A DNA stretch of 64,000 nucleotides from IMG/VR virus record IMGVR_UViG_3300035180_001680. One strand, written 5' to 3'. The notes below the pieces were generated by a model that ran no database searches, was not told the origin of the DNA, and saw only the letters and a list, made by a program, of their open reading frames with translations. This stretch comes from a virus. Taxonomy: Duplodnaviria > Caudoviricetes. Position 1 is the first letter of the stretch, and every line of letters starts with the position of its first letter. The translations under genes and the position numbers were made by a program. Below, one piece after another: positions 1 to 64,000 of the stretch.

Positions 1-581
1 AGTGGTATATAAACTCAAGAGATCAACATCATGTAGTTAAATTAATGTCTGCTATTGAGATGGTTACGGGTAAAATCCCAGTATGTTCTAATAAACGGAA
101 AACGTTGACCACGATCACCTTGTATAGTAAACAGTGGGGAGAATTTTTCCAACAGTTTGGAAAGTTCCATGAAAAACATCTTCCAGACCAATTCATGTGC
201 ACCAACACAGAATATTTGCAGGGATTGTATGATGGATTAGTTGATAGTGACGGCCACATTACAAAAGAAGGCCAGGTTAATTTTAACAACACGTCACAAC
301 AACTCATGGAACTATTCAGCTGGATTACGTTTAACATATATGGGAGTTTCCCAAATATGTCAAACAACGGGAAACGGTCTTCATATCCTGTGCAACACCC
401 CCGAAAAGATGGATATCGAAGTTTTCTGGCGACCTCTCACAAAAAAAGACATCTTTCACATTATCAGGTTATAAAAATACTTGAAATTGAAAACCCAACA
501 GAGTGTGAGGTTCCCGTCTACGATTTAGAAATTGATCACCCAACCCATAGTTTCATTGCAAACAACATGATTGTTCACAAT
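1..581 (+). mobile_element. Intein (C-terminal part) with LAGLIDADG homing endonuclease block
   Basis: [14 protein letters not shown] (LAGLIDADG block E), VYDLEI (block F), [12 protein letters not shown]|S (block G). Asn codon is 579-581 and the +1 extein Ser is 582-584. Confidence 0.93.
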
Positions 582-1151
582 TCAGTTTGTACCACAAGGT
601 TAGTGTCTGGAATTGGTTTTCCCCAGTTAAGTGCAATTATAGAATGTGCTGATGCTGTTCATGGATTAGGCGGAAGGTTGTGTTCCGATGGGGGATGTAA
701 TACTCCTGGAGACTTTGCAAAAGCATTTGCAGGTGGCGCTGATTTTGTAATGAGTGGTGGAATGTTCGCTGGACACGACGAAGGTGGAGGTGAAGTAAGT
801 TCGAAGTGGTATAAAACTAACGAAGTTGTAAAAGATATTGATGGTTCTTCTCTTGAGTGTTTAGAAGTAGAGCGTAAGTTTGTCCAATTCTATGGGATGA
901 GTTCATCTACAGCAATGGAAGCTCACAGTGGAGGTTTGGCTGAATATCGCTCAAGTGAAGGACGAACAATCGAACTTCCATATCGAGGACCAGTTAAAGA
1001 TACAATTAACCATATTCTTGGTGGGGTTCGGAGTACGTGTACATATACAGGAAGTAAAACACTAAAGGAACTTTCAAAACGTGCAACGTTTATTAGAGTG
1101 AATAGCACTCACAATCGGGTGTATGAAGACATAACAACAAAGGTGAGATAA
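1..1151 (+). CDS. guaC: GMP reductase, intein-containing, 5'-truncated by the window edge
   Basis: The frame is open from base 3. After the intein: [77 protein letters not shown], all typical of GMP reductase. Confidence 0.92.
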
Positions 1152-1368
1152 CGGAAAACAATTTTGGACCATCAATGACAATTACATATCACTGTAAAGG
1201 ATGTACTTAATTAATAACTGAGTACTACTGTAATACGCCAGAAGAATATGACCGAGGAATACAAGTAGTCTGTGGAGTTAACAATAAAATAATTTCAAAT
1301 TGTTGGTATGAAAGAGATAGAGCACCTGAGTGGTGCCCTGCTCTTCTAGCAGTTTCAAATTAAATATT

Positions 1369-1866
1369 TTAAACTTTAATAATTTCCGCAAAACCTTCAC
1401 TTTTTGTTGGCTCTTGGTATGCTTCTCTCATACTCTTGATTACGGAAGAAGGAATACGTTTTCCAGTTTCTTTTTCTCTATTATCCAATCGACGCTGAAG
1501 TTCTGCTGAATCCACACTAAACACCACAGCAATCTTCGTATAACTGTTCGGAACAAGTCCTAACTTCCGACTACGAGACCCAACTGTCATGTTCGTTTGG
1601 TCAATAATAATATTCTGTTTTTTGTTGATAGCTTGTCTCAAATGTATAAACATTTTCTTTTCTGATTCTTTGTAATAACTGTTGAAAGCATCCGAATAAC
1701 TAATACCAGAGTCTTTCGCAATTTGTTCCAAAATATCATCTGTTGAGATAACAACATAATTCTTATGTTTTTTTAACTGAGCGATATATGTGGATTTGCC
1801 TGAACCAGGAAGTCCTACCAACATAACCATCTCAGGTTGAGTTTCTGTGATTTCATTCAATTTCAT
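1369..1866 (-). CDS. P-loop kinase (AAA_33 / polynucleotide-kinase-like)
   Basis: Walker A GLPGSGKST, IIIDQTN, RRLDNR lid. Confidence 0.8.
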   Translation of the reverse strand: MKLNEITETQPEMVMLVGLPGSGKSTYIAQLKKHKNYVVISTDDILEQIAKDSGISYSDAFNSYYKESEKKMFIHLRQAINKKQNIIIDQTNMTVGSRSRKLGLVPNSYTKIAVVFSVDSAELQRRLDNREKETGKRIPSSVIKSMREAYQEPTKSEGFAEIIKV

Positions 1867-2070
1867 TTTATTTTCCTTGTTTTAAACGGTGTCTTATTTT
1901 ATCTGGCAATCCACCATATGAAAAATAATCTTCCCCTGTGAATCCATCCAATATCCACGCTTCATCACTCCAACAAAAGATTAACTCGTGAGGGTTAAGC
2001 AACAATTTTAACCTCCACTAGAACGTAGGACGAACTATAACGGTTGTCCATTTGTTAGTTGTTTGGATAT

Positions 2071-2541
2071 TCATTCGGTGACATTTACTAATTCCTCAAT
2101 CTTTTCAACAGCATCCCGAACTACAACAGAATGTAATTGTCTACCGTCACTTAAATATTGTTCCAGTGTCATCCAAACAGTTGCTTTTGTTTCTGTTGAA
2201 TCAAAATCATCAAAGTCAGTTGGATCTTTAATTTGCCCAATATAAAACATAATTGTAGAATACTGACCAATCGGTTCAATGCGTGATAAATTAGAACGTT
2301 TAAGTCCTAATTCTTCAGATGCTTCACGAATTGCTGAAAGTAAGACCATTTCACCTGGCTCAATCCGACCCTTACTAATTTGAGGGATACTTTCTACCCA
2401 CTCATTTTCAATTGGAATCATGAACATCATTTGTATATTGTTTTTGTCATCCACATAAAACGGAATGAGACCCGCTCTATTGAGAATACTTGGGTTGTCT
2501 GTGCGTTGCATTATTGTGTTCCTTAGAAATATTATAGGCAT
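2071..2541 (-). CDS. Nudix hydrolase
   Basis: Nudix box GRIEPGEMVLLSAIREASEELGL. Confidence 0.88.
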   Translation of the reverse strand: MPIIFLRNTIMQRTDNPSILNRAGLIPFYVDDKNNIQMMFMIPIENEWVESIPQISKGRIEPGEMVLLSAIREASEELGLKRSNLSRIEPIGQYSTIMFYIGQIKDPTDFDDFDSTETKATVWMTLEQYLSDGRQLHSVVVRDAVEKIEELVNVTE

Positions 2542-2587
2542 TTAACCTTTGTGGATAATTATCCTACATTCTAAAGTTTATGTCAAC

Positions 2588-3082
2588 TCAAGCGGTTTTA
2601 TTATATGTGTTGTAATTATTAACAAACTCTTGAATTGTTCCAGCACCTTTTGGTGTGTTATACCATTGTTTCCAATATGCCGCCAAACCATTAACATCGT
2701 TGTTCGGTAATGCTGCTGGAACACGCATATATCGTACTCTACACATTGCTGTGGCATAGTATAAGTTTCCAATCATTTCATTTGCTGAAATAGAGTTGAT
2801 TGTGTTTGGATGAACAGAACTAATAGACATTGTTAACCCATGAAGAAGTCGAGCTAAATCAGGGTGGTAATTGATATAATTGGACCATGTATCGTCGTGT
2901 GTAAATGGTTCCATTTGAAATATTCCAACTGCTGGACCACCACCAACTTGTTTTAAGTATGTGGCGTGGGACTCTTGAATGGCTGTCCCAATCACCAAAT
3001 TTTCAGCCACATCACTCCACATATTAAGATATGTAAGGACTGGACGGACTACATAAACACGAAGTTGTCCTATATCAATCAT
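2588..3082 (-). CDS. Putative lysozyme/transglycosylase-fold protein (candidate endolysin)
   Basis: TAIQES (candidate catalytic Glu), GPAVGIFQMEP, AAYWKQWYNT..GAG; resembles a widespread phage muralytic family. Confidence 0.6.
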   Translation of the reverse strand: MIDIGQLRVYVVRPVLTYLNMWSDVAENLVIGTAIQESHATYLKQVGGGPAVGIFQMEPFTHDDTWSNYINYHPDLARLLHGLTMSISSVHPNTINSISANEMIGNLYYATAMCRVRYMRVPAALPNNDVNGLAAYWKQWYNTPKGAGTIQEFVNNYNTYNKTA

Positions 3083-3453
3083 TTGGAATCTTTTTTATAT
3101 AATTTAATTTCGCCAACAAATTCTTGTTCATATTCGGAATATTTTCCACCTGAAGGTTTCTTCGCTAAATGAATTTCGGTACGAAATTTGTTTTTAAATT
3201 CTGTGTTAATAGAATTTAAAACATTGTTGGCTTGTGTAATACTGGATGCAAAATGAGTCCACGCTTGAGATGGTGTCATTCTACGATATGTTAAATCGAA
3301 CCCTACACCAATGAAATCATTAGTTCCAAACACTTGCCAAACAACTGGTCCAACTTCTTTATCCTGATATTTGCTTTTTAATTTATATCTTACGGAGTCA
3401 AAAGAATCGTCCAATGACTCCGTAATTTGAGAGAGTAAACTAAATTTTGACAT
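3079..3453 (-). CDS. Hypothetical protein
   Basis: 124-aa ORF overlapping both neighbours in an operon-like arrangement. Confidence 0.6.
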   Translation of the reverse strand: MSKFSLLSQITESLDDSFDSVRYKLKSKYQDKEVGPVVWQVFGTNDFIGVGFDLTYRRMTPSQAWTHFASSITQANNVLNSINTEFKNKFRTEIHLAKKPSGGKYSEYEQEFVGEIKLYKKDSK

Positions 3454-4088
3454 TATTTTGATTTGTATCCACGTGAAACTGCTTTTTTGTATTTTTTCAT
3501 AATCTGTTTTGCGTCTTCTGCTTTATGAAAAACACCAATGACAGTTGGAGACTTTTTGGATTCAAAAACGATGAAAGTATCAGACTCTTCTTCCATAGAT
3601 TCAATGATTGGGTCGATTTCAATTCCAGCAGCTCGACGGATGTCAGACATAAAACTTTCTTCTACGTCATCTTTATCATCTTTATCTTCATCTTCATCTT
3701 CATCTTCATCTTCATCTTCTTTTTTGTCTTTCTTTTCTTCGTCCTTATTTTCTTCTTTTTTGTCTTTTTTATCATCCTTGTCTGTATCTTCAGCATCTGC
3801 TTCTTCAGCGGCTTCTAAAATTCGAACAATGTCTTCATCGGAGTAATCAATACCCTCTTTAGCCATTTTCTTCCACATAACGGCTGCAGCAACTTTCTTA
3901 CCCGCTTCTTCAGAGCCATAACGAGCAGCAGCTTTCTTTTCGATTTTCTTAAAGTTTTTTCCTTTAGAACCAAGGTCTTCACCTTTCTTTGCTTTGCTTA
4001 CAACTTCTGACTTTTCTCCCTTAGACATACCAGAAGAAGGTGCTGATTCCATTATACCTGCAAGATTTTTTAAACGTCCGATGTCCAT
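3453..4088 (-). CDS. Highly charged low-complexity protein, possibly internal head or scaffold-like
   Basis: D/E/K tract (DKDDKKDKKEE..EDEDEDED); paired RLKNLAGI.ES / RRAAGIE motifs; AGGAG ribosome-binding site upstream. Confidence 0.6.
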   Translation of the reverse strand: MDIGRLKNLAGIMESAPSSGMSKGEKSEVVSKAKKGEDLGSKGKNFKKIEKKAAARYGSEEAGKKVAAAVMWKKMAKEGIDYSDEDIVRILEAAEEADAEDTDKDDKKDKKEENKDEEKKDKKEDEDEDEDEDEDKDDKDDVEESFMSDIRRAAGIEIDPIIESMEEESDTFIVFESKKSPTVIGVFHKAEDAKQIMKKYKKAVSRGYKSK

Positions 4089-4187
4089 AATAAACTCCTA
4101 TAAAATGTATATTATGAATCTATTTATGTAAAATAAGACAAACGTTGGTTTTCCAGGATAAATATTATCAACTTTCACATTTTAATT

Positions 4188-5144
4188 ATGTCAGAAAACA
4201 AAGAACCATTTGATTTTATGAAAGTAAGAAACAATAATGGACAACCCAAAAAAGATTTTATACCATATCAAGACGCAAAAGTGTGGGTAAATCGTTTGGG
4301 ATTTGAGAACTATCGTCAGTGGTTAAAATTTGCAAAACTACGATATAAGAAGGGTCCACTTAAAGGACGTTTGATTCGTCCAAAGTTTATTCCAGCCAAT
4401 CCCCAGTGTTCATATGCAATACGCGGAGAGTGGAAATCTGATACTGACTTTTTGGGAACAAGACCCATTCCATACCTATCTTATGAAGACGCGAAACAGT
4501 TTGCTTTGAAATTAGAACTTGGTTCTAGTCATCAATGGAGGGCTTGGCACAAAGAGACAAATACCTGTTTTATTCCACGATATCCAGAATTCGTTTATCC
4601 GGAATGGACGATATGGAAAGATTTTTTAGGTTCAAAGTATATCCACTATTCTAAACAAACAAAACCAAGACTTTCATTAGAAGAAACAATGAAGTTTGTT
4701 CATTCTTTAAACTTGTCTTCGCCAGAGGAATATAAGTTATGGGTCCGAGAACATCCACAGTTGAATATTCCTCTTTCTCCAGAAGGTGTGTTTGAGAATT
4801 GGCCTGGGTGGAGAATGTTCCTTGGAAAATCTATCTCCGATAAAATAGAAGTGGTTCAGAATATAGACGTGTCTGTTTTGTATATCGCTCACTATAATCA
4901 CGACCCATCTAATGTTTTTGAAATTAGACTAGAACAAGGAGGAAAGTTGGCTGTAAACGAAAAACGTCAACGAACCAACTTTAAAATTGTTAAAATGTTT
5001 TTTGTTAATTCATCGGAAATATCCGCAGCGAATCAAATAGTTACATCGAATTGTTCACCGTGGTGGGAAGATTCAAGTAAACAACTTGTGACTAATATTC
5101 ACGAACTGACGTTTCAATTAAGCGTGTTACTATTAATTGCTTAA
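4188..5144 (+). CDS. Protein with three 'phage-integrase repeat unit'-like repeats
   Basis: Repeats Y.DAK.(W/F)...LG/LE....QW...(I)P.NP/YP...Y..EW....DFLG; no integrase catalytic residues evident. Confidence 0.65.
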   Translation: MSENKEPFDFMKVRNNNGQPKKDFIPYQDAKVWVNRLGFENYRQWLKFAKLRYKKGPLKGRLIRPKFIPANPQCSYAIRGEWKSDTDFLGTRPIPYLSYEDAKQFALKLELGSSHQWRAWHKETNTCFIPRYPEFVYPEWTIWKDFLGSKYIHYSKQTKPRLSLEETMKFVHSLNLSSPEEYKLWVREHPQLNIPLSPEGVFENWPGWRMFLGKSISDKIEVVQNIDVSVLYIAHYNHDPSNVFEIRLEQGGKLAVNEKRQRTNFKIVKMFFVNSSEISAANQIVTSNCSPWWEDSSKQLVTNIHELTFQLSVLLLIA

Positions 5145-5951
5145 TTGTAGAGTTAAACATTTACACCCACCACCACTTTTAATGAACTCACTCATTGGTG
5201 TTGTGATGACTTCAAATCCTCGTGTGATTAACTTCATCCTTAACTCATCACTTACATAATTAGTAATTACTTGTTTGTCAACGTTAACTGCATTACAAGC
5301 GAAGTTTAAAGCATCTTCTTCACTAACTTCAATGATATTGTCTTTACCGAATATTGTTTCTATGTGTTTGAAACTGTTATCTCCCAACGCAGGACGATAT
5401 AACATAACACTTCCATCATTCAAAGGACAGAAACACGTATCAAGATGGTAAAATCTGTCGTCTACCAACTCAATGGGCACGACTTGTTTATTATACCACC
5501 ACGTTAAAACATTTTGAAGGTGGACGGCAGCACCTCTTGATGTTCTAAACCCATACCCACACCAATATATTTTATTCCCTAACAGACAATCCCCAGCACC
5601 CTCGAACACAATTTGATTATTAATTGGAACAACTTCAAAGTTGTTACATTTAAACCACTTACGGAAATGAGGTGTTTCCCCTTTTCGTTCTTTATTTTTA
5701 AATTGAGACACAACTACACTGTTTCCTACAACCAAACCAGCATTAGCAGTAAACACCATATCTGGTAATCCTTGTTGACCAGATATAACTTGAACTGTCG
5801 CATGTTGTTCAAGTATTCGTTTAAAGTCTGTCCATTGTTTGTGTGCTAAATCAGTATCTACGCAATCAACATTCCCATTCATCCAACAATTAATCTCATA
5901 ATCAACTGAATAGTGAGTTGGTTCACACATTAAGATGTTTGCCTTATTCAC
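5133..5951 (-). CDS. Amidinotransferase / dimethylargininase (pentein) family protein
   Basis: PDMVFTANAG, FEGAGD, FYHLDTCF, SEFIKSGGGCKCLT (catalytic Cys near the C-terminus). Confidence 0.9.
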   Translation of the reverse strand: MNKANILMCEPTHYSVDYEINCWMNGNVDCVDTDLAHKQWTDFKRILEQHATVQVISGQQGLPDMVFTANAGLVVGNSVVVSQFKNKERKGETPHFRKWFKCNNFEVVPINNQIVFEGAGDCLLGNKIYWCGYGFRTSRGAAVHLQNVLTWWYNKQVVPIELVDDRFYHLDTCFCPLNDGSVMLYRPALGDNSFKHIETIFGKDNIIEVSEEDALNFACNAVNVDKQVITNYVSDELRMKLITRGFEVITTPMSEFIKSGGGCKCLTLQLSN

Positions 5952-5990
5952 AACAGAACCCCTTTAAATTTACTATATTTATCAAACATA

Positions 5991-6022
5991 GAAAAGGGGG
6001 AAGATTATCTTCCCCCTTTTTC
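5991..6022. terminator. Intrinsic terminator downstream of the porin gene
   Basis: GAAAAGGGGGAAG-ATTAT-CTTCCCCCTTTTTC inverted repeat with A/T tails. Confidence 0.8.
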
Positions 6023-6038
6023 GTGTTAAAACAAAGAG

Positions 6039-6698
6039 TTAGAAGTTGTACTTGGCACCAACTGTCCACCTCTTACCAGGCGTAAGAGTTAGGTTGTTAC
6101 TGTCAACCCAAGCAAGCTCTCCAACGATATTCTTGGTGAACTGCTTATTAAGTCCAAGTTTGTAGTCATTTGCTTTGTTGGAAGTACCATCAAGGTCAAG
6201 ATGTCCAACGTGACCAACACCAATCAACCCATAAGGAAGTTGATATGTTCCATTAACTTCTGTATAAAAAGAATGTTTTCCAGAACCAAAATAGTCAGAA
6301 GAATAAGACGTTTTCAACTGTGTTGTGACATTATCAAACTTCAAATTTCCAGCAACACTATACTCTGTGGTTTGGAGAGATGAAACACCAGGAAAGTTGT
6401 AACTAATAGCACCCACATCAACTGAAACATCTTTGGTTACAGGAATGTTATAGTTAATCATGGCGTCCAGTTCAACGTCGTCGCCTGAATTCTTTACAGA
6501 AGTTGCGGTTGCGCCAACTGTCAAATTATTAAGAGTGTATTTAACGTTACCCTGAATACTCGGGTCGTTGTTTGAAAGTGAAGCACCACGGAAAACATAG
6601 TCAGATGCAACACCAACACTACCTGATAAACCACCCGCAAAAGCGGACGACGCAACAACAGAACCCAAAAGTAAAGCAATAAGCATTGAATTTTTCAT
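6039..6698 (-). CDS. TorF / Gcw_chp-like putative outer-membrane porin
   Basis: Signal peptide MKNSMLIALLLGSVVASSAFA after an AGGAG site (start 6698); SDYVFRGASLS...PSIQG; alternating beta-strands; C-terminal Phe (KYNF). Confidence 0.85.
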   Translation of the reverse strand: MKNSMLIALLLGSVVASSAFAGGLSGSVGVASDYVFRGASLSNNDPSIQGNVKYTLNNLTVGATATSVKNSGDDVELDAMINYNIPVTKDVSVDVGAISYNFPGVSSLQTTEYSVAGNLKFDNVTTQLKTSYSSDYFGSGKHSFYTEVNGTYQLPYGLIGVGHVGHLDLDGTSNKANDYKLGLNKQFTKNIVGELAWVDSNNLTLTPGKRWTVGAKYNF

Positions 6699-6860
6699 AT
6701 TTTTAAATCTCCTTAGGTTATGTGATTTCTTTATCACCATTCTATATTACTATAGAAGAACACTATTTAGCAACGAAACACAACAGGGTTATTTAAATTA
6801 TTTTTCAAAGTATGGCTTTTCAGCAAATATCTAAATAAGTTAAACGATGGAGTATTAATT

Positions 6861-7082
6861 ATGAATATAACAGGTCAGGTAAAAGATGTACTAAATCTTT
6901 TGATTGATAAAACATTGTATCTTTCATTAATAGATGGGACATCACTGGTGGGAACAATTGAATTATATGATGAAGTTTTTGTGGCTATTAAAACAGAGGA
7001 ACGTCAAAGGTTTACGACAAACCCAATAGAACAAACGATTATCGTTCCTATTAATTCTATCGTGAAGATTAAGTTAGTTTAA
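6861..7082 (+). CDS. Sm/Hfq-like small protein
   Basis: LYLSLIDGTSLVGTIELYDEVFVAI matches the Sm1 pattern; IIVPINSIVKI is Sm2-like; 73 aa. Confidence 0.55.
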   Translation: MNITGQVKDVLNLLIDKTLYLSLIDGTSLVGTIELYDEVFVAIKTEERQRFTTNPIEQTIIVPINSIVKIKLV

Positions 7083-7303
7083 TCTATATCGCGTTGCCAA
7101 ATCATTCTTGCCCCATACACTTTACCTGTTTTCGTATTTTTGACAAGTAGTTTTTCTCTTTTGGGTTTAGTATCTTTCCCATAGTCATGTTTATCGTAAA
7201 CAGAAGGGAATGTCATCTCTTTAGCTTTGTGGTCAATTGAATTTTGAGCATCAAAATCGTTATCTTTTTCAAACAAGTCTGCTAATTTCATTATCATTTC
7301 CAT
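7079..7303 (-). CDS. Hypothetical protein
   Basis: Short ORF in an overlapping minus-strand run. Confidence 0.5.
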   Translation of the reverse strand: MEMIMKLADLFEKDNDFDAQNSIDHKAKEMTFPSVYDKHDYGKDTKPKREKLLVKNTKTGKVYGARMIWQRDID

Positions 7304-7563
7304 TTGGATTTAATATTTATGAAAAATGATTTCCACCATGAAGTTAGTTTCTGTGTTAAAGTGGATTCAACTTTGGTGTCAGGTGTTGGTGTTTTTGGTT
7401 CGAATAACTGCCCCTTCAGTCCACATTCTCCAAAACTCAACCGCATTACTGAACATGACGTATCAGGCTTACCATTAACCAACGACAGACGTAGGTCACA
7501 ATATGATATAACCCAAATTTTAAATTCATGTTTACAATTAATACACAATGGAGCATCATTCAT
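7294..7563 (-). CDS. Hypothetical Cys-rich protein
   Basis: CINC..C..C..C pattern; overlaps neighbours. Confidence 0.55.
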   Translation of the reverse strand: MNDAPLCINCKHEFKIWVISYCDLRLSLVNGKPDTSCSVMRLSFGECGLKGQLFEPKTPTPDTKVESTLTQKLTSWWKSFFINIKSKWK

Positions 7564-7925
7564 TTTTCATTTACATTTGATTCAGCAAGCGCCAACAACA
7601 TAGTCCACATTTCATCAACAGTAAATTCTTCACACCTCAACATTATCTCTCTCATCTTTGGTGTCATCTGTCTTGAAACTCTTGAAGTTTTACCATCTAC
7701 TGGATAGAGTTCGTATTCAACCATTTCAACGTCTATACATCCATAATGGTACTTTTTTATATCTTTTACTCTGTTCTCTGCTACACCTTTTTTTGTATAC
7801 ATAAACGCTGAATCTTCCTTTTCAGACGTTCCACCATTGAGAGTAACCCATTTAGTTGTCTGTGTGTTAGCATTAGTGTATTTTACTACCCATCGTTTCA
7901 TAATATATCGCCCCTCAAAAAACAC
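7560..7925 (-). CDS. Hypothetical protein
   Basis: 121-aa ORF; likely start at the internal MKRW. Confidence 0.55.
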   Translation of the reverse strand: MFFEGRYIMKRWVVKYTNANTQTTKWVTLNGGTSEKEDSAFMYTKKGVAENRVKDIKKYHYGCIDVEMVEYELYPVDGKTSRVSRQMTPKMREIMLRCEEFTVDEMWTMLLALAESNVNEK

Positions 7926-8026
7926 ATTTTATACTATTTTAATAAAAATACAACATTGCCTGTTGATAAATTTTGGTGAAGCATGTGTAATATCTTTTAG
8001 TTTAAATTTATTTTAGGGAATTATAT

Positions 8027-8773
8027 ATGAAAATTAAACAATTGTCAGACCTCCACCTTGAAGGATATGACATGAAGTATTCTTACGACGGAGAAGATGT
8101 ACTCATTCTGTCTGGTGATATACATACTAGGAACCGACTTGATAAGTTTTTAATTCAAATTCCTTCTAGTGTTAAAATTTTGTATGTAATAGGGAACCAT
8201 GAATTTTACCATTCATTGGTAGATGATGTTATTTCTTATCACACAGAATTAGAAACCAAATTTCCGAACTTTCATTTTCTCAATAACTCTTCAACGAAGA
8301 TTGATGATATTAACTTCTTTGGCGGAACAATGTTTACTCAATTCACATTGTATGGAACCACAAACGTATTGGCCCAACATCATGCGGAACGGGGAATCAA
8401 TGATTTTATTTTAATTCGGGTATCGGATGACCCTCGTATTCTTTGGAAAACACAAAACCATATCGAACAACATGAAATCTTTCGTCGGGAATTGGCTCGT
8501 TGGATTAAAGAAACTGAAGGGCAGAAACGAGTTGTAATTTCTCATTTTGCTCCTCACCCCATAACCGTGGACCCGAAATATGGTTCGAGTGTTTTAAATT
8601 CGTATTTCACTGAAAACATGGAGGAGTTTATGGGTTGGGAAGGTATATGGTTCTATGGACACACTCACAGCAATTTTGATGGAATGATTGGGAAAACGCG
8701 AATTATTTCAAACCAAAAGGGATATGGAAATGAAAGTGTATTGTTTAATCCAAACTTCATAGTGGAGGTTTGA
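8027..8773 (+). CDS. Calcineurin-like metallophosphoesterase
   Basis: SDLH, GD, GNHE, SHFAP, GHTH motifs. Confidence 0.92.
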   Translation: MKIKQLSDLHLEGYDMKYSYDGEDVLILSGDIHTRNRLDKFLIQIPSSVKILYVIGNHEFYHSLVDDVISYHTELETKFPNFHFLNNSSTKIDDINFFGGTMFTQFTLYGTTNVLAQHHAERGINDFILIRVSDDPRILWKTQNHIEQHEIFRRELARWIKETEGQKRVVISHFAPHPITVDPKYGSSVLNSYFTENMEEFMGWEGIWFYGHTHSNFDGMIGKTRIISNQKGYGNESVLFNPNFIVEV

Positions 8774-8774
8774 T

Positions 8775-9107
8775 ATGATTGTGTACACGAAGTCTTCATT
8801 TAAACGGAAAAAGAAATCATCAGCGAAACAAAAGGCCGATAAGGCGATGACGGATTACATTAACCAGAAATGGAAATATAATCCAGATTCTCCTCCTCCA
8901 AAATCAACATATAAATTAGGAATCCCTGAAGACAGACTACCACCTCCAATTAATAGTCACAAACCAACGATTGGAGATACAGCAAAAATTCCATCACCCG
9001 TCTATACAGGTGATAAGATTGTAGGGATTAGTACAATGCACAAGAGTAACGCTATTCCAGTTTTCTCTCAAGAAGAAGCAGAAGACATTGCAAAAATGAG
9101 GAGATAG
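8775..9107 (+). CDS. Conserved T4-like phage hypothetical protein
   Basis: C-terminal GISTMHKSNAIPVFSQEEAEDIAKMRR motif, recalled from T4-like phages. Confidence 0.6.
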   Translation: MIVYTKSSFKRKKKSSAKQKADKAMTDYINQKWKYNPDSPPPKSTYKLGIPEDRLPPPINSHKPTIGDTAKIPSPVYTGDKIVGISTMHKSNAIPVFSQEEAEDIAKMRR

Positions 9108-9419
9108 TTATTCTTCATTTCAGACCATTTATTAGAACACCCACACCTCAAAATAAAAAGAGGTGATTGTTCTGTATATACGATAATCTACACAAAACGT
9201 TCCCCAGTTAAATTTCTGTTAATACTTTATCGTCTTTTGTATATAATTACCTATATTTTACACAATAAGTAAACATCACAATAAGTTGCACTCTTCACGT
9301 TAAAGTTCTAAACAATATAAACAAAACCAAAAATTGAGTTTTGTGGAGAATATCCCATACCCAACATCAAACGACACGAGAAACTGACCGTTTAATACGA
9401 AACCATCAATATTATTTTA

Positions 9420-9974
9420 TCATGATGTTGCATTTGCGACGTTCAATGTAAAATTGTCACCTGAATATGTTGCTGCCCCTGGATTAACTGTTCGTTTGAT
9501 CCAAAACATTCTATAATACGCAGGTTGAAGTGTTCCAAGCAACAGTGAATTTGTTATGGTTCCGGTATAATTTGCAAATGTTACACCAGATGGTGTAACG
9601 AAACGACTTGCAATTCTCGGTTCTATAATAGTAGTATTGTTTCCAGTAGACCACGTAACTATTCCACTGGTTCCAATTCCCAGTTGAATAGATGTGTCGG
9701 GTGATGTTGAATCAGCAGATAACCATACTCTTGTATTATCGGAAATTGACGCTGCGTTGGTGTTTATCACCCCTACGCAAAAATAGTCTATTTGTCCATT
9801 AGCAGCTTGAGTAAGTGTAACTTCTGGGAACACAGCGTTAAGAGTAGAGCTTAACAGAGATCTATAAGTTCCTGAAGACGCTCCATAGAAACAATTCCCA
9901 CCTAACATATCACCAAGAGTTGAACTATTACTTCCAGTCGTTATAATTTTTAGATCGGTTCCAATTAATGCCAT
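9420..9974 (-). CDS. Hypothetical, probably virion-associated protein
   Basis: S/T/G/N-rich beta-type composition; FWIKRTVNPGA C-terminal motif. Confidence 0.55.
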   Translation of the reverse strand: MALIGTDLKIITTGSNSSTLGDMLGGNCFYGASSGTYRSLLSSTLNAVFPEVTLTQAANGQIDYFCVGVINTNAASISDNTRVWLSADSTSPDTSIQLGIGTSGIVTWSTGNNTTIIEPRIASRFVTPSGVTFANYTGTITNSLLLGTLQPAYYRMFWIKRTVNPGAATYSGDNFTLNVANATS

Positions 9975-9991
9975 AAGTGTTTTCCTTTATA

Positions 9992-10219
9992 TTAATCTAC
10001 GTTCCATATTAAATTAACAGAGTTCGTTTGTTGAGTTGCTGAAACATCCCAGCTTAAATTAACAGAGTTCGTTTGTTGAGTTGCTGAAACATCCCATATT
10101 AAATTAACAGTGTTCTTTTGTTGAGTTGCTGAAACATCCCATTTTAAATTAACAGAGTTTGTTACAATAGCATGAATTGAAACACCTTTAAAAAAGGAAA
10201 CATATCCACCTGGAATCAT
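9992..10219 (-). CDS. Small tandem-repeat protein (VNL.WDVSATQQ.N.)x3
   Basis: Three 15-aa repeats plus a partial fourth. Confidence 0.5.
   Translation of the reverse strand: MIPGGYVSFFKGVSIHAIVTNSVNLKWDVSATQQKNTVNLIWDVSATQQTNSVNLSWDVSATQQTNSVNLIWNVD
10004..10160. repeat. 45-bp tandem repeat, 3 full units plus a partial
   Basis: TTAAATTAACAG recurs at 10009, 10054, 10099 and 10144. Confidence 0.95.
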
Positions 10220-10509
10220 TAGTTGGTTACTCCATTAATATATTGTATTTATTAATGAGGTGATTACAACATGTTTACATATCTAAACCTACATATATGT
10301 CTTCAACTGAAGCATCGTCCCAATCATACTCCGAAAGACCCAAAATACTCAAATCAAAATCATCTGGGAACGTTAGTGTTGTAATCTGAACCCCATCACC
10401 CGAACCCCAATATTTATTCGTAGTCACCAGACACTCCATCCAAGTTTTTAACTTTCAATCGGAGTGTCTTTAAATCAATGTAACGAACTAGAACCATCTA
10501 TAAACTTCT

Positions 10510-10977
10510 TTAGTCATCTTTGTTCTCCTTTGATTTCCAATCATCACTGATTCCATTGTCAACAATAAAGTCAACAAAATCGTGCAACATCTTTCTTGTA
10601 GTTTCACGACCCATACATTCCGTGTCAAACGTTAGTGGTTCGTTGACCCCAATTTTTTCAAAAGACATTTGACCGAACCCTATTCCTAAACAGTTCCAAT
10701 CAAAATGCGCTGTTAAATAGTGGATGTCTTGTGTATCAAATTCAAATTTCATAGGAATTGCTATACTCTTAACGTTAGGATATAGTTTAAGGACATCCTT
10801 AAATTCCATTCCAACAACTGTCCAATCAGCTGACGTCCACTCACATTCGTGTATAAGTTGATTTTCCACAAGGAGCAAATCATCTTTAGTTACAAGATAT
10901 GTTGCAGTTTCTTTCCGTGGGTTGAAGAACATTGATTCTCCAACATATCCATCTGGGGGTCGAATGCTTTCACTCAT
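10510..10977 (-). CDS. Hypothetical protein
   Basis: 155-aa ORF with a GAAGGAAG site upstream. Confidence 0.6.
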   Translation of the reverse strand: MSESIRPPDGYVGESMFFNPRKETATYLVTKDDLLLVENQLIHECEWTSADWTVVGMEFKDVLKLYPNVKSIAIPMKFEFDTQDIHYLTAHFDWNCLGIGFGQMSFEKIGVNEPLTFDTECMGRETTRKMLHDFVDFIVDNGISDDWKSKENKDD

Positions 10978-11376
10978 TTAACTTCCTTTCCAATTTCTGC
11001 CGCAGCTCTAACAATTGCTCATCTGGTAGATGCAATGTTGTTATCACCAATCGTTTCTGAACATCCTGTCCATCTTTTAATATCCCACCACTCTCCTGAT
11101 ACGAGAACAACTTTACCCCAATAAGCCTGAGCATCTTGGTGTCCACAACCCTCCATATAAAATAAATTGTTTGTCTATGTAAGACCAGTAACCTATCTTA
11201 ATTCATCAATCACCTGGACAATCCATTTCACTCGAAAGTAAAATATTTGTACCGTTCAGAGGATCTGTACTAATCGGCTGCTATTCTTGTTCAACTCAAC
11301 TGCTGCTAATAAACGATCTGCAAATTCTATAAACACCAAATCCATCACAATAAAAGTAGCGATTTGTCTTTGTTGA

Positions 11377-11658
11377 TCATTCATTTGTATTTTCTCTAAA
11401 TTTATCAAGCCAACGTTCATACGTTTCTCTAGAACCCCAACATTCGGCAGGAAGTTCATTGTATACATACACAACAAGAGCTGGAAGATTATTTTGATTA
11501 TAGGAGTCGGCTCTACTGACTGCACTAACTAAATCATTAGACACGACTGCTTCTAAAAAGCCTCCCAACGGGACTCCATTAAACGCATATCGACGTAGTT
11601 CATCAATTGTGTTTTGGGGAACGTAATACCCAAGATGTCGATAACCAGTTTCAGTCAT
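11377..11658 (-). CDS. Conserved phage hypothetical protein
   Basis: G.P.GGFL.AV.SNDL..A..RAD..N....P....Y.YN..P..CWGS motif. Confidence 0.65.
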   Translation of the reverse strand: MTETGYRHLGYYVPQNTIDELRRYAFNGVPLGGFLEAVVSNDLVSAVSRADSYNQNNLPALVVYVYNELPAECWGSRETYERWLDKFRENTNE

Positions 11659-12445
11659 TTCGTGAACCCAACTCTTTGTTTAAATTAATATTCATTTCAC
11701 ATTTTCTCCTGTTATTAAATAAAGAAGGTTAATCAATGTATTATATCTCTGCTTTCCTGTGTGATGTTACAAAATACCTTATTGGTGGTGATACAGGAAC
11801 TAACACGGGCCACTACTAGTATCCCAAATCTTATCCCACTTTCGAATCAAGTCCATTCGCTATTGTTGCCTGATTAAAATACGAATTAGGCTTAATTGCT
11901 TCTTTGTTGATATCCATCTATTGTACCACGCTCATACCATTCATTGTAGACTTGTTGTTCTTTAGATGAATACTCTAATGTGATATAAGTTAAAATTTTT
12001 TCAAGCAGTTCACCAATTAAAAATTATTTAAAGGGTTATCTACTTTTTACAAAAGTTCATGATGTCACAAATGAATGAAGTATTTGTTTTATACTTTTTG
12101 TTATGATATCAATATATTATTAACGTTATTGTATATTAGTGTGGGGAATATGTCAACACACAGATAATCTGTTGTTTTAACAGAAGAAATAACCCGCGGC
12201 AATACAGGGGTTTGATGGATTGAAAACCCGCATGAATACACGGTTGGTACAATGTAACTAGGTTTTTGTGACTTTAATGGTAGTTGGGACAATTTTATAT
12301 CCTCGAATAAACAAAGAGTTAAAAGGAAATTGGAGAAAATACTTATTTGTTTACTAGTAAACTTATCTTAACAAAGAAGAAAACAATAATTTGACATATT
12401 TTTTGAAATGATTTATTGTTTACTAGTAAACAATAAGAGAACAAA

Positions 12446-12790
12446 ATGGATTATTCTTTGAAAAGTTTGATTGGTATACCAATAATGATGAACTATGATA
12501 CAAACAACGATAATAGTATTCAATGTGTTGGTATTATCCACGATATTACAGATGGTTTGATAGTGTTCCAACCTATTGAAGTTGTTAATGTTGTAATATC
12601 CAATGATCCTCACACTTCTGTTGTTACTGTATGTGATTCATATTCAACAGTATCTGCTTATAGTGTATATCGTATCATCTCTATACATAAAGTTACATAT
12701 GATTATCTTGTTAACCCTGGTGAAACGGTTATTCTTACTGATGTTTATCGCTATAGTACATCTCATACTAATAATCATCCTGTTAAATAG
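12446..12790 (+). CDS. Hypothetical protein (uncertain)
   Basis: 114-aa ORF in a compositionally odd, gene-poor region. Confidence 0.35.
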   Translation: MDYSLKSLIGIPIMMNYDTNNDNSIQCVGIIHDITDGLIVFQPIEVVNVVISNDPHTSVVTVCDSYSTVSAYSVYRIISIHKVTYDYLVNPGETVILTDVYRYSTSHTNNHPVK

Positions 12791-12998
12791 TATTTGATTT
12801 TGGTTTTGATTTTGGTTTTGGTTTGAAAAGGAGAGGGGGTATTAGGGTAAAGTCAACAAACGACTCGGTTACCCTTTTTATAGTTTGTAATAGGGTCGTC
12901 CAGTTCCAAACTATAACCTATCATTATCCCACATTTTTCCAAGGAAATCAACGTTTGGTTCGGATCAACGTTGTTCCAAAACGGTTTTGGACGATCGT

Positions 12999-13226
12999 CA
13001 AACCCCACTGTTCATGCGGGGTTTGAGTGTGTCTGAACCCACGATTCATGCGGGGTTTGAAGCGCATCAAACCCCACTGTTCATGCGGTGTTTGAAGCGC
13101 GTCAAACCCCACTATTCATGCGGTGTTTGAAGCGCGTCAAACCCCACTATTCATGCGGTGTTTTGGTGTGTCTGAACCCACTATTGATGCGCGATTTGAA
13201 GCGCGTCAAACCCCACTATTCATGCG
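12999..13226. repeat. Tandem array of about 7 hairpin-forming 34-35 bp units
   Basis: Unit CAAACCCCACTATTCATGCGG(G/T)GTTTGAAGCGCGT, starting at 12999, about 13034, 13068, 13103, 13138, about 13173 and 13207; internal inverted repeat CAAACCCC...GGGGTTTG. Confidence 0.93.
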
Positions 13227-13370
13227 AAGGTTGACACAAAGAACCACCCCGTCAATAGTGGGTTGACGAGTGCCCATTATACTGTGGAACACCTTGTTGT
13301 GAGCATTGAATGTTTTGATGTGCTGATAGAAAGAATTTTGTTGACTGCTGAATTGCTCTAAAATAAGAGT

Positions 13371-13436
13371 TGTATACCTCCCTACTGACCCCTGATGTCA
13401 TGTAAGTATTATCTCATATCGTTACCCTAAAGTCAA
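13371..13436 (-). promoter_or_regulatory. Promoter plus G-rich leader element, copy A
   Basis: TTGACT (13436-13431), N17, GATAAT (13413-13408), then ACTTACATGACATCAGGGGTCAGTAGGGAGGTATACA; no ORF follows. Confidence 0.8.
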
Positions 13437-13706
13437 CAAAAAGTTCACCAAAGGTATACCTTTGGTTTCCCGTTGTAACTCTTTGATTATAAACAATATT
13501 TATTTTTAGTAAGAATTGAAGGAAAAATAATTTGGTGTTTTTCCATGAAAAAATGAAATCATAACTCTTTGATTATAAAGAGATTGTTGAAAAAATTGGA
13601 ACGTAGTTAGTTGATTATACAGGAGATTTTTTTACGAACTTTTTGTAATAGGGTAAAAGATATGTTGTTAAGTTGTGACCCTATTAGGATTTTGAATTTT
13701 TCAATT

Positions 13707-13751
13707 CCGCATGAATAGTGGAGTTTGTTTAGTTTGAGACCGGTGTAGAGT
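13707..13751. repeat. 45-bp direct repeat, copy 1 (copy 2 at 14071-14115)
   Basis: CCGCATGAATAGTGGAGTTTGTTTAGTTTGAGACCGGTGTAGAGT, 2 mismatches between copies; the first 15 nt are the reverse complement of the array core. Confidence 0.92.
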
Positions 13752-14070
13752 CGATTTTTACAAAAAGAAAGAGCCTGGGAAGGCGGACACCTGCCCCAAG
13801 CTCTATTCTCTGTCATACGGCTTCTCATGGACGTCCGCCCACTTACACCTCTATTTTCATAGCGCCGTCCAAAATTCTGGAACCGTCTCCCGGCCTCTCA
13901 ACACCACAAGCAACGCGGCCGAAATGTGTGCTTACTATTACACCACTTGGCATATTAACAAAGTGAGGACTCGAACTCCTTACCTATCAATGAATGCCCA
14001 TCACTCAACTCACTAAAGACTATTATACCCAATTACTGAAGAAAGTCGACTGATTTTCGTTTTTAATGAT

Positions 14071-14115
14071 CCGCATGAATAGTGGAATTTGTTTAGTTTG
14101 AGACCGGCGTAGAGT
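14071..14115. repeat. 45-bp direct repeat, copy 2
   Basis: CCGCATGAATAGTGGAATTTGTTTAGTTTGAGACCGGCGTAGAGT. Confidence 0.92.
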
Positions 14116-14119
14116 AAAA

Positions 14120-14416
14120 TTACATACTCCAAAATCGTTCCGTGGATGGGTCAACACATGAATCAACATCTGATGCTCTAATTTGAACAGGTGCCCCGGT
14201 CATTAAACTTTTAACTTCGACCATTGGTTCAATAGATCGGAAATGGTCATATGTAGTTACGGCCCAATGTTCTGGAATGAACCATTGATTCTCTTCTTGC
14301 TGTTTGATGAGCTTCGTTAGAGCCCCCTTTGCGCTACGTTCTGTTGAATACGTCTTTGCGGAATAATTGGGCCGATAAAGAGAAAAATTTGTTGTGTTGT
14401 AGATTATAAAAGACAT
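14120..14416 (-). CDS. Hypothetical protein
   Basis: 98 aa; C-terminal CVDPSTERFWSM motif; coupled to the upstream stop codon. Confidence 0.65.
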   Translation of the reverse strand: MSFIIYNTTNFSLYRPNYSAKTYSTERSAKGALTKLIKQQEENQWFIPEHWAVTTYDHFRSIEPMVEVKSLMTGAPVQIRASDVDSCVDPSTERFWSM

Positions 14417-14709
14417 TAGAGTTCCTCCGATGGGCTATCTTGGATTGTGAATTTGATCATACTGAATGTGTATAGCGGAACGTTCTCGTTGTTCATACAT
14501 GTAACAACAGGGAGTCCATTAACAGGACGTTGGTAGATGATAGTTGATTCTTCACTCGATTGTTGGAGAATTTCCTGTTGGAGAATTTCCATCGTACGAA
14601 TCATGAAGTTCAAACATTTGGTCTTATTGAAGAATATATTGTCACTGGCTTCTGATGAGAGAAGCGTTGAGGAAATATTGAAACCATACATATTGTGTTT
14701 TGTTTTCAT
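14416..14709 (-). CDS. Hypothetical protein
   Basis: ATG at 14709 overlaps the TGA of an upstream 22-codon ORF. Confidence 0.5.
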   Translation of the reverse strand: MKTKHNMYGFNISSTLLSSEASDNIFFNKTKCLNFMIRTMEILQQEILQQSSEESTIIYQRPVNGLPVVTCMNNENVPLYTFSMIKFTIQDSPSEEL

Positions 14710-14900
14710 GATCTTACAATTTCTTGTGAACAACCAAATTCGAATAAATCAAAATTCATAATATGAAATGACATCTGTGTTCTCCTTAACTTGATGTGAA
14801 CATTATCTCACAAATGTGACAGAAGATCAACCGTTGACCTGGTAGGTTGGCCTAATAAGATCAACTGTTGACCTGGTAGGTTGGCCTAAAACGTTAGTTC

Positions 14901-14964
14901 TATACCTCCCCACTGACCCCTGATGTCATGTAAGTATTATACCTTTTTGTTACCCTAAAGACAA
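14901..14964 (-). promoter_or_regulatory. Promoter plus G-rich leader element, copy B
   Basis: TTGTCT-N17-TATAAT, then ACTTACATGACATCAGGGGTCAGTGGGGAGGTATAGA, nearly identical to copy A. Confidence 0.8.
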
Positions 14965-15097
14965 CAGATAAAAAGAGGGCCCCATTGCAGGGCCCTATAA
15001 AGGTTTGTGCTGCGGTACGAGCAACCCGATCGCTTCTACTGTGATGTTTCTAGTAGTCCTGACCTGTTATGTCGTCTGAACACAAACGGTAAAGAGA

Positions 15098-15382
15098 CTA
15101 TACATCCCTTACGTATTCTTCGGCAACGGATCCAATCGTTATTTTTGCAGTTTCAAGAAAATTCTTTGAATATACATCACGCAGTAAATCCTCTGCTTCG
15201 AGACACAGCTGGCTCGAATTTGATAACACCTTCCGATATATCATTTTTGTAGTATCGTCTGAAGAACTGATCATCTGCTTCGCAAAGGACTGCTCTTCAT
15301 TCAGGATAAACCACGCAAGCAATTCTGCCATTTCATCATATGATATCTCTTCAGCAAGCTCGATAAGGTTAATTGAATTCAT
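15098..15382 (-). CDS. Hypothetical protein
   Basis: 94-aa acidic helical ORF. Confidence 0.55.
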   Translation of the reverse strand: MNSINLIELAEEISYDEMAELLAWFILNEEQSFAKQMISSSDDTTKMIYRKVLSNSSQLCLEAEDLLRDVYSKNFLETAKITIGSVAEEYVRDV

Positions 15383-15499
15383 TTGATTTTATCTGTTTGA
15401 GCAGTAAGTGTGAACACTATACCACATTTGACCCAAACATACAACAGAAAAAGAAAAAGCCTGGGAGTTCCAGGCTTTGTGTGTTGTATGTTTGGGTTG

Positions 15500-15730
15500 T
15501 TAACGAATACCGTCGTCAATCTTGTCGTATCGACCTGAAGGTAAATATCCGGGGTGGCGGCGTTTAGCTTCTTCAGCTACGTTACCGATACCTGAAGCTC
15601 GAATGTATTCAGTAATTTGAGTTGGTCCTTCTGTGCATGCCCCCATCTTAATCATCGTTACCTTGTAAAGGGGATACATATTGAGATTTACAAAAGAATT
15701 GTTCATTTTACTTCCTTTCCTTATACACAT
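15500..15730 (-). CDS. Hypothetical protein
   Basis: Part of a tightly packed minus-strand operon. Confidence 0.5.
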   Translation of the reverse strand: MCIRKGSKMNNSFVNLNMYPLYKVTMIKMGACTEGPTQITEYIRASGIGNVAEEAKRRHPGYLPSGRYDKIDDGIR

Positions 15731-15930
15731 TGAAAAATAGTACCATCAGGAAGATTATAAACAGGCCATCCCCCGATGAAGAATAGATTCGCTGGATCTT
15801 TAATGAGACCCATTGTTCTAACAAGTTTGCAGTATTGGGTGTAATTGAGTTCGGCGTTCATTGATGGAATATACATCCGAACGTTGTATGGATTCGGTTT
15901 TTCCATATGAGCGTAATTGGTCATTTGCAT
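15721..15930 (-). CDS. Hypothetical protein
   Basis: Part of a tightly packed minus-strand operon. Confidence 0.55.
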   Translation of the reverse strand: MQMTNYAHMEKPNPYNVRMYIPSMNAELNYTQYCKLVRTMGLIKDPANLFFIGGWPVYNLPDGTIFQCV

Positions 15931-15931
15931 T

Positions 15932-16186
15932 TTAGTGTATCACTTCTGTATCTTTAAAAAGGAATACCCCATCATCCCCGAATTTAGGGAAAAGTTCAAC
16001 GCTGGAGATTTCGAGTGGGGAAGTATAAGAGTCTATGAACTCAAACGTCGCATTAACATCGTATCCGAAATTGAGTGCAAATCTTGTCAAAGCATCCGTT
16101 GATGCGTCGTCGAAGGAATCAAAGGTCTTCTCTGACCCTTCGTATATTAATTTGGTCTTCTTATCGACGATGCTTACTTTGTACAT
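15932..16186 (-). CDS. Hypothetical protein
   Basis: Stop/start coupling with neighbours. Confidence 0.6.
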   Translation of the reverse strand: MYKVSIVDKKTKLIYEGSEKTFDSFDDASTDALTRFALNFGYDVNATFEFIDSYTSPLEISSVELFPKFGDDGVFLFKDTEVIH

Positions 16187-16383
16187 CAGTTGACCCTATA
16201 TGAGAAGTTTGTCGGAGGTGCAACAAAGAAGTTGTAATCTTTGGTGGACCTTACGACGAGATCGTCATAGAAAGTTGTCAAAACTTCTGCTGCAAACATC
16301 AGTTGTTGAATTTCATCATTGGTTAATTCAGGTGTTGAATCACCATTGTCAAAAATCTGTTGAGTCATTTGTTGGTCCTTCAT
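16186..16383 (-). CDS. Hypothetical protein
   Basis: Stop/start coupling with neighbours. Confidence 0.55.
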   Translation of the reverse strand: MKDQQMTQQIFDNGDSTPELTNDEIQQLMFAAEVLTTFYDDLVVRSTKDYNFFVAPPTNFSYRVN

Positions 16384-16739
16384 GATAGATCCTTTTTATA
16401 AACACTAAACATTTTGGAGTTGAAATTGTTGAATGAAATCCAATCAGCATCTTCCAATCCACGAAGTTTGAATATTAAATACAAACCACGATCTTCAGGG
16501 TCACATCTTGGATCAATGATGTCAGCTAGGCTGACTGCATCAACATATTCTGTCCCAAACATGATCACTGTATTCTGGTTGGGTTTGTAATGTTCCAACG
16601 TTTCATCAGAATTCGCGTACGCGCTTACGAAATGTAGATTCGATAATAACCGAATAATCGAATCACTAACAGCAAACTGTGTCATTTCAACTCCTTCAAC
16701 GGTATAATGTATTGTATACCAAAAGGGTGAAGAAGTCAA
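16380..16739 (-). CDS. Hypothetical protein
   Basis: 119 aa with a GAGG site upstream. Confidence 0.6.
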   Translation of the reverse strand: MTSSPFWYTIHYTVEGVEMTQFAVSDSIIRLLSNLHFVSAYANSDETLEHYKPNQNTVIMFGTEYVDAVSLADIIDPRCDPEDRGLYLIFKLRGLEDADWISFNNFNSKMFSVYKKDLS

Positions 16740-16758
16740 CCCTCTTCACCCTTATTGT

Positions 16759-17871
16759 TTACTGCATTACACCATAAAAAGCTTGAGTTGGGTCCAAAAA
16801 TGCATTTGGAACACGAGTATCACGTTCAACATTCAACAGCCTCTTATTACGTTGTTCACCTTCAAGCAATAACGAATTTGCCATCCGTTGAAGACCAATG
16901 TCGGAAGAGTTGGTCGATGCGGTCGTGTGTGAATACATTTCAGTCACCAAATTCCAAGCATCAAAAGATGACAAGTGACCGACAACTCGTTGTGCAACTG
17001 AACGATCATCAAACACGTTTGGAAGATAGATATCAGCCAAATGGATCTGTGGATTAGCGATGTTACTGATTGTACGAAGACGATGAAGTTCATCTGGATG
17101 TATGTCGTGCATCTGTTTAATCCGAAGATTGGCGTGGTCAGTGATAGCAAGTAACTCACCAACTGTTGCACGTTCTTGACCCATTTCAAGAATCCGAGCT
17201 TTGACACGACTCTGGACTTTGTTTTGGATCTGGGTGTACGAGATGTCCATATGTTCTTCCCATCGATTGATCATAGGAATTTTTGCGTTAAAGAATTCAG
17301 TAAGACCAACCATACCGTTCGTGCAGATCTGGCGAATCAGTTCAAATACACCACGAATATGTTGACTGAACGGAGACCAGCTGTAACTCAACTGTGACGT
17401 GAATAATCCACCTTGTTGGTACTCGGTGATGTCGAGAGTTTGTTCACCCCATGGATTGGACAACAAAATATCACTTTGAGTGGTATCAACTTTGATCGCC
17501 CGAGCCAAAGGATTGACTTTAGCAACACCGATTGTATCGATCAGTTGCTGGATCGCAGTGTTATCTTGAATAAAACCGTTGTACGATCCATCACGGAAAT
17601 CAACGAGTGTGTTGTTGATGGTGAAGAACTTTCCACCGACCATTCGTTTAGCCAAAGCTTCTGGAGGAGTAAAAGAGAGTGATTGAGATACACGTGACGT
17701 TGGTTTGAATTGGTGAATGATTTCACCGTCATTGATGGAGATTATTGCAGAAGTCTTTTTTTCGGACTTCAGTTCAGAGATTTCAACTTTTTGGGCTTGA
17801 ACTACTGCCCAATCATTCACCTCGAGATGTTGATGTTGTTTGGGGGTAAGAACACGTTGTCCGAGTTGCAT
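16759..17871 (-). CDS. Hypothetical protein, weakly DUF932-like
   Basis: 370 aa; RQICTNGMVG resembles the R..C.NG motif of DUF932-type proteins. Confidence 0.5.
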   Translation of the reverse strand: MQLGQRVLTPKQHQHLEVNDWAVVQAQKVEISELKSEKKTSAIISINDGEIIHQFKPTSRVSQSLSFTPPEALAKRMVGGKFFTINNTLVDFRDGSYNGFIQDNTAIQQLIDTIGVAKVNPLARAIKVDTTQSDILLSNPWGEQTLDITEYQQGGLFTSQLSYSWSPFSQHIRGVFELIRQICTNGMVGLTEFFNAKIPMINRWEEHMDISYTQIQNKVQSRVKARILEMGQERATVGELLAITDHANLRIKQMHDIHPDELHRLRTISNIANPQIHLADIYLPNVFDDRSVAQRVVGHLSSFDAWNLVTEMYSHTTASTNSSDIGLQRMANSLLLEGEQRNKRLLNVERDTRVPNAFLDPTQAFYGVMQ

Positions 17872-17925
17872 TTTGTGACCTTTCGTTTCAAAGGATTAGT
17901 AAAGTTTTGATGCGTTTGTTGTGAT

Positions 17926-19077
17926 CTACACAACAGAGACATTATCTACTATCTTTGGGGAACTCACAACGAAACTTTCATTATATCTCGTCTCCAATTC
18001 TTGAACTGACAGTAGGGGAATTGCAGTTTTGGATGTATCACGGATAATTGATTTCCGTTTTGTTTTGTCTTTCCAAAAATGACCTTTCGACATCAAGTAC
18101 TTAATAATCTGACGAAGAGCAAAGATTTGATTAGGAGTGGTAGCATTGTACTGCATTCCCAATAACCACGACAGTGCATGTGTGAATTTCAAACCAATAT
18201 CAGTTGTTGCCTTGACCTCTTTCGGAAGTCTTGGAATGTTCACTGTCTTCAGTTGAATCATCATTTTTGGGAGTTGGAGTGGTTGAATACTCTCGTAATC
18301 AAATTGATCAGTGAGTTCTTTTGCTGACCGAAGAGCAAAGTTCAAATTAACAGCAATTTGTTTGTCAACACCTTTCAGAGATGAAACCAAAGATGCTGGT
18401 TTTCCACTATCTGACTCCACGTCTGATGAATGCAAGATTCGTGCATTTTCAGTTCCAAGCGTCTTCCATATTGGAGCAGAGATACTGAATGTGTCCAAAT
18501 TCGGAAGAATTGCAACACACGCACGACTTTCTTGTTCTGCAGGTTTGAAATTCAGATAAGTGAAATGAATCGCTTCACAAGGAACTGAACGAAATAGTCC
18601 ATGTTCATCAATCTGTTTACTTGACTTTACCAAATCAAGCATTGTTTGGTTTTCCCAATGTACTCCAAAGTTATAGACGTATAGTCCATCAAAGAACCAA
18701 TCAACATTGGAATTATCAAAGAAAGTACTGACTGCATTACGAAAATGAATTTCCGCGTTTGAAGTCCAAACACGTTCAGTTCCATCAATAGATTCAATTA
18801 CCCGACTGTTTTCATTGGCTTTTTCGATCGTTATAACTTTGTCACCGTACCACATGATTAGACCTTCATGTGGGACGAAGAACTGGGACATTCCATATTT
18901 CACTTTGAACATACGAGCAAGAGATAAAGGAATATCAATTTTGATGAATTTCTCTTTGCCAGTATCAGCAAACACCTTTTCATCGAGTATGGACATTGAA
19001 CCACCAAGAGCTGTGGACACACGTTTGATTTTGACATTTTGGAACCGAACTTTTGAATGATCAAAAGGTAGAATCAT
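17926..19077 (-). CDS. Hypothetical protein
   Basis: 383-aa ORF with a GGAG site upstream. Confidence 0.75.
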   Translation of the reverse strand: MILPFDHSKVRFQNVKIKRVSTALGGSMSILDEKVFADTGKEKFIKIDIPLSLARMFKVKYGMSQFFVPHEGLIMWYGDKVITIEKANENSRVIESIDGTERVWTSNAEIHFRNAVSTFFDNSNVDWFFDGLYVYNFGVHWENQTMLDLVKSSKQIDEHGLFRSVPCEAIHFTYLNFKPAEQESRACVAILPNLDTFSISAPIWKTLGTENARILHSSDVESDSGKPASLVSSLKGVDKQIAVNLNFALRSAKELTDQFDYESIQPLQLPKMMIQLKTVNIPRLPKEVKATTDIGLKFTHALSWLLGMQYNATTPNQIFALRQIIKYLMSKGHFWKDKTKRKSIIRDTSKTAIPLLSVQELETRYNESFVVSSPKIVDNVSVV

Positions 19078-19178
19078 TTACTTCTCCATGTGCTGATTGA
19101 CAGAACACAACCATTATAAATGAAAATGAGGGGAAAGTCAACTACTTTTCCCCTCAAAACATGGTCTTTGGTGGACCT

Positions 19179-19847
19179 TTAGTCGAAATTAATGTGCATC
19201 TTGATTGTTCGTTTTGCTTCGAATTTCACTGGATTTTTGAGAATTAGTTTATCAATCTGGTCAAGAACACCAACACGAAAATCTTCTATTATATCGTTTG
19301 CGTAGTCCTTTGCCATATTTGCCACATCTTGTGAGTTAGGGATTGATTGAGTTGGGTAATCTTCGTACATCAAAACAACAGACTCTGCCATCATTTCAAT
19401 CGCGAATTTTGCAAAAGCAGATTCAGTTTTGAATGTTCCAAACTCTTTTACAAAGTTCGAGAGGTCACTAGTTGTTTGCGTTGGTGTGACAGTAGGAGTG
19501 ACCACTGGAATATTTGGAGCATTTTTTGGAATTGCTGATGCAACACCACTGAATACAATTTTCAAGTGTCCACCAACCATATAGCTGGTATATGCTGGCT
19601 TGAGTTGTTTGGAAATGTAGACCTTTTCAACACCAGGAATCTTCATCAAATCAGGAATACATTTTTCCCGTTCTTTGTGAGTCAGTCCATCGGAATATCG
19701 TTCAATTTTGTATACAACATTCTTGGTTCGTGGGCGGGTACCTTTATGTCCACGCATGTTGGAAGATGGACCATCTGCATAATATGTGAAGTTGGGGTTA
19801 CCACCATGATCAACGATTACTGCACGGATATCACCAATTCGAGACAT
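19179..19847 (-). CDS. Hypothetical two-domain protein
   Basis: 222 aa with a P/T-rich linker; AAGGAG site and a TTGACA promoter upstream. Confidence 0.7.
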   Translation of the reverse strand: MSRIGDIRAVIVDHGGNPNFTYYADGPSSNMRGHKGTRPRTKNVVYKIERYSDGLTHKEREKCIPDLMKIPGVEKVYISKQLKPAYTSYMVGGHLKIVFSGVASAIPKNAPNIPVVTPTVTPTQTTSDLSNFVKEFGTFKTESAFAKFAIEMMAESVVLMYEDYPTQSIPNSQDVANMAKDYANDIIEDFRVGVLDQIDKLILKNPVKFEAKRTIKMHINFD

Positions 19848-20068
19848 TTATTACTCCTTACGTTTTAACAGAGACATTGTCTCATATTTTACCCTGAATG
19901 TCAACACGACTATTACCTTTTTAGCGGTTTTCCGTTCGAGGTATTATCCGTAAATTGGACATACAAAGTAAGCCGCACACTTCATTACTGTTTAGTGGTT
20001 CGATGTGGTCAACTCCATATCGCTCCATAAGCATTATACCTACAGGAGTGTTTAATCCAGGTTTACTT

Positions 20069-21157
20069 TTACACAGTAGTGTAATCGAACTGCTCTTCAA
20101 ACCACTTGCCGTTTTTGCGGTAAGACAGAATATGGATTTCAGGTTCTCCAACAATCGCTGTTGTTTCCAAGTTATAACCCGATAGCGGATTGATAATTTC
20201 CCATACCCTGCAGTCACTGTCAGGTCTTGCTGCTCTTCCAATGACTTGATTTAGAAGGGGGTAACTTGCAAACGTTCGTCCTAGTAGGACACTCTCACAT
20301 TTTTTAACATCAACCCCCTCACTTATACGTGAACAGTTGACCACGAAGTTGTATTGACCTGCACTAAAGTCGTCGAGGATCTGGTCAAGCTCACGACTGG
20401 GTTGGCTGTCAACGAAAACAGACTTGTAACCGAGAGATTGGATATAATGATGAATCTCACTGGCTTCTTTCTTCGTTCTCATGAAAACCATTGTCTGACC
20501 CATCAGATGGATGTAGCCATCGAGAATGTCTTTGACCACACGAGTTTTATTCTTTTCAGGAGCGTCAACAAATGAATAGATTTTAGTCGGAGCAAGAAAA
20601 CCTTCTTCAACTGCCTGTTGACGAGAGATTGGTTCAATGATCTCTTCAAATTTGATCAAACAACCATCAGCTCGGTCAGGTGTAGCCGTCAAACCAATAA
20701 TCACTTTATCACCAACCTTTTCAAGTTGATACTGAATGGACATCATTGCTTCGTGGTGCGCTTCATCGAGACAAGCAATATCCCACTGTAAGTCTTTGGG
20801 AATATCAGAGAACGCTGATTGGGTTATGATTTCAACATTCTCTGCTGCAGCATATGTAAGTTCCGCTTGAGACAACAAACGACGTTTGTGAGCAATGAAT
20901 AACAACCGAAGTTTCCGACCATTTTCAATGTTTAGGACTTTACGAATTCGAGGTGACGTAAAAATCAAACCTGAAGTGACAGTCTTACCAGCACCAGTGG
21001 GAAGGACTACGAGAATCCTCTTTTTATTTTGTTCCATAGCCATCTCGACAGCATGCAGAGCGGCAAGTTGAAACCAACGACTTTTCTTTTCACCAAAGAA
21101 AATTTCTTCGTTAAACTCTTCTTCGTTTGTTACTTCATCATTTTCGAAGACAGACAT
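20069..21157 (-). CDS. SF2 DExH helicase (ResIII / UvsW-like)
   Basis: LPTGAGKT, DEAHH, GLTATPDR, EGVDV, QVIGRAAR. Confidence 0.92.
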   Translation of the reverse strand: MSVFENDEVTNEEEFNEEIFFGEKKSRWFQLAALHAVEMAMEQNKKRILVVLPTGAGKTVTSGLIFTSPRIRKVLNIENGRKLRLLFIAHKRRLLSQAELTYAAAENVEIITQSAFSDIPKDLQWDIACLDEAHHEAMMSIQYQLEKVGDKVIIGLTATPDRADGCLIKFEEIIEPISRQQAVEEGFLAPTKIYSFVDAPEKNKTRVVKDILDGYIHLMGQTMVFMRTKKEASEIHHYIQSLGYKSVFVDSQPSRELDQILDDFSAGQYNFVVNCSRISEGVDVKKCESVLLGRTFASYPLLNQVIGRAARPDSDCRVWEIINPLSGYNLETTAIVGEPEIHILSYRKNGKWFEEQFDYTTV

Positions 21158-21278
21158 AAATTACTCCGTTGGTTGAACAGAAGACATTGTCCCATACATT
21201 GACGAAAAAATCAACTCATGAATCTTGGTTCCTTACAATCAGGGGAGGGCTACTAGTAGCCCTCCCCTTCAAGTTGCA

Positions 21279-21668
21279 TTACGCAGTCAGACCGAACAGG
21301 CCCATTACACGCTTGATACCAGCTTCACGGTTGGCAAACTTCTTGACAGGCTTTTCAGCTTTGCCGTTGTAGGTCGCGACCAGAGTCTTGGTGTCCATGG
21401 CGGCGATAGCTTCAGCAGTCATTGCGTTCTTCTTGGCACGAGGGGCCTTGGGCGTCTTGGGGGCCTTCACAGCCTTTTCCTTGACATCGGAACCGTCCAG
21501 CTTCCACTTACCACTTGCCACGTTGGACAGGTAGGTGGATGCACAAGCGACCGAAATACCCACTTCCTTGGCCAATTCAGCAACCACTTGACCACGCTTG
21601 GCATCCTTGAAAGCCGAATTGCTCTTCAGGGCCACATACTTTACAACGAAATCATTCTTCTTAGACAT
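21279..21668 (-). CDS. Small basic protein with an HTH-like 'A.TY..N' domain (paralogue of 44090-44518)
   Basis: GISVACASTYLSNVASGKW; K/A/P-rich linker; C-terminal TLVATYN..KKFANREAGIKRV. Confidence 0.7.
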   Translation of the reverse strand: MSKKNDFVVKYVALKSNSAFKDAKRGQVVAELAKEVGISVACASTYLSNVASGKWKLDGSDVKEKAVKAPKTPKAPRAKKNAMTAEAIAAMDTKTLVATYNGKAEKPVKKFANREAGIKRVMGLFGLTA

Positions 21669-21732
21669 TTGATTCTCCTTACGGTTTGGTTAACAACAAG
21701 AACATCTTACCCTATATCACAAACAACGTCAA

Positions 21733-22137
21733 CTACTTTTTACTACCTACTTCAAAATAATTCAGAACATCTTTCCAGGTGCCCGACACAACAGGGGCCT
21801 CAAAACCGTTGTCCCGACAATACACTTCGGACAGACCAATCTTCGAATTGTGACCATTCTTGGGACAGATGTTGTAGATCACATCACCAGTAATCACGTC
21901 ACTGATTCGAATATCGTCATATAACTTACCCATTACGGGACAGTTATTCTTGTACCACACATACATTGTATCAACATCAATTTTGGGTGACTTCGCAATC
22001 TTGCGAACCTTCGCATCAAGAGACTTCTGTTTTGCGACAAGGGCCTTGTCACTACAGAACCAATCGTAAAAATTGTTGCAGCGAGCGAAACTACTCGAAG
22101 AAGGATCTTCCAAATATTTTGCAAGTGTTGCAGTCAT
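21733..22137 (-). CDS. Conserved phage hypothetical protein
   Basis: FYDWFCSDKAL, VWYKNNCP..G.LYDDIRI motifs. Confidence 0.7.
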   Translation of the reverse strand: MTATLAKYLEDPSSSSFARCNNFYDWFCSDKALVAKQKSLDAKVRKIAKSPKIDVDTMYVWYKNNCPVMGKLYDDIRISDVITGDVIYNICPKNGHNSKIGLSEVYCRDNGFEAPVVSGTWKDVLNYFEVGSKK

Positions 22138-22185
22138 TTTTGTTCCGTTTGTTTAGTCAGTAAGACTATTGTCTCACAATTGGGG

Positions 22186-22416
22186 TCATTTGTCAACATC
22201 TATACTACAATTGAGAAAAGAAACAAGAGCTTCCAAAATTTCAGTTACATGGAACACGGAACCGGCATCTGACCAGTTCAACTTATTCGGTTCTTCTTCA
22301 AGAGTAGCTTCAACTTGTTCCAATTCAATCTCGATTAACTGTATAGCTGCCCGAGATTCAGCAATACGAGTTCGAATCGCAGTTTCTAGTGAAACAGATT
22401 GGGGGAAATGTTTCAT
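22186..22416 (-). CDS. Hypothetical coiled-coil protein
   Basis: Start MKHFPQ at 22416; NWSDAGS motif. Confidence 0.55.
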   Translation of the reverse strand: MKHFPQSVSLETAIRTRIAESRAAIQLIEIELEQVEATLEEEPNKLNWSDAGSVFHVTEILEALVSFLNCSIDVDK

Positions 22417-22426
22417 TTTGGGTTCC

Positions 22427-22717
22427 TTAATCATTAAAGAGTAAAACAGTAACGCCCACCAGTTCTGGGTTTTGTCGAATTGAGTTTTCGGTTGGGACGA
22501 ATAACCAGTACAGTATATCGTTATCAACATCTCGAACTTCATCTTCTTCGACAAAGACAACTTGTTTGCCAGTCTTATCACTTACCATCGTGAACCCAAC
22601 ATCACAAGCGTCAGGGTAAACGCGTTCCATCCGGAAACCTTTACCCAAACTAGAGATTTCAGAGATAAATTGTTTATCACATTTGCGGTAGGTGAAACGA
22701 CTTGAGTTAACTAACAT
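22427..22717 (-). CDS. Hypothetical protein
   Basis: 96 aa with an AAAGG site upstream. Confidence 0.6.
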   Translation of the reverse strand: MLVNSSRFTYRKCDKQFISEISSLGKGFRMERVYPDACDVGFTMVSDKTGKQVVFVEEDEVRDVDNDILYWLFVPTENSIRQNPELVGVTVLLFND

Positions 22718-22785
22718 TTTGATACCTTTGTTGATTTAGTGAGAACACTATACCACAAAAGGTAAAGGAATACAACAGAATAAAA

Positions 22786-22861
22786 TGGTGCTGTGTGTCG
22801 GATTTGAACTGACGACCTCATGCTTACAAGGCAAGTGCTCTACCAACTGAGCTAACACAGC
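22786..22861 (-). tRNA. tRNA-Thr(UGU)
   Basis: 76-nt cloverleaf, anticodon loop CTTGTAA, TTCAAAT T-loop, encoded CCA. Confidence 0.92.
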
Positions 22862-22868
22862 ATAAATT

Positions 22869-22945
22869 TGGTCGGACATGTAGGATTCGAACCTACGACC
22901 CTTTGCTCCCAAAGCAAATGCGCTACCAGGCTGCGCTAATATCCG
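22869..22945 (-). tRNA. tRNA-Pro(UGG)
   Basis: 77 nt, C1-G72 pair, loop TTTGGGA, TTCGAAT T-loop, CCA. Confidence 0.95.
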
Positions 22946-23242
22946 AATATCTAACTAATAAAATATAACTCAGAAATGATTGGCCTGTGTTTCCAATCCA
23001 CTATGGGTTTACCAGCGCTCTTTCGAGTTGGTTTCCACGTCTGCCAGCGCATGTCGTGCTGAGTTATTAAAGCACCTTCATAGCGACCAGTCTGGAGGGT
23101 TCACCTCAACAAAAGGTTAGCCTCTTTCTCCTGCCAGAGCGAACGATTATTGAAATTCCATGGCAGTGGCTATATCGTTTATCGTTCCTTGTACTACTCT
23201 ATTATATCAGACCTTCGCTATAAAGGCACTTTAATTTTATTT

Positions 23243-23318
23243 TGGAGCGGTGTGTCGGTCTCGAACCGACGGCCTCGAACTTGGAAGGATCGCGCTCTAC
23301 CTACTGAGCTAACACCGC
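23243..23318 (-). tRNA. tRNA-Gly(UCC)
   Basis: 76 nt, loop CTTCCAA, U73 discriminator, CCA. Confidence 0.93.
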
Positions 23319-23332
23319 AATAATACTATTTA

Positions 23333-23405
23333 TGGAGCAGGAAAGTTGGGATTGAACCAACTTCTTTAAGGTGGACCCCTAACGCATTCAATATGCTATT
23401 CCCGC
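23333..23405 (-). tRNA. Atypical tRNA-Gly(UCC)-like gene
   Basis: GCGGGAA/TTCCTGC acceptor stem plus TCCA, normal TTCAATC T-loop, but anticodon loop GGTCCAC lacks U33 and the D-arm is short. Confidence 0.65.
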
Positions 23406-23483
23406 AAAAAGGTATTTCAGATTCGGGGCGATGTTCCCGATAAACGCCTCAAATGAGTTTCTGAAATACACAAAAATGTATTT

Positions 23484-23617
23484 AGTAAAGAATGTAAGAG
23501 GAATCGAAACCTCCAACAGCGACGGTGCGCTGCCTGTAGCCTTGGGTAATTCGACTGGCCAATCTTATTACCTCACATTAGTTCTGGATTGCAGCCCAAA
23601 ACCTAACATTCTTTACT
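23484..23617 (-). ncRNA. Candidate tRNA-like structured RNA (about 134 nt)
   Basis: 12-bp terminal stem, T-arm GAGG-TTTCGATT-CCTC just before the 3' strand, variable-arm-like hairpin; directly behind a TTGACT-N17-TAAAAT promoter. Confidence 0.45.
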
Positions 23618-23723
23618 ACATACACATTTTATAGCAATCTATTTATAAAGTCAACAAAAAGTTTTGGTCTCTATATCCGGTAATCTTGTGAACTACCCAA
23701 TTGTTCAATGGGGGTAGTTCACC

Positions 23724-23828
23724 TTAGATCATATTAATGGAATAAATGATGATCATAGATTAGAGAACTTGAGAACAGTTTGTCCTAAATGTGATTCATT
23801 ATTACCAACTTTTTGTTGTAAAAACTAA
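23724..23828 (+). pseudogene. HNH endonuclease remnant
   Basis: LDHINGINDDHRLENLRTVCPKCDSLLPTFCCKN*; no start codon, and the 5' part is replaced by a hairpin. Confidence 0.75.
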
Positions 23829-23839
23829 AAGTTAAAAAA

Positions 23840-24159
23840 TGGTGCCCCGAGCCAGATTTGAACTGGCACGCTCGAAAGCGAGGGATTTTAAGCGGTTGTG
23901 TCTCGAAGTTTCCTTCAAGCCCGGACTATCTCTTTACCTTCAACATTATTTGGTCAGGTAATGGGCGTTCAAAGCTGGTTATTAAGAGGACTAAACCTCT
24001 CCAGTAGTCTCTACACCTTCAAGTGATGTATCACTTGCTTGGCTCGCGATTGCCATTTTAAAGGCTCTCCCGAATTAACCCATAGTTTACTCAAAGTTTC
24101 CAATTGAGGGGGACTAGCGTCATGCGATCCCTTGTGTCTACCAATTTCACCATCGGGGC
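23840..24159 (-). tRNA. tRNA-Leu(UAA) interrupted by an intron (exons 24127-24159 and 23840-23892)
   Basis: 5' exon GCCCCGATGGTGAAATTGGTAGACACAAGGGAT; 3' exon CTTAAAATCCCT, variable arm, T-arm, CACCA; closely resembles E. coli leuZ. Confidence 0.9.
23893..24126 (-). mobile_element. Group I intron, 234 nt, no ORF
   Basis: Core elements P (AATTCGGGAGA), Q (AATCGCGAGCC), R (GTGTAGAGACTA), S (AAGAGATAGTCC); P3 ATGGG/CCCAT; GAAA-capped P9; terminal G; P1 GGGAT/GTCCC with a U.G pair. Confidence 0.88.
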
Positions 24160-24275
24160 ATTAAATTATAAAAGAACAGTCACACCAAAAACATTTACTT
24201 CTGAGTCATTCTTCTAACTCCTTCTTTACTGGGAGACTATTATATATTAAGTATCCCATAAAGTCAACAAAAATT

Positions 24276-24351
24276 TGGTGGGCCTGGAGGATTACGATAC
24301 CTCGACCTTGGCGTTATGAGCACCCTGCTACTTCCTCTGAGCTACAGGCCC
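24276..24351 (-). tRNA. tRNA with CAU anticodon (Met or Ile2), atypical T-loop
   Basis: 76 nt, loop CTCATAA, CCA end; T-loop reads ATCGTAA instead of TTCRANY. Confidence 0.8.
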
Positions 24352-24359
24352 AAACTTGT

Positions 24360-24590
24360 TTAGTGTTCCAAATAAGAACCTTCAGCTAGAGTACATATCT
24401 GATTGAACGGTTCCCTGTGAGTAGCTATATTGTCAGGTAACGCATACCTAAAGTTGTTCCAGAACTTACAAACTTCTTCCGGAGTTGTGGGTTCAGGTTC
24501 ACCTTTTTTACATACGTTGAACAAAGACACATAGTAATCATATGCATACACAGCTTCTACAGTTTCTTGATGAAGTTTCAAAACGTTCAT
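24360..24590 (-). CDS. Hypothetical protein
   Basis: Coupled ORF; FWNNFRYALPD motif. Confidence 0.6.
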   Translation of the reverse strand: MNVLKLHQETVEAVYAYDYYVSLFNVCKKGEPEPTTPEEVCKFWNNFRYALPDNIATHREPFNQICTLAEGSYLEH

Positions 24591-24772
24591 TTGTTAAACC
24601 TTTCAAGTAAGTTTTGTGCCAATTCAACTCGGCCGACATCAACGCCACCACTGAAGGCATCATCGACGTTACCACCAGCATAATCATCAACAATGAAGTC
24701 TTCTTCATCTGTATCCCAGCATCCACCATCGATAATTTTTTGTAAAAAGTCCACTAATTCTTGTTGCATCAT
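24587..24772 (-). CDS. Small acidic hypothetical protein
   Basis: YAGGNVDDAF.GG...G..ELA motif. Confidence 0.6.
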   Translation of the reverse strand: MMQQELVDFLQKIIDGGCWDTDEEDFIVDDYAGGNVDDAFSGGVDVGRVELAQNLLERFNK

Positions 24773-24777
24773 ATGAT

Positions 24778-25158
24778 CTACTTGGTTTTGAAATTTTTGA
24801 TGTTCGCTTTAACGACACTGTGTTCCAACAATCCCTTCAAATACTTATACTCTTTTTTAGCAGCCTTAAAGTACCCCGGATCATCACCTTCGTCCGTGCT
24901 CATTACAGCTAAAGTGTAAGGAGTCCCTTCACAATACTGTTTCCCTGTATCAATACAGATAGGACAGTGTTTGCAATCATCAGAGCGATCCTGGCCTGTT
25001 GTCTGTGGAGAGTTAGAATATGTATTAAATTCTGCACACAAAGGACAGCTAGAAATTCCTCGGTCTAAATCTTGATTGCCGTTCTTAATCTTTTTCCATT
25101 TCTTGATAGATTTTTCGAGTGCTTTGTAAGTCTTCTTGTTCAACATAAACACTTTCAT
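24778..25158 (-). CDS. Hypothetical Cys-rich (zinc-binding) protein
   Basis: CPLC, CKHCPIC, C; start MKVF at 25158. Confidence 0.65.
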   Translation of the reverse strand: MKVFMLNKKTYKALEKSIKKWKKIKNGNQDLDRGISSCPLCAEFNTYSNSPQTTGQDRSDDCKHCPICIDTGKQYCEGTPYTLAVMSTDEGDDPGYFKAAKKEYKYLKGLLEHSVVKANIKNFKTK

Positions 25159-25159
25159 T

Positions 25160-26167
25160 TTAACCTCTTCCGTATTTAAAAAGATATTCATTGCTGACAG
25201 CCTTCCAATGTTCTCGTCCATTAACTTGCTTGTATACTTCTCCTTCTCGGAGTTTACCAGTAAGTTTACTCGTTCCATCTGCCATTGACAACACATCTTG
25301 AACAGAAGTTTCAGGTGGAAACACATACTCTTCGTGAATTACAGGGACGTGCTTAAGTCCAAGGTCTTCACACAATTGACGCCGCTGGTTAGGGGAAAGA
25401 AAACATCCCAACTTAATGTCATATATCGCGAACACGTAGAAGTCTTGACCCTTCAACCCATAATGGTTACCCTGTATACCTTCTCCGATAATTTCACCCT
25501 GAATAATGATATCATCCAAGCCCGTTTCAATCAACCGCTGTTCGATGTTATACTTACGAGCTTGAGCCCACAAAGAGTTACCTTCAGTTTCTCTCAAGTT
25601 CAAGTTCCGAGAACATACGATGAACTCACCATCAATTCGACCGACAGACATCGAGCTACCCTCAAGCTTCTCAGTAACCTCATAAGTTAGTTGCTTCAAT
25701 TCTTCCCAGTTACTAGTGAGATTCTGAATTCGTTCTTCATCTGTCTTGGGAAATACAGATGGAAAAGCTCCCTTAACTACACCAGCCAGCTGAGCTGGGA
25801 TTGGAGGTTCGTACTTGACGATGCCAAGGAGGTCGGTGACATCTTCACCCTCATTGAACACCAACATGGATGTGGGGATGGGGAGAACAAGGCCCTGACT
25901 CAATTGCCCCCTCAATCGAACGGTGCGCAGACGTTCCCCAGAGATACCTTCGTATACAAAAGGAGTTTTATCACCTTTAGTCAGGAAAGGGGCAATGTCG
26001 TGTGGGATGAAGCTATCAACTTCACAGTATATTACAAGGTTACCAGGTTCAAATTCACCTTTTTTGACGACGACTTTCCATCCTCCAAGCAACGCAACTT
26101 CAATAGCGTCAGCATCAGGGATAGGTTGAATGTCATCGATTTTTCGAATAGTAGCAAGATGTCGCAT
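25160..26167 (-). CDS. RNA ligase, DRB0094 / Rnl2-like family
   Basis: N-terminal LATIRKI..I.PIPDAD.IE..GW.VVVKKGEF; motif I TEKLEGSS; QGEIIG, EGEV, KAVSNEYL. Confidence 0.92.
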   Translation of the reverse strand: MRHLATIRKIDDIQPIPDADAIEVALLGGWKVVVKKGEFEPGNLVIYCEVDSFIPHDIAPFLTKGDKTPFVYEGISGERLRTVRLRGQLSQGLVLPIPTSMLVFNEGEDVTDLLGIVKYEPPIPAQLAGVVKGAFPSVFPKTDEERIQNLTSNWEELKQLTYEVTEKLEGSSMSVGRIDGEFIVCSRNLNLRETEGNSLWAQARKYNIEQRLIETGLDDIIIQGEIIGEGIQGNHYGLKGQDFYVFAIYDIKLGCFLSPNQRRQLCEDLGLKHVPVIHEEYVFPPETSVQDVLSMADGTSKLTGKLREGEVYKQVNGREHWKAVSNEYLFKYGRG

Positions 26168-26280
26168 TAAAACTCTCTTCAGTTGAGTTAATGATTATCT
26201 ATCAACAGTAGATAATAGTCAACCCTCGTCTTCACTGTCGTCTTCAGGTAACCAGTCTTCGTCCGGGTGATATGACATAA

Positions 26281-26487
26281 TCATTTCACTGAAACGACGT
26301 AGCCGTCTTTAACGGTAGCTGTCGCATACCACTTGTGGGGTTCAGGGTAATGAGGACCTTCCAAAGAAACAGTCCCATTTTGGTTAACTGGAAAAGGACC
26401 AGGACTGAATACACCAATCTGCTTACCTGCAGCCAGTGCTTCTTTCAATGCTTTCTTCGTTTTGAAGTTAATAGTTGTGTATGCCAT
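26281..26487 (-). CDS. Conserved small phage protein
   Basis: NFKTKKALKEA..GPHYPEPHKWYA motif. Confidence 0.7.
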   Translation of the reverse strand: MAYTTINFKTKKALKEALAAGKQIGVFSPGPFPVNQNGTVSLEGPHYPEPHKWYATATVKDGYVVSVK

Positions 26488-26503
26488 ATGTATCTCCTAG
26501 TAA

Positions 26504-26719
26504 TCAAAAGTAATAACGACGAGTTCCATCAAACTCGGGATGAGAGGTATCTCGTGTATCCAAATATGCAAACCCTTTATAGTTTCCTGTTTGGAATAAG
26601 ACCTCCTCAAGAGCAAGCGATATCCCAAGGCGAACGTCTTTTGTGCCATTCCGATCCCCTTCAAGGTGACTATTCGCCCATGTTCGTACAAATTCTACTC
26701 CAATCGTTGAACGTGCCAT
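26504..26719 (-). CDS. Hypothetical protein
   Basis: 71 aa; LEEVLFQTGNYKGFAYL motif. Confidence 0.6.
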   Translation of the reverse strand: MARSTIGVEFVRTWANSHLEGDRNGTKDVRLGISLALEEVLFQTGNYKGFAYLDTRDTSHPEFDGTRRYYF

Positions 26720-26734
26720 AGTGTTTCCTAGTAG

Positions 26735-27364
26735 TTAACTTACAACTTTAGGTTTCCGACCTTTCTTGGTACCTTCAGTGATATCACCAGCAGCCTTTTT
26801 CATGTTATACAGATATGTGGTCGCACCTGCTTTGGACATATCAAGTTGACCAATGAACAAAGCAATGATTTCTTGATTGGACTTACCACGATTCGCTTCG
26901 TAGATCAGTTTGGCCGCTTCTTGTTTCAAACCTTTCTTTGGCTTGACCGTTTGGCCATTTACCTGTTTACGAGTAAGCAAAATCTCTTCAGTTGGAACGT
27001 TCAAGATCTCATCAGCAGTTGGAATGTCTTTGATCGTGCTCTCAACATTCGGGTCATACCAAGGAAAATTGATAAAGAATTCAACAACCTTTCGTTTGAC
27101 CACTTTCGTCAATTCTTCAGGGTCAACAACAAATCCATCAGCATGAAGTTTAACAGCTTCCGTGATCATATATCGAAGAGCAACATTGGCTTCTTCGTTG
27201 TTTTCCGTTGGAAATGTGACTCCAAACAATTTATGAATCTCTTTTTCAGCGATTTTTGGAGTTATGTGACGCTCTGTGTACTTGTCATTCACTTCACGAG
27301 CACACTTGAAGTATGAGTGGACATCATAACCAGCATCAATTAGATTCTGTATCACGGTTGACAT
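26735..27364 (-). CDS. Hypothetical protein with a C-terminal HTH-like 'AG(A).TY..N' domain
   Basis: C-terminal LKQEAAKLIYE...QLDMSKAGATTYLYNMKK. Confidence 0.75.
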   Translation of the reverse strand: MSTVIQNLIDAGYDVHSYFKCAREVNDKYTERHITPKIAEKEIHKLFGVTFPTENNEEANVALRYMITEAVKLHADGFVVDPEELTKVVKRKVVEFFINFPWYDPNVESTIKDIPTADEILNVPTEEILLTRKQVNGQTVKPKKGLKQEAAKLIYEANRGKSNQEIIALFIGQLDMSKAGATTYLYNMKKAAGDITEGTKKGRKPKVVS

Positions 27365-27409
27365 ATTGATTCCTTGTTTGAATTTCAGTAAACAATACCC
27401 TATTTTGAA

Positions 27410-27637
27410 TTAGACGTCAACAGACTTAACTGCAATCTCCAACAATTCTTCAACGCGACGCATTTCACTTCCACTTCGTTTTGGAGGAGCTTCATAAGTT
27501 CGGTGTACCCGAAACCCCAAGCGACAAAACGTATCTTCAAACTGGTCTGTAAACGACCGACAACCCACAACCACTCTCACTACATTGGAAGTGTTTTTGG
27601 AATCCGATACATGGAGTACGTCCGTCTTTTGAATCAT
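27410..27637 (-). CDS. Hypothetical protein
   Basis: 75-aa ORF in the minus-strand operon. Confidence 0.45.
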   Translation of the reverse strand: MIQKTDVLHVSDSKNTSNVVRVVVGCRSFTDQFEDTFCRLGFRVHRTYEAPPKRSGSEMRRVEELLEIAVKSVDV

Positions 27638-27646
27638 ACACTATTC

Positions 27647-27844
27647 TTAAAAATCGTCACCGAAACAACCATAGTCTTCGTCCGTACCAAAGCCTGCTGA
27701 TGCCATCCCTGAATCAAAGTCGCCATCAAGGTCGTCATCAAATTCAGGTTCATGCTGCTCATCACAGCCCTCTTCATGATAGACATACCAATCGTTCATC
27801 AGTACACCATATTCATCGTCGACGAGATATTCTTCGTGTTCCAT
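27647..27844 (-). CDS. Small acidic hypothetical protein
   Basis: C-terminal SAGFGTDEDYG motif; AAGGA site; last gene of the minus arm. Confidence 0.65.
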   Translation of the reverse strand: MEHEEYLVDDEYGVLMNDWYVYHEEGCDEQHEPEFDDDLDGDFDSGMASAGFGTDEDYGCFGDDF

Positions 27845-28056
27845 TTAGTGTTCCTTTCTTAAGTCAACAACAACATTATATAGTATTGTGGGGCAAAAGT
27901 CAACGAATCAATTAGGGTAATAAGAATTCCATACCCTTCCACTCCTGTCCCCCACCGGTAAGGCTATTATCTCACAAATAGGGTAAAAGAACAACAGTTG
28001 ATTTATTACACAAGATGAGAGACAATTGTTACATTGAATGAACAACAGAGAAAAAG

Positions 28057-28296
28057 ATGCCCAAACAACTCAACGATTATCTTGAACTCAATAGCATGTA
28101 TTCGTTTGAATCGGATTCGGGTGTCCGGCGATTCAAAAAGTTGATTCAAGAAGTGTGTGGTTATGGTTCTTTGGAAGAATTTCTTGCTGACAATCCAGGA
28201 GCTATTAATAGTTTGGTTGAGTTCATTGATGAATGGATTCCTCGGAACGACGAATGGCAAAACAATATAACGAATCTGACTACCTTCGAAGAATAG
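28057..28296 (+). CDS. Hypothetical protein, first gene of the plus arm
   Basis: EFLADNPGAI..L.EFI..W motif. Confidence 0.65.
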   Translation: MPKQLNDYLELNSMYSFESDSGVRRFKKLIQEVCGYGSLEEFLADNPGAINSLVEFIDEWIPRNDEWQNNITNLTTFEE

Positions 28297-28300
28297 TTGG

Positions 28301-28328
28301 TTGACTTTTGGGTTAAACGTAGTATAAT
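28301..28328 (+). promoter_or_regulatory. Sigma70-type early promoter (representative)
   Basis: TTGACT-N16-TATAAT. Confidence 0.7.
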
Positions 28329-28361
28329 TACTATATTGAAACGACAAACGGAGTAAACAAA

Positions 28362-28727
28362 ATGAACCTCTCTACTCTTAAAGTTGGTGATCGTGTCTCT
28401 GTTGCATACAACGGCAGTTGGTCAACTCGGTCTCAGGGGATTTATATCGTTACAAAGATCAACAAAGTTCGAATCACTCTTCAGCGTGAAGGTGATGGTC
28501 ATGAGCGTGAATTTAGTGTGAAGACTGGCACTGAGATAGGTTCTGACCGTTATCGTTCAGCATACATTGAGTCTATTCAGGACAAGGAAAATCGTGAAGC
28601 GGCAGTTCTTGCACGTAGTGAAGAACGACAAGCATGGGAGAATGCTGAATTGGCGGCAAAAAAGAAAGATATATCTGCTCTTCGTAAAGCACTTCGTGAT
28701 ATCGAAGAACGAGCTTGGTTGAAATAG
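28362..28727 (+). CDS. Hypothetical protein
   Basis: GGAG site; SH3-like N-terminus followed by a helical tail. Confidence 0.7.
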   Translation: MNLSTLKVGDRVSVAYNGSWSTRSQGIYIVTKINKVRITLQREGDGHEREFSVKTGTEIGSDRYRSAYIESIQDKENREAAVLARSEERQAWENAELAAKKKDISALRKALRDIEERAWLK

Positions 28728-28918
28728 GTTGACTCACCCCTCTAAAGGTATTAAATAATCGAACCAAGTGGGACCCAAACGATAACTTTGTAATCACTGT
28801 ACCTGAATTAAGGGTGAAGGGCACCGCAAGTTGTAGTTGACTTCTTTACTCTAATGTGTGATAATGTTCTTGTTGTAGAAGTACTTGAAGAACCCAATAA
28901 TCCTGAAAGGAAAATGAA

Positions 28919-29152
28919 ATGAAATTCAAAAACACCGCCAACAATTACGTCGAAGAAACAACTTTTCCGTTTGTGTGGACTCTTTTGTTTGGTTCGCTGT
29001 ATCTTTTGGTAAAGGGTCTTTGGGGTCACGCCATTATTAGTTTCATACTTGCACTGTTCACATTCGGTCTTTCTTGGTTGATTTATCCGTTTATTGCTCG
29101 TGGTCTCATTTACGAAAACTACCTGAAAAGGGGATGGGTACCAGTTGAGTAG
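28919..29152 (+). CDS. Small membrane protein (DUF2628-like)
   Basis: Two hydrophobic segments; FGSLYLLVKGLW, YLKRGW motifs. Confidence 0.6.
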   Translation: MKFKNTANNYVEETTFPFVWTLLFGSLYLLVKGLWGHAIISFILALFTFGLSWLIYPFIARGLIYENYLKRGWVPVE

Positions 29153-29537
29153 ATTGAATACTCCGGATAACGTTCATACACTCGTCATCATCCAACACAA
29201 AGCATTCGCTATCCCCTCCGATCAACTCCAAGGGAACATACTTATACTGCTTCCATGTTCTCTTGATGTGTTGTTCAATCTTGAATGCTTCGTATAGTGT
29301 AGTAGCTCTCTCGTACCGGGAGGTAACTGAGTATACTTTTTTGGACTGAAACCTTTTAGTCACAGACCGCTTCGTAATCCCTATCTTCTGAAACCGCTCT
29401 GATCCTTTACTGAACTCAACGAAGTATACCAGCGCGCTGATGTCTTTGAGTTCGGGTTTCATCTTGAACAGGTGTTCGGTGTACACCTCAACAACTTTTT
29501 GTAGTAATATAGCTAAAACTTCTAAGAGGATCACCAT
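29106..29537 (-). CDS. GIY-YIG / T5orf172-like endonuclease (possible free-standing homing endonuclease)
   Basis: LVYFVEF..FQKIGITKRSV.KRF..A..IEQ.I..GGDSECF; antisense insertion just upstream of the RNA ligase. Confidence 0.6.
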   Translation of the reverse strand: MVILLEVLAILLQKVVEVYTEHLFKMKPELKDISALVYFVEFSKGSERFQKIGITKRSVTKRFQSKKVYSVTSRYERATTLYEAFKIEQHIKRTWKQYKYVPLELIGGDSECFVLDDDECMNVIRSIQSTQLVPIPFSGSFRK

Positions 29538-30663
29538 GAACCAATACCAGACTCAGCTATTCACTGAACTGCAAGCGCTCATCGCTAGCAATGAAGCCTT
29601 TTACGCACAGACGTTCGAGTCGAATGGTCACATCTATAAGATATACAACTATCGGTTAGCCTCATATACCGACTTCCTCGCTCCTTCCGCTTTGGAATCA
29701 AGGGGTGTGATGTTTGAGGTTGACGCTTCCGACGACCCAGTTGAACTGAAAGTTCTCCCTCAACCCAAATTCTTTAACGCCTATGAGAATCCATTCACGA
29801 TGGATCTCGACTTCACTGCAGTTGATGCAATCTACGATAAGCTTGACGGCTCGTTGATGTCTACTTATATGGAAGACGGACAGTTGAAGTTGAAATCTAA
29901 AGGTTCAATCTCTTCTGAACAAGCACTTGCTGCGATGGATTGGTTGGATAATCCTGACCAGGCTATGCTGTATCATAACCTCGCGTCAGCCACAGAGAAG
30001 GGATGGACTATCAATTTGGAGTTCATGAGCCCCAACTATAGGATCGTATTGGGTTACATGAACACTCACTGTAAGGTGTTGAACGCTCGTAACCGTGAAG
30101 ATGGCTCGTTTGTTGAATACGACCTTCTCCAATCGACGTTCGGTGCTCATAACGTGGTCAGTCGAGTGATTGTGGATGATACCAAAACCTTCATTGATAA
30201 CATTCCTGGAATGCAGGATGACATTGAAGGCTATGTGGTTTGGTTGTCTGACGGTCGAGTGGTCAAAATTAAATTGACCAAATATTTAAGCCTGCACCAC
30301 GCGAAAGATTCTGTCAACAATCCTCGTCGATTGTTTGAGTGTATTCTTGATGAAGGTGTTGATGATCTTCGTGGAATGTTCTATACTGATGCTGTTGCAA
30401 TGATGATGATTGATCAAATGCAGGTGAAGGTTGATCATATGTTTAACAGCATGGTAAATGAAGTTGAGACGTTCTACGAAATGAACAAACACCTTGACCG
30501 AAAAGACTACGCTGTTAAAGGTCAGGCTGAAGTTTCACCGATGTATTTCTCTCGTGCAATGAATTTGTATCTTGGGAAGAGTCCTGACTACAAACAGTTC
30601 ATGAAGAGTAAGTGGAAAGAATTGGGATTTAAAGATATGAAAATTGAAGAGACTGGAGAATGA
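29536..30663 (+). CDS. rnlA: T4-type RNA ligase 1
   Basis: YNYRLASY.DF..ALESRGVMFE, KFFN, motif I KLDGSL, EGYV, KIK..YL.LH; start at 29536 after GAGGA. Confidence 0.9.
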   Translation: MNQYQTQLFTELQALIASNEAFYAQTFESNGHIYKIYNYRLASYTDFLAPSALESRGVMFEVDASDDPVELKVLPQPKFFNAYENPFTMDLDFTAVDAIYDKLDGSLMSTYMEDGQLKLKSKGSISSEQALAAMDWLDNPDQAMLYHNLASATEKGWTINLEFMSPNYRIVLGYMNTHCKVLNARNREDGSFVEYDLLQSTFGAHNVVSRVIVDDTKTFIDNIPGMQDDIEGYVVWLSDGRVVKIKLTKYLSLHHAKDSVNNPRRLFECILDEGVDDLRGMFYTDAVAMMMIDQMQVKVDHMFNSMVNEVETFYEMNKHLDRKDYAVKGQAEVSPMYFSRAMNLYLGKSPDYKQFMKSKWKELGFKDMKIEETGE

Positions 30664-31006
30664 AATGTTTATCGGATATGTAATTGTTGGAATTGACAAA
30701 AACTACGGAAATGATATATTTGCGTTGGTTGATCATGGTACAGGTGGACACCCTTATTGGTCGCCGCAAATGAACACCACCGGAATTCACAGTACATGTC
30801 CAAACATAGAAGAGATGTTTCAGGGTTGTGACTACATGTACGAAAAAGTTTCTGGAATTGGAATTGGAATTGCAGAAGTTGAATATAAAATAGACAAGTT
30901 TATTCCAGTCTCGGAACTTAAACAAGTGATCACAATTAACCAAAAGAAACGTCGAGCGATCCAAGTTCAAATAGAACAACTTCAGCGTGAGTTGGACGAA
31001 ATCTAA
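30644..31006 (+). CDS. Hypothetical protein
   Basis: 120 aa with a C-terminal coiled coil. Confidence 0.55.
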   Translation: MKRLENEMFIGYVIVGIDKNYGNDIFALVDHGTGGHPYWSPQMNTTGIHSTCPNIEEMFQGCDYMYEKVSGIGIGIAEVEYKIDKFIPVSELKQVITINQKKRRAIQVQIEQLQRELDEI

Positions 31007-31007
31007 C

Positions 31008-31370
31008 ATGGTAGTAAAACTTCGTGACATTGAAGACTCAACAATGGCATACGAGAAGGGTAACAAACAAATCAAGGCAATCCAAGCTCAGAACCAAAGT
31101 TTAACCTTTAAAACTCTGTTCTCCGAACAAGAGATTGCGTTTGGAGATGTCGTTCGCGCTAAAGTGAAGCGTGTGTTCGGTAGCTGTAAAATATATCTTG
31201 ATTATCACAAGACTTATATTAAAATCAAGGTGGACAAACCTCGAACAGAAGATTTGAAGTCGGATAGGTATGAAGAGTTGAAAAACTTTTGTGAATTGAC
31301 TAATATAGCGATTCGTGAACGAACATCTTTGGATGAAGTTCGTTCTTTAATCTTCCGTATTGAGAAATAG
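31008..31370 (+). CDS. Hypothetical protein
   Basis: Follows the previous stop codon directly. Confidence 0.6.
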   Translation: MVVKLRDIEDSTMAYEKGNKQIKAIQAQNQSLTFKTLFSEQEIAFGDVVRAKVKRVFGSCKIYLDYHKTYIKIKVDKPRTEDLKSDRYEELKNFCELTNIAIRERTSLDEVRSLIFRIEK

Positions 31371-31379
31371 AGAACTGTT

Positions 31380-31616
31380 ATGAATATGACTGAAATGCCC
31401 ATCGAGCAATGGAAAGATCTTGTTAAACTGAGTTCCCATGTTCTTCCTGGTGAGACTGTTCGATTTTCTGATGTAGCAGGGGATGGGGTAGTCCGTGCTA
31501 ACGTATCTATCAACAATCCAAAATTTGAAGGTCACTCAATCTTCATTGGAGCATATTTCACGAAACCTCTGACTAACCCTACTGTAAAAGCAGGTTGTGG
31601 TTGGTTCTACGATTAA
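31380..31616 (+). CDS. Hypothetical protein
   Basis: 78-aa ORF in the operon. Confidence 0.5.
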   Translation: MNMTEMPIEQWKDLVKLSSHVLPGETVRFSDVAGDGVVRANVSINNPKFEGHSIFIGAYFTKPLTNPTVKAGCGWFYD

Positions 31617-31800
31617 AGAAAACAAAATGCATTTTCATACGGACGAGGATGGATTTCTTGTAAAGTGTTATCACGAGACCAAAAGTCAACTGAAATCATT
31701 ATCCTTCTGGGTAGGAATCACAATTTCCTTCCCATTTGAGCATTTTTTGTGGGAAAAAGTTCCAGGTTTTAGTTATATCACTCACTTATTAGGATTATAA
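31597..31800 (+). CDS. Hypothetical protein
   Basis: Likely start MHFHTDEDG; FPFEHFLWEKV motif. Confidence 0.55.
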   Translation: MVGSTIKENKMHFHTDEDGFLVKCYHETKSQLKSLSFWVGITISFPFEHFLWEKVPGFSYITHLLGL

Positions 31801-32144
31801 TGAAACTTCTGTTTTGTCCACATTGTAATGATGTGTTTAGCCTTAACACTAAAGGGCGGCGTAGTTGTTCCTGTGGTCTAACGTACGGTGAGTACACTGA
31901 CGACATCAATGCAACAATCAGTTCAACTGGGGTTGCTTTAGGGTTTGCTAATGGAAGTTTCACAAATGCTCTCCGTGAACACATTCGTAACCCTAAAGGG
32001 ATCCCTGTTAAGGGAAGATACTTTGACAATAAGGGTCACGACTTCATTGCATTCACTATCCCCGAAGATGCCCCAAGTGTCAAACGAGAAGGTCCGTGTG
32101 TGTGGTTAGATGAAATGTTAAAAACTATTGGACCCCCTGTTTGA
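31800..32144 (+). CDS. Hypothetical zinc-binding protein
   Basis: CPHC, CSCG. Confidence 0.65.
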   Translation: MKLLFCPHCNDVFSLNTKGRRSCSCGLTYGEYTDDINATISSTGVALGFANGSFTNALREHIRNPKGIPVKGRYFDNKGHDFIAFTIPEDAPSVKREGPCVWLDEMLKTIGPPV

Positions 32145-32248
32145 CTGTTGATTATTGATGCACTTGTGATGTATCACTCTTAAATTGGTTGACATTGACC
32201 CTATTATGTGATATGATAGGGTCAATGAAATAAATAAAGAGCTCCCCG

Positions 32249-32821
32249 ATGTCTCATGTTGATTTATACTGTGACGGATCATATTACAGCAGACACAAAA
32301 AAGCTCAAACATTCTATTGTGGATATGCAGTCAGTGTAGTTGAGCAAGGAATTAGGACGTTTGCATTTGGGGCTGGTGATAGTACATCTAGTCCAAATAA
32401 ATGGTCTAGCACCACAGCAGAACTACTCGCATTCAAAAGTGCATTGAATCACGCGTTATACATCAATGATCAACATACGACAATCAATATCTATAGTGAT
32501 TGTGAGACAATTAACATAGTACTTAACAAAATTCTTCAACGCATCACTTATGGTGCATCTAATCCGTATGCAGATGTGGCACATCCAATAATATGGAAAC
32601 AAATCATGTCAAGGTATGCTCTCTTAGATGCAAGAGTTGTTATTCGTCATATTGAGTCACATATGGTCGGCCCACGTATTCACCAACATCATGCAGAAGT
32701 TGACAAATTGGCTAAAGTGTTTGCAACTAAGCGGTTGGTTGAACGATATGCAAAAATAGCGAAACTGTGGTATGATGGTACAACAAGAACCAACTTCTTG
32801 TTGCCTTTTAGTTCGGCATAG
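32249..32821 (+). CDS. RNase H-like protein (RNase HI family)
   Basis: YCDGS, AELLAF, IYSDCE, HIESH, VDKLAK match the RNase HI D-E-D-H-D catalytic pattern. Confidence 0.8.
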   Translation: MSHVDLYCDGSYYSRHKKAQTFYCGYAVSVVEQGIRTFAFGAGDSTSSPNKWSSTTAELLAFKSALNHALYINDQHTTINIYSDCETINIVLNKILQRITYGASNPYADVAHPIIWKQIMSRYALLDARVVIRHIESHMVGPRIHQHHAEVDKLAKVFATKRLVERYAKIAKLWYDGTTRTNFLLPFSSA

Positions 32822-32856
32822 GGTAACATCGTAACATCTCTTTAATCGCACGAAAG

Positions 32857-33258
32857 TTGTTGATGAACATTCCGTTAGTTGGTTCAGTAGTACGCGTTGA
32901 AGTTCCTAACTTCAGTGCTATGTTAACCAATCCAATCTTCAATGACTTACCTACCAGCAAGTTCTTTGAAGGAACTGTGATTCAAAATTCAGACTTCGAT
33001 GATCTGAAGTCGTTCTGTATTACAACACCAAATGAGAAATTTCCTATCCGGAATATCTTATTCAAGAATGTGATCAGTATCAATGGAGCGTCTGTTGATT
33101 ACAATGCTCAGACTACAGTCAAGACGGTTCAGGTTGCTGGATCCAATGGGAATGTGTATACTGTAGTGATTAATGGAGAGAAGTCAACCTGCACGTGTCC
33201 TCAGAATACATACAGACATCAAATGTGTAAACATATTAAACAAGTATTGGAGCTATAA
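32857..33258 (+). CDS. SWIM zinc-finger protein
   Basis: GSNGNVYTV..CTCP...R..CKHI. Confidence 0.8.
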   Translation: MLMNIPLVGSVVRVEVPNFSAMLTNPIFNDLPTSKFFEGTVIQNSDFDDLKSFCITTPNEKFPIRNILFKNVISINGASVDYNAQTTVKTVQVAGSNGNVYTVVINGEKSTCTCPQNTYRHQMCKHIKQVLEL

Positions 33259-33600
33259 TGTGTATTATTACGTGGTTGTTGATCTGGTTCCTTGTTGGAG
33301 TTGTTGTGGCTATAATCGTTGGTAATGTTATTCACTTCGCTGCTGGTGAAGATGAATCTGTTGACCTTTAACCCTAAATACTATACAATATCATTTCTGT
33401 CAATAAGGAGTTGTAAAAATGTCTAAGACCTTCACTTCCCGTCATCTCAACGAGACTCTGAAGCGTTGTAAGAATGGTGCACATGAACCAAAGTCTGGAC
33501 ATCACACCAAGCGTGCTATCCAAGCGGAAGAGTTCCGTAAAGAAGTCAGGAACAGTAGACGCATTCAAGACTATTGAAACTCTGTTGACTTACCCTATCA

Positions 33601-33822
33601 TTGGGGTATAATAGACTCATCTTACGTACAAGGAAGAATGAAATGGGTGTTACTACTCGCTTTAATGAATTTCTGGATTGGTTGGATGGTTGTTTTGAGA
33701 TTGGATTCGAGGTTGTTGACATCAAAGAAGACCACAAAGAGTACTTCTTTGAAACGGATGGTCACAAAATAGCATATTGGGATCGAGAACATGGGTTCGG
33801 TTATGTTGTCTTTGAATGTTAA
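33601..33822 (+). CDS. Hypothetical protein
   Basis: Behind a TTGACT-N17-TATAAT promoter; likely start MGVTT. Confidence 0.5.
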   Translation: MGYNRLILRTRKNEMGVTTRFNEFLDWLDGCFEIGFEVVDIKEDHKEYFFETDGHKIAYWDREHGFGYVVFEC

Positions 33823-33872
33823 TATTCAACCAACAGAAATTTGTATGAAACACTCTCATGAAGGAATGAACA

Positions 33873-34115
33873 ATGAAACGAATTCTCAAAACGAAGTGGT
33901 ATGTTGTAGATGTGAGTTCCTTTCAACAGAAGGATGTTGTAGTCAAAGGACCTTTTAACACAGCCAGTGATGCAGCAGTGGAAAAAGAACCTGATGATGG
34001 ACCATGTATCAGTCAAATTATCCTTCGTGGCAACACGTGTTTACATGAAGGTATTGATTGGTGGTTCAATCAAAAAGGGTTGGTTCCTCGTTCTGGTTTG
34101 ACTGTTGCCTCTTAA
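33873..34115 (+). CDS. Hypothetical protein
   Basis: GAAGGA site; 80 aa. Confidence 0.55.
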   Translation: MKRILKTKWYVVDVSSFQQKDVVVKGPFNTASDAAVEKEPDDGPCISQIILRGNTCLHEGIDWWFNQKGLVPRSGLTVAS

Positions 34116-34164
34116 CCCTAATTGTTGTACAATGGCTTCATTGAATAACTAAACAGGAACTGAG

Positions 34165-34512
34165 ATGACCTCAATTGTGACTCGTGAATCACTTCAGATG
34201 ATGTTAAACAACACCAATCCGGTGTATGTTCAGAAAGTTGTCGGTCGTGCATTAGTTGCTCTGCTTCAACGGCAAACTGAAGAAGAACGTGCTGAGAATA
34301 CGACAAAAGTTCACAACTCTATTGGTTTTACTGGCTCCGATGGTCATAGTGGTTGCTTAACTGCAAAGTATTTTATGAAACATGGCAAGTTGGAAGACTG
34401 GATGGTTCAAAATTGGACCAAAATTGGTAGTAAGGGAACATCTCGTTTAACCAAGTATCATGCTCAACTTAATCAAATCGCTGTTGAGAAACAAAGTAAG
34501 AGGAACAGTTAA
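34165..34512 (+). CDS. Conserved phage hypothetical protein
   Basis: GRALVALLQRQTEEE..T..HNSIGF motif; CAGGA site. Confidence 0.7.
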   Translation: MTSIVTRESLQMMLNNTNPVYVQKVVGRALVALLQRQTEEERAENTTKVHNSIGFTGSDGHSGCLTAKYFMKHGKLEDWMVQNWTKIGSKGTSRLTKYHAQLNQIAVEKQSKRNS

Positions 34513-34715
34513 ATGACTGCTACTATCATCGAATTCATCCCCAAATCAACCCCTGTTGTTACGAATCATACACATGGTGTTGTTATCAATCTTCAGGTTA
34601 AGAGAGATACTTTACTAGTAAAGCAACGTAATGAAAAAATCCAACATGAGATTAGCAGTATAAGACAATACTTCCATGATTGGTTTGGTTATTACCCATT
34701 AGCATAAGTAAAAAG

Positions 34716-35246
34716 ATGAACCCGACTAAGATTAACCGTAATTCATGGCACTATAAACTATTGGAAGAATTTCACGGAGCAAACTCTGTTGAATATGCTG
34801 AATCTTTGTGTGACTACACGAGGTTGTGTGTAATAGCATTTCTTGTAACATTTCTTGTATTAGGTCTCACGTTGGTGATCGCGGTGATCGCTCTCATTCT
34901 AGCATGGTTCATGTTAGTGGGGACAGGAAATCTCATCGGTTGGTTTATGGTTGTTATGTTATCACCTTACAGTTTTGGTTATTTCACTCAACATATTCCT
35001 CTTACGCCGTTGTATCAAGCTGTGGCAATAGTTGATGCTGGGTTACTGATATTATACCTTTGGAACATTTTTTCATTCGAAGAGATTCGTAATCACATGA
35101 AGTCAAAGAAAGAAGAACCATATCGAAAAAAATATTCCGAACCAGGAATTGTGTCATTAATGTGGGACAGTTGGAAGAACAAAATATGTGTTCCAATTGA
35201 GTTCGAAGGTGGTGATAAAGACAATTCAGAACACGAAGGTTACTGA
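34716..35246 (+). CDS. Membrane protein
   Basis: INRNSWHYKL, SLCDY; several hydrophobic helices; K.KIC.PIEF C-terminus. Confidence 0.7.
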   Translation: MNPTKINRNSWHYKLLEEFHGANSVEYAESLCDYTRLCVIAFLVTFLVLGLTLVIAVIALILAWFMLVGTGNLIGWFMVVMLSPYSFGYFTQHIPLTPLYQAVAIVDAGLLILYLWNIFSFEEIRNHMKSKKEEPYRKKYSEPGIVSLMWDSWKNKICVPIEFEGGDKDNSEHEGY

Positions 35247-35327
35247 TTTCTCACAAAAAGTCAACAGTTGCCATTTTACCTTCATTGAGAGATAATGTCT
35301 CTATTGAATAACTAAACGGACACAGAA

Positions 35328-36056
35328 ATGAGCCTCTCTGCGGAACAAAAACAATTGGTAATTCGAACCGTTGCCCATTTCACAGAAATGGGCAACAAGA
35401 AATTCGGTATCAACATGGCTGTTCCTACAACTCTTTTTAATAAGAGAGGAACTACTGCTGGTGAAGCCTCTTATAGTACACACACAGTCAATTTCAATGC
35501 TGATATGTGTGCTCAAAACTTCGATGAGTTTATCAACCAGGTTGTTCCACATGAGGTTGCCCACCTCGTTACACATGAAAAGTACAGCAAAGGTACCAAA
35601 CGATTCAACAACGTAAAAGCTCATGGACATGAATGGCGTCATGTTATGGTTACATTTGGCTTGTCACCTGACCGTTGTCATAAAATGGACGTCAGTGAGT
35701 TCAAACAACAACGAACCAAATATGAATATGTGTGCCCATCGTGTGGTCGCAGCTACAAAGTTGGTGGAAAGATTCACAACAATATTCAGGGTGGTAAAGT
35801 TTACGTCTGTAAATGCAAAGGTCGTTTATCACCAAATAGTGTGGTAGGTGTCCAAGCACCTACTGCCAAAAAGAAAGTGGAAACTACTACTGTCACCACT
35901 TCACGTGAAGGTTCCAAAAAGGATCGTGCAGAACGATTATACGCTGATTTCTCAACCAAAAGCCGTGAATTCATCATTACACTATTCATGAGTGAGTTGG
36001 ACATGACCAAGGCAGGTGCGTCCACTTACTACGCAAATTGTAAGAAGAAGTTTTAA
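35328..36056 (+). CDS. SprT-like zinc metalloprotease with a Zn knuckle and a C-terminal HTH-like domain
   Basis: HEVAH (HExxH), HGHEW, CPSC..CKC; C-terminal ELDMTKAGASTYYANCKKK. Confidence 0.85.
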   Translation: MSLSAEQKQLVIRTVAHFTEMGNKKFGINMAVPTTLFNKRGTTAGEASYSTHTVNFNADMCAQNFDEFINQVVPHEVAHLVTHEKYSKGTKRFNNVKAHGHEWRHVMVTFGLSPDRCHKMDVSEFKQQRTKYEYVCPSCGRSYKVGGKIHNNIQGGKVYVCKCKGRLSPNSVVGVQAPTAKKKVETTTVTTSREGSKKDRAERLYADFSTKSREFIITLFMSELDMTKAGASTYYANCKKKF

Positions 36057-36061
36057 AAAGG

Positions 36062-36090
36062 TTGACATTGTTCCCCTATTGTGGGATAAT
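36062..36090 (+). promoter_or_regulatory. Sigma70-type early promoter (representative of more than 20 in the window)
   Basis: TTGACA-N17-GATAAT; similar sites at 36665, about 37046, about 38874, about 39739, 40353, 41499, 44964 and about 45323. Confidence 0.8.
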
Positions 36091-36244
36091 GACTTTGTTG
36101 AAACGATAACAGTGAAAAGAAATGAACACAACCTTCTCTTTGCGTGAAACTGCAACAATCCTAACGATCAGCCTGATGTAGGCTGCACTGTCGTTCAAGG
36201 GTATCGAAATCGTTTATCATCTGTTTGCTAATTAAGGAACTAAT

Positions 36245-36592
36245 ATGCTCTACATAATGGTGGCTCATCATTACAACGCGAAGCGGAATACTGTTGCCGA
36301 AATCATGAAGGAGGAGGGTGAGCGGAATGAATACTCCATCGTTGTCGGTCGTCGTGAAGTTGGATACGACTCATATACTCCTTGTTACGTAATCGGTGCA
36401 GGTAATGAATCGGGTCTGAGGTTGGGTGAAACCAAATACACTCAAGACACTGGAGTGGGTTACATGCACAACGGAAAACGTTTTGTCGTCGAAAACGTAA
36501 TCTACATCAAAAAAGGTATTATTTGTCTTAAACAAAATGATATTGGACTCAATAGTAACGACGCTCGTCGTAGCACTTGGGTGTTCAAGTAA
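36245..36592 (+). CDS. Hypothetical protein
   Basis: AAGGA site; 115 aa. Confidence 0.6.
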   Translation: MLYIMVAHHYNAKRNTVAEIMKEEGERNEYSIVVGRREVGYDSYTPCYVIGAGNESGLRLGETKYTQDTGVGYMHNGKRFVVENVIYIKKGIICLKQNDIGLNSNDARRSTWVFK

Positions 36593-36721
36593 TCATTGAC
36601 ATTGCCACGGAGACATGAGATAATGTCTCCGTGGTTAGGGGTGGCAAACTCAAGGAATGACTTGTTGACTTCTTTACCCTGTTAATATACAATAACACAT
36701 CAGTTAAATAAAGAGGCAAAA

Positions 36722-37048
36722 ATGATTAATTTGAATGAAACTCCTGAAAAAGTTTTGACTCTTGTTGATGGAGAACATGTTACCGTTGATGGCATTGAAC
36801 TCGTGGTAACTGTTGATGATTTCGATTGGGTTCGTGATCCTATCAGTAACGCTCCAAAGATTTACTTGACCACAGTTGATAGTCGAATAGATGAATACAA
36901 CGAACTGAACAAACTATCTGAGGATGGTTACAACTATCCAGAATATTCAGAATATATTCGTCATCTTCGAGATGTACTAGGGCTAGCTTCAATGTCCAAA
37001 GAACATATGGTTGATACCATCAAAACAAAACAATACATGATCGGTTGA
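36722..37048 (+). CDS. Hypothetical protein
   Basis: Own promoter (TTGACT-N17-TACAAT, 36665-36693) and a GAGG site. Confidence 0.7.
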   Translation: MINLNETPEKVLTLVDGEHVTVDGIELVVTVDDFDWVRDPISNAPKIYLTTVDSRIDEYNELNKLSEDGYNYPEYSEYIRHLRDVLGLASMSKEHMVDTIKTKQYMIG

Positions 37049-37100
37049 CTTCCAACCAACATTAGGGGATAATGTCTTCATCAACTGAAGAAAGAACAAA

Positions 37101-37469
37101 ATGAAATATATCTCCTGTTTTGATGGTTTGTTCGAAGTCGAAGACGGTCGTGATTCCATCATTGTTACTCTTCGTGATGTGAAGAAAGGTGGACATTTCA
37201 CAATCCTTCGTGATGAGTACAACAGAATCCTTGCAGGTCAACATGGTATATTTAAACTTGTTAACACTCCTGAAACGTTTCCCACCAAAGAACGTCCTAT
37301 CATCACCAGTAAATCTGGTACAAAGGCTGAACGCGCTATTGACATCTACAAGTCACTTGGTGTCAACCCTGACAAACAACTGGTCATTTCTTCGTTCATC
37401 GAGCAGTTGAACATGACCAAACAAGGTGCAACAACGTACTACTATAACACAAAAAAATCTTGTCAATAA
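37101..37469 (+). CDS. Hypothetical protein with a C-terminal HTH-like 'G(A).TY..N' domain
   Basis: GTKAERAIDIY..EQLNMTKQGATTYYYNTKK. Confidence 0.7.
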   Translation: MKYISCFDGLFEVEDGRDSIIVTLRDVKKGGHFTILRDEYNRILAGQHGIFKLVNTPETFPTKERPIITSKSGTKAERAIDIYKSLGVNPDKQLVISSFIEQLNMTKQGATTYYYNTKKSCQ

Positions 37470-37714
37470 TGTTTGAACCAACTCAATGTAATTGGCCTGA
37501 ATTCAGAAAGATGGCAAAAGATTTACTTGATGCCATTCCTACTCTTGAAAACAACCAAATCAATGATGAACTCAAACGTCTACATCTTGCCTATCTTGGA
37601 ATGAAAGGTGATGACCACGAAGTGTATCAAGCAATAATTGTTCTTCGTGTTGTGAATGAACAAGCTTTCAAAAAGCAGTTGAACATTCAAGAAATCTACA
37701 GTAAAATACCTTAA
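37460..37714 (+). CDS. Hypothetical protein
   Basis: 84-aa helical ORF. Confidence 0.55.
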   Translation: MSIMFEPTQCNWPEFRKMAKDLLDAIPTLENNQINDELKRLHLAYLGMKGDDHEVYQAIIVLRVVNEQAFKKQLNIQEIYSKIP

Positions 37715-38222
37715 ACAAATAAGGAATGCAACGATTCAGTAACGAGGTAACATGTACACAATCACAACAGACTACCGAGAAGTAATAGAACTTCTCAAGA
37801 ATCCCAAAGCAAAGTTAGTGGGATGGCCTTCTACTCTTAAAATAGAAGACAATAAGTTTGTAGTATTTCTTCCAAAGGAACTACATTGATACCCCACGAT
37901 GAGATGGTTAACAAGTGGTGGTGTTGGGATATCAATAAAATGCTTGACCCTTAACTGATTATGTGGGATAATGTTTTTACCGTAACAAACAAGAGAACTA
38001 CCATGTACGACAGTATTACTGAAGAAGAAATGTTTCAATCTATTAAGGACGGTCAAGTAAGCAAAGCAGATTTCATAGCGTGGGTGAAGGCAAAATGTAA
38101 ACTCGAGTTCCTCGAAGGTTTCGAAGATGGATACCAAGCAGGTATGGACAACGTAATCGACTAACTGTTGATCTGCGAATGAATTCATGCTACTATATCA
38201 AAAATAATAAGGAGATAGTAGC

Positions 38223-38531
38223 ATGACACCAGTCGAAACCCGAGAACAATACAAAGTAACAAGTTTGTTTGACTGTGGAATAGACCTCGTAAGAAAGTAC
38301 ATTTGGATCAAGGATCTTGGACAGGTTGGATTTCGCAGTGTTACGAACGATGCCGAAAATGTCGTCCCTTATGTGCTGTGGTTGTTCAACGGAAACTATC
38401 CCATAATTTATCGCGATAGTCAAGGTGTATGGGATCAAATTCTTCACGATGGAAAGAAATTTACACGATTTCATAGTTTGGGTCAAGCGAAAAATCTTGA
38501 AGAAGTAATCAAAAGGTTAGTTGTATCGTAG
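38223..38531 (+). CDS. Conserved phage hypothetical protein
   Basis: SVTNDAENVV, IIYRDSQG.WD motifs. Confidence 0.7.
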   Translation: MTPVETREQYKVTSLFDCGIDLVRKYIWIKDLGQVGFRSVTNDAENVVPYVLWLFNGNYPIIYRDSQGVWDQILHDGKKFTRFHSLGQAKNLEEVIKRLVVS

Positions 38532-38581
38532 TCTTATTCATAGTATTATGACTTTTCTAACTTAATATAAGGAATTAACTT

Positions 38582-38866
38582 ATGACTCCCTCTCCACAAA
38601 ACGTCATCGAACAAATCAACAATATGTTTGATGAGGAACGGAGTAACCTGTTCGTTCAACTATATTATCGTTGGCAAGATGAAAAACAGTATGAAGACAT
38701 CAAGGATTATCAAACTGTAATCCAACAAAACGTCCCTGTCAACTTCAAAGTTCAAAAGATGACAAAACGTCCATTCGGTTTTCATTTCAAAGTCAACGAA
38801 TTTCCTGAAGCAACATATTCAATTTCTGTTAATAGCAAAAGTATGGGTTGGGGTCGCGTGGAGTAA
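38582..38866 (+). CDS. Hypothetical protein
   Basis: LY.RWQDEK.YEDI.DY, MTKRPFGF motifs. Confidence 0.7.
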   Translation: MTPSPQNVIEQINNMFDEERSNLFVQLYYRWQDEKQYEDIKDYQTVIQQNVPVNFKVQKMTKRPFGFHFKVNEFPEATYSISVNSKSMGWGRVE

Positions 38867-38934
38867 TTTTGGTTGACATTTGGTCTTGATTGTGAGACAA
38901 TGACTTTATTGAAACAAACACAGAAAGAACACAA

Positions 38935-39435
38935 ATGACAAAGATCGAACAATTGATGACCCAAGTCAATGGTTCTACTTTCATCACAATCAACACTGAA
39001 ACTCCTATCAAGTTGACTGGTGGTCAAAAGAATCCTCTTCAAGGTCGTGTTACGAAACGAGTGGTCGGTTCGAATGTTATGGTGTTCCAAAATAAGACGA
39101 CCAATGCTTATGAAAATATGGTCAACAAACGTTTGGTCCAAGAAGGTTTCGAACCGAAATCGTTCTCTGTTGGACCCCGTACTTGGGGCACTCGTCGTAA
39201 AGACTCTCCTTTCATCGACCACGACGACAACGTTTATCTTGAAGTAATTTTCCTCAAACCAGGTGACGTTGAGTATTTGGTCGACGGTCAGAAGTTCGAA
39301 GGTCACATCGAAGGACTTCCTCAAAGTCGAAGTGAAGGTCAACAAGGTGGTCTTGAAAATAAAGTGATCATTCGAACCTACAACATCAACAGTATAAAGT
39401 CAATAACAATTAACAAACAACACTACATTCTGTGA
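38935..39435 (+). CDS. Conserved phage hypothetical protein
   Basis: NPLQGRVTK, YENMVNKRL..EG, WG.R....P.I.H motifs; own promoter. Confidence 0.75.
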   Translation: MTKIEQLMTQVNGSTFITINTETPIKLTGGQKNPLQGRVTKRVVGSNVMVFQNKTTNAYENMVNKRLVQEGFEPKSFSVGPRTWGTRRKDSPFIDHDDNVYLEVIFLKPGDVEYLVDGQKFEGHIEGLPQSRSEGQQGGLENKVIIRTYNINSIKSITINKQHYIL

Positions 39436-39797
39436 AATGTCAACAAGAGAGATCGAAAGATCTCTCTTGACTTTTGACCCGAATTGTTGGAAAATGATTT
39501 TGTTTGCTAATCAACCGAGACTATCATGAGCACTGGTTATTCGTTACACTGTTCGGGTTTTGTTAGGTTGAATTGCAAGTGACGATTTCATGGAAGGACA
39601 AAGTGGGTAGGTAGAGGGTTACTAGTAATCAATTCCGACAGTGATGATCGGATGTTGATAGGACGATATGTCGTCTTTTCTGGTAACTCATCAAGAATCC
39701 AAACAGTTCTTGACGCACTAGATTTTGATGAAGAATAGTTGACATTGTTACCCTAATGTAGGACAATGTCTTTGTTGAAACGAACTAAATCAATGTC

Positions 39798-40199
39798 ATG
39801 TCCGATATGAAAAAAGTTTGGCGTGTTGAAAATTCCAAAGGTGTTGGAATGTACAACTGGGGAACCACAGCCCTAAATCACATGGGAGGGGGAAAACGAC
39901 ATCCTGGTCCATCTTCTGTAAATCAAAATACTGATTTTGGTATTAGTTATTTTTTTGACTATATTCTTTCAGCAAAAGAAGTCCGTAATTGGAAGTTTGG
40001 CTTTGCTTCTTTGGAACAAGCGAAACGTTGGATTTACAGTGCACAGATTCGTAGGCTACTTCGCAACGAGGGGCACTTACTGAACTGCTATGAAGTTCCA
40101 AAAGATTCATTTCACAAAAGTTATCACCAAGCCATATTCGATAGTTCCAAAGCAAAACTAATCGAGACAAGATGTGTTACGTTTTGGGATGAACGTTGA
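39798..40199 (+). CDS. Hypothetical protein
   Basis: VWRVEN..G.G.Y, HP.P, FGFASLEQA..W motifs. Confidence 0.7.
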   Translation: MSDMKKVWRVENSKGVGMYNWGTTALNHMGGGKRHPGPSSVNQNTDFGISYFFDYILSAKEVRNWKFGFASLEQAKRWIYSAQIRRLLRNEGHLLNCYEVPKDSFHKSYHQAIFDSSKAKLIETRCVTFWDER

Positions 40200-40284
40200 T
40201 GTAACAAGTGTGAAGAGGACTCGAGAAAAAGTCAATGGTATATTAGTACTGTTGACTTTTATTTTGTGTTCTAAAACTTGACTT

Positions 40285-40349
40285 GTATACCTCTCCCCTG
40301 AATCTTGATTTCATAAAGACATTATACCTCAAACTGTCCCAAAAGTCAA
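40285..40349 (-). promoter_or_regulatory. Promoter plus G-rich leader element, copy C (back-to-back with a + promoter)
   Basis: TTGACT-N17-TATAAT, then GTCTTTATGAAATCAAGATTCAGGGGAGAGGTATAC; the -35 lies in the palindrome AGTCAACTGTTGACT. Confidence 0.82.
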
Positions 40350-40413
40350 CTGTTGACTCTTTACCTCAAATGTTGGACAATGTCCTCATTGAATAATTCA
40401 ACTGGAGATAGAA

Positions 40414-40665
40414 ATGTTCGCTACTAAACAAGACTTCACTGATGTACTCAAAAACAATGTGTGTCGTGTTGTCTTTCGTAAGAAGGATAGTTCCGAACGT
40501 GTGATGTACTGCACTCTTCAACACAACGTCATTGAAAGTAATGGGTTGACTCCTAATGGAACTGGTCCTATCGTTCCTGACAATCAGGTTCGTTGTATCG
40601 ATACTAACCTTATGGAGTGGAGAAGTTTCAACATCGATACTGTACTTCAGTTTGAGGTGGTGTAG
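40414..40665 (+). CDS. SH3-fold small protein (WYL_2 / DUF2693-like)
   Basis: V.F.KKD...R.M.CTL, D....EWRSF..D.V. Confidence 0.75.
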   Translation: MFATKQDFTDVLKNNVCRVVFRKKDSSERVMYCTLQHNVIESNGLTPNGTGPIVPDNQVRCIDTNLMEWRSFNIDTVLQFEVV

Positions 40666-41377
40666 TAGACAGACACTACTGTTTACTAGTAAGCAACTTT
40701 CAAAAATAATCACTTTCAGAACCTATCTCATTTTATTTTTCACATATCTGAATCCTCTCTCTTCAGATAGCTCTTTAAGGGGAAGCATCATGCTTCCCCT
40801 CTTTTTTGAGCGTAGCACTCACTCCAAACACAAAGACACAAAGATGTACACATAACACAAATGGGAAGATAATTGACTACCCAGCAGCAAGGAATGCTAC
40901 CAATTATAGACATTCATACAACACACAGCAGTGTCTGAAACGTACAACAGTATTGTATTGGGTTGATGATTACTGAATGAGGGTAAGTGTACTCAATGTA
41001 TTGAACTGATTATTCAACCACACCAACAATTATGAAGTGTGTACCTTTATTCTGTCTACTTGGTAAAGGGAAACGTGATACCCGACACACATGGGTAAAC
41101 ATGGAAGGTTGGGTTGTTGGGTACAATGAGAGACGGTATGGTAAGACAGTGTTCACATACTGAATGTAATCACTGTGGTGAACAACCTACAAAGAGAGCA
41201 AAAATTTGGACCCTTTTCAGTTATAATCAAAGTTATATACCTATAACTTTTACTGATCAACACGAGTTCTTATCAAATTTGTGTATCTCCCGATCAGGTT
41301 TACTTATCACGACGGGGGGTTGAAAAATGTGGGGTGGGGTGAGTAAGTGAGGTGAGATTAGAGTGGTCTTGTTTGAA

Positions 41378-41495
41378 AGTCAACTGTTGATCTTTTTATT
41401 TTTCGTTAAAACTGACCTGTACTCGAGATCGTATACCTCTCCCCTGAATCTTGATTTCATAAAGACATTATACCTCAAACTGTCCCAAAAGTCAA
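41378..41495 (-). promoter_or_regulatory. Promoter plus G-rich leader element, copy D
   Basis: Identical to copy C over about 65 bp; continues GAGTACAGGTCAGTTTTAACGAAAAATAAAAAGATCAACAGTTGAC as in copy E. Confidence 0.82.
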
Positions 41496-41560
41496 CAGTT
41501 GACTTTTTCTTAAAAGGGTAATACAATATCTTTTCTAAAACGTTATAAAGAGAGAAAGAA

Positions 41561-41755
41561 ATGACAGTACTACAACTGATCAAGTCTCTGATGTCTGTCG
41601 AAGACAAATCCATTAATGTAATTATTACGGTTGAGTCGGGGTTGAGTTGTTTATCTTCAAGTGATGTGTTCGGTCAAGAAACATACAGAGAAGATGAAAA
41701 TGGTGAGTCGTATAACGTTTTTGTTATCGAAGGTGAAGAGACAAGTTTCGAGTAA
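41561..41755 (+). CDS. Small acidic hypothetical protein
   Basis: Behind TTGACT-N17-TACAAT (41499-41527). Confidence 0.55.
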   Translation: MTVLQLIKSLMSVEDKSINVIITVESGLSCLSSSDVFGQETYREDENGESYNVFVIEGEETSFE

Positions 41756-41791
41756 TTATCTTTAAAGAAAAAGTCAACGATGAAATGTTCG

Positions 41792-41885
41792 TTGACTTTT
41801 TCCCCTTTTAGAGAGATAATGTACTCGAAATCAGGAATTCAGGGGAGAGGTATGGAGTTTAGAGTACAGGTCAGTTTTAACGAAA
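41792..41885 (+). promoter_or_regulatory. Promoter plus leader copy E; left arm (41810-41885) of a 76-bp inverted repeat
   Basis: TTGACT-N17-GATAAT, then GTACTCGAAATCAGGAATTCAGGGGAGAGGTATGGAG. Confidence 0.85.
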
Positions 41886-42182
41886 AATAAAAAGATCAAC
41901 AGTTGACTTCTTTAAGTTCTTGGTGTTCGAATTTCAAAACATACTCTATACAAAAAGTCAACTGATTAATTCTGAAACATACTTTATACAAAAAGTCAAC
42001 TTTTATTAATTAAAATAGATGGGGTATTGTGTTTTTGTGTGGGTGTGGTAGAATGGGGGTGTGGTGTGTAGGGGGTGTAAAGTATTGTTTTTAGTGAGAA
42101 AGTTGTGGAGTTTTTTGAAAGTTTGTAGTAGAATGTTTGTGTTGTTGAGAGAGAAGTTAATTTGATTTTTAGGAGAGTGAAA

Positions 42183-42755
42183 ATGTTGAAAATGATTAAT
42201 AATGAAATGAATGTGGGTTTTGATGAATTAGTTAATGTGTTTGTTAGTAAGTTTGAAGAAAAGTTGTATGTAAAGAAAGAGAGTTTGAGTAAGAGTATTA
42301 AAGAAGTAAAGAGTAATGTTGAAAAGTTGAAAAAAGAAGTATTGGGTAAAGTTAATTTGAGTAAGTATGAAATTGTTATTGATGTATTAGGTTTGAAATG
42401 TAAAGTTAATAAAGATAGTATAAGTGTTTATTTTAGTGAAGATAGAAAGAAAAGTAGTTATATTGATTTTGTTGTTTATATGTATGATGTAAATGATAAG
42501 AGTTTGGGGTATTGTGTTAATAGTAAGAGAATTAATGTTGATATAGATGTTGATGATGTTGTTGAATATGAGAGTTATATTAGTGAATTAAATAAGTTGA
42601 ATGAAGAATTAATTGAAGTGGTAAATGAAATAAAGAGTATTAGTAGAAAGGAAAGGAGTATTAGGAGTAAGATTAGTGAAATGAAATTGAAAGAGTGTGG
42701 TTTAGAAGAATTGTTGGGAAATGATGAAATAATGAAATTGATTGAATTGAAATAA
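42183..42755 (+). CDS. C-free gene 1 (190 aa, terminal coiled coils), unknown function
   Basis: AGGAG at 42171 then ATG at 42183; no A, P, T, H or Q residues. Confidence 0.8.
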   Translation: MLKMINNEMNVGFDELVNVFVSKFEEKLYVKKESLSKSIKEVKSNVEKLKKEVLGKVNLSKYEIVIDVLGLKCKVNKDSISVYFSEDRKKSSYIDFVVYMYDVNDKSLGYCVNSKRINVDIDVDDVVEYESYISELNKLNEELIEVVNEIKSISRKERSIRSKISEMKLKECGLEELLGNDEIMKLIELK

Positions 42756-42806
42756 AATAGAATTGTGGTGGTTAGGGAGTTTTTTAATTATATAGAGGAT
42801 TAAAAA

Positions 42807-43388
42807 ATGAGTAATGAAATGGTTTATGTTATTAATGTGAATAATGAATTTGTTTTGGAATGTAAAAAAGTATTGATTGAAGATGTTGTTGATGTGTTTT
42901 ATAGTAGAGAAGAAATGAAAGAAATGGGATGGAGATATAGAGATGTGAGTTTAAAAAAAGGTAGAATTAAAGAGTATTTAAATGGTTTAGTAAAAGAAAT
43001 GAAAGATAGTGGAAAAAAGAGTATTAAATTGAGTAGTTTGTTTGTTGGTGTTTGTAAGAGTTATGGTTTAAAGATTAGTGAATATGTTGAAGGTGTGAGG
43101 AGATTAAATAATAAGTTGTTTTTGTATGAAAAGAAAAAGAATAGTTATAGTAAAAGAGATGTAATTAATTTTGTGGATATGGGAGTAATGTTAATAAGAA
43201 AGAAGTATGGGATTGAATTAGATATAAAGAATGTGAGTTATAGTTATGATGGTTGTGTGAAAGTTGTAAAAGATTTGATTAGTTTATATGAATTGTGTAG
43301 TTATAAAGGAAGTAGGTTTATAGTGGAAAAAGAATGGATTGAAATGATTTATAATAAAGAAGGGGAATTGTTTAAGAAGAAAGAATGA
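42807..43388 (+). CDS. C-free gene 2 (193 aa, basic), unknown function
   Basis: GAGGA site; no A, P, T, H or Q residues. Confidence 0.8.
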   Translation: MSNEMVYVINVNNEFVLECKKVLIEDVVDVFYSREEMKEMGWRYRDVSLKKGRIKEYLNGLVKEMKDSGKKSIKLSSLFVGVCKSYGLKISEYVEGVRRLNNKLFLYEKKKNSYSKRDVINFVDMGVMLIRKKYGIELDIKNVSYSYDGCVKVVKDLISLYELCSYKGSRFIVEKEWIEMIYNKEGELFKKKE

Positions 43389-43400
43389 AATAAAAAGTTG

Positions 43401-43429
43401 TTGTGTTTTTTGTGTGGGTGTGGTAGAAT
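43401..43429 (+). promoter_or_regulatory. C-free promoter (second copy at 42027-42054)
   Basis: TTGTGT-N17-TAGAAT with an extended -10 TG; the motif TTGTGTTTTTGTGTGGGTGTGGTAGAAT is duplicated. Confidence 0.65.
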
Positions 43430-43448
43430 AGTGGTGTTGATAATATGA

Positions 43449-43691
43449 ATGGAAAAAGAAATGAAAGTTGAAATTATTAGTGTTATGTTTGAAGATAATA
43501 TTAGTAATTTTTGTGGTGGAGGTTTTTGTAAAGTTGAATGTAGTGGAGAGAATATTGAAGATTGTGTAGTGAATGATTATTATAAAGGAGATTGTGAATT
43601 TGATTTAGATATAGATTTAAGATATAAGGTAGAAGAAGATGTTTATTATTTGAGAAATAGAGAGAGATTGTTAATTATTAAAATAATTTAA
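43449..43691 (+). CDS. C-free gene 3 (80 aa, acidic, Cys-containing), unknown function
   Basis: Behind the C-free promoter; no A, P, T, H or Q residues. Confidence 0.65.
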   Translation: MEKEMKVEIISVMFEDNISNFCGGGFCKVECSGENIEDCVVNDYYKGDCEFDLDIDLRYKVEEDVYYLRNRERLLIIKII

Positions 43692-43708
43692 AAAGTTGTT
43701 GACTTTTT

Positions 43709-43740
43709 AAAAATGACCTGACCTAAGTCAAGTCATTTTT
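43709..43740. terminator. Bidirectional terminator-like hairpin closing the C-free cassette
   Basis: AAAAATGACCTGAC-CTAA-GTCAAGTCATTTTT. Confidence 0.7.
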
Positions 43741-43768
43741 TATTTTTATAAAAGTTGACTTTTATTCA

Positions 43769-43862
43769 TTTCGTTAAAACTGACCTGTTCTCTAAACTCC
43801 ATACCTCTCCCCTGAATTCCTGATTTCGAGTACATTATCTCTCTTTTTGACCCTAAAGTCAA
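43769..43862 (-). promoter_or_regulatory. Promoter plus leader copy F; right arm (43769-43844) of the 76-bp inverted repeat
   Basis: Reverse complement of 41810-41885 with one mismatch; -35 TTGACT at 43862-43857. Confidence 0.85.
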
Positions 43863-44089
43863 CAGTTGACCAAATCCCCTAATTCAGATACAATGTCCTC
43901 ATTGAAATCAAAAATTATGTTTCATTTGGAGTAAATGGTATCATCTGTGTCGGTTCCGGCACCTGCCCTGAAATTGAGGGCACCGAAGAAGTTTTGGAAT
44001 ACATTGAAAGAATTTGTAACTAATTGTTGTCCTCAACCACAGTTTGTGTGACAATGGTCTCACTGAAACGTTAATTGAAAGGAAACAAA

Positions 44090-44518
44090 ATGACCAACAC
44101 CAAGACCTCCAAGAAATCGATTTTCATTTCCGCTTTCAACGCCCTGCCCGTTGACATGAAGCGCAAAGAAGCTCTTGCAATTCTCAGTGAACAATGTGGC
44201 CTTTCGATGGCAGGTGCAAGTACTTATTACGCCAACTGCAAGAGTGGTCTGTGGTCAACTGGAACTGTTCAAAAAGAATCGTATCTTGAAATGATCGCTT
44301 TGGTCACTGGTGAATATATTGCAAAGCATCGTGCAAAAGAACAGGCCAACAGGGCCGTTCAAAGTGTCACACAAAAATCTGAAAAGATCAACCTTGAAGT
44401 GATGACCGGTTCCGAACTGGTTGCTTTGTACAACAGTAAGGTCAGCGATGCCCAACAGATCGTCAAGTTCCGCAACAAGGCTGAAGGAATTAAACGAGTT
44501 GCCGCCCTTATCGGCTGA
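44090..44518 (+). CDS. Protein with an N-terminal HTH-like 'AG(A)STY..N' domain (paralogue of 21279-21668)
   Basis: CGLSMAGASTYYANCKSGLW; C-terminal ELVALYN..KFRNKAEGIKRV. Confidence 0.75.
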   Translation: MTNTKTSKKSIFISAFNALPVDMKRKEALAILSEQCGLSMAGASTYYANCKSGLWSTGTVQKESYLEMIALVTGEYIAKHRAKEQANRAVQSVTQKSEKINLEVMTGSELVALYNSKVSDAQQIVKFRNKAEGIKRVAALIG

Positions 44519-44593
44519 AACTTTGAAATAAGTGTTGACATCTTATCTATAATAGGGTAAGATGTCTTCACTGTAACGAGAAAGAGATGAGCA

Positions 44594-44902
44594 ATGTCCA
44601 ATATAACTTTTCATAAAGAAGTTCGTACCATTTGTAGTAACTATGGTTGGGATGTTTACAGTACATACAACGACAAGGGTGTGACCCATCGAAGGGTATC
44701 GTATTCGAGGGTACCATATTTGAAGGTACCGTATTCGAAGTTCAATTGTAATGTTCCTGAAAAGATCAAGGCACATATCAAACAAGAAGTTGAACAACTG
44801 TTGTCCAATCATGGAGTGACTGGTCAAGTGTATTGGTTTGAGGCTCATTCGTATTATGGTAATGGACCCTACGACAAACTTTGTATCAAGATTCCTTTGT
44901 AG
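44594..44902 (+). CDS. Hypothetical protein
   Basis: 102 aa, behind a TTGACA promoter. Confidence 0.55.
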   Translation: MSNITFHKEVRTICSNYGWDVYSTYNDKGVTHRRVSYSRVPYLKVPYSKFNCNVPEKIKAHIKQEVEQLLSNHGVTGQVYWFEAHSYYGNGPYDKLCIKIPL

Positions 44903-45037
44903 ATAGTTACAATGGCGAAGGTGCTCTATGGTGATAGGGCACCTTTGAAATAAAATTAAACAGTTGACTTTGCTATGCGTATGATGTATAATATATGTGT
45001 ATTAGGGGAGGGATGATTTTTTCCAATTTAAGTTGGT

Positions 45038-45189
45038 CCAATCTATCATTAACTATCTTCCAATCTATCATTAATCATTCTCCAATCCAATCCAATCCAA
45101 TCCAATCTATCATTAACTATCTTCCAATCTATCATTAACTATCTTCCAATCTATCATTAATCATTCTCCAATCTATCATTAACTATCAC
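45038..45189. repeat. 22-bp tandem repeat x6 with an internal (CCAAT)4 run, in a G-free stretch
   Basis: CCAATCTATCATTAA(CTATCTT/TCATTCT) at 45038, 45060, 45102, 45124, 45146 and 45168; no G from 45037 to 45210. Confidence 0.93.
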
Positions 45190-45788
45190 CCCACAATTAT
45201 TTTCCAACCCGCGTCACGATTTTTTTGTCACCCTAAAATAAACACCGCACTGTTTTTCCCATATGTGCAAAAATTTTTTGGCAAATTTTTTTCCCAAAAT
45301 CCAAAATTGTTTATAATCAACAGTTGACATATTCCCCTCTATGAGATATAATATGCTTCATCTCATGCGTTATAGGGAAAATGTAAATGTACACAATACG
45401 TGTATCACCTTTTTTCACATATTAGGTGCTCTCATGATGGGAACGATTTGGGGAGGTATAGTATCTCTATTTGTTCTGTTTGTTAGTGGAAACGAACAAC
45501 TCTTCTTTAAGAGGACTCTATACTTGATGGGAATTGGTGCAGTGGTATCACTCTTGGTATATTTAACCGCAAATGGTGTATTGGTTTGGACATAAGGAGA
45601 TATTAATATGTGGCTACCAAATTGGATTTATAATAAACTCCCAATGATTTATTTCATATTGGGATGTTGTTGTACATTGTTTACTCCAAATGTATTTGGA
45701 TACTTTTCAGGAGGTATATTCTTTTTGATTTGTTCATTGATTGTATACCTCCGTTTTAATAACAGATACGAAGAATAGGAGAAGTAGA

Positions 45789-46133
45789 ATGAAAACAGCT
45801 AAAGAGTTAAGAGAACTTGCCGATAATAGTGAAAGTAGGATAAAAAAAATTCTTGATGAACTTGAAGCAAAGATGGTTGAACGAGCTGAAAAGGGATTTG
45901 TGAATTTGGAATGTAACTTTTCGATTTTTGGAATTCCATTTTTTGAATCCGAATCAGTGCGTTATGTTCCTGAACCTAATCCAACCGCAGCATTGGTGAT
46001 GGATAGATTAAGAAAGTTGGGGTATGAAGTATCGTGGAGAAATATTCATGCTGATTATGTTCCTCGTGGACTTATGAATGATTTTGAAGAGGGTCCAAAA
46101 TTTCAAACGTGGATATGGGTAATTTCTTGGTAA
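45789..46133 (+). CDS. Hypothetical protein
   Basis: Start MKTAKEL after AGGAG; L..LGY.V motif. Confidence 0.65.
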   Translation: MKTAKELRELADNSESRIKKILDELEAKMVERAEKGFVNLECNFSIFGIPFFESESVRYVPEPNPTAALVMDRLRKLGYEVSWRNIHADYVPRGLMNDFEEGPKFQTWIWVISW

Positions 46134-46428
46134 ACAATCAACAAATTGAATAACTTATGGAACTGGTGGTTGGAAGTCCGTTAAATAACGTCCAATCGAC
46201 GATGAACTATTGAATTCTATATTGCCCGGTTTGTCTACAACAGGTTCAAAACTAATAATCTACATTGGGAATACACAAAAAGATTTTATCACATGATAAA
46301 AAATCGGAATGAAACTTTCTTGATTTTTTAGAGTCTAACTTTATGCCACCCCGGCATATAGTAAAACCAATAAACATATCTTAACCTTTTAACATGTTAT
46401 TATAAATATTATTAATAGTTATGTTTAA

Positions 46429-46749
46429 TTGGGTAAAGAAATGTATATAATCGAACTTGTAAAAGATGGGGACGTAATTGGCCTTGGTATGATAGAGAAG
46501 GGGAACATTTATTCATGGACAGCCCCAACACAAAGTGGTTATCAATATTGTTCTAAATTCCACGATAAAGGACGTGCATTAAAGGCTGCTGCAAAGATTG
46601 AGGCGAAGTATCATGCTTCCAAAAAAACATCTTTCAAAGAATACGTAGCGGATCGTGTCAAAGCAGAAGTTGTTCCTGAATTCGGTGGACCAACGAGAGG
46701 TGAAAAGGGTTCCGTTGGTGAGAAGAAAAAAGATAAAATTCGGAGATAG
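46429..46749 (+). CDS. Hypothetical basic protein
   Basis: 106-aa ORF. Confidence 0.5.
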   Translation: MGKEMYIIELVKDGDVIGLGMIEKGNIYSWTAPTQSGYQYCSKFHDKGRALKAAAKIEAKYHASKKTSFKEYVADRVKAEVVPEFGGPTRGEKGSVGEKKKDKIRR

Positions 46750-46805
46750 TAGTTGAACGTTTAATGTTTTTATGGTAATATGATTTTACCTTATAAGGAG
46801 TTTAC

Positions 46806-47660
46806 ATGTTTCGAATTTATCGTTCTCGTCGTTACTATTGGTCTTGTTCAAAGTTCGCTGACTGGTTCCGGAGAACTTTTTCTAATATTCCCAAATTACA
46901 TTCTGGAACTTCTACTCAATGGAAAGAATGGAAAAAAGCTGCTAAAGATGACAACCAATTCGTGTATTGGTTTACGGAAGAATTCCTCAATAAAGCACAA
47001 AACTTTTTTATGTTCCCGTATGATGTATGGGATGGTTTTCGTGTTTACGTTCGCAATCGCTATATTAGTAAAACTCACCTTGTTTCAACACATCTTAAAA
47101 AAGGTGAATGGCACGAGACCGAAGAGGTGTTACTTCACAGCATGTTTGAACTTCTTGTCGATTTCGTTGAAATTGAACAGGCAAGCATGGCTTTGTGGAA
47201 TGAAGAAAACCGAAAAGAATACAAGAGCAAGACTCCTTGGTGGAATAGGTCTTTAACATATAGGTTTGGTCAATGGCGCTCCAGGGAATTAGGAATTAAA
47301 TCACTTGAATGGGCAATGACTCTAAAACATGGTGATGGAGATTACTTACCAGAAACAGACTCAAGGTTCGGTACGCCAACGAATCATGCAAAAGCCGCAT
47401 GTGAAATTATGGATTTATATATTTGGTGGAAAGATGTTCGTCCCGTTCGTCCGACACCAGATGAGCTTTCTGGTAGAACGGAAGCGTTTAAAAATCGTTT
47501 TGACAACACAGAAGATTTATGGGATATCTTGGATAGAGTGCAAACTAAAGAAGAAAAGGATATGTATGAAGTTTCTAGTCGCATCGAAATTGCCCAACAC
47601 GAAGAAGATACAGATATGATGGTTCGTTTAATTAAAGTTCGTTCGGACATGTGGACATAA
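46806..47660 (+). CDS. Conserved T4-like phage hypothetical protein
   Basis: AAGGAG site; W.CSKFADW, LHSMFELLVDFVE.E, LY.WWK..RP.R, RLIKVR..MWT motifs. Confidence 0.75.
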   Translation: MFRIYRSRRYYWSCSKFADWFRRTFSNIPKLHSGTSTQWKEWKKAAKDDNQFVYWFTEEFLNKAQNFFMFPYDVWDGFRVYVRNRYISKTHLVSTHLKKGEWHETEEVLLHSMFELLVDFVEIEQASMALWNEENRKEYKSKTPWWNRSLTYRFGQWRSRELGIKSLEWAMTLKHGDGDYLPETDSRFGTPTNHAKAACEIMDLYIWWKDVRPVRPTPDELSGRTEAFKNRFDNTEDLWDILDRVQTKEEKDMYEVSSRIEIAQHEEDTDMMVRLIKVRSDMWT

Positions 47661-47821
47661 TGGAAGTTGCTTCTCCTTGCACGAATACATGTAAACTAGA
47701 TAAAGAAGGTATTTGTGTTGGATGCTTTCGTACAATAGATGAAATCAAAAATTGGAGAACTTTTTCTGAACAACAAAAGATTGACGTTTGGACTAGATTG
47801 TTGTTAGAACACAAACGTTGA
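47660..47821 (+). CDS. DUF1289-like small Cys-rich protein (below the ORF-track cutoff)
   Basis: MEVASPCTNTCKLDKEGICVGCFRTIDEIKNW; 53 aa; TAATG coupling. Confidence 0.75.
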   Translation: MEVASPCTNTCKLDKEGICVGCFRTIDEIKNWRTFSEQQKIDVWTRLLLEHKR

Positions 47822-48080
47822 CCCTTTTGTTGATTAGGGTATAGTAATTAATCTCAACCACTATGAAAGAAAATGATAAACTCACAAACACCAACCGTTT
47901 TTCTTGATTTGGAATAAACTGTAATTGTCAGTTGGGATAACCCTCGTCTAATCAATATCCAGGCAGTTAAATTTTTTATCTTGATTGATGACGTTGTTGA
48001 TGATATTACACTAAACCATTTTTCAAAAAACGTTATGATTCGGACAATAAATATTAAAACAATAATATCCGAGACAGCAA

Positions 48081-48374
48081 ATGACAGATTACGTGGTAAG
48101 TGAAGATTTTTTAGAAACACTTTATGATTTGATTGACACAGCAGTGTTAACATCAGAAGTAAATTTTGAAGACCCAACAGTTGATTATGAAATAGCAAAA
48201 CGGTTGGTTATTGAACAAACAATTCCATTAATAGTCGATATTTTTGATAGTAAGGTATTAAACCAGAATGAACAGTTGATGTCTTATATCGTAGCACTTT
48301 CCCAAGTGGTTCTTGAAAACTTTTATCTTAACGTTGAAAACATTCACCTTAAAAATAAGTTGACAACGAAGTAA
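48081..48374 (+). CDS. Hypothetical protein
   Basis: 97-aa acidic helical ORF. Confidence 0.55.
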   Translation: MTDYVVSEDFLETLYDLIDTAVLTSEVNFEDPTVDYEIAKRLVIEQTIPLIVDIFDSKVLNQNEQLMSYIVALSQVVLENFYLNVENIHLKNKLTTK

Positions 48375-48471
48375 ATTTAATATATAAATAAAGTTGTCTT
48401 TGCAATGAAGACAAACCAACAGACTTTAACAAAAGGCATTTAGTCTGTATGCCGTATAAAAGGAGAAACAA

Positions 48472-49209
48472 ATGATGTATTCAGAAAAATTCGTAGCAAC
48501 AATTAAAGCTGGTGGTAAAGTTCTTCGTGAACATGGAAATATAGTTTACGTTCCTTTTGGTTCAGAGTTTTCAATATTCCTTAAAAATTTGAACACAGTT
48601 CGTGCTAGTGTTTCAATTTCAATTGATGGCGAAGACGTATTGAATGGCAGTTCAATTATCGTTGATGCAAATAAAGATATTGAGTTGGAACGATATTTGA
48701 AAGATTTAGATAAAGGTAATCGTTTCAAGTTTATTGAACGAACTTCTTCTATTGAACAATATCGTGGTGTTGGAACAGAGGATGGGTTAGTTCGAATTGA
48801 GTATCAGTTTGAAAAACCACAAATACATTGGTATGGTTGTATCGATGCTCGACCAATGTATGTAACAAGTGCAATTTGCCGTGGCACTGTCGTTGGTTCT
48901 GTGCATGATTCAGAGTCATACAGTGCACAGTCAGTAAATGACGCAATGTCGTATGTTCCTCAAAATGATGTTGGTATTACTGTTCCCGGGTCGTTGTCAA
49001 CACAACAATTTACAACAGTTGCCCCATTAAACCTTGAAACGGAAAAACATGTAATCGTTCTCCAAATTAAGGGAGAAACAGAACAAAACAAACCTGTTGT
49101 TGTTCCCGTGACTGTCAAGGTGAAACCAAAATGTCAAACTTGTGGGAAAGTTAATAAAAGCGGTTCAAAATTCTGTAGTAATTGTGGAACTTCATTAGAC
49201 GTGATATAA
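48472..49209 (+). CDS. Conserved hypothetical protein with a C-terminal zinc ribbon
   Basis: AAGGAG site; CQTC..FCSNCGT. Confidence 0.75.
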   Translation: MMYSEKFVATIKAGGKVLREHGNIVYVPFGSEFSIFLKNLNTVRASVSISIDGEDVLNGSSIIVDANKDIELERYLKDLDKGNRFKFIERTSSIEQYRGVGTEDGLVRIEYQFEKPQIHWYGCIDARPMYVTSAICRGTVVGSVHDSESYSAQSVNDAMSYVPQNDVGITVPGSLSTQQFTTVAPLNLETEKHVIVLQIKGETEQNKPVVVPVTVKVKPKCQTCGKVNKSGSKFCSNCGTSLDVI

Positions 49210-49233
49210 AAAAGGGGACTTTAGTCCCCTTTT
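49210..49233. terminator. Intrinsic terminator
   Basis: AAAAGGGGAC-TTTA-GTCCCCTTTT between convergent genes. Confidence 0.8.
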
Positions 49234-49656
49234 CCTCGTGTGTATGTCTTACTTTCTTTCGTTTTTGTATTAACAACTTTATATTTTTTACCATCGGGAC
49301 AATTTTCTCTTCCTTCTCGTTTCGCGGTACTCTCGGAATAAAATGAACCTAATCTTTCAAATTTTCCATCTCCCTTGTAGTTAATTAAAGTATCAAAGTC
49401 AGAATCTGTTTTTTTCGTATTTTGCTTTTCCGTATGTTGCTTCTGTTAGTCTATTAACATACTTACCTGGAGACATAGCATGTAACCTTTCAAGTTGTTT
49501 GGCGTGTTCTACAGGTGTTCTATTGCGTTCTTTCGCTGCTTTTTTAATATAATCATTGAACTCTTCTTTATTCATCATAGAAATTCTTTGTTTGTGCTTG
49601 ATTACATTAGGTGGCATTCCACCCTCATAAAGTTCTCTTAATTTTATTCAGTCACC

Positions 49657-49914
49657 CTATAACCAATTACCTTCTTCGTCAGAAGGGATATCATCTATTG
49701 TATATTTGTCAAGTTCTTGACCATTTACATAAACTACACGAAAAGTGGTCAAATCAATTACGTTATTGTCAATAGTAACAATAGTATTATCAGATATAAT
49801 TTGTCCTACCATATACATTGGTGATTCCAACAACGCAAAGAAAGGATCAAGGGGTTGAACTTTAATAATATCACCAGTTCTTATCGTAGCTCCATTATTG
49901 AGTAACAAGACCAT
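49657..49914 (-). CDS. Hypothetical protein
   Basis: GGAG site; 85 aa. Confidence 0.55.
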   Translation of the reverse strand: MVLLLNNGATIRTGDIIKVQPLDPFFALLESPMYMVGQIISDNTIVTIDNNVIDLTTFRVVYVNGQELDKYTIDDIPSDEEGNWL

Positions 49915-49997
49915 ATCTCCATCTTTTCAATATTTATGTATAACAGAAAAAATGCTTCTAGTTATAAATATAAATAATAGGAACTAGGGAGCATATA

Positions 49998-52900
49998 ATG
50001 TTATTTGATGGTATTACACTCAACGAAGGTTCGCATATTCTAAACGCATCGATTGAAAGTGGAGCAAGTTTTCCGCTTGTTCCTAATGTAGGAGAATTGT
50101 TTTACAAAACTAGCGTGGGACTTCATGTGTTTGATGGTTCTACGTGGAATTTGGTGAACACGTCTGACACCACATCATTCATATTGAAATCTGGCGGAAC
50201 AATGACTGGTTATCTTGTGTTGAATGATGACCCAACAACGAATCTACAAGCAGCAACTAAACACTATGTTGATAACTCTGTTGCATCGTATGCACCATTG
50301 ACAGGAACAGGGACTTCAGGAACTTGGGGTATTAGTATTACAGGAAATGCAGCTACTGTCACTACTAACGCCAATTTAACAGGAGTAGTTACATCAGTAG
50401 GAAACGCAACGTCTATCGGTGCTGGTGCAATTTCAAATACAATGTTAGCAAATTCTGCGGTTGCAAATTTGAGTGGTACTAATACAGGTGACCAAACAAT
50501 TTCTATTTCAGGTGACGTTACAGCTTCTGGGAGTACTGGAGTCTTAACAGCAACAGTAACAAAAATAAATGGGACGGATTTATCTGGATTGACAACCGGA
50601 TTATTAAAAAATACTACAGGAACTGGTGTTCCGTCTATTGCAGTTGCTGGGACAGATTATTTATTACCAACGGGGAGTGCTGCATCATTAACAAACTTCC
50701 CAACATTAAACCAAAATACAACTGGAAATGCCGCCACAGCTTCTGCTGTTCCATTCAGTGGAATAACAAGCAAACCCACAACATTATCGGGTTACGGAAT
50801 AACGGATGGACAGCCTCTAGACGGAGACTTAACTTCAATTGCTGGACTTGCTGGAACAAGTGGTCTTTTAAAGAAAACTGCCGCAAATACATGGGCGCTT
50901 GACACAAACACATATTTAACTTCCTCAACGGGTGTAACGTCAGTTGCAGGAACGGCTGGTAATATTACAGCAAGTGCATCTACAGGAGCCGTTACACTCA
51001 ACCTTGCAACTATTACAGATTCTGGTCTTGGTTCTTTCAAGAAGATAAACACAGATGGGTTTGGACGAGTAACAGGAACAACAACAGTAACTTCTTCTGA
51101 TATAACAACAACTCTTGGATATACTCCTGCGAATAAAGTTGGAGATTCTATCACAGGTAATTTTGTTTTTGATGGAGTTCATACGGTAACAGGGCTTCCT
51201 TCTCCTACAGGTGGAACAGATGCTGCAAATAAAAATTACGTTGATGCGGCAACTAACGGTCTCACATGGAAATCTGCTGTTCGAGTAGCATCGACTACAA
51301 ATATAAACCTTACCACAGGAGGACTCATTGCGGTAGATGGTGTTACAACCGTTGCAGGTGACAGAGTTCTCGTTAAAGATCAAACATTACCAAAAGAAAA
51401 CGGAATTTATATCGCTGGAACGGGTGCATGGACACGTGCTTCAGATATGAATTTAGCCAGTGAATTTGATGGTTCTGCAGTCTTTGTAAAAGAAGGAACA
51501 TTATATCAAAGTTCTGGTTGGACAGAAACAGCAACTGTGGTAACTGTAGGAACTGATACAGTTACATTTTCAGAGTTTACTGGTGGGGCTTTGTATACTT
51601 GGGGAGTAGGTTTAGCAAATACAGGAAATACAGTTAATATTCAATTGGGTGCAGGTATTGCTGAACTCCCAACAGACGAGGTTGGTATTGACGTATATTC
51701 TGGTGGCGGATTAATGCTAACAGTTGATGGAACAACATCTTCTACATCAACAGCAGCCCAAGTTTCATTAACTAAAGTTGGAACTTCTGGCACATACACG
51801 AGTGTTTCGACAGATTCATACGGTCGTGTTACAAGTGGAAGTAATCCAGCTACTGTTAATTCATTTAATACGAGAACTGGTTCTGTAACATTAACGAGTG
51901 GTGATGTTACATCTGCTCTGGGATCTACAACGGCTAATTATTTCCTTGCAACACCAAACGGTTCGACAGGAACTCCATCATTACGTGCAATAGTTGCAGC
52001 AGATATTCCAACATTAAACCAAAACACAACTGGAAATGCGGGAACAGCAACAATATTGCAAACTGGAAGAACGATTGCTCTTTCAGGTGCAGCTACAGGA
52101 ACAGCTACTTCTTTTGATGGTAGTGCAAACATCACCATCCCAGTCACCTCACTGAATGCAGCAAACTTATCTGGGACTATTCCTTCCGCAGTATTGGGAG
52201 CAAGTACAACTTATGTTGGAACAACAGCTGTTGCATTAAACAGAGCAAGTGCAGCTTTGGCATTAACTGGCATCACTGGAGTTTCGAGTACAGGCGCTTT
52301 GACGTTAAGTTCTACCACCACAAACGCTGTTACATTGGATTCTGGAACAACAGGTGCTGTTAATATTGGTAATAACGCAAACGCCAAAACCATCACTGTT
52401 GGTAACGTGACTGGTGCAACTGGTGTTGTTGTGAATAGTGGTACAGCTGGTGTGCTGTTCAATCAAGTACCAACTGGAACATTCGCTATAACGGCCACTG
52501 CTGCACCAACTACAGACATGACGCAGGTTACTGCTGCGGGAGTGGTAACTGCAGGTGTAAATGCATTGTCAGTGACGTATTCGGGTGGTGCTGCAGCAGT
52601 TGAGGCAAGTGCTGCGCGGCTCAACCTGACACCAGGCACAACATCCGGTGGTACTTGGTCAGCAATGAGGGTAACACCCTCGAGTGCTGCTGCTGCTGCT
52701 GGTGTTACAATGAACGGCGTGAAGTTTGATTCAGTAACTGCCGGCGCAGGTACTGACAACATGATTTATGCGGGTACCGGGTGGGACAACATCATAAGTT
52801 ATAACGGTACAAGTGTTGTGAACGGGTCCGGACAGCTGAATGCGGCCCAATTAACAGGTACTGTTCCTAGTGCTACTATTAGTGGGGCATACTCTGGCAT

Positions 52901-53456
52901 TACTACTCTGGGTATTTCAGGACAATTAACAAGTACCTTAGCAACCGGTACAGCTCCGTTCGCCGTGAGTAGCACAACCCCTGTAGACAACCTAAGTATA
53001 GGTGGTAATGCGGCAACGGCCTCGACAGCGAATGCGCTCAACACCGGCAACAACTACCAAATGAATAGTTTGGGTGTTGGAACAGCAGGTTCAGGCACGG
53101 CTGGTGAGATTCGTGCTACTAATAATGTGACAGCTTATTATTCCTCGGATTCTCGTTTAAAGGAAAACATAAAACCAATCGAAAATGCTCTTGCTAAGGT
53201 CAAGTTAATTAACGGTGTTACGTATGATTGGACAGAAGATTTCATCGAGTCTCATGGAGGTGAAGACGGTTACTTTATTCGTAAACACGACGTTGGCGTA
53301 ATCGCACAGGAAGTTGAGGCTGTGATGCCAGAAATTGTGGTCGATCGGGATGATGGTTACAAAGCGGTTAAATACGAGCGTATGGTTGCACTTCTCATTG
53401 AAGCGGTTAAAGAATTATCTGCTGAAATTGAAGTGTTAAAAGCAAAAGTCAATTAG
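49998..53456 (+). CDS. Tail fibre protein with a C-terminal intramolecular chaperone (peptidase S74-like)
   Basis: G/T/S/A-rich; KSGGTMTGYL and AATKHYVD fibre motifs; SDSRLKENI..I.NAL.KV..I.GV.YDW; C-terminal coiled coil. Confidence 0.9.
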   Translation: MLFDGITLNEGSHILNASIESGASFPLVPNVGELFYKTSVGLHVFDGSTWNLVNTSDTTSFILKSGGTMTGYLVLNDDPTTNLQAATKHYVDNSVASYAPLTGTGTSGTWGISITGNAATVTTNANLTGVVTSVGNATSIGAGAISNTMLANSAVANLSGTNTGDQTISISGDVTASGSTGVLTATVTKINGTDLSGLTTGLLKNTTGTGVPSIAVAGTDYLLPTGSAASLTNFPTLNQNTTGNAATASAVPFSGITSKPTTLSGYGITDGQPLDGDLTSIAGLAGTSGLLKKTAANTWALDTNTYLTSSTGVTSVAGTAGNITASASTGAVTLNLATITDSGLGSFKKINTDGFGRVTGTTTVTSSDITTTLGYTPANKVGDSITGNFVFDGVHTVTGLPSPTGGTDAANKNYVDAATNGLTWKSAVRVASTTNINLTTGGLIAVDGVTTVAGDRVLVKDQTLPKENGIYIAGTGAWTRASDMNLASEFDGSAVFVKEGTLYQSSGWTETATVVTVGTDTVTFSEFTGGALYTWGVGLANTGNTVNIQLGAGIAELPTDEVGIDVYSGGGLMLTVDGTTSSTSTAAQVSLTKVGTSGTYTSVSTDSYGRVTSGSNPATVNSFNTRTGSVTLTSGDVTSALGSTTANYFLATPNGSTGTPSLRAIVAADIPTLNQNTTGNAGTATILQTGRTIALSGAATGTATSFDGSANITIPVTSLNAANLSGTIPSAVLGASTTYVGTTAVALNRASAALALTGITGVSSTGALTLSSTTTNAVTLDSGTTGAVNIGNNANAKTITVGNVTGATGVVVNSGTAGVLFNQVPTGTFAITATAAPTTDMTQVTAAGVVTAGVNALSVTYSGGAAAVEASAARLNLTPGTTSGGTWSAMRVTPSSAAAAAGVTMNGVKFDSVTAGAGTDNMIYAGTGWDNIISYNGTSVVNGSGQLNAAQLTGTVPSATISGAYSGITTLGISGQLTSTLATGTAPFAVSSTTPVDNLSIGGNAATASTANALNTGNNYQMNSLGVGTAGSGTAGEIRATNNVTAYYSSDSRLKENIKPIENALAKVKLINGVTYDWTEDFIESHGGEDGYFIRKHDVGVIAQEVEAVMPEIVVDRDDGYKAVKYERMVALLIEAVKELSAEIEVLKAKVN

Positions 53457-53468
53457 GAGGATACAACG

Positions 53469-53987
53469 ATGGCAATTTATGCAAAGGTCGAAAATGGTGT
53501 AGCAACCGAATATCCCATATTTGAAGGACAACTTGAACCGTTATTTGTGGACTTAAAATTTCCTTTGGATGATCCAAAAAACATAACAATTAACAATGGG
53601 ACATTATGTCCTGCTGGTTATGTGGTTGTTCAGGTAAATCCTGTTGTAAATCCAGACCCGACAACGATCTATACGATGGGATTGCCTACTCTTGATCCAG
53701 TAGATGGAATATGGAAAGAGGCTTGGATTGCAACTCCCATGACAGCAGACCAAATCACTGCTGCCAAAACAGGAATTGCTTCACGGGTTCGTACAAAGCG
53801 TAACAAATTGTTAGCAGCTTCAGATGTATATGTTACATCTGACCGTTGGGCTATTATGTCATCTACCGACCAACAAATGTGGGCAACATTCCGACAAGCT
53901 TTACGTGACATACCAACACAAACCGATTTCCCTATTAGTGTAACATGGCCAATAGAACCTTCGGTATTCCAGGTCAACTCCTTCTAA
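53469..53987 (+). CDS. Tail fibre assembly chaperone
   Basis: R.KRN.LL..SD..W..W..RQALRDIP.Q..FP..V.WP. Confidence 0.85.
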   Translation: MAIYAKVENGVATEYPIFEGQLEPLFVDLKFPLDDPKNITINNGTLCPAGYVVVQVNPVVNPDPTTIYTMGLPTLDPVDGIWKEAWIATPMTADQITAAKTGIASRVRTKRNKLLAASDVYVTSDRWAIMSSTDQQMWATFRQALRDIPTQTDFPISVTWPIEPSVFQVNSF

Positions 53988-54000
53988 TAAGAGAGATGCT

Positions 54001-55524
54001 ATGACACTACAAACATCAGGTGCAATATCACTAAGTGATATTCAAACAGAATTCGGGGGAGCTAATCCTATTGGACTGAATGAGTATTACGCTGGTGGTG
54101 GCTTAGTTCCATCGGGTACGACTGGAACTAATGGTGCAGTTCCTTCTAGTGGAGAAATTAACTTCTGGAACTTCTATGGGACGGCAGCAGCAGCAGCTGC
54201 TGCCACATATTGGATGTCTATGCTAACTATTAACTCTGTTCAAACGGAAGACAACTATGGACAATCTATTGCCGTTGATGGGCATGGAAATGTATACATA
54301 ACTGGATATGAAACAACACAGACTGCAGGTTATAACGATATCTTCATAGCTAAATACAATACAAGTGGGGTTATTCAGTGGCAAAGAAGATTAGGTGGAA
54401 CGGACTATGATTATGGACAAGCTATTGCTGTTGATGGGTCTGGAAATGTCTATATTGCTGGATATGAAGCTTCACAGACTGCAGGTAATTACGATATCTT
54501 CATAGCTAAATACAGTACAAGTGGGGTTATTCAGTGGCAAAGAAGATTAGGTGGAACGAGTACTGATGGTGGAGCTGGCATTGCTGTTGATGGGTCTGGA
54601 AATGTCTATATTGCTGGATATGAATATTCACAGACTGCAGGTAATTACGATGTGTTTATAGCTAAATACAATACAAGTGGGGTTATTCAGTGGCAAAGAA
54701 GCTTAGGTGGAACGAGTACTGATTATGGACAAGCTATTGCCGTTGATGGGTCTGGTAATGTCTATGTAACTGGATATGAAGTACAGACTGCAGGTAATTA
54801 CGATGTGTTTATAGCTAAATACAATACAAGTGGGGTTATTCAGTGGCAAAGAAGATTAGGTGGAACGGGTGCTGATTATGGCACGAGCATTGCTGTTGAT
54901 GGGTCTGGTAATGTCTATGTAACTGGATATGAAACAACACAGACTGCAGGTAGTAACGATGTGTTTATAGCTAAATACAATACAAGTGGGGTTATTCAGT
55001 GGCAAAGAAGATTAGGTGGAACGAATAATGACCGAGGATCGGGCATTGCCGTTGATGGATCTGGAAATGTCTATGTAACTGGATATGAATATTCACAGTC
55101 TGGTGGTGTTAATTACGATATCTTCGTAGCAAAGTATAACACAAGTGGGGTTATTCAGTGGCAAAGAAGAGTCTATAGTAGTACACATGACTTGTACGGT
55201 ACGTCAATCGTAGTTAATGGAACCACATTTAGTGTGTGCGGCTACTATCAAAGTTCTCCTACACATGCATATGTGGCTGTTGGTTCAAATTCATTCATTG
55301 CAAGTCTACCGATAGATGGAACAAAAACAGGATCTAGTGTTACGTTTTCACAAGTATATGCAACACCAGTATTACAATATGCAGCTACTACATTAACGGA
55401 TGCAGCTACTACATTAACGGATGCAGCTACTACCTTAACGGATGCAGCTACTACCTTAACGGATGCAGCTACTACCTTAACGGATGCAGCTACTACCTAC
55501 ACTGCAGAAACACATACGATTTAA
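54001..55524 (+). CDS. Putative receptor-binding protein with SBBP-like beta-propeller repeats
   Basis: N-terminal SGAISLSDIQTEFGG.NPI.L.EYY; six 52-53 aa IAVDGSGNVY..G..D.FIAKYNTSG..QWQR repeats; (AATTLTD)5 tail. Confidence 0.8.
   Translation: MTLQTSGAISLSDIQTEFGGANPIGLNEYYAGGGLVPSGTTGTNGAVPSSGEINFWNFYGTAAAAAAATYWMSMLTINSVQTEDNYGQSIAVDGHGNVYITGYETTQTAGYNDIFIAKYNTSGVIQWQRRLGGTDYDYGQAIAVDGSGNVYIAGYEASQTAGNYDIFIAKYSTSGVIQWQRRLGGTSTDGGAGIAVDGSGNVYIAGYEYSQTAGNYDVFIAKYNTSGVIQWQRSLGGTSTDYGQAIAVDGSGNVYVTGYEVQTAGNYDVFIAKYNTSGVIQWQRRLGGTGADYGTSIAVDGSGNVYVTGYETTQTAGSNDVFIAKYNTSGVIQWQRRLGGTNNDRGSGIAVDGSGNVYVTGYEYSQSGGVNYDIFVAKYNTSGVIQWQRRVYSSTHDLYGTSIVVNGTTFSVCGYYQSSPTHAYVAVGSNSFIASLPIDGTKTGSSVTFSQVYATPVLQYAATTLTDAATTLTDAATTLTDAATTLTDAATTLTDAATTYTAETHTI
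55381..55497. repeat. 21-bp in-frame tandem repeat x5 plus a partial
   Basis: GCAGCTACTAC(A/C)TTAACGGAT at 55381, 55402, 55423, 55444 and 55465. Confidence 0.95.
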
Positions 55525-55526
55525 TT

Positions 55527-56111
55527 ATGGAAACAGTTATACACGAAATACCTTGGAGGCATGCACTAACAGACAGCTTTTTAAGCAATAGTGAATATGA
55601 TGTTGTTGTGGATTACGTAAAAACACTGCTATCTTTTTTGCCGGTGACTGAAGGATATAAAGAATTTTTAGATGACAGTTGTAATACCGAAATTAGCAAT
55701 ATCCTGTGTCCGAAAGTATATCAACTTAGAGATACCTTATTTGATACACTAAATTTCGGCGGGAAAGTTCTCCCTCAAGTTCAATACTCTAATTGTGAGT
55801 TGGTAATATCACCAGCGGGATACCGGTATGGAACTATTCACGAAGAAGGGAAACGAAAATTGATGACTTCCGTATTGTATTTGTATCCTCAGGAAGGTGA
55901 TGGTACAGAGATTTATAAAACTAACAACAAGGATTCATATTTTACAACAATTCCATGGAAACCAGACAGACTGTTGTCTTTTGTTGGTCAAAGGAATCCA
56001 GTGTACCAACGGACATGGCACGACTACGGTAATTCTAAATCATTTCATAGAGTTACTATCAATATGATATTGAGTGAAAATAATCATGGGAATAAAAGGA
56101 CAAGGCAATGA
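55527..56111 (+). CDS. Putative 2OG-Fe(II) oxygenase
   Basis: IHEE..K.MTSVLYL..GT.IY..W...L.F..TWH..R.T (H-x-E...H...R). Confidence 0.6.
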   Translation: METVIHEIPWRHALTDSFLSNSEYDVVVDYVKTLLSFLPVTEGYKEFLDDSCNTEISNILCPKVYQLRDTLFDTLNFGGKVLPQVQYSNCELVISPAGYRYGTIHEEGKRKLMTSVLYLYPQEGDGTEIYKTNNKDSYFTTIPWKPDRLLSFVGQRNPVYQRTWHDYGNSKSFHRVTINMILSENNHGNKRTRQ

Positions 56112-56706
56112 CACTGCAGGCACCAAGTGCAGAAACCAACATGATTCTATGATGGAAGGTAACGTTCTAGGGTCAGGACCCTCCCGTAAATCATATATCC
56201 CAAACGATCTACCCTCTATTGGTTGTAATTTTCCCTGGACACGCGTAAACTGGACAATAATATTTGATGAGCCGGTTATTGATAAGTTAGTGGAACAACC
56301 TAACTTGATTTCAATAGAAACAAAACTAATTCTTCATTCGAGACTTGTTCCTCATCTAACAGTCAACCATTACACAAGTATGCTTCGACCAAGAATTGAC
56401 TCTATATTCAGTTTTACAAGAATTGAAGAGAAACAGTATTACATTAGTTCTGGTCATTACGCAGCATTATGGATGATTAACAAAGGATTTAACAAACTTA
56501 ATCTATATGGAATGGATAATTACTTCGGTGATTTAGTGTGTGGAGATAACTATACACACATTCAAGGAACACAACACTACCTACCTAATACGGTTAAGGA
56601 TAAATACTCCGAACAACAGATATTAGCAAGAGGTCATCATTGGAAAGACGGATGGGACTTGATCCAAAAACAACATTCACACGTAGAGTTTAATTTTGTT
56701 AGATAA
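56074..56706 (+). CDS. GT29 / DUF115-like Rossmann protein (possible glycosyltransferase)
   Basis: VLGSGPS, IGCN, D, SSGHYA, LYGMD; likely start at 56149. Confidence 0.5.
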   Translation: MKIIMGIKGQGNDTAGTKCRNQHDSMMEGNVLGSGPSRKSYIPNDLPSIGCNFPWTRVNWTIIFDEPVIDKLVEQPNLISIETKLILHSRLVPHLTVNHYTSMLRPRIDSIFSFTRIEEKQYYISSGHYAALWMINKGFNKLNLYGMDNYFGDLVCGDNYTHIQGTQHYLPNTVKDKYSEQQILARGHHWKDGWDLIQKQHSHVEFNFVR

Positions 56707-57400
56707 TCCTAAAACAATTATCGTGTCATATCCAAATGCAGGAAGAACTTGGCTCAAGCAAATGACGGATATGCTAGATACGGGTATTATGTATTCTCAC
56801 CAAGGATCCCAACACCGTAACCAACTAACTGCCAGCGAAATTATTCAGTTTCTTCAACAATACCCCGATCGATTTGTAGATAGCAAAATCATACTTCTAC
56901 ACCGTGATATTAAAGACCATCTGGTATCAAATTATTTTCAAACAATATATCGTGTTGGTATCAAACTTGCTTTGTCCGAATTTCTCCGTCATCCTTCTCA
57001 CGGCGTTGAGAAATTAGTCCGTTTTAATTTGTTTTGGAAACAGTTTTCAGGAGCCGAAAAGATTGGAACGGTAAAGTATGATACAATGCGGTTGAATCCT
57101 TCAGAATACTTAGTTCAACTTATCCACTTTTTTGATATACCTATTGATGAAACTAGGATTCCTGAGGTAGTTGACTATTGTTCGTTTGAAAGAATGAAAG
57201 ATAGAGAAACAAAGAGAGAAGGTTGGCAGTACTACTATCAGTACACTACACTTGATAATCCGGAATCATTCAAGTGTCGCAGGGGTAAAGTTGGAGGATA
57301 CGTCGATTATTTATCACCAGAAGATATACAATACTGTGATGCTATCACAGAACAATACAATTATACTGGACTGATGAATGACGATACCATTGGTAATTGA
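56696..57400 (+). CDS. PAPS-dependent sulfotransferase
   Basis: SYPNAGRTWL (5'-PSB), RD..D.LVS.Y (3'-PB), CSFERMK, RRGKVGGY. Confidence 0.85.
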   Translation: MLDNPKTIIVSYPNAGRTWLKQMTDMLDTGIMYSHQGSQHRNQLTASEIIQFLQQYPDRFVDSKIILLHRDIKDHLVSNYFQTIYRVGIKLALSEFLRHPSHGVEKLVRFNLFWKQFSGAEKIGTVKYDTMRLNPSEYLVQLIHFFDIPIDETRIPEVVDYCSFERMKDRETKREGWQYYYQYTTLDNPESFKCRRGKVGGYVDYLSPEDIQYCDAITEQYNYTGLMNDDTIGN

Positions 57401-58325
57401 AAGGGCAGTTGTTGAAATTAATGGCGGATGTAACTATAAATGTCAGATGTGTCCTCAATCAATCGGACGAGAAAAACAATTCCTCAAAACGATCCCACTT
57501 ACTGAGTTTGAGAGGGTCGTTGCAGAGTTGTCACAATATGGTCTCAAACTTGTCAATCTTGAAGGCTCAGGTGAACCAACACTACAAAATAACCTTGATG
57601 AATATATCAAGGTAGTTACAAAATACGGGGCTAAACCATTTATATACACTAATGGGTTCCGGATGAAAGGTGATTTGATGAAACGGTGTGTTGATGCCGG
57701 ACTCGCATTTTGTCGGTTCTCTGTTATTGGATACAGTAGAGAGAAATACCGTGAATGGATGAAGGCAGATAACTTTGAAATAATCGTTGAGAACGCTGGG
57801 GCAATGAATGAATATGCTCAGGGTTCTACAACAGTCGCTTCATATCATCTCATCCTAGGGTCCGATACCGATTATGAAATTGACCAATATGTAACAAACT
57901 TCATAACTCCTGCACGGACCCAGGCAGAGATATGGAAAATGCACAATTGGTCTGGAGTCTATGACAATCCAACTAAGCGTATGGGCAACAGAAAAACTTG
58001 TGGCAGGCCCTTTGCTCCTGAAATAACAATCCGTGCCGGCGGCCCTAATAAACTATCAGTTGCACCATGTTGCCAGACACTCGGTCAAGACACCATCGCG
58101 GTTCTTGGAAATCTAACAACTCAAACTGTTGAACAAATATGGAATGGTCAACCATACGAACAACTTAGACAAGCACATAGTGAAAAAATGTTTGATAGTA
58201 TTCCCTATTGCAGTAAGTGTGACTTTCTGTATGATGACCAATCTGTTCTCGTTTATTCAAACACAAATACTAAATTATTCACTATGAACGGAACCACATT
58301 CTCTCTTGATGACTTCAGAAACTAA
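57378..58325 (+). CDS. Radical SAM protein with a SPASM/twitch domain
   Basis: CNYKCQMC, GSGEP, YTNG; C-terminal CGRPF..CC..CSKC. Confidence 0.9.
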   Translation: MTIPLVIERAVVEINGGCNYKCQMCPQSIGREKQFLKTIPLTEFERVVAELSQYGLKLVNLEGSGEPTLQNNLDEYIKVVTKYGAKPFIYTNGFRMKGDLMKRCVDAGLAFCRFSVIGYSREKYREWMKADNFEIIVENAGAMNEYAQGSTTVASYHLILGSDTDYEIDQYVTNFITPARTQAEIWKMHNWSGVYDNPTKRMGNRKTCGRPFAPEITIRAGGPNKLSVAPCCQTLGQDTIAVLGNLTTQTVEQIWNGQPYEQLRQAHSEKMFDSIPYCSKCDFLYDDQSVLVYSNTNTKLFTMNGTTFSLDDFRN

Positions 58326-58357
58326 AAGATTTGGTGTATTCCTTAAACTCTTCTTGT

Positions 58358-59380
58358 TCACCCAACAAAGTGTTCGACGATAAACCAATGGTCTTCAAAC
58401 ATGTTTTCACCCTGCAATGCTCCCAAGGGAACCCACATTGCTTTTTCAGCGTCATCATCACCCTTAACCTTTGGTAGTGGACCTGGTGGTAATTCTATGA
58501 AAAAAGCATGAGAAATAGTTCTACCTCGCAAACTTCGGTTAGGGTCATCAAACACTTTCATACCTTTAATGTTTCCCCGAAGTACAGGTATTGGAACTTT
58601 AATTTTTGTTTCTTCACGTAGTTCTCTCAACATTGCATCTTCTAAACGTTCGTTTTGGTTAATGAACCCACCCGGAAGTGCCAACAAACCTTTTCCTGGA
58701 GATGAACGACGTTTAATCAACAAAACGTGTCCTGACTGAACAACGACAGCATCTGTGGTAACGAATGTCGGAGGATATGGAGCTGGTAACCAAGCTTTGT
58801 GATATTTTTTGATATATTCGTAGTCTTCCGAAAGTATAGTAAATTCAGGTGTTGACTTAAATAATTCAAGTTTTGCATAAACTGGCTCGGGAACGAGTGC
58901 TTGAAGGAATTTAAGATTTTTGCCCTCAAAGTAAAGTTCACGAAGATCAGTTGCATTAACATCTTCGTTTAATTCATGTTCCACTGGACTCCACTGTGGG
59001 AACATCTTAAGGTAATACGAACTTTCGTCTTTATCATATCCGATGATTGCAATCTTTGGACGGTCTAACCAAAACTCTCCAAGCATAGCCTCACTAACAG
59101 CTTCTTGGACTGCAGTAGTCCACTTTTGGTCGCTTGGTTGGTCGTTGACTTTGGTAATTTTGATTCGGTCTAAATTTCCACCAAAATCCTGACTTATAAT
59201 CATTGCTGCACGCTCTGAAGCAGTCCAAGGATTTTTTGGAGTTCGAGACGAATTTGCGCTACCAATAATAACAATTAGTTTGGTAGCAATTGACAAAGCT
59301 GTTTCAAATACTTGTTTGTGTCCAATGTGGAATGGTTGAAACCGTCCAATAAACACAGCATAATCGTACTGTTTTTGCAT
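58358..59380 (-). CDS. Bifunctional NMN adenylyltransferase / ADP-ribose pyrophosphatase (NadM-Nudix)
   Basis: GRFQPFHIGH, NATDLR, Nudix box GGF...NE.LEDA..REL.EET; start at 59380 after AAGGAG. Confidence 0.93.
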   Translation of the reverse strand: MQKQYDYAVFIGRFQPFHIGHKQVFETALSIATKLIVIIGSANSSRTPKNPWTASERAAMIISQDFGGNLDRIKITKVNDQPSDQKWTTAVQEAVSEAMLGEFWLDRPKIAIIGYDKDESSYYLKMFPQWSPVEHELNEDVNATDLRELYFEGKNLKFLQALVPEPVYAKLELFKSTPEFTILSEDYEYIKKYHKAWLPAPYPPTFVTTDAVVVQSGHVLLIKRRSSPGKGLLALPGGFINQNERLEDAMLRELREETKIKVPIPVLRGNIKGMKVFDDPNRSLRGRTISHAFFIELPPGPLPKVKGDDDAEKAMWVPLGALQGENMFEDHWFIVEHFVG

Positions 59381-59503
59381 AGAAAACTCCTTTCTATATG
59401 TTGAGCATCTCTGTCTTTCAGAGATGTTTATATTTATACAACAGTTTACTGTTGACGTCAACTAATTTTACTATATACTAAAGATTAATTTAAAGAAGAC
59501 GAT

Positions 59504-60040
59504 ATGTTATCGTATAAAGAGAATAAAAAACTTACTGTTATAAATTTGTTTGGGGGTCCTTGTACAGGGAAGAGTGCAACTGCAATGTCTCTTTCAGCAA
59601 AGATGAAAATTGAAGGTTATTTGGTTGATTATGTCCCGGAAGTCGCAAAAGACATGACTTGGGAACGAAGACATCATATGTTAACAGAGCAAGATTACAT
59701 TTTTGCAAAACAACACACACGAATTCGTCGGTTGGTTGGACAGGTGGACTACGCTGTGTGTGATAGTCCTATTATACTTGGCTTAATGTATGCTCCAGAT
59801 GATTTTCCAGCATCATTCAAACCATTTGTGTTAGATACATTTAGTTCATATAATAATATTAATATCTTATTACGTAGAACAGTTCAATATGATCCAGTTG
59901 GAAGGAATCAAACTTTAGAAGAAGCAGTTGAGATAGATAGAGATGTTGAGCATTTTTTACTCATTAATAACATACCTTTTTCTGTTTTGGATGTAGACGA
60001 ACAGATAATTAATAACATTGAATCACTTTTGTTTGAATAA
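59504..60040 (+). CDS. NadR-like P-loop ATPase/kinase (AAA_28-like)
   Basis: INLFGGPCTGKS, VPEVAK, DSP, GRNQT.EEA. Confidence 0.75.
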   Translation: MLSYKENKKLTVINLFGGPCTGKSATAMSLSAKMKIEGYLVDYVPEVAKDMTWERRHHMLTEQDYIFAKQHTRIRRLVGQVDYAVCDSPIILGLMYAPDDFPASFKPFVLDTFSSYNNINILLRRTVQYDPVGRNQTLEEAVEIDRDVEHFLLINNIPFSVLDVDEQIINNIESLLFE

Positions 60041-60065
60041 ATACTCCATAACCTGGAGAATAAAA

Positions 60066-60470
60066 ATGACATTTACCAAAGAAAACTTTTCTGCACAACA
60101 TATATATCACCCTGGAAATAATCCTTTGTGGTGGCCGATATGGGCGATATTTGGAAATGATAATGATGGGTGGTATGGTGATTCAGATTGGAATCCAACA
60201 AGAAATACATCTTTTATGACAGCAGTTAAATGGTGGTTTAGAAATCCTTTTCATAACTTGGTGTTTGCAGTTGTCGGCTGGTGTTGGGTTGATAGAACGT
60301 GGTATAAATGGACAGTTGGAAATTGGACCTTTGCATTAACTAAGTATGGAAAGTTGCCTCCTATCTTTCCATTCGTTGGTTATGAAAAATTGGGATTTAT
60401 TAAGGGATATATTGGTTGGCGGGGTGGAGCCTTTGGGTTAAAGCTTCGAAAGAATTCCGGACAGACGTAA
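60066..60470 (+). CDS. Trp-rich hypothetical protein
   Basis: WWFRNPFHNL, YIGWRGG motifs; GGAG site. Confidence 0.65.
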   Translation: MTFTKENFSAQHIYHPGNNPLWWPIWAIFGNDNDGWYGDSDWNPTRNTSFMTAVKWWFRNPFHNLVFAVVGWCWVDRTWYKWTVGNWTFALTKYGKLPPIFPFVGYEKLGFIKGYIGWRGGAFGLKLRKNSGQT

Positions 60471-60495
60471 AATAAGGGCTCGAAAGCCCTTATTT
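60470..60495. terminator. Bidirectional terminator
   Basis: AAATAAGGGC-TCGAAA-GCCCTTATTT between convergent genes. Confidence 0.8.
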
Positions 60496-60501
60496 AACTA
60501 A

Positions 60502-60687
60502 TTACAATATTTCAACAGTTGCTCCTGAAAGTTTTCCAATTGATTGTGGTTCTGCAGAATCTGTCATATTAGTTTCAACATCAAAGGTTACCCTAAGGGC
60601 GGTATGTCCTTGGTGAACTCTAATATAATCCGCAATTGCTCTACTAATTTGTTGAGTTGATAATTTTATTAATTTGTCTTCATTCAT
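60502..60687 (-). CDS. Hypothetical protein
   Basis: 61 aa, coupled to the upstream ORF. Confidence 0.5.
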   Translation of the reverse strand: MNEDKLIKLSTQQISRAIADYIRVHQGHTALRVTFDVETNMTDSAEPQSIGKLSGATVEIL

Positions 60688-60880
60688 TTATGTTCTCCAT
60701 GATTTCCCAATTAGTTGCTAATATATCAATTTGAGTTATCGTCCAAGTACTAATAGTTCCAGATGGTGTCCGTACGTCAATGTGCGGAAGATAATCAATT
60801 GTTGTTCCTTCTGGGTAAATTCCTAACAAAGGTGGGCGGTTTACTTGAAAAGTGCTTCCATACACCAAGAATATAAACAT
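60680..60880 (-). CDS. Thoeris anti-defence Tad2 / DUF2829-like small protein (tentative)
   Basis: MFIFLV.G, PHID.RT..G....W...Q.DILA.NWE resembles the DUF2829 C-terminal motif. Confidence 0.55.
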   Translation of the reverse strand: MFIFLVYGSTFQVNRPPLLGIYPEGTTIDYLPHIDVRTPSGTISTWTITQIDILATNWEIMENINE

Positions 60881-61031
60881 TCCAGTTCCCCTCCAAACCT
60901 CTCTTCTTGCTTTTTTCCATCTTTAATTTCTAAAAGTATCTGACTAAAATCCACATTTCACTCCTCAATTGTTTATTTAATACAGAAGATTATATTGTAT
61001 AATATAATTAAACATAGTTCAAGAGGAATAG

Positions 61032-61265
61032 ATGAAATATTATGCGGGGATAGGGTCAAGAGAAACACCAACTCAAATGCTTAAAGATATGACAACGTTT
61101 GCTACATTACTCCGTTTAGGGGGATACACATTAAGGAGTGGTGCCGCACCAGGTGCAGATGCAGCAACAGGTGTAGCACCAAACGAATACCGTTCGGGTA
61201 TAGAGGGAACGCATTGTGTTTTGGATATTACTCGAGAAGGTGAAGAGTATATTGTCCATTTTTAG
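61032..61265 (+). pseudogene. Truncated SLOG / DprA-like protein
   Basis: YAGIGSRETP...LRSGAAPGAD is typical, but the sequence diverges and stops right after. Confidence 0.55.
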
Positions 61266-61498
61266 TTCAAAGTATGGAATGCAAACCGACGTGTTTGGGC
61301 GCCCAGGTTCGAAGTTCAAACTTGGACCTCAAAATATTACCAGAGGTCACGCAGTTATGGTATTTGATTGGCAGAAGAGGCCGGGGGTTGTTTAAAATTA
61401 TTTAACCTTCTGTTGACTTTAGACTAAATAATAGTATGATAAATTATCAAGTGAAGCGACAGACGTTTCATTATCAATAACCAGATAAGGAGCTTATC

Positions 61499-61756
61499 AT
61501 GGAAAAACAAAATAAAGTTACACCTCAGTTTGTTGAATTTCTTAGACGCACAGTAGAACAAAAGCGTTTAGACGCTGGTTATAGTGGTTCATGGGGTGAC
61601 AATGGAGCTAGTGATTTAGAAGTTCAAATCGAAATCTATTTTCATGGAATGGTAAATAGTTTCCCGCATCAATGGGACGACTACTATAAAGCATACATGA
61701 AAGAAACAGACCCAGAATATGAGAAATATTTGGAATTGAAAGAAAGATTTGAGTAG
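61499..61756 (+). CDS. Hypothetical protein
   Basis: AAGGAG site; DPEYEKYLELKERFE tail. Confidence 0.7.
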   Translation: MEKQNKVTPQFVEFLRRTVEQKRLDAGYSGSWGDNGASDLEVQIEIYFHGMVNSFPHQWDDYYKAYMKETDPEYEKYLELKERFE

Positions 61757-61838
61757 TTGATTTTTTGAAGTAACTGCAGTAACGTAATAAAAATTGATTC
61801 GATAGACGAATCAATCAATCTTTGATAAGGAGTTTATC

Positions 61839-63299
61839 ATGTTGGAACTTGTAAAACCATTTAATTTCATTCTTGCTGTCGATTCGTATAAAGCTGGTCA
61901 CTATCTTGAACTTCCTCCGGAAACTGAATACACTTATTCAGCAATTGTTCCACGTAAATCAAGTAGTTACGCTACAGAAATTGTTGCGATGGGTCAAACA
62001 TTCGTAGCTAACATTCTGGCTAAGGTTCGCATTACGATGGATATGATCGATGAAGCAGAAATTGAAATCACTGAACAGGGGTATCGTTTTAACCGTCGGG
62101 ATTGGGAGATGATTGTTCAAGAGTTTGACGGTCGCCTTCCAATTGCAATGTATGCAGTTGAGGAAGGGCGAGTAGTTAAACCTCAAACTCCTGTAATGGG
62201 GTTGGTTAACACCCATCCACGGTTTGCTTGGCTTCCTGCTTATGTTGAAAGTTGGGTTCAAGGAACCGTGTGGAAGATGTCCACTGTTGCATCGATCTGC
62301 CGCCGTGCACGACAAATTTTTAAAGATCGTATGGAACGAACAGGTTCCAATATGGCGATGTTAGATTACAAACTTCACAATTTCGGTGACCGAGCAGCTG
62401 GTTCTCCAGAAGAAGCTGTGGTTATTGCTGGTATTGCACATGCTACATCTTTTAGTGGTAGTGACAGTCTACGAACCAATAGTTATATTAAAAAACTATA
62501 TCGTACATCAAAGGCGTATTTGTCTTCTGTTGAAGCGTTTGAACACAGTACAATTTGTGCAAACTCTAATGCAGAAACAAAAGATGACTTCGGGGCTGCA
62601 GTTGTAGCTGTGGAACGCTTGAAAGATGTGGTCAATACTGCCAAAAACGGAATTGGTATTCCTGTGGTAAGTGTGGTCATTGACACATACGATGATGAAC
62701 GGTTTGTTGGTGAGTACCTTGGAACAATTCTCAAAGACGAGATTGTCAATAGTGGTGGAATGATGGTTGTGCGTCCTGACAGTGGAGATCCAACCGTCCA
62801 ACCCGGAATCATCGGAAATATATTGGCAGAAAAATTTGGTTATACTGTAAACGAGGCTGGATACAAAGTTCTTTCTCCGACAGTTGGTGTTCTTCAAGGT
62901 GATGGTATTCGAATCAGTACTCTAGAGAGTGTGATCGACGGATGGATCGCCGCTGGTTTCAGTGTTGATAACTTTCTCACTGGAATGGGAAGTGGAACCA
63001 CGAACGACTGCCAACGCGATGACTTCAGTTGGAGTATGAAGGCTATTGCAAATCAGGTGAATGGAACTTGGCATCGATTACTCAAAGATCCGAAAACTGA
63101 CTCTGGTAAAAAATCTCTTTCGGGTTTGATTCGTTGTCGTGAAAACGAGAAGGGTGAATTGGAAGTGTTTGATGCTCTAATCGAAGGTATTCACAGGTTT
63201 GAACATTCAGAGCCAGGTTGGAGACTTTGGTCGAGGGACGGATATCAGACGTTCAGTCAAAGTTTTGATGAGGTCCGAGCACGTGCTCAGGTTGATTAA
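61839..63299 (+). CDS. nadV: Nicotinamide phosphoribosyltransferase
   Basis: DSYKAGH, KLHNFGDRA, FSGSDS, EHS, SVVIDTYD, VVRPDSGDP, QGDGI, KDPKTDSGKKSLSG. Confidence 0.9.
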   Translation: MLELVKPFNFILAVDSYKAGHYLELPPETEYTYSAIVPRKSSSYATEIVAMGQTFVANILAKVRITMDMIDEAEIEITEQGYRFNRRDWEMIVQEFDGRLPIAMYAVEEGRVVKPQTPVMGLVNTHPRFAWLPAYVESWVQGTVWKMSTVASICRRARQIFKDRMERTGSNMAMLDYKLHNFGDRAAGSPEEAVVIAGIAHATSFSGSDSLRTNSYIKKLYRTSKAYLSSVEAFEHSTICANSNAETKDDFGAAVVAVERLKDVVNTAKNGIGIPVVSVVIDTYDDERFVGEYLGTILKDEIVNSGGMMVVRPDSGDPTVQPGIIGNILAEKFGYTVNEAGYKVLSPTVGVLQGDGIRISTLESVIDGWIAAGFSVDNFLTGMGSGTTNDCQRDDFSWSMKAIANQVNGTWHRLLKDPKTDSGKKSLSGLIRCRENEKGELEVFDALIEGIHRFEHSEPGWRLWSRDGYQTFSQSFDEVRARAQVD

Positions 63300-63333
63300 A
63301 CAAAAGTAATTTTAACATTTAGGAGTGAAAATC

Positions 63334-64000
63334 ATGATGAAAAATATGTTCAATAGCAATAAGTTGATGGATCGTTTCTTTAAGAGAGTTGATAATGTAG
63401 TTTGGGATTTGATGTCCGGAAAAGTGGGCATTCAAACTGCTGACGGTATCGTCACTGTTGACGGCGAAGGTGATGATGCGCAACCGGTACTGAATTTGTT
63501 TGATCAGTTCGGTGTGCCAGTTCCCGCATTTGCACAAAACACACCGATTGACTCGGTTAATGTTGGGGACCTGATTTATAGTGCAAAAGGAACCACAGGT
63601 TGGGTCGTTGAAAAGCTGCCAAAAGGTTTCAAAATTCTCAAGGCTGATGGCACTCGTACGTCGTTTATCCCGCCGAAGGTTGCAATGTTGGGATTCGATT
63701 CAGGTGTGATGGTTCTTCGTAGTCTGATGAATATGCTGCCTGGTGGTAACACTGGACTGCAAGGTATGCAAAGCATGTTGCTTCCCATGATGATGATGGG
63801 TGGGGATGGTATGGACATGGAAAGCATGATGCCGATGATCTTGATGTCGCAAATGGGCGCTGGTGTGACGGCTGCTGATGGAACTACCGCTCCTGCAATG
63901 GGTGGAATGGGACAAATGTTGCCAATGATGATGATGATGGGTATGATGAGCAAGAACAAGGATGGAAGTGGGAAAAACCCGATGAGCAACTTTTTTGACC
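63334..64000 (+). CDS. Hypothetical protein with a Met/Gly-rich C-terminus, runs off the window
   Basis: AGGAG site; open to the window end (MMKNMFNSNKLMDRFF...LLPMMMMGG...LPMMMMMGMM); missing from the ORF track because it has no stop. Confidence 0.8.
   Translation, partial: MMKNMFNSNKLMDRFFKRVDNVVWDLMSGKVGIQTADGIVTVDGEGDDAQPVLNLFDQFGVPVPAFAQNTPIDSVNVGDLIYSAKGTTGWVVEKLPKGFKILKADGTRTSFIPPKVAMLGFDSGVMVLRSLMNMLPGGNTGLQGMQSMLLPMMMMGGDGMDMESMMPMILMSQMGAGVTAADGTTAPAMGGMGQMLPMMMMMGMMSKNKDGSGKNPMSNFFD

Follow-up and report, generated by a model that had tools for sequence, protein, structure and literature searches.

A group I intron, probably between A31 and C32 of a phage tRNA-Leu(UAA), from a family that seems to mark its 5' splice site without a U.G pair

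Where is the 5' splice site of a group I intron that splits a phage tRNA-Leu(UAA) gene, if the cut expected from the standard rules would leave an 8-nt anticodon loop? Decades of work on the Tetrahymena, Azoarcus and Anabaena introns have taken the G.U wobble pair to be the mark of the cleavage site, and few features of group I ribozymes are as conserved or as well studied as this pair. The window analysed here, a 64,000-nucleotide stretch of DNA, is part of an uncultured large phage that encodes a tail-fibre-like protein, two RNA ligases and a nicotinamide phosphoribosyltransferase. We hold with good confidence that it carries a working tRNA-Leu(UAA), that the gene is split between A31 and C32 by a 235-nt group I intron of a family without the usual U.G pair, and that splicing would leave a normal 7-nt loop.

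The minus strand reads as a tRNA-Leu(UAA) gene in two pieces separated by a group I intron, and the same arrangement is reported by ARAGORN when introns are allowed (tRNA-Leu (taa) i(33,235), 24159..23840), with a 235-nt intron beginning after gene residue 32. Since this residue is A31 in the standard numbering, the intron extends over 24127..23893 (Table 1); its length is 234 nt if U 24127 is taken as exon. A U follows the 5' exon, which ends in ...AAGGGA; the guide GUCCC lies at 24114-24110, and the 3' exon begins with CUUAAAAUCCCU. Because the entire loop CUUAAAA lies in the 3' exon, insertion is at 31/32, which bears out the unusual intron site pointed out in the preliminary description. 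That description had also recognised a complete group I core splitting the tRNA, and had suggested a search with group I covariance models. Rfam model RF00028, which describes the catalytic core P3-P9 and has a gathering score of 50 bits, matches 24183..23902 with 61.5 bits (E 3.5e-13, model positions 1-253), and the helices carry compensatory changes across 31 relatives. The core is thereby confirmed, and the guide, P3-P9, P9.0 and the terminal G had been placed correctly. The P9 hairpin (23919-23902) has a GAAA loop, and the linker is ACACAA. When the two exons of the window are joined in silico, they form a perfect cloverleaf with the long variable arm, 7-nt loop, U33 and UAA anticodon of a functional tRNA-Leu. 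Both ARAGORN with default settings and the Rfam tRNA model missed this gene while detecting the neighbouring tRNA-Thr, Pro, Gly and Met genes, which explains why tRNA finders overlook such split genes.

Table 1 Positions of the tRNA-Leu(UAA) gene, its predicted intron elements and neighbouring genes in the window.
Feature	Position	Strand	Remarks and basis
Whole tRNA-Leu(UAA) gene with intron	23840..24159	-	320 nt; mature form 85 nt, CCA encoded; ARAGORN
5' exon, ending in anticodon-stem strand AGGGA (A31 = 24128)	24128..24159	-	GGGA invariant across the intron family
Group I intron if cut after A31; first base U 24127, terminal G 23893	23893..24127	-	235 nt; Rfam RF00028; RNAalifold
3' exon: full loop CUUAAAA, then UCCCU, variable arm, T arm, acceptor strand, CCA	23840..23892	-	Sequence
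Internal guide AGUCCC	24110..24115	-	UCCC predicted to pair with exon G28-A31 (P1); register from L023
P3, 5' strand (3' strand 23961-23966)	24078..24083	-	RNAalifold mapping
P4-P5-P6 domain	24015..24073	-	Rfam alignment, RNAalifold; many compensatory pairs
P7, 5' strand AGACUA (3' strand UAGUCC, 23923-23928); guanosine-binding helix	24005..24010	-	Invariant in the family; Rfam core
Extra hairpin between P7 and the P3 3' strand	23975..24004	-	30 nt; pairs 169-198 and 173-188 covary; mark of the subfamily
P8 hairpin	23935..23960	-	RNAalifold mapping
P9.0 (GG 23922-23921 with CC 23895-23894) around the P9 hairpin	23894..23922	-	Covarying P9.0 pairs
HNH endonuclease gene remnant, 36 codons after an in-frame TAG	23718..23828	+	Pfam HNH_3, E 0.0012, below cut-off
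RNA ligase gene, PF09414 and PHA02142 OB-fold domain	25160-26167	-	
RNA ligase gene with T4 Rnl1 C-terminal domain	29440-30663	+	

The same split tRNA-Leu gene is present in contigs of three other metagenome runs from sediment and microbial mat (X2, X3 and X4). These contigs do not differ from the window at 24125-24130 or at 23888-23895, and show only two substitutions within the intron, at 23947 and 23955. Recurrence of the same junctions in three further assemblies excludes a sequencing error there, and the base error that the preliminary description wished to see checked near 23890 and 24127 is absent. A search of public sequencing runs for the locus matched DNA contigs and returned no RNA run containing it.

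Relatives of the intron were collected with three pattern scans, each combining the P7 strand, a gap and the terminal G followed by CUUAAAAUCCC, and with a fourth pattern for the extra hairpin of the subfamily. The resulting family has 52 members, 42 of them distinct, found in IMG/VR phage contigs, metagenomes and seven betaproteobacterial genomes. All share the layout GGGA/x ... (A)GUCCC ... P9.0-G/CUUAAAAUCCC, in which slashes mark the proposed splice sites and x is the base following A31. The 5' exon ends in GGGA, hence in A31, in every member, and the guide (A)GUCCC is present throughout, with L079 alone having A in place of the guide G. Among 28 distinct P1 strands, the guide A is kept in 25 and the guide G in 27. 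C32 and U33 were fixed by the search patterns, so covariation cannot probe their pairing with the guide AG; when IMG/VR was searched for family members with U32 (...G followed by TTTAAAATCC), none was found.

RNAalifold, applied to 31 members, predicts P2, P3, P4-P6, P8 and P9.0 together with the extra hairpin that follows P7 and precedes the 3' strand of P3. Of the 53 predicted pairs, 36 show compensatory changes, including pairs of P3, P4-P6, P8 and P9.0, which argues that the intron is under selection as a folded RNA. For instance, a P3 pair is A-U in the window and G-C in its relatives, the eight closest of which are 82-86% identical to it, and the 27-43 pair of the tRNA also covaries within the family. 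Every invariant core position is kept in the window. The 3' splice site proposed in the preliminary description, after a terminal G preceded by the GG/CC pairs of P9.0 and before CUUAAAA, is upheld, as G 23893 is invariant and the three P9.0 pairs, which covary (AU 20 / GC 8; UA 13 / AU 12 / GC 4), always abut it. An intron ending at C, which would give the loop UUUAAAA, was rejected, since P9.0 abuts an invariant G.

An 8-nt string, AGACACAA, occurs twice in the window (23897-23904 and 24133-24140, minus strand), its copies lying in the linker between P9 and P9.0 and in the 5' exon, where it runs from the 3' strand of the D stem to position 27. L106 repeats UAGACACA at both corresponding places, and other family members have only GACA-like linkers. 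The duplication may be due to chance or to an alternative pairing with the D stem. Alternative splice sites at the two copies were discarded, since they would leave the tRNA without an anticodon stem and the family does not conserve the repeat.

The products expected from the two possible cuts differ. As judged by ARAGORN, joining A31 to C32 turns 29 of 31 distinct members, the window included, into a standard tRNA-Leu(taa). Retention of the extra base results in loops of 6 or 8 nt, and the U-retaining product is read by the same program as an undetermined tRNA with a 2-base anticodon.

The bacterial members allow the product to be considered in a cultured host. Curvibacter microcysteis RS43 has 47 uninterrupted tRNAs, among which those for leucine read CAG (two copies), CAA, UAG and GAG. 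As UAA is missing from this set, the strain has no tRNA-Leu(UAA) other than the split gene; the remaining YTTAAAAYCC sites were examined as candidates for an uninterrupted tRNA-Leu(UAA) in Curvibacter and dismissed, as they are not tRNAs. The split gene lies downstream of two tRNA-Gly(GCC) genes. In a sister species of the same genus, a tRNA-Leu(UAA) gene that also follows two tRNA-Gly(GCC) genes carries a classical intron at 34/35, and its exons (GGGA-CUU/AAAA-UCCC) specify the same arm as those of the gene with the 31/32 intron. Both introns must therefore yield one and the same anticodon arm, GGGA-CUUAAAA-UCCC.

Further observations concern the distribution of the intron in these bacteria. 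One of 121 sampled genomes of the bacterial family containing Curvibacter has the 31/32 intron; the exact pattern of the uninterrupted gene was found in none of the 121, a result that shows merely that their sequences differ. Within Curvibacter, the classical 34/35 intron occurs in one species and the 31/32 intron in two others. The gene follows a run of tRNA-Gly(GCC) genes both in L144 (G134:C109, 383-690) and in L114 and L115 (Curvibacter G006 and G007), and what happened at this apparently single chromosomal site looks like replacement of one intron by the other or independent invasion. An isolated 3' half of tRNA-Leu(UAA), extending from ACUUAAAAUCCC to CCA and lacking a 5' half nearby, is present at about 1500-1555 of L141 (G133:C25) and resembles the duplicate end that integration of an element leaves behind.

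The position of the 5' cut depends on the register of P1. Across the 28 distinct P1 strands, the base following A31 is U in 11, A in 10, G in 6 and C in one; it is U in the window and in all seven bacterial members, and G in the eight closest relatives of the window. This base pairs with the base located 5' of the guide G, forming U-A in the window (U 24127 with guide A 24115) and in many other members, G-C in nine members and A-U in L109. Since the closest relatives have G with C as its partner, the U-A of the window represents a compensatory double change. Among the first four positions, 2.4 pairs are formed in the register with a bulged G vs 1.1 in the contiguous register. The guide G (24114 in the window), the usual partner in the wobble, is mostly left unpaired because the first intron base is variable and pairs with the base 5' of it; in minimum-energy folds of isolated P1 hairpins it is unpaired in 25 of 31 cases, and hence in most relatives of the window intron. 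The window is one of six exceptions, its isolated hairpin folding with a U.G pair. The guide UCCCUC of L023 lies opposite the exon sequence GAGGGA, with which it forms six pairs by covariation, and this fixes the register as A31-U. A shifted register, in which A31 would face C or G, was rejected, because six exon bases pair with the L023 guide only in the A31-U register. By the classical P1/P10 criterion, the guide AGUCCC complements the proposed joint GGGA/CU at every base, in that UCCC pairs with GGGA and AG is complementary to C32-U33. For a normal tRNA, the last exon base would thus be A31, paired with U, and the 5' splice site would not be marked by a U.G wobble.

Under the standard rules, the cut would instead fall after U 24127, at the U.G pair, the terminal G would define the 3' site, and the tRNA would have the 8-nt loop UCUUAAAA or, in a variant of the same reading, a 6-bp stem and a 6-nt loop, with decoding possibly altered. 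This outcome is quite unlikely, even though the U.G pair belongs to the minimum-energy P1 fold of the window and of five other members and U, found in all bacterial members, is the commonest first base. U is not conserved, being replaced in the closest relatives by a G that pairs with C, and a loop position filled by U, A, G or C does not resemble a position of a mature tRNA. The match of the guide AGUCCC to GGGA/CU leaves no space for an additional base. Moreover, Curvibacter would be left with an aberrant tRNA as its sole tRNA-Leu(UAA), in contrast to the 7-nt loop on an identical stem in the sister species, and the U-retaining product is the one from which ARAGORN extracts the 2-base anticodon. 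The U.G pair drawn in the preliminary description can therefore be formed in the window, where it is favoured in energy in the isolated hairpin, but it is less likely to serve as the 5' splice-site mark, as the base is not conserved and the pair is not homologous across relatives. The 8-nt loop deduced from it is correspondingly a less likely outcome, given a U that varies in the family and the 29 of 31 standard tRNAs obtained by A31-C32 joining; of the two outcomes it named, a non-canonical choice of splice site is favoured over a tRNA with an expanded loop.

We lean towards the view, on comparison of the sequences, that the family marks its 5' splice site without a G.U pair, the cut falling after an A-U pair that faces an unpaired guide G, and that this G serves a second time as the partner of the first 3'-exon base. 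The most likely course of splicing predicted for cutting after A31 would be as follows. The guide UCCC would pair with exon bases G28-A31 to form P1, replacing the anticodon stem, whose 3' strand consists of the identical letters. The P1 helix would then run on into the intron past one unpaired guide G, and guanosine would attack the bond after A31, which sits in an A-U Watson-Crick pair facing the unpaired G. Next, the guide AG would pair with C32-U33 of the 3' exon (P10), P9.0 would set G 23893 in the P7 pocket, and ligation of A31 to C32 would release an ordinary tRNA-Leu with the 7-nt loop CUUAAAA. U 24127 would then be the first intron base, and its ability to pair with the guide G would be a peculiarity of the lineage of the window.

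Several points count against such a mechanism. With no more than four base pairs, the proposed P1 has the anticodon stem as a competitor, and the U that follows A31 in the window can form a regular U.G with the guide G, so the ribozyme could cut one base later there. A purine at -1, which is not known to function when paired with U in the guide, should also be poor, as swapping U.G to G-U in the Anabaena intron abolished the reaction (PMC12355055) and, in the survey of Williams 2020, a U(-1)/terminal-G pair occurs in 98.5% of raw bacterial tRNA intron calls (10.1101/2020.01.27.920355).

Next to the tRNA-Leu gene lies a remnant of an HNH endonuclease gene, which lies 12 nt past the 3' end of the tRNA on the opposite strand and covers only the C-terminal half of the HNH_3 profile. 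Upstream HNH frames occupy 23649-23717, and X2-X4 differ by small indels at 23708-23711. Over 27 aa, the remnant shares 56% identity with an intact HNH ORF of 220 aa found about 190 nt downstream of the tRNA-Leu of L023; within 1.8 kb of the family loci, HNH motifs were found only at L023 and in the window. The remnant may be a decayed free-standing homing endonuclease. Stop-codon recoding, considered on account of the TAG in the remnant, was rejected, since long ORFs were not improved by reading TAG as Q or TGA as W, or by read-through of TAA.

Reduction of the adjoining HNH gene to 36 codons fits an intron that is dead, i.e., a decaying copy left in the phage by a mobile intron with a decayed endonuclease gene, in which splicing has been lost. 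The P1 extension of the window, which features a C.U mismatch where relatives have C-G, points the same way, and phage tRNA genes can be dispensable. Loss of splicing is nonetheless improbable, as all invariant core positions are retained, the changes in P3 and in x and its partner that are specific to the window are compensatory, the exons still make their cloverleaf, and four metagenome assemblies have unchanged junctions and no more than two intron substitutions. Very unlikely, finally, are mixed cuts, after A31 and sometimes after U in members of the U type, which would provide both normal and expanded-loop tRNA: both P1 registers are possible in the window, and Pyle and colleagues are said to have found in 1994 that replacing the wobble pair of the Tetrahymena ribozyme lowers the fidelity of cleavage-site choice, but nearly all U-type relatives form more pairs with the guide G bulged.

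With A31/C32 joining as the preferred reading, the intron can be compared with the classical tRNA-Leu(UAA) intron (Leu.3Ug, IC3), which has the same host gene, a core of similar size and no ORF, and whose exons must likewise give the loop CUUAAAA or UUUAAAA. The classical form is carried in the same tRNA by the related phage L013 and by the sister Curvibacter species L144. It is inserted at U34/A35 with a U.G wobble; in contrast, the window intron is not inserted there, and its family occupies A31/C32 with A at -1. The classical P1 (exon ACUU and guide GAGU in L013) is built from loop bases and exists alongside the anticodon stem, whereas the guide of the window family copies the 3' strand of that stem. 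Furthermore, in the IC3-type core P7 and the 3' strand of P3 are not separated by a hairpin, and none is present in the classical introns of L013 and L144, whereas the window family features the covarying 30-nt hairpin at 24004-23975.

This hairpin is also present at 62 phage loci in IMG/VR, mostly in protein genes such as those for ribonucleotide reductase. These loci share with the window family the core GUGUAGAGACUA ... CUUAAUAAC hairpin ... AUAGUCC, but differ in host genes and insertion sites. Hairpin-bearing phage group I introns presumably resemble subgroup IA3. Three IMG/VR loci of the same hairpin subfamily, L061, L066 and L072, apparently carry the intron in tRNA-like or tmRNA-like T-arm sequences and not in anticodon loops.

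According to Williams 2020 (10.1101/2020.01.27.920355), the catalogued bacterial tRNA introns comprise 21 types, all inserted inside the 7-nt loop, and the sole class reported without U at -1 has C, a class with A(-1) not being reported there. The class with C, the Leu.3Cg introns of Proteobacteria, is a sizeable natural class of tRNA group I introns that also lacks U at -1. It occupies the classical 34/35 site and replaces U.G with C-G, so that a pyrimidine still faces the guide G, whereas the window family has a purine, A, paired with U, and its guide G has no fixed partner. The introns of Azoarcus tRNA-Ile (Ile2.5Ug) and Agrobacterium tRNA-Arg (Arg.5Ug), named after the scheme of Williams, are inserted at another site and have U at -1. 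In a literature search that covered the text of Williams 2020, neither a tRNA intron at 31/32 nor a class with A(-1) was found to be described. According to a 2014 review, all phage introns known at the time were in protein genes and none in tRNA (PMC3984707), with which the rarity of phage tRNA introns stated in the preliminary description agrees; public phage and metagenome contigs nevertheless contain dozens of them.

The two RNA ligase genes of the window lie within 6 kb of the tRNA cluster and together suggest a tRNA repair module. Phage L013 (G001:C1:26347-29545), which has a ligase 61% identical to that of the window, carries its classical U34/A35 intron with U.G in tRNA-Leu(UAA) at about 1480-1725 on the minus strand, inside a tRNA cluster, with a mature loop that reads CUUAAAA. 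Related phages thus have two different introns in one tRNA. In the RNA-ligase neighbourhoods of 12 related phage loci, no intron-bearing tRNA was found beside the ligase, the tRNA-Leu of L013 being located elsewhere in the contig. An exact search with the T arm and acceptor strand of the window gave no match in IMG/VR, a collection that lacks the window as searched here, and a near-identity search of 20 kb against named phages returned tRNA fragments only. At 42001-43700, the window is low in GC and shows a GC skew of 0.77.

With this family, the range of tRNA group I introns comes to include phages and a site beyond the catalogued loop positions. If 5' splice sites are indeed marked as proposed, this widespread family would represent a second natural solution to the choice of the 5' splice site in group I introns. 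As the conserved family provides an essential tRNA only when the cut follows an A-U pair, the active site could then be aimed differently than by the wobble pair, which would bear on the mechanism of the ribozyme and on the rules by which intron-based RNA circularisation is designed.

Follow-up and report, generated by a model that had tools for sequence, protein, structure and literature searches.

Copies of a dispersed promoter module as the inverted repeat around a cytosine-free gene cassette of an uncultured jumbo phage

Genes and hairpins at the locus

The window analysed here, a stretch of 64,000 nt of phage DNA, contains a block of 1702 nt (42001-43702, + strand) in which three genes are written without cytosine; the next longest C-free run in the window is 73 nt. 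The three genes (42183-42755, 42807-43388 and 43449-43691, all on the + strand) lie inside this block, encode proteins that draw on a 15-letter amino-acid alphabet and are accompanied by predicted promoters of the cassette's own, also C-free, at 42027-42055 and 43401-43429 (+; TTGTGT, 16-17 nt, TAGAAT). The second gene product has no convincing family or fold in Pfam, PHROGs, PDB sequences, Foldseek searches of the PDB and AFDB clusters, VIA-align or the ESM Atlas; its predicted model has a pLDDT of 92.6 and a best Z of 4.7, over a 56-residue winged-helix/R3H-like sub-domain. Ahead of the block, a repeat search detected two 38-bp direct repeats (41930-42001, +), each ending in AAAAAGTCAAC, and the final C before the C-free block is the last C of the second repeat.

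The cassette is preceded by a small ORFan gene of 64 aa and normal composition (41561-41755, +; 12.8% C), which is followed by a strong hairpin, AAAAAGTCAACGA...TCGTTGACTTTTT, at 41767-41802 (-19.4 kcal/mol, z -8.1, on the + strand; -21.1 kcal/mol on the - strand). The small gene is predicted to terminate at this hairpin, the right half of which contributes the -35 box to a predicted promoter described below. Beyond the third cassette gene, the hairpin at 43709-43740 that the first-pass annotation had pointed out does fold on both strands (-12.3 kcal/mol, z -3.7, as + RNA; -17.8 kcal/mol, z -6.2, and so stronger, as - RNA), with T runs on either side; it is missing from the related contig L004. 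An imperfect palindromic junction, GATCAAC-A-GTTGAC, at 41891-41912 gave no stable terminator on folding (z 0.16). The last of the local motifs is a 10-bp direct repeat, GTTGACTTTT, with + strand copies at 41791-41800 and 43754-43763.

The genes at 39.8-47.7 kb are ORFans that belong to no functional family or only to families of unknown function. The phage has T4-like RNA ligases, a gene of the Phage_T4_Y00F family, a group I intron and a tRNA cluster, and its best matches are to jumbo phages at ~40% identity (RNA ligase against Rak2-like jumbo phages). Neither the near nor the distant search mode matched the DNA of 41300-44100 to any phage in INPHARED, and a tblastn search of that collection with P0020, a homologue that uses the normal alphabet, was equally negative. 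Searches for related loci with the gene-2 protein, its 143-aa and 133-aa neighbours and P0008 returned nothing, the source metagenomes apparently lying outside the collections, and full-text literature searches for natural cytosine-free phage genes turned up nothing relevant.

The repeat arms and the M family

The cassette lies between two 76-nt arms, 41810-41885 and 43769-43844, which are reverse complements at 75 of 76 positions, just as first noted; the sole mismatch sets T41865 against the base paired with 43789. A repeat search stretches the arms to 91 nt at 92% identity (41810-41900 and 43754-43844). The C-free run begins 100 nt inward of the left arm and stops 51 nt inward of the right one. 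The claim of an inward-facing promoter in each arm also holds at the level of prediction, with TTGACT, a 17-nt spacer and GATAAT in both: the left one, of sigma-70 type, occupies 41792-41820 on the + strand (TTGACT at 41792-41797, GATAAT at 41815-41820) and the right one 43834-43862 on the - strand (TTGACT at 43862-43857, GATAAT at 43839-43834). The -35 boxes and most of the spacer sequence fall outside the 76-bp identity, and the spacers are unlike between the arms. The right-arm promoter stands back to back with a + strand promoter (43866-43894) of the gene at 44087-44518, across a palindrome at 43858-43870.

Judged by their sequence, the arms are two members of a dispersed family, here called M, and do not constitute a dedicated bracket. 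Arm pieces of 17-20 nt recur three to four times in the window, where shuffled sequences lead one to expect 0.01-0.14 occurrences, and a 17-nt core occurs four times against 0.14 expected. The window contains six M copies, and four strains together give 15, counting full and partial ones; the sequence-model search found four strong and two distant copies in the window and 11 full or partial ones in relatives. The left arm (41810-41900; model match 41792-41888) is the only M copy on the + strand, and the right arm (43754-43844, -; model match 43767-43862) has the second copy of GTTGACTTTT at its inner end. A third copy (41398-41495, -) forms another inverted repeat with the left arm (73 nt, 92%) across the small gene, and a fourth (40253-40349, -) lies between the gene for the 133-aa protein and a WYL_2 gene, its predicted transcript ending at a hairpin at 40227-40260. 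The distant members are at 13346-13436 and 14877-14964 (both -, 29 bits each). The first-pass annotation mentions neither the two further full copies nor the two distant ones. The left arm has the composition of a chimera of its two neighbouring M copies, being of the right-arm type up to 41864 and matching the 3' portion of the third copy exactly over 41865-41909.

The layout common to the M copies is a consensus sigma-70 promoter, followed by a conserved, unstructured transcript start of ~27 nt (GAAATCAG.A.TTCA....AGAGGTAT), an A-rich tract and a GTCAAC/GTTGAC hairpin. The promoter elements TTGACT, 17 nt and (T/G)ATAAT are invariant in 12 of 12 aligned copies, while the spacers vary in sequence. 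Ten full copies lie beside + strand genes of the variable region and are antisense to them, and the distant copies at 13-15 kb are the only two on the same strand as their genes; most copies aim away from or against the adjacent genes and drive no ORF. Across the aligned copies the leader contains no conserved ATG or ORF, and RNAalifold finds neither a consensus secondary structure nor covariation in the M transcript. At the gathering threshold Rfam 15 gives no match to M, the window matching only three tRNAs and the group I intron. A degenerate pattern of the 27 nt matched nothing in viral and metagenome contig collections; the exact 17-mer core did match three IMG/VR contigs, but the flanks are unrelated and the matches are attributed to chance. 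Two candidate functions were also set aside: a leader peptide in the arms (MEFRVQVSFNEK), because most M copies are without the ATG, and a CsrA sponge, because the GGA motifs are not kept in the copies of contig L012. The conservation of the putative transcript start goes beyond the needs of a mere recombination substrate and hints at an additional function.

Arrangements in related strains

A strain that is 96-97% identical to the window has an empty site, at which the small gene's terminator runs straight into the right arm. The missing segment is 1963 bp long and has the 10-bp direct repeat GTTGACTTTT at its edges: in Logan contigs from runs X3 and X2 position 41790 is joined directly to 43754, with 10 letters that fit either side, and the JGI contig L010 has the same junction. 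In X3 the empty-site joint has a depth of 353, as against ~34 for the cassette; the link from the small gene through M to gene 44087 is drawn in this run from equal depth and no single contig, since the unitigs break inside M. The right arm survives unbroken at the empty site and is therefore resident DNA. It had been proposed that the inverted pair forms the boundary of one functional unit with the cassette; the persistence of the whole right arm at a site that has no cassette does not support this.

In L004 the cassette is 93% identical and still C-free, yet 41509-41889, including the left arm, is absent; one - strand M copy lies to the left of the cassette and two tandem - strand copies to the right. 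This indel ends at the palindromes 41487-41508 and 41891-41912. Contig L010 overlaps L004 by 125 identical bases, and the two are taken as one strain; in L010 the small gene is shifted ~1.3 kb upstream and lies between two - strand M copies. A distant lineage, L012/L013, whose gene-2 protein is 34% identical, likewise has a C-free cassette with - strand M copies on both sides. Since the flanking M copies are direct in L004 and in L012/L013, the explanations offered earlier, an invertible switch and a large stem-loop, do not correspond to any conserved property of the cassette. The first-pass annotation had also reasoned that relatives with the repeats around unrelated DNA of normal composition would speak against its reading, and the small gene provides such a case, having inverted M copies on its flanks in the window strain and direct ones in strain V4 (L010).

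Several indels distinguish strains that are 93-98% identical to one another, among them the insertion of a gene for 90 aa at 44553-44573, the edges of which are promoter/hairpin repeats. Every breakpoint relative to the close relatives falls in M or in its GTCAAC/GTTGAC junction motifs, and the cassette stays C-free in every arrangement compared. The idea of a recombination-mobile module has in this respect fared well: there are close relatives that are without the cassette and the left arm, and others that have the cassette together with rearranged repeats.

Interpretation and comparison with known systems

The inverted repeat is most probably an instance of phage shuffling repeats, which are already known, rather than an inversion switch. 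The systems that M calls to mind are the PeSLs (promoter-early stem-loops) of the T4-type phages RB49/phi1, T4/PST and KVP40/nt-1 (Arbiol et al. 2010, PMC2839356; Comeau et al. 2014, PMC4122927), and we use the definition and proposed mechanism of PeSLs from these two papers. We think it probable that the inverted repeat is a pair of M copies at which related strains gain, lose and move genes, the cassette included, in the manner of a PeSL-like shuffling repeat. M would then be a dispersed regulatory module of ~100 bp in the hyperplastic early region of an uncultured jumbo phage; its copies and their palindromic junctions would behave like PeSL cassettes, as portable promoters and terminators, and homology between copies would allow whole gene modules to be deleted, inserted, duplicated or moved. 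The 1963-bp segment, made up of an inverted chimeric M copy, the two 38-bp repeats, the C-free cassette and a putative terminator, would have come to sit between the small gene's terminator and the resident M copy, and the window strain would have an inverted repeat because the inverted M copy of the segment faces the resident one. Recombination of the PeSL type between direct copies leaves the origin of the inverted copy itself unexplained.

We infer promoter activity, transcript ends and read-through from the sequence. The left M copy might provide an additional strong promoter reading into the cassette, since folding found no stable hairpin, and hence no terminator, between the two. The earlier suggestion of short RNAs on both flanks fits the right arm, whose predicted promoter is followed ~120 nt on by a strong hairpin and T run; the putative RNA of ~120 nt would end at the 43740-43709 hairpin, which might also end the transcripts of the cassette. 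The cassette would be independent of both M copies because of its own C-free promoters.

It is possible, although rather unlikely, that M is mainly a small-RNA gene or an insulator of convergent transcription that works with the C-free cassette, so that the flanking copies would belong functionally to the cassette unit and be more than joints for shuffling; this reading is compatible with the shuffling of modules. In each copy the promoter is succeeded by a conserved 5' region, an A-rich tract and finally a hairpin with a T run, a series that predicts an RNA of 85-120 nt; the 5' ~27 nt are kept between lineages whose cassette proteins are only 34% identical; M lies beside the C-free cassette in all three of the cassette-bearing lineages read; and + strand transcripts that read through between genes would have their complement in M RNA. 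However, M borders normal genes equally, L004 has lost the terminator hairpin beside its cassette, and the negative results for consensus structure, covariation and Rfam also weigh against this reading. An extension of this reading seems to us improbable: M would be a gene for a short RNA or an insulator, conserved and for the most part antisense, that accompanies the cassette through diverged phage lineages, its palindromic GTCAAC/GTTGAC ends permitting flips of modules in addition to insertions and deletions, and the inverted pair would be a functional state; if true, the inverted pair might, for example, give the cassette a second, C-containing promoter or permit inversion at low frequency.

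We consider it very unlikely that the cassette is flipped, and its expression or exposure thus switched, by homologous or site-specific recombination of one 76-bp arm with the other. The arms, identical at 75 of 76 positions, are long enough for homologous recombination in a phage with T4-like genes, the junction motifs, as palindromes, are homologous to each other in either orientation, and one M copy evidently underwent an inversion in the past. Nevertheless, no recombinase domain was found in the ORFs tested over 32.8-49.2 kb of the ~338-kb genome, the inverted arrangement is missing from L004 and L012/L013, and two assemblies run across an arm, the window contig and L006, which agree in orientation (the Logan unitigs gave no joint that changes strand but, with k=31, are too short to span the 55-nt identical core of the arms). 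Flipping would, moreover, leave the cassette on, since it has its own promoters. There is very little to be said for a transposon-like element with the arms as its terminal inverted repeats: inverted repeats do surround a strain-variable segment with a 10-bp direct repeat, but the right-hand copy of that repeat lies inside the right arm and not outside it, no transposase was found among the region's ORFs examined, M occurs at four other places beside unrelated genes, and the DNA absent from the empty site, which keeps the entire right arm, carries one arm only. A last idea is that the arms pair in single-stranded DNA and expose the C-free strand in an extruded loop of ~1.9 kb. It has arm complementarity as its sole recommendation and is hardly credible: L004 and L012/L013, with flanking copies in direct orientation, could form no such loop and yet have a C-free cassette, and we could find no mechanism or precedent.

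If the inverted repeat is, as seems probable, a by-product of ordinary modular shuffling, the tempting leads of a switch, a transposon or a stem-loop no longer apply to work on the C-free cassette. The cassette itself is a strain-variable accessory module that has a defined empty site and C-free promoters of its own, and the absence of C is kept in each of its arrangements; these findings constrain tests of why C is missing. Synthetic G-less or C-less cassettes and ACA-less mRNAs are laboratory tools comparable with the present cassette, whose transcription would need no CTP and whose transcript would offer no C to a C-dependent nuclease, deaminase or chain terminator. Unlike these tools, the C-free cassette occurs in nature, codes for three proteins and differs from strain to strain.

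The invertible segments of the Hin/Gin/Cin G-segment type and the shufflons resemble the window strain in having inverted repeats around a gene-bearing segment of a phage. The Hin/Gin/Cin type has an adjacent invertase and crossover sites of 26-34 bp, whereas at the present locus there is no nearby invertase and the repeats are dispersed promoter repeats of 76-91 bp; the inverted arrangement, moreover, is not kept in relatives, and the assemblies contain a single orientation.

PeSLs and M alike are repeated motifs of ~100 bp that combine a consensus sigma-70 promoter with a stem-loop terminator (termination by M being a prediction, as for the hairpins 43709-43740 and 40227-40260 that end - strand M copies); both are clustered in a hyperplastic ORFan region, form the ends of whole-gene indels or replacements between close relatives and have chimeric copies at junctions; and in both the stem-loop may overlap the -35 box, as it does for M at 41767-41802. 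The differences begin with the hosts of the motifs, which are classical T4-type phages for PeSLs and an uncultured jumbo phage for M. PeSL stems are polyG/polyC, whereas M has AT-rich junctions, GTCAAC/GTTGAC palindromes from which -35 boxes arise in either direction, and the Shine-Dalgarno sequence and start codon of the driven gene, with which classic PeSLs end, have no counterpart in M. The conserved part of M is instead a predicted transcribed leader of ~27 nt, mostly antisense and driving no ORF, and one copy of M is inverted and thereby creates inverted repeats. The comparison extends a PeSL-like architecture to an uncultured jumbo phage and suggests a new variant of it, with a predicted short antisense transcript and palindromic junctions.

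The inverted repeat as part of a dispersed promoter family

The stretches 41810-41885 and 43769-43844 are, as the first-pass annotation had described them, reverse complements with a single mismatch (41865/43789), and with looser ends (41810-41900 and 43754-43844) the two arms match over 91 nt at 92%. Also confirmed were the inward-pointing promoters, one per arm, each consisting of a TTGACT -35 box, 17 nt and a GATAAT -10 box (left, 41792-41820, + strand; right, 43862-43834, - strand), and the hairpin on both strands at 43709-43740, for which we calculate -17.8 kcal/mol on the - strand versus -12.3 kcal/mol on the + strand. The identical stretch excludes the -35 boxes and most of each spacer, and the spacers differ from one arm to the other.

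Both arms are copies of a dispersed ~100-bp module, referred to here as M. Alignment of its copies reveals a -35 box (GTTGAC) separated by a variable spacer of 17 nt from a -10 box, (T/G)ATAAT, followed downstream by a conserved transcript start of ~27 nt (GAAATCAG.A.TTCA....AGAGGTAT), a variable block that exists in three alternative versions and a 3' end composed of AGTTTTA, an A-rich tract and a AAAAGTCAAC...GTTGACTTTT hairpin. Four instances of the 17-nt core ATTCAGGGGAGAGGTAT are present in the window (- strand, 40287, 41433 and 43801; + strand, 41837), versus 0.14 predicted by shuffles. A sequence-only search model built on 12 copies detects four copies in the window at 72-90 bits and two distant - strand ones at 29 bits each (13346-13436 and 14877-14964).

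The left arm is chimeric, in that it matches the right arm up to 41864 and is identical to the copy at 41398-41495 from 41865 to 41909, such that the T of the single mismatch (41865) is common to the left arm and that copy; recombination between copies of M has therefore occurred. The left arm and that copy also make up an inverted repeat of 73 nt at 92%, the second in the region, with a small gene, 41561-41755, between them. Perfect GTCAAC...GTTGAC palindromes cluster at 40345, 41491, 41773 and 43858, and a looser form of the pattern, with one variable position per half, has six matches in the window versus about one expected from shuffles. Because they are palindromic, the junction motifs are homologous in both orientations.

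The - strand carries five of the six copies of M in the window (13346-13436, 14877-14964, 40253-40349, 41398-41495 and 43767-43862), both where the nearby genes share that strand (13-15 kb) and where they are on the + strand (40-44 kb). The left arm is the sole + strand copy across the four strains compared below. The pattern hints that the orientation of M follows a rule independent of the genes beside it, though the copies are too few for statistics. The transcript start is better conserved than the promoter spacer, even between lineages at 34% protein identity, and searches of it found no consensus fold, ORF or Rfam match. A role of M as a small RNA, a convergent insulator or a protein-binding site would be compatible with our main reading of the region as a shuffling cassette, and we regard it as rather unlikely.

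The C-free cassette and its arrangements in relatives

The cassette lacks C on the + strand over 1702 nt (42001-43702), the next longest C-free run in the window being 73 nt, and encodes three ORFs (genes 1, 2 and 3) whose products are without A, P, T, Q and H. Its genes are preceded by sigma-70-like promoters that are themselves C-free (TTGTGT or TTGATT, 16-17 nt, TAGAAT) at 42027-42055 and 43401-43429, and the same type is found in the distant C-free lineage (contig L012, about 255-290 and 925-960).

Relatives' contigs retrieved by exact-protein look-ups, from the same sediment and mat metagenome set and from other studies, display three arrangements besides the window's own, which makes four strains. 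The first is an empty site: in Logan contigs of sequencing runs X3 and X2, 41790 is followed directly by 43754, so that 1963 nt are absent, and ten letters at the joint can be assigned to either side. In X3, whose flank contigs are 3-4% different from the window, depth is 320-355 at the joint and flanks versus about 34 in the cassette. The same junction exists in JGI contig L010, in which the small gene, the hairpin and GTTGACTTTT lead directly into an intact right-arm-type copy. The comparison with related phages that had been proposed earlier reveals differences in cassette presence. The variable segment is 41801-43763 (equivalently 41791-43753), and in it the C-free block and terminator are preceded by the left arm and two 38-bp repeats. 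Since the empty site keeps a right-arm-type copy intact, the right arm is resident DNA. A mobile element bounded by terminal inverted repeats is contradicted by the empty site.

The second arrangement, V4, is a strain represented by contigs L004 and L010, which are joined by 125 identical overlapping bases. Its cassette is 93% identical to the window's and still C-free (L004 533-2239), and the small gene and left arm (window 41509-41889) are missing at that place. One - strand copy of M, pointing away, flanks the cassette on the left and two tandem - strand copies flank it on the right (L004 2302-2508, 111-bp period). The small gene lies about 1.3 kb upstream, between two - strand copies, at the place of the window's WYL_2 gene, and the hairpin of 43709-43740 is lost. 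The third arrangement is that of a distant lineage from a different study (L012, L013 and L014), in which a gene-2 homologue that is only 34% identical is also without A, P, T, Q and H. In L013, the gene-2 homologue lies in a 1536-nt run without C and has a gene-1 homologue after it. Recognisable copies of M again flank this lineage's cassette, all of them on the - strand: a single copy to the left and a tandem pair to the right.

Two readings, a conserved switch that works by inverting the cassette and a large stem-loop, are contradicted by V4 and L012, where the flanking copies of M are direct repeats. Occasional inversion of the cassette through homologous recombination may occur; the sequencing runs were analysed as k=31 contigs. 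A further indel, of a 90-aa gene at 44553-44573, also ends in promoter/hairpin repeats. The extra gene is seen in L008, L009 and run X4 (window 44531-44573; L008 370-740), as an insertion with a promoter/hairpin repeat ending in GTAAGATGTCTTCACTG on either side.

The family of gene 2 (42807-43388) comprises about 40 clusters at 50% identity, and most members use a normal amino-acid alphabet (A+P+T+Q+H 13-22%). This sum is zero in three lineages (the window, P0027 and P0056) and intermediate in P0046 (2.9%) and P0042 (5.7%), the DNA of the latter's locus, L016, being 9.9% C. The gene-2 homologue precedes the gene-1 homologue in L012, L015 and L016 versus the order 1, 2, 3 in the window. Loss of C looks repeated or gradual in this gene pair. 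A confident AlphaFold2 model of gene 2 from 40 homologues (pLDDT 92.6) matched nothing convincingly in PDB or AFDB clusters; its highest-scoring hit was to a small winged-helix/R3H-like sub-domain (residues 49-108; Z 4.7 over 56 residues).

Proposed transcription and genomic surroundings

The left promoter should read into the cassette, given that no stable hairpin lies between the two (41880-41925, z 0.16), and would supply a C-containing leader of about 175 nt. The right promoter would produce a transcript of about 120 nt, terminated by the hairpin at 43740-43709, which would end cassette transcripts too. Judged from sequence, this is probably how the two arms work. The cassette is probably independent of the arms, since V4 and L012 are without an inward-facing left promoter.

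The parent contig of ~338 kb encodes two RNA ligases, NAMPT, tRNAs and a group I intron; the best matches of RNA ligase 1 are in Rak2-like jumbo phages (about 40% identity). Gene direction switches from the - to the + strand at about 28 kb, and most small genes are preceded by consensus promoters. No known function was found for the genes around the repeat, and the ORFs tested from 33 to 50 kb contained no recombinase domain. The intron (23902-24183; Rfam, 61.5 bits) resides within a - strand cluster of four tRNA genes (Thr, Pro, Gly and Met; 22786-24351). A 174-nt G-free run of 22-bp repeats and CCAAT units (45037-45210) lies downstream of a consensus promoter (44964-44992); the variant in runs X2-X4 is short of one 22-bp unit, at 45145, and in L004 the G-free run extends to 253 nt.

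Relationship to the PeSLs of T4-type phages

The observation made in the first-pass annotation stands, and its interpretation does so in part. The inverted repeat exists because one copy of M is inverted beside the cassette. By analogy, the features of M are those of the PeSLs, the promoter-early stem-loop cassettes of T4-type phages, which are conserved ~100-bp motifs with a strong sigma-70 promoter and a terminator stem-loop, concentrated in hyperplastic regions; whole-gene indels at PeSLs separate close relatives, and their junctions carry chimeric motifs (PMC2839356; PMC4122927). M is likewise a repeated promoter and hairpin, with indels at its copies and a chimeric copy in the left arm. 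The inverted-repeat region of the window probably belongs, as a variant, with the PeSL-like shuffling cassettes.

What the first reader, a model, noticed from the sequence alone, without database searches (positions are those of the whole stretch)
42001..43702. A 1.7-kb cytosine-free cassette encoding three intact proteins: genes written in three letters
Seen: from 42001 to 43702 the + strand has no C. It still carries ORFs of 190, 193 and 80 aa with no Ala, Pro, Thr, His or Gln; Ser is only AGT, Leu only TTR and Arg only AGR. ORFs 1 and 2 have normal ribosome-binding sites. In random A/G/T sequence of equal composition a stop arises about every 9 codons, so these ORFs look selected. Wholesale C>T conversion of ordinary genes would have turned CAA/CAG/CGA into stops. 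Established: prokaryotic viperins make ddhCTP, which terminates RNA synthesis; MazF-type interferases cut C-containing motifs such as ACA; a palindromic restriction site containing G must also contain C on the same strand. Inference, as competing hypotheses: (a) the mRNA can be made during CTP depletion or ddhCTP poisoning, so the products may be counter-defence proteins against C-nucleotide immunity; (b) the DNA is immune to nearly all G/C-containing restriction sites, cytosine methylation or deaminases on + and guanine modifiers on -, like a protected first-expressed region; (c) a persistently single-stranded strand (R-loop or origin) has lost C by deamination, with the ORFs kept by selection. 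I know of no described system like this.
Basis: partly seen in the sequence, partly recalled or inferred. Interest (0 to 1): 0.97.

Follow-up and report, generated by a model that had tools for sequence, protein, structure and literature searches.

The report
Phage genes written without cytosine
An uncultured giant phage carries a mobile three-gene early cassette whose coding strand has no cytosine over 1.7 kb; related phages keep the same rule, so selection acts on the DNA or RNA itself, for a reason not yet known.

Summary
Positions 42001-43702 (+) contain no C; the next longest C-free run in the window is 73 nt. The tract holds three real ORFs.

It is not an artefact. Seven independent metagenome contigs, representing two strains, carry it. 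The strains differ by 57 substitutions, and none of them creates a C.

ORF1 and ORF2 form a conserved gene pair. Most related huge phages encode the pair with ordinary codons (about 15% C). Other lineages have 10%, 5%, 2% or 0% C, and one 6.4-kb contig has three separate C-free blocks. The amino-acid replacements are conservative (T to S, Q to K/E, P to D/K/G/E), so this is recoding under selection and not deamination.

The block runs from the promoter region to the first arm of the terminator. It lies between repeated early promoter/terminator units, and a co-occurring strain lacks it.

Best reading (about 40%): the operon is transcribed without CTP, so CTP shortage or C-analogue chain terminators cannot stop it. 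DNA-level protection, meaning a template strand without G, is the main rival; rewritten promoter DNA favours it.

The protein functions are unknown. I found nothing in print. Earlier notes of this scan report similar C-free tracts in other viral genomes.

The parts
42001..43702 (+). Cytosine-free block. The sense strand uses A, G and T only, so the template strand has no G.
   Evidence: the same block appears in L002 (identical) and L003/L005 (strain 2, 1,707 nt)
42183..42755 (+). ORF1, 190 aa. Predicted antiparallel coiled-coil hairpin with a small beta domain. It belongs to a family of more than 80 metagenomic phage proteins, most of them normally coded.
42807..43388 (+). ORF2, 193 aa. Well-folded alpha/beta plus helical protein (pLDDT 93). 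It has about 40 distant homologues, most of them normally coded. It is the conserved neighbour of ORF1.
43449..43691 (+). ORF3, 80 aa (76 aa if read from the second ATG). Small Cys-rich protein with no homologue beyond near-identical copies.
42049..42054 (+). -10-like TAGAAT of the first internal promoter copy. It is missing in strain 2.
42129..42134 (+). -10-like TAGAAT upstream of ORF1 (TATAAT in strain 2). There is no TTGACA-type -35 element.
43424..43429 (+). -10-like TAGAAT upstream of ORF3, the third copy of the 31-nt promoter repeat.
43709..43740 (.). Hairpin between an A-run and a T-run, read as a bidirectional terminator. The first Cs after the block lie here and in the TTGAC just before it.
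   Evidence: (I16)
41810..41900 (+). Left copy of the roughly 91-nt repeat unit. Its consensus promoter (TTGACT-17-GATAAT at 41792-41820) faces the cassette.
   Evidence: (I1)
43754..43844 (-). Right, inverted copy of the repeat unit. Its promoter (43862-43834) faces the cassette and is stopped by the terminator.
   Evidence: (I1)
41791..43753 (.). Segment absent from a co-occurring strain. Contigs join 41790 to 43754 within the repeated GTTGACTTTT.
   Evidence: table 5: the joint is seen in runs X2 and X3

Best explanation
The block is a real, selected and mobile early-gene cassette of an uncultured phage of about 338 kb from sediments and microbial mats. It holds a conserved two-gene module, ORF1 (coiled coil) and ORF2 (alpha/beta plus helical), which related huge phages encode with ordinary codons. 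It also holds a small Cys-rich ORF3. All three genes have been recoded so that the sense strand has no C from the promoter region to the first arm of the terminator.

My preferred mechanism is that selection acts on transcription of this operon. RNA polymerase can make the whole tricistronic mRNA from ATP, GTP and UTP alone. Expression would therefore be unaffected by CTP shortage or by C-analogue chain terminators such as viperin's ddhCTP. In these models every C costs the same, which would explain a drive all the way to zero.

Several by-products follow. The mRNA offers no site to C-requiring RNases. It has no YC dinucleotides for Rho. It is nearly structure-free.

Shown here: the absence of C, ongoing purifying selection against C, protein-preserving recoding, a graded series among relatives, the transcription-unit boundaries and the presence/absence polymorphism. 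Inferred: the selective agent and the role of the proteins, which I take to be early host-takeover or counter-defence functions.
For: 1. Selection on the nucleic acid. None of 222 NNY codons ends in C (log10 P = -36). Between the two strains there are 57 substitutions and 47 gap columns in the cassette, and none introduces a C. In the flanks 61 of 142 substitutions involve C.

2. Recoding of normal genes. ORF2 has about 40 homologues and ORF1 more than 80. Most carry 25-49 A/P/T/H/Q residues, but some carry 0-7. The same gene pair is normally coded in L013. It is C-free in L009 (1,536 nt), L014 and L016.

3. A graded series. C content of the pair is 15% (L013), 8-10% (L011), 5-6% (L017), about 2% (L015) and 0%. 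Third-position Cs are lost first, and in all three partly depleted cassettes the first gene is slightly poorer in C than the second. This fits a cost per C.

4. Boundaries. Each C-free block ends at the first C-bearing sequence of a terminator or the next promoter, after the last stop codon. A polymerase without CTP would therefore finish all the ORFs.

5. Early-type, fast-evolving accessory context. The block sits between consensus sigma-70 promoters and terminators. A co-occurring strain lacks it. ORF2 differs between strains by 21 nonsynonymous and 1 synonymous change.

6. The proteins are real. pLDDT is 93 for ORF2 and 82.6 for ORF1.

7. Low RNA structure. MFE per 150 nt is -11.4 kcal/mol, against -27 to -32 in neighbouring genes.
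Against: 1. Promoter DNA that a given promoter does not itself transcribe is also C-free, for 50-130 nt upstream of the -10 elements. The usual TTGACT -35 is replaced by TTGTGT or TTGTTT. A spacer motif that reads CCCTAAT in the normally coded relative appears as its reverse complement ATTAGGG in C-poor cassettes. An RNA-only constraint does not predict this unless upstream promoters read through.

2. The nearest strong upstream promoter in the window (41792-41820) would give a leader that contains C.

3. From my own knowledge, the published effect of prokaryotic viperins was shown on T7 RNA polymerase, and host multisubunit polymerase may be less sensitive. I know of no described defence that depletes CTP.

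4. No RNA data exist for this phage.

5. The function of the proteins is unknown.
Confidence: 0.4

Rival explanations
1. Protection at the DNA level. The selected property is that the sense strand has no C, or equivalently that the template strand has no G. A base-specific activity on DNA then cannot damage, modify or stall on the strand that matters. Candidate activities are a dC-specific single-strand nuclease such as T4 endonuclease IV, a cytosine deaminase acting on the exposed non-template strand, an Alc-like terminator that senses cytosine in DNA, or guanine modification or attack such as 7-deazaguanine chemistry.
For: The promoter regions are rewritten too. The -35 element loses its C, and the CCCTAAT spacer motif is flipped to ATTAGGG. 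The block covers DNA upstream of the -10 elements. Base-specific phage activities on C-containing DNA are documented: T4 Endo IV (PMC1635256, PMC2175332) and T4 Alc (PMC2988021). Unchecked scan notes say this genome encodes DpdA-like, FolE2, QueD and QueE genes outside my window. The normally coded relative has no TGT/DpdA match in its 257-kb record.
Against: The neighbouring early genes have consensus sigma-70 promoters and ordinary C and G content on both strands, and are presumably expressed from the same DNA. The template strand of the cassette still carries 26% C and the sense strand 26% G, so any agent must be specific to both strand and base. I could not verify the deazaguanine genes. 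The correlation with the relative rests on one genome.
Confidence: 0.27
2. Escape from a C-dependent ribonuclease. The mRNA lacks every C so that a host abortive-infection RNase, or the phage's own host-shutoff RNase, cannot cut it. MazF/ChpBK-type interferases, whose motifs contain C, are examples. This would be a natural version of the ACA-less 'single-protein production' trick.
For: The same facts of selection, recoding and transcription-unit boundaries apply. The window encodes RNA-repair enzymes: two RNA ligases, a kinase and a phosphoesterase. This shows the phage meets RNA-directed defences.
Against: Known interferases read motifs of 3-7 nt. Removing those motifs would be enough, and removing every C is not needed. 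An RNA-only constraint does not explain the rewritten promoter DNA. I know of no RNase that cuts at any C in bacteria (own knowledge).
Confidence: 0.12
3. A Rho-proof and structure-free mRNA. Removing C abolishes Rho loading sites (YC dinucleotides) and all G-C pairing. The long untranslated leaders and the operon are then read through and translated efficiently.
For: Leaders of 80-180 nt precede the first ORF of each block. MFE per 150 nt is about one third that of neighbouring genes. A C-free RNA has no YC dinucleotides, which follows directly from the sequence.
Against: Rho and folding depend on C density, so going from 5% to 0% should add little. Yet purifying selection removes every C: 0 of 57 substitutions create one. 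Unchecked scan notes report C-free genes in an archaeal virus, where Rho does not exist.
Confidence: 0.08
4. A mutational or structural by-product. One version is strand-biased deamination, as in GRINS-like skew. Another is an R-loop-forming replication origin that happens to retain ORFs.
For: GC skew is 1.0, and there are G-runs in the leader of the window strain. The phage encodes an RNase H.
Against: A (38%) and T (36%) are equal, so C has not become T. Replacements need C to A or C to G changes and conserve chemistry. The G-runs and the first promoter are missing in strain 2. One 6.4-kb contig has three such blocks, all coding. GRINS-type skew also depletes A (PMC8256042, as cited in a scan note), and that is not seen here.
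Confidence: 0.03
5. An assembly, chemical-conversion or synthetic-DNA artefact.
For: None found.
Against: The block appears in JGI and Logan assemblies of at least seven samples from several studies, as two diverged strains, with sharp boundaries inside longer contigs. Distant homologous cassettes in other studies show the same property.
Confidence: 0.01

Closest known systems
PeSL (promoter-early stem-loop) mobile regulatory cassettes of T4-type phages (PMC2839356, PMC4122927)
   Same: Short repeated units carry a consensus early promoter and a stem-loop and flank small accessory ORFs in a variable region. Closely related strains differ by insertion or deletion of the ORFs, with joints inside the repeats.
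   Different: PeSLs explain how the cassette moves, not why it lacks C. This phage is not a known T4-type phage: no match in 50,697 phage records. The repeat units here are about 91 nt and contain a short leader. No three-letter coding has been reported for PeSL cassettes.
Motif avoidance in first-expressed phage DNA (T5 first-step-transfer region, T7 early region, GATC-free phage genomes); own knowledge
   Same: Selection acts on the sequence itself and not on the protein, in early genes. A C-free strand cannot hold any palindromic site that contains G or C.
   Different: Known cases remove particular 4-8-bp motifs on both strands. Here one base is removed entirely from one strand over 1.7 kb, including synonymous sites and amino-acid choice. 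Motif avoidance would not require this.
ACA-less mRNAs resistant to MazF (engineered single-protein production; natural MazF-site-free genes); own knowledge
   Same: A message is made blind to a sequence-specific attack by recoding, while the protein is kept.
   Different: Those cases involve a triplet or longer motif and do not restrict the amino-acid alphabet. Here all Cs are gone, five amino acids are lost, and promoter DNA is affected too.
T4 Alc and T4 endonuclease IV, phage factors that act only on cytosine-containing DNA (PMC2988021; PMC1635256; PMC2175332)
   Same: They show that single-base (dC) discrimination during transcription, or on single-stranded DNA, exists in phage-host conflicts. 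An agent of this kind would select against every C.
   Different: T4 escapes by modifying all its cytosines, not by deleting them. No homologue of either protein was identified here, and their strand preference relative to transcription is not known to me.
Purine loading (Szybalski's rule) and GRINS nucleotide skew (PMC8256042, cited from a scan note)
   Same: The mRNA-synonymous strand is purine-rich (64% A+G) and has extreme GC skew.
   Different: Those are statistical biases, or mutation-driven skews that enrich G and T. This is an absolute exclusion of one base, with A the commonest base and with conservative amino-acid replacement.

Membership tests
PeSL-type mobile promoter/terminator cassette | Accessory ORFs are flanked by repeated short units that carry an early sigma-70 promoter and a stem-loop. 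| tested here: met
   There are four copies of a 73-91-nt unit with TTGACT-17-(G/T)ATAAT promoters, and hairpins between A- and T-runs.
PeSL-type mobile promoter/terminator cassette | Close strains differ by presence or absence of the cassette, with the joint inside the repeat. | tested here: met
   Contigs in runs X2 and X3 join 41790 to 43754. Strain 2 lacks 41509-41889.
PeSL-type mobile promoter/terminator cassette | The element resides in a T4-type (Tquatrovirinae) genome and matches the PeSL consensus. | not tested
   No comparison with PeSL sequences was made. The cassette region (window 41300-44600) and the normally coded ORF1 homologue P0048 match no record in the phage collection.
Restriction-site or PAM avoidance | Specific short motifs are depleted, on both strands, while overall base composition stays normal. 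| tested here: not met
   One base is absent from one strand. G stays at 26% on that strand and C at 26% on the other.
MazF-site-free (ACA-less type) mRNA | A defined 3-7-nt cleavage motif is absent while C is kept elsewhere. | tested here: not met
   Every C is absent, including at 222 synonymous NNY sites.
Deamination or GRINS-type mutational skew | C to T (and A to G) changes enrich T and G, with non-conservative codon changes and stops from CAR/CGA. | tested here: not met
   A is 38%, T 36% and G 26%. T goes to S/N, Q to K/E and P to D/K/G/E. The ORFs are intact and predicted to fold.
Counter-measure to viperin (ddhCTP) or CTP depletion | The transcript can be completed without incorporating C. 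| tested here: met
   There is no C from 42001 to 43702. All three stop codons precede the first C.
Counter-measure to viperin (ddhCTP) or CTP depletion | The host carries a viperin or CTP-depleting system, and native expression outperforms a C-recoded version under it. | not testable with these tools
   The host is unknown, no RNA runs were listed, and no experiment was possible.
7-deazaguanine (Dpd/TGT) DNA modification linked design | The genome encodes a DpdA/TGT-type transglycosylase and the preQ0 pathway. | not testable with these tools
   This is claimed by unchecked scan notes for regions 58-68 kb outside my window. No whole genome is held. The normally coded relative G001 has no TGT match.
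R-loop-primed replication origin (T4 oriF type) | A promoter is followed by a G-rich non-template strand and an unwinding element, and coding is not required. | tested here: inconclusive
   GC skew is 1 and leader G-runs exist in one strain but are lost in the other. The blocks are fully coding and occur three times in 6.4 kb.

The most novel reading that the evidence does not exclude
Base exclusion is a general, undescribed tactic. Phages, and possibly some cells, write a chosen set of early genes in a three-letter alphabet. These genes can then still be expressed when one nucleotide, or one base in the template, is withheld, poisoned or attacked. The conserved ORF1-ORF2 module of this clade of huge phages is a function that must work in exactly that phase. 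The graded series from 15% to 0% C across lineages would record an ongoing arms race.
Probability: 0.4. Interest if true: 0.95.

Novelty: categorically new. Interest (0 to 1): 0.88.

Why it matters
These are natural, folded proteins built from 15 amino acids and encoded in three letters. That shows how far a gene can be recoded under pressure on the nucleic acid.

Removing one base completely from whole transcription units, and keeping it out in diverged phages, points to a base-specific pressure in virus-host conflict. The pressure could be CTP supply, C-analogue terminators, or C/G-directed enzymes acting on DNA or RNA. It has not been recognised or named.

The contrast between the native cassette and a synonymously C-recoded one gives a direct and cheap experimental handle for finding that pressure. 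The graded series of relatives gives a comparative handle.

C-free cassettes could also serve as tools for expression under nucleotide stress.

Tried and rejected
- Family and fold searches for the three proteins and their normally coded homologues gave nothing informative: Pfam, PHROGs, PADLOC, NCBIfam, the Atlas, PDB Foldseek and VIA-align.
- The cassette region and the normally coded ORF1 homologue found no match in 50,697 phage records. ORF2 and the neighbouring 147-aa protein found nothing in IMG/VR.
- A C-free-coded ORF1 motif found nothing in IMG/VR. In metagenome contigs it found three loci.
- ORF3 has no homologues beyond near copies.
- No RNA run was listed, so expression is untested.
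- No whole genome is held, so the DNA-modification genes reported by other notes could not be checked.
- The G-free array at 45037-45210 shows no complementarity to the cassette.
- The tree of the ORF1 family could not tell one origin of C-free coding from several. At least two changes are needed, composition bias affects the C-free rows, and the bootstrap had not settled.
- ORF1-ORF2 binding has weak support only: score 0.32 against a best control of 0.01. That mark was reached by 58 of 80 solved complexes and 2 of 110 mismatches, but passes at 0.60 or under are more often wrong than right. The runs agree in at least 77% of contacts, and partner pLDDT is at least 73.
- Eight literature searches found no description of C-free genes: cytosine-free; devoid of cytosine; lacking cytosine and C-less; cytosine-depleted; ddhCTP with codon; viperin with chain termination; PeSL; T4 Alc and Endo IV.
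- Rejected readings: artefact, deamination, and simple restriction-site avoidance. Reasons are given under the rival explanations.
Full report
**Observation.** The + strand from 42001 to 43702 has 645 A, 611 T, 446 G and no C. The next longest C-free run in the 64-kb window is 73 nt. At the window's C frequency (0.185), log10 P for such a run is -151.

The block holds ORFs of 190, 193 and 80 aa. In 5,000 shuffles of the block the longest ATG-ORF averaged 34 aa and never exceeded 101 aa. The proteins have no Ala, Pro, Thr, His or Gln. Ser is only AGT, Leu only TTR and Arg only AGR. None of 222 NNY codons ends in C, although neighbouring genes use C endings in 17-49% of such codons (log10 P = -36). 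The constraint therefore acts on the nucleic acid and not on tRNA choice, because NNT and NNC codons share a tRNA.

**Not an artefact.** The window belongs to a contig of about 338 kb. It has tRNAs, two RNA ligases, NAD-salvage genes, RNase H, an SprT-like gene and a tail fibre. No whole genome is held.

The cassette proteins occur on seven further contigs from JGI and Logan assemblies of sediment and microbial-mat samples from several studies. L001, L002 and L006 are the window's strain. L003, L004, L005 and L007 are a second strain. Every one of them is C-free over the cassette, 1,707 nt in L003.

The two strains are about 93% identical in the cassette, against 96-98% in four of the five flank segments compared and about 90% in the repeat-rich left flank. 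They differ by 57 substitutions and 47 gap columns in the cassette. None of the 57 substitutions involves C, whereas 61 of 142 flank substitutions do. Starting from a C-free sequence and using the flank spectrum, I estimate that about a quarter of new substitutions should create a C. The chance of 0 in 57 is then about 1e-8. That is my own arithmetic on the counts. Selection against C is therefore ongoing.

**What the genes are.** ORF2 has about 40 distant homologues, at 26-41% identity, in a library of 1.8 billion representatives. Most contain 22-49 A/P/T/H/Q residues, but P0016 and P0045 contain none, and P0035 and P0031 contain 6 and 10.

In a normally coded IMG/VR phage (L013, from a 257-kb contig), the ORF2 homologue is followed directly by an ORF1 homologue. 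ORF1 and ORF2 are thus a conserved pair. The ORF1 family has more than 80 members whose A/P/T/H/Q counts run 0, 1, 5, 7, 14, 14, 14, 17 and upward to 49.

The pair is again C-free in an unrelated set of samples. In L009 the C-free run is 1,536 nt and the gene order is swapped. It is also C-free in L014, and its ORF1 homologue lies in a nearly C-free tract (runs of 468 and 318 nt) in L016. L014 is a 6.4-kb contig with three separate C-free blocks (1,276, 1,444 and at least 1,006 nt). These hold six ORFs and are separated by ordinary C-containing genes.

Measured on DNA, C content of the pair is 15% in L013, where the next gene has 21%. It is 8-10% in L011, 5-6% in L017, about 2% in L015, and 0% here. 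Third-position Cs disappear first.

At columns where normal members conserve T, Q, P or A, the C-free members carry S/N, K/E, D/K/G/E or V/L/C. These replacements are chemically conservative and need C to A or C to G changes. Base composition is simply the genome's composition with C removed: A 38%, T 36%, G 26%. This is protein-preserving recoding, not C to T deamination.

Both proteins are predicted to fold with confidence: pLDDT 93 for ORF2 and 82.6 for ORF1. ORF1 is an antiparallel coiled-coil hairpin with a small beta domain. ORF2 has no convincing structural relative, with Z below 5. No family library names them. A complex prediction gave only weak support: 0.32 against a best control of 0.01. 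ORF3 has no homologues.

Between the two strains ORF2 shows 21 nonsynonymous changes, 1 synonymous change and a 7-codon insertion. ORF1 shows 13 nonsynonymous and 5 synonymous changes. ORF2 is therefore evolving fast at the protein level, although the counts are small.

**Anatomy.** The block begins just after a repeated AAAAAGTCAAC element. It ends at the TTGAC that precedes a hairpin between an A-run and a T-run (43709-43740). The first Cs after the three stop codons lie there. The same holds in L009 and L014, where C-free runs stop at the first C-bearing arm of a terminator hairpin.

Inside the block each gene has a -10-like TAGAAT or TATAAT (42049, 42129, 43424) without a TTGACA-type -35. 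In the normally coded relative the same genes have TTGACT-N17-TATAAT/TAGAAT promoters with CCCTAAT in the spacer. In C-poor and C-free cassettes the -35 reads TTGTCT, TTGTTT or TTGTGT, and the spacer motif appears as its reverse complement ATTAGGG. The C-free state also extends 50-130 nt upstream of the -10 elements.

Around the block lie four copies of a 73-91-nt unit. Each has a consensus promoter (TTGACT-17-GATAAT/TATAAT), and two of them face the cassette from either side. Contigs in runs X2 and X3 join 41790 directly to 43754, so a co-occurring strain lacks the cassette. In X3 that contig has about ten times the word depth of the cassette contigs, although contig depths are only a rough guide. 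This is the behaviour described for PeSL promoter/stem-loop cassettes of T4-type phages (PMC2839356, PMC4122927).

**Mechanism.** Any explanation must account for seven features:
- the polarity, in which the sense strand always lacks C;
- coverage of whole transcription units;
- a graded series ending at exactly zero;
- continuing removal of every new C;
- promoter DNA that is also affected;
- an early, mobile, fast-evolving context;
- neighbouring early genes that are ordinary.

Models with a constant cost per C fit the series and the zero end-point. My preferred model is independence from CTP during transcription. The whole tricistronic RNA can be made from ATP, GTP and UTP, and a polymerase short of CTP, or poisoned by a C-analogue terminator, would stall only after the last stop codon. 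The slight rise in C from the first to the second gene in all three partly depleted cassettes agrees with this. So do unchecked notes from this scan, which report a promoter-anchored C-free gradient in a podophage and C-free genes in an archaeal virus and in a bacterial sigma-factor family. I did not test those notes.

The rewritten promoter DNA counts against an RNA-only constraint. It favours a DNA-level agent that is specific to both base and strand. Known examples of single-base discrimination are T4 endonuclease IV, which cuts single-stranded DNA at dC (PMC1635256, PMC2175332), and T4 Alc, which terminates transcription only on cytosine-containing DNA (PMC2988021). Scan notes claim this genome has a 7-deazaguanine pathway. 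If so, the cassette's template strand would be the only unmodified template nearby. I could not verify this, and the one normally coded relative I could search has no TGT/DpdA match.

C-motif RNases and Rho avoidance are weaker explanations, because neither needs the last few Cs removed. The mRNA is, as a consequence of its composition, almost structure-free: -11.4 against -27 to -32 kcal/mol per 150 nt. Deamination, an R-loop origin and artefact are rejected on composition, on the replacement spectrum, on strain comparison and on independent assemblies.

**Novelty.** Eight full-text searches found no description of genes or operons lacking one base. One methods paper states that long tracts missing one nucleotide are essentially absent from natural nucleic acids (PMC6526412, abstract seen). 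Earlier notes of this scan report similar tracts on other DNA, so the phenomenon is probably general. What this window adds is a clean case with three supports: normally coded homologues, a graded series, and two strains that show ongoing selection.

**Verdict.** The feature is real, selected and undescribed. The mechanism is open between transcription-level and DNA-level base exclusion.

Noticed in passing
window 45037-45210 (and L003 3915-4167): The + strand has a 174-nt G-free tract made of 22-bp tandem units and CCAAT repeats. It lies just downstream of a consensus promoter (TTGACT-17-TATAAT, 44964-44992). In strain 2 the tract is 253 nt. It shows no complementarity to the C-free cassette. 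The lack of G may simply follow from expansion of a G-free unit.
   Followed up: partly
window 40285-40362, 41377-41449, 41810-41900, 43754-43844: There are four copies of a promoter-plus-leader unit, each with a strong sigma-70 promoter and a tiny ORF (MEFR...). Two inverted copies converge on the cassette. They probably mediate cassette gain and loss by recombination.
   Followed up: partly
L014 991-2266 and 5402-6407: Two further C-free blocks in another phage encode four unrelated small proteins. One of them ends in a run of Cys and Lys residues (CCCKCKCCCCKCC). C-free coding is therefore not limited to the ORF1-ORF2 pair.
   Followed up: partly
L013 7965-9268: Even in the 'normally coded' relative, the ORF2-ORF1 pair has 15% C against 21% in the next gene. 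The pair may be under mild C-avoidance throughout the family.
   Followed up: partly
L008 1322-1428: A scaffold gap (a run of N) with C-containing sequence and a duplicated 19-nt stretch interrupts the C-free ORF1 homologue. L009 and L010 lack it, so it is probably a scaffolding error.
   Followed up: no
window 1369-1866, 8027-8773, 25160-26167, 29440-30663, 22786-24351: An RNA-repair style gene set is present: a P-loop kinase, a metallophosphoesterase, an Rnl2-like ligase and an Rnl1-like ligase. They lie beside a cluster of four tRNA genes (Thr, Pro, Gly, Met). This suggests the phage faces tRNA- or RNA-cleaving defences.
   Followed up: no
window 58358-59461 and 61839-63299: An NMNAT-Nudix fusion and a NAMPT-like gene form an NAD salvage pair of the kind used against NAD-depleting defences.
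   Followed up: no
window 45-1151: An IMPDH/GMP-reductase-like ORF has a weak match to an intein splicing domain.
   Followed up: no
window 35328-36056 and L013 5917-6738: An SprT-like metalloprotease gene lies upstream of the ORF1-ORF2 pair in both phages. This suggests the cassette sits in a syntenic variable region.
   Followed up: no
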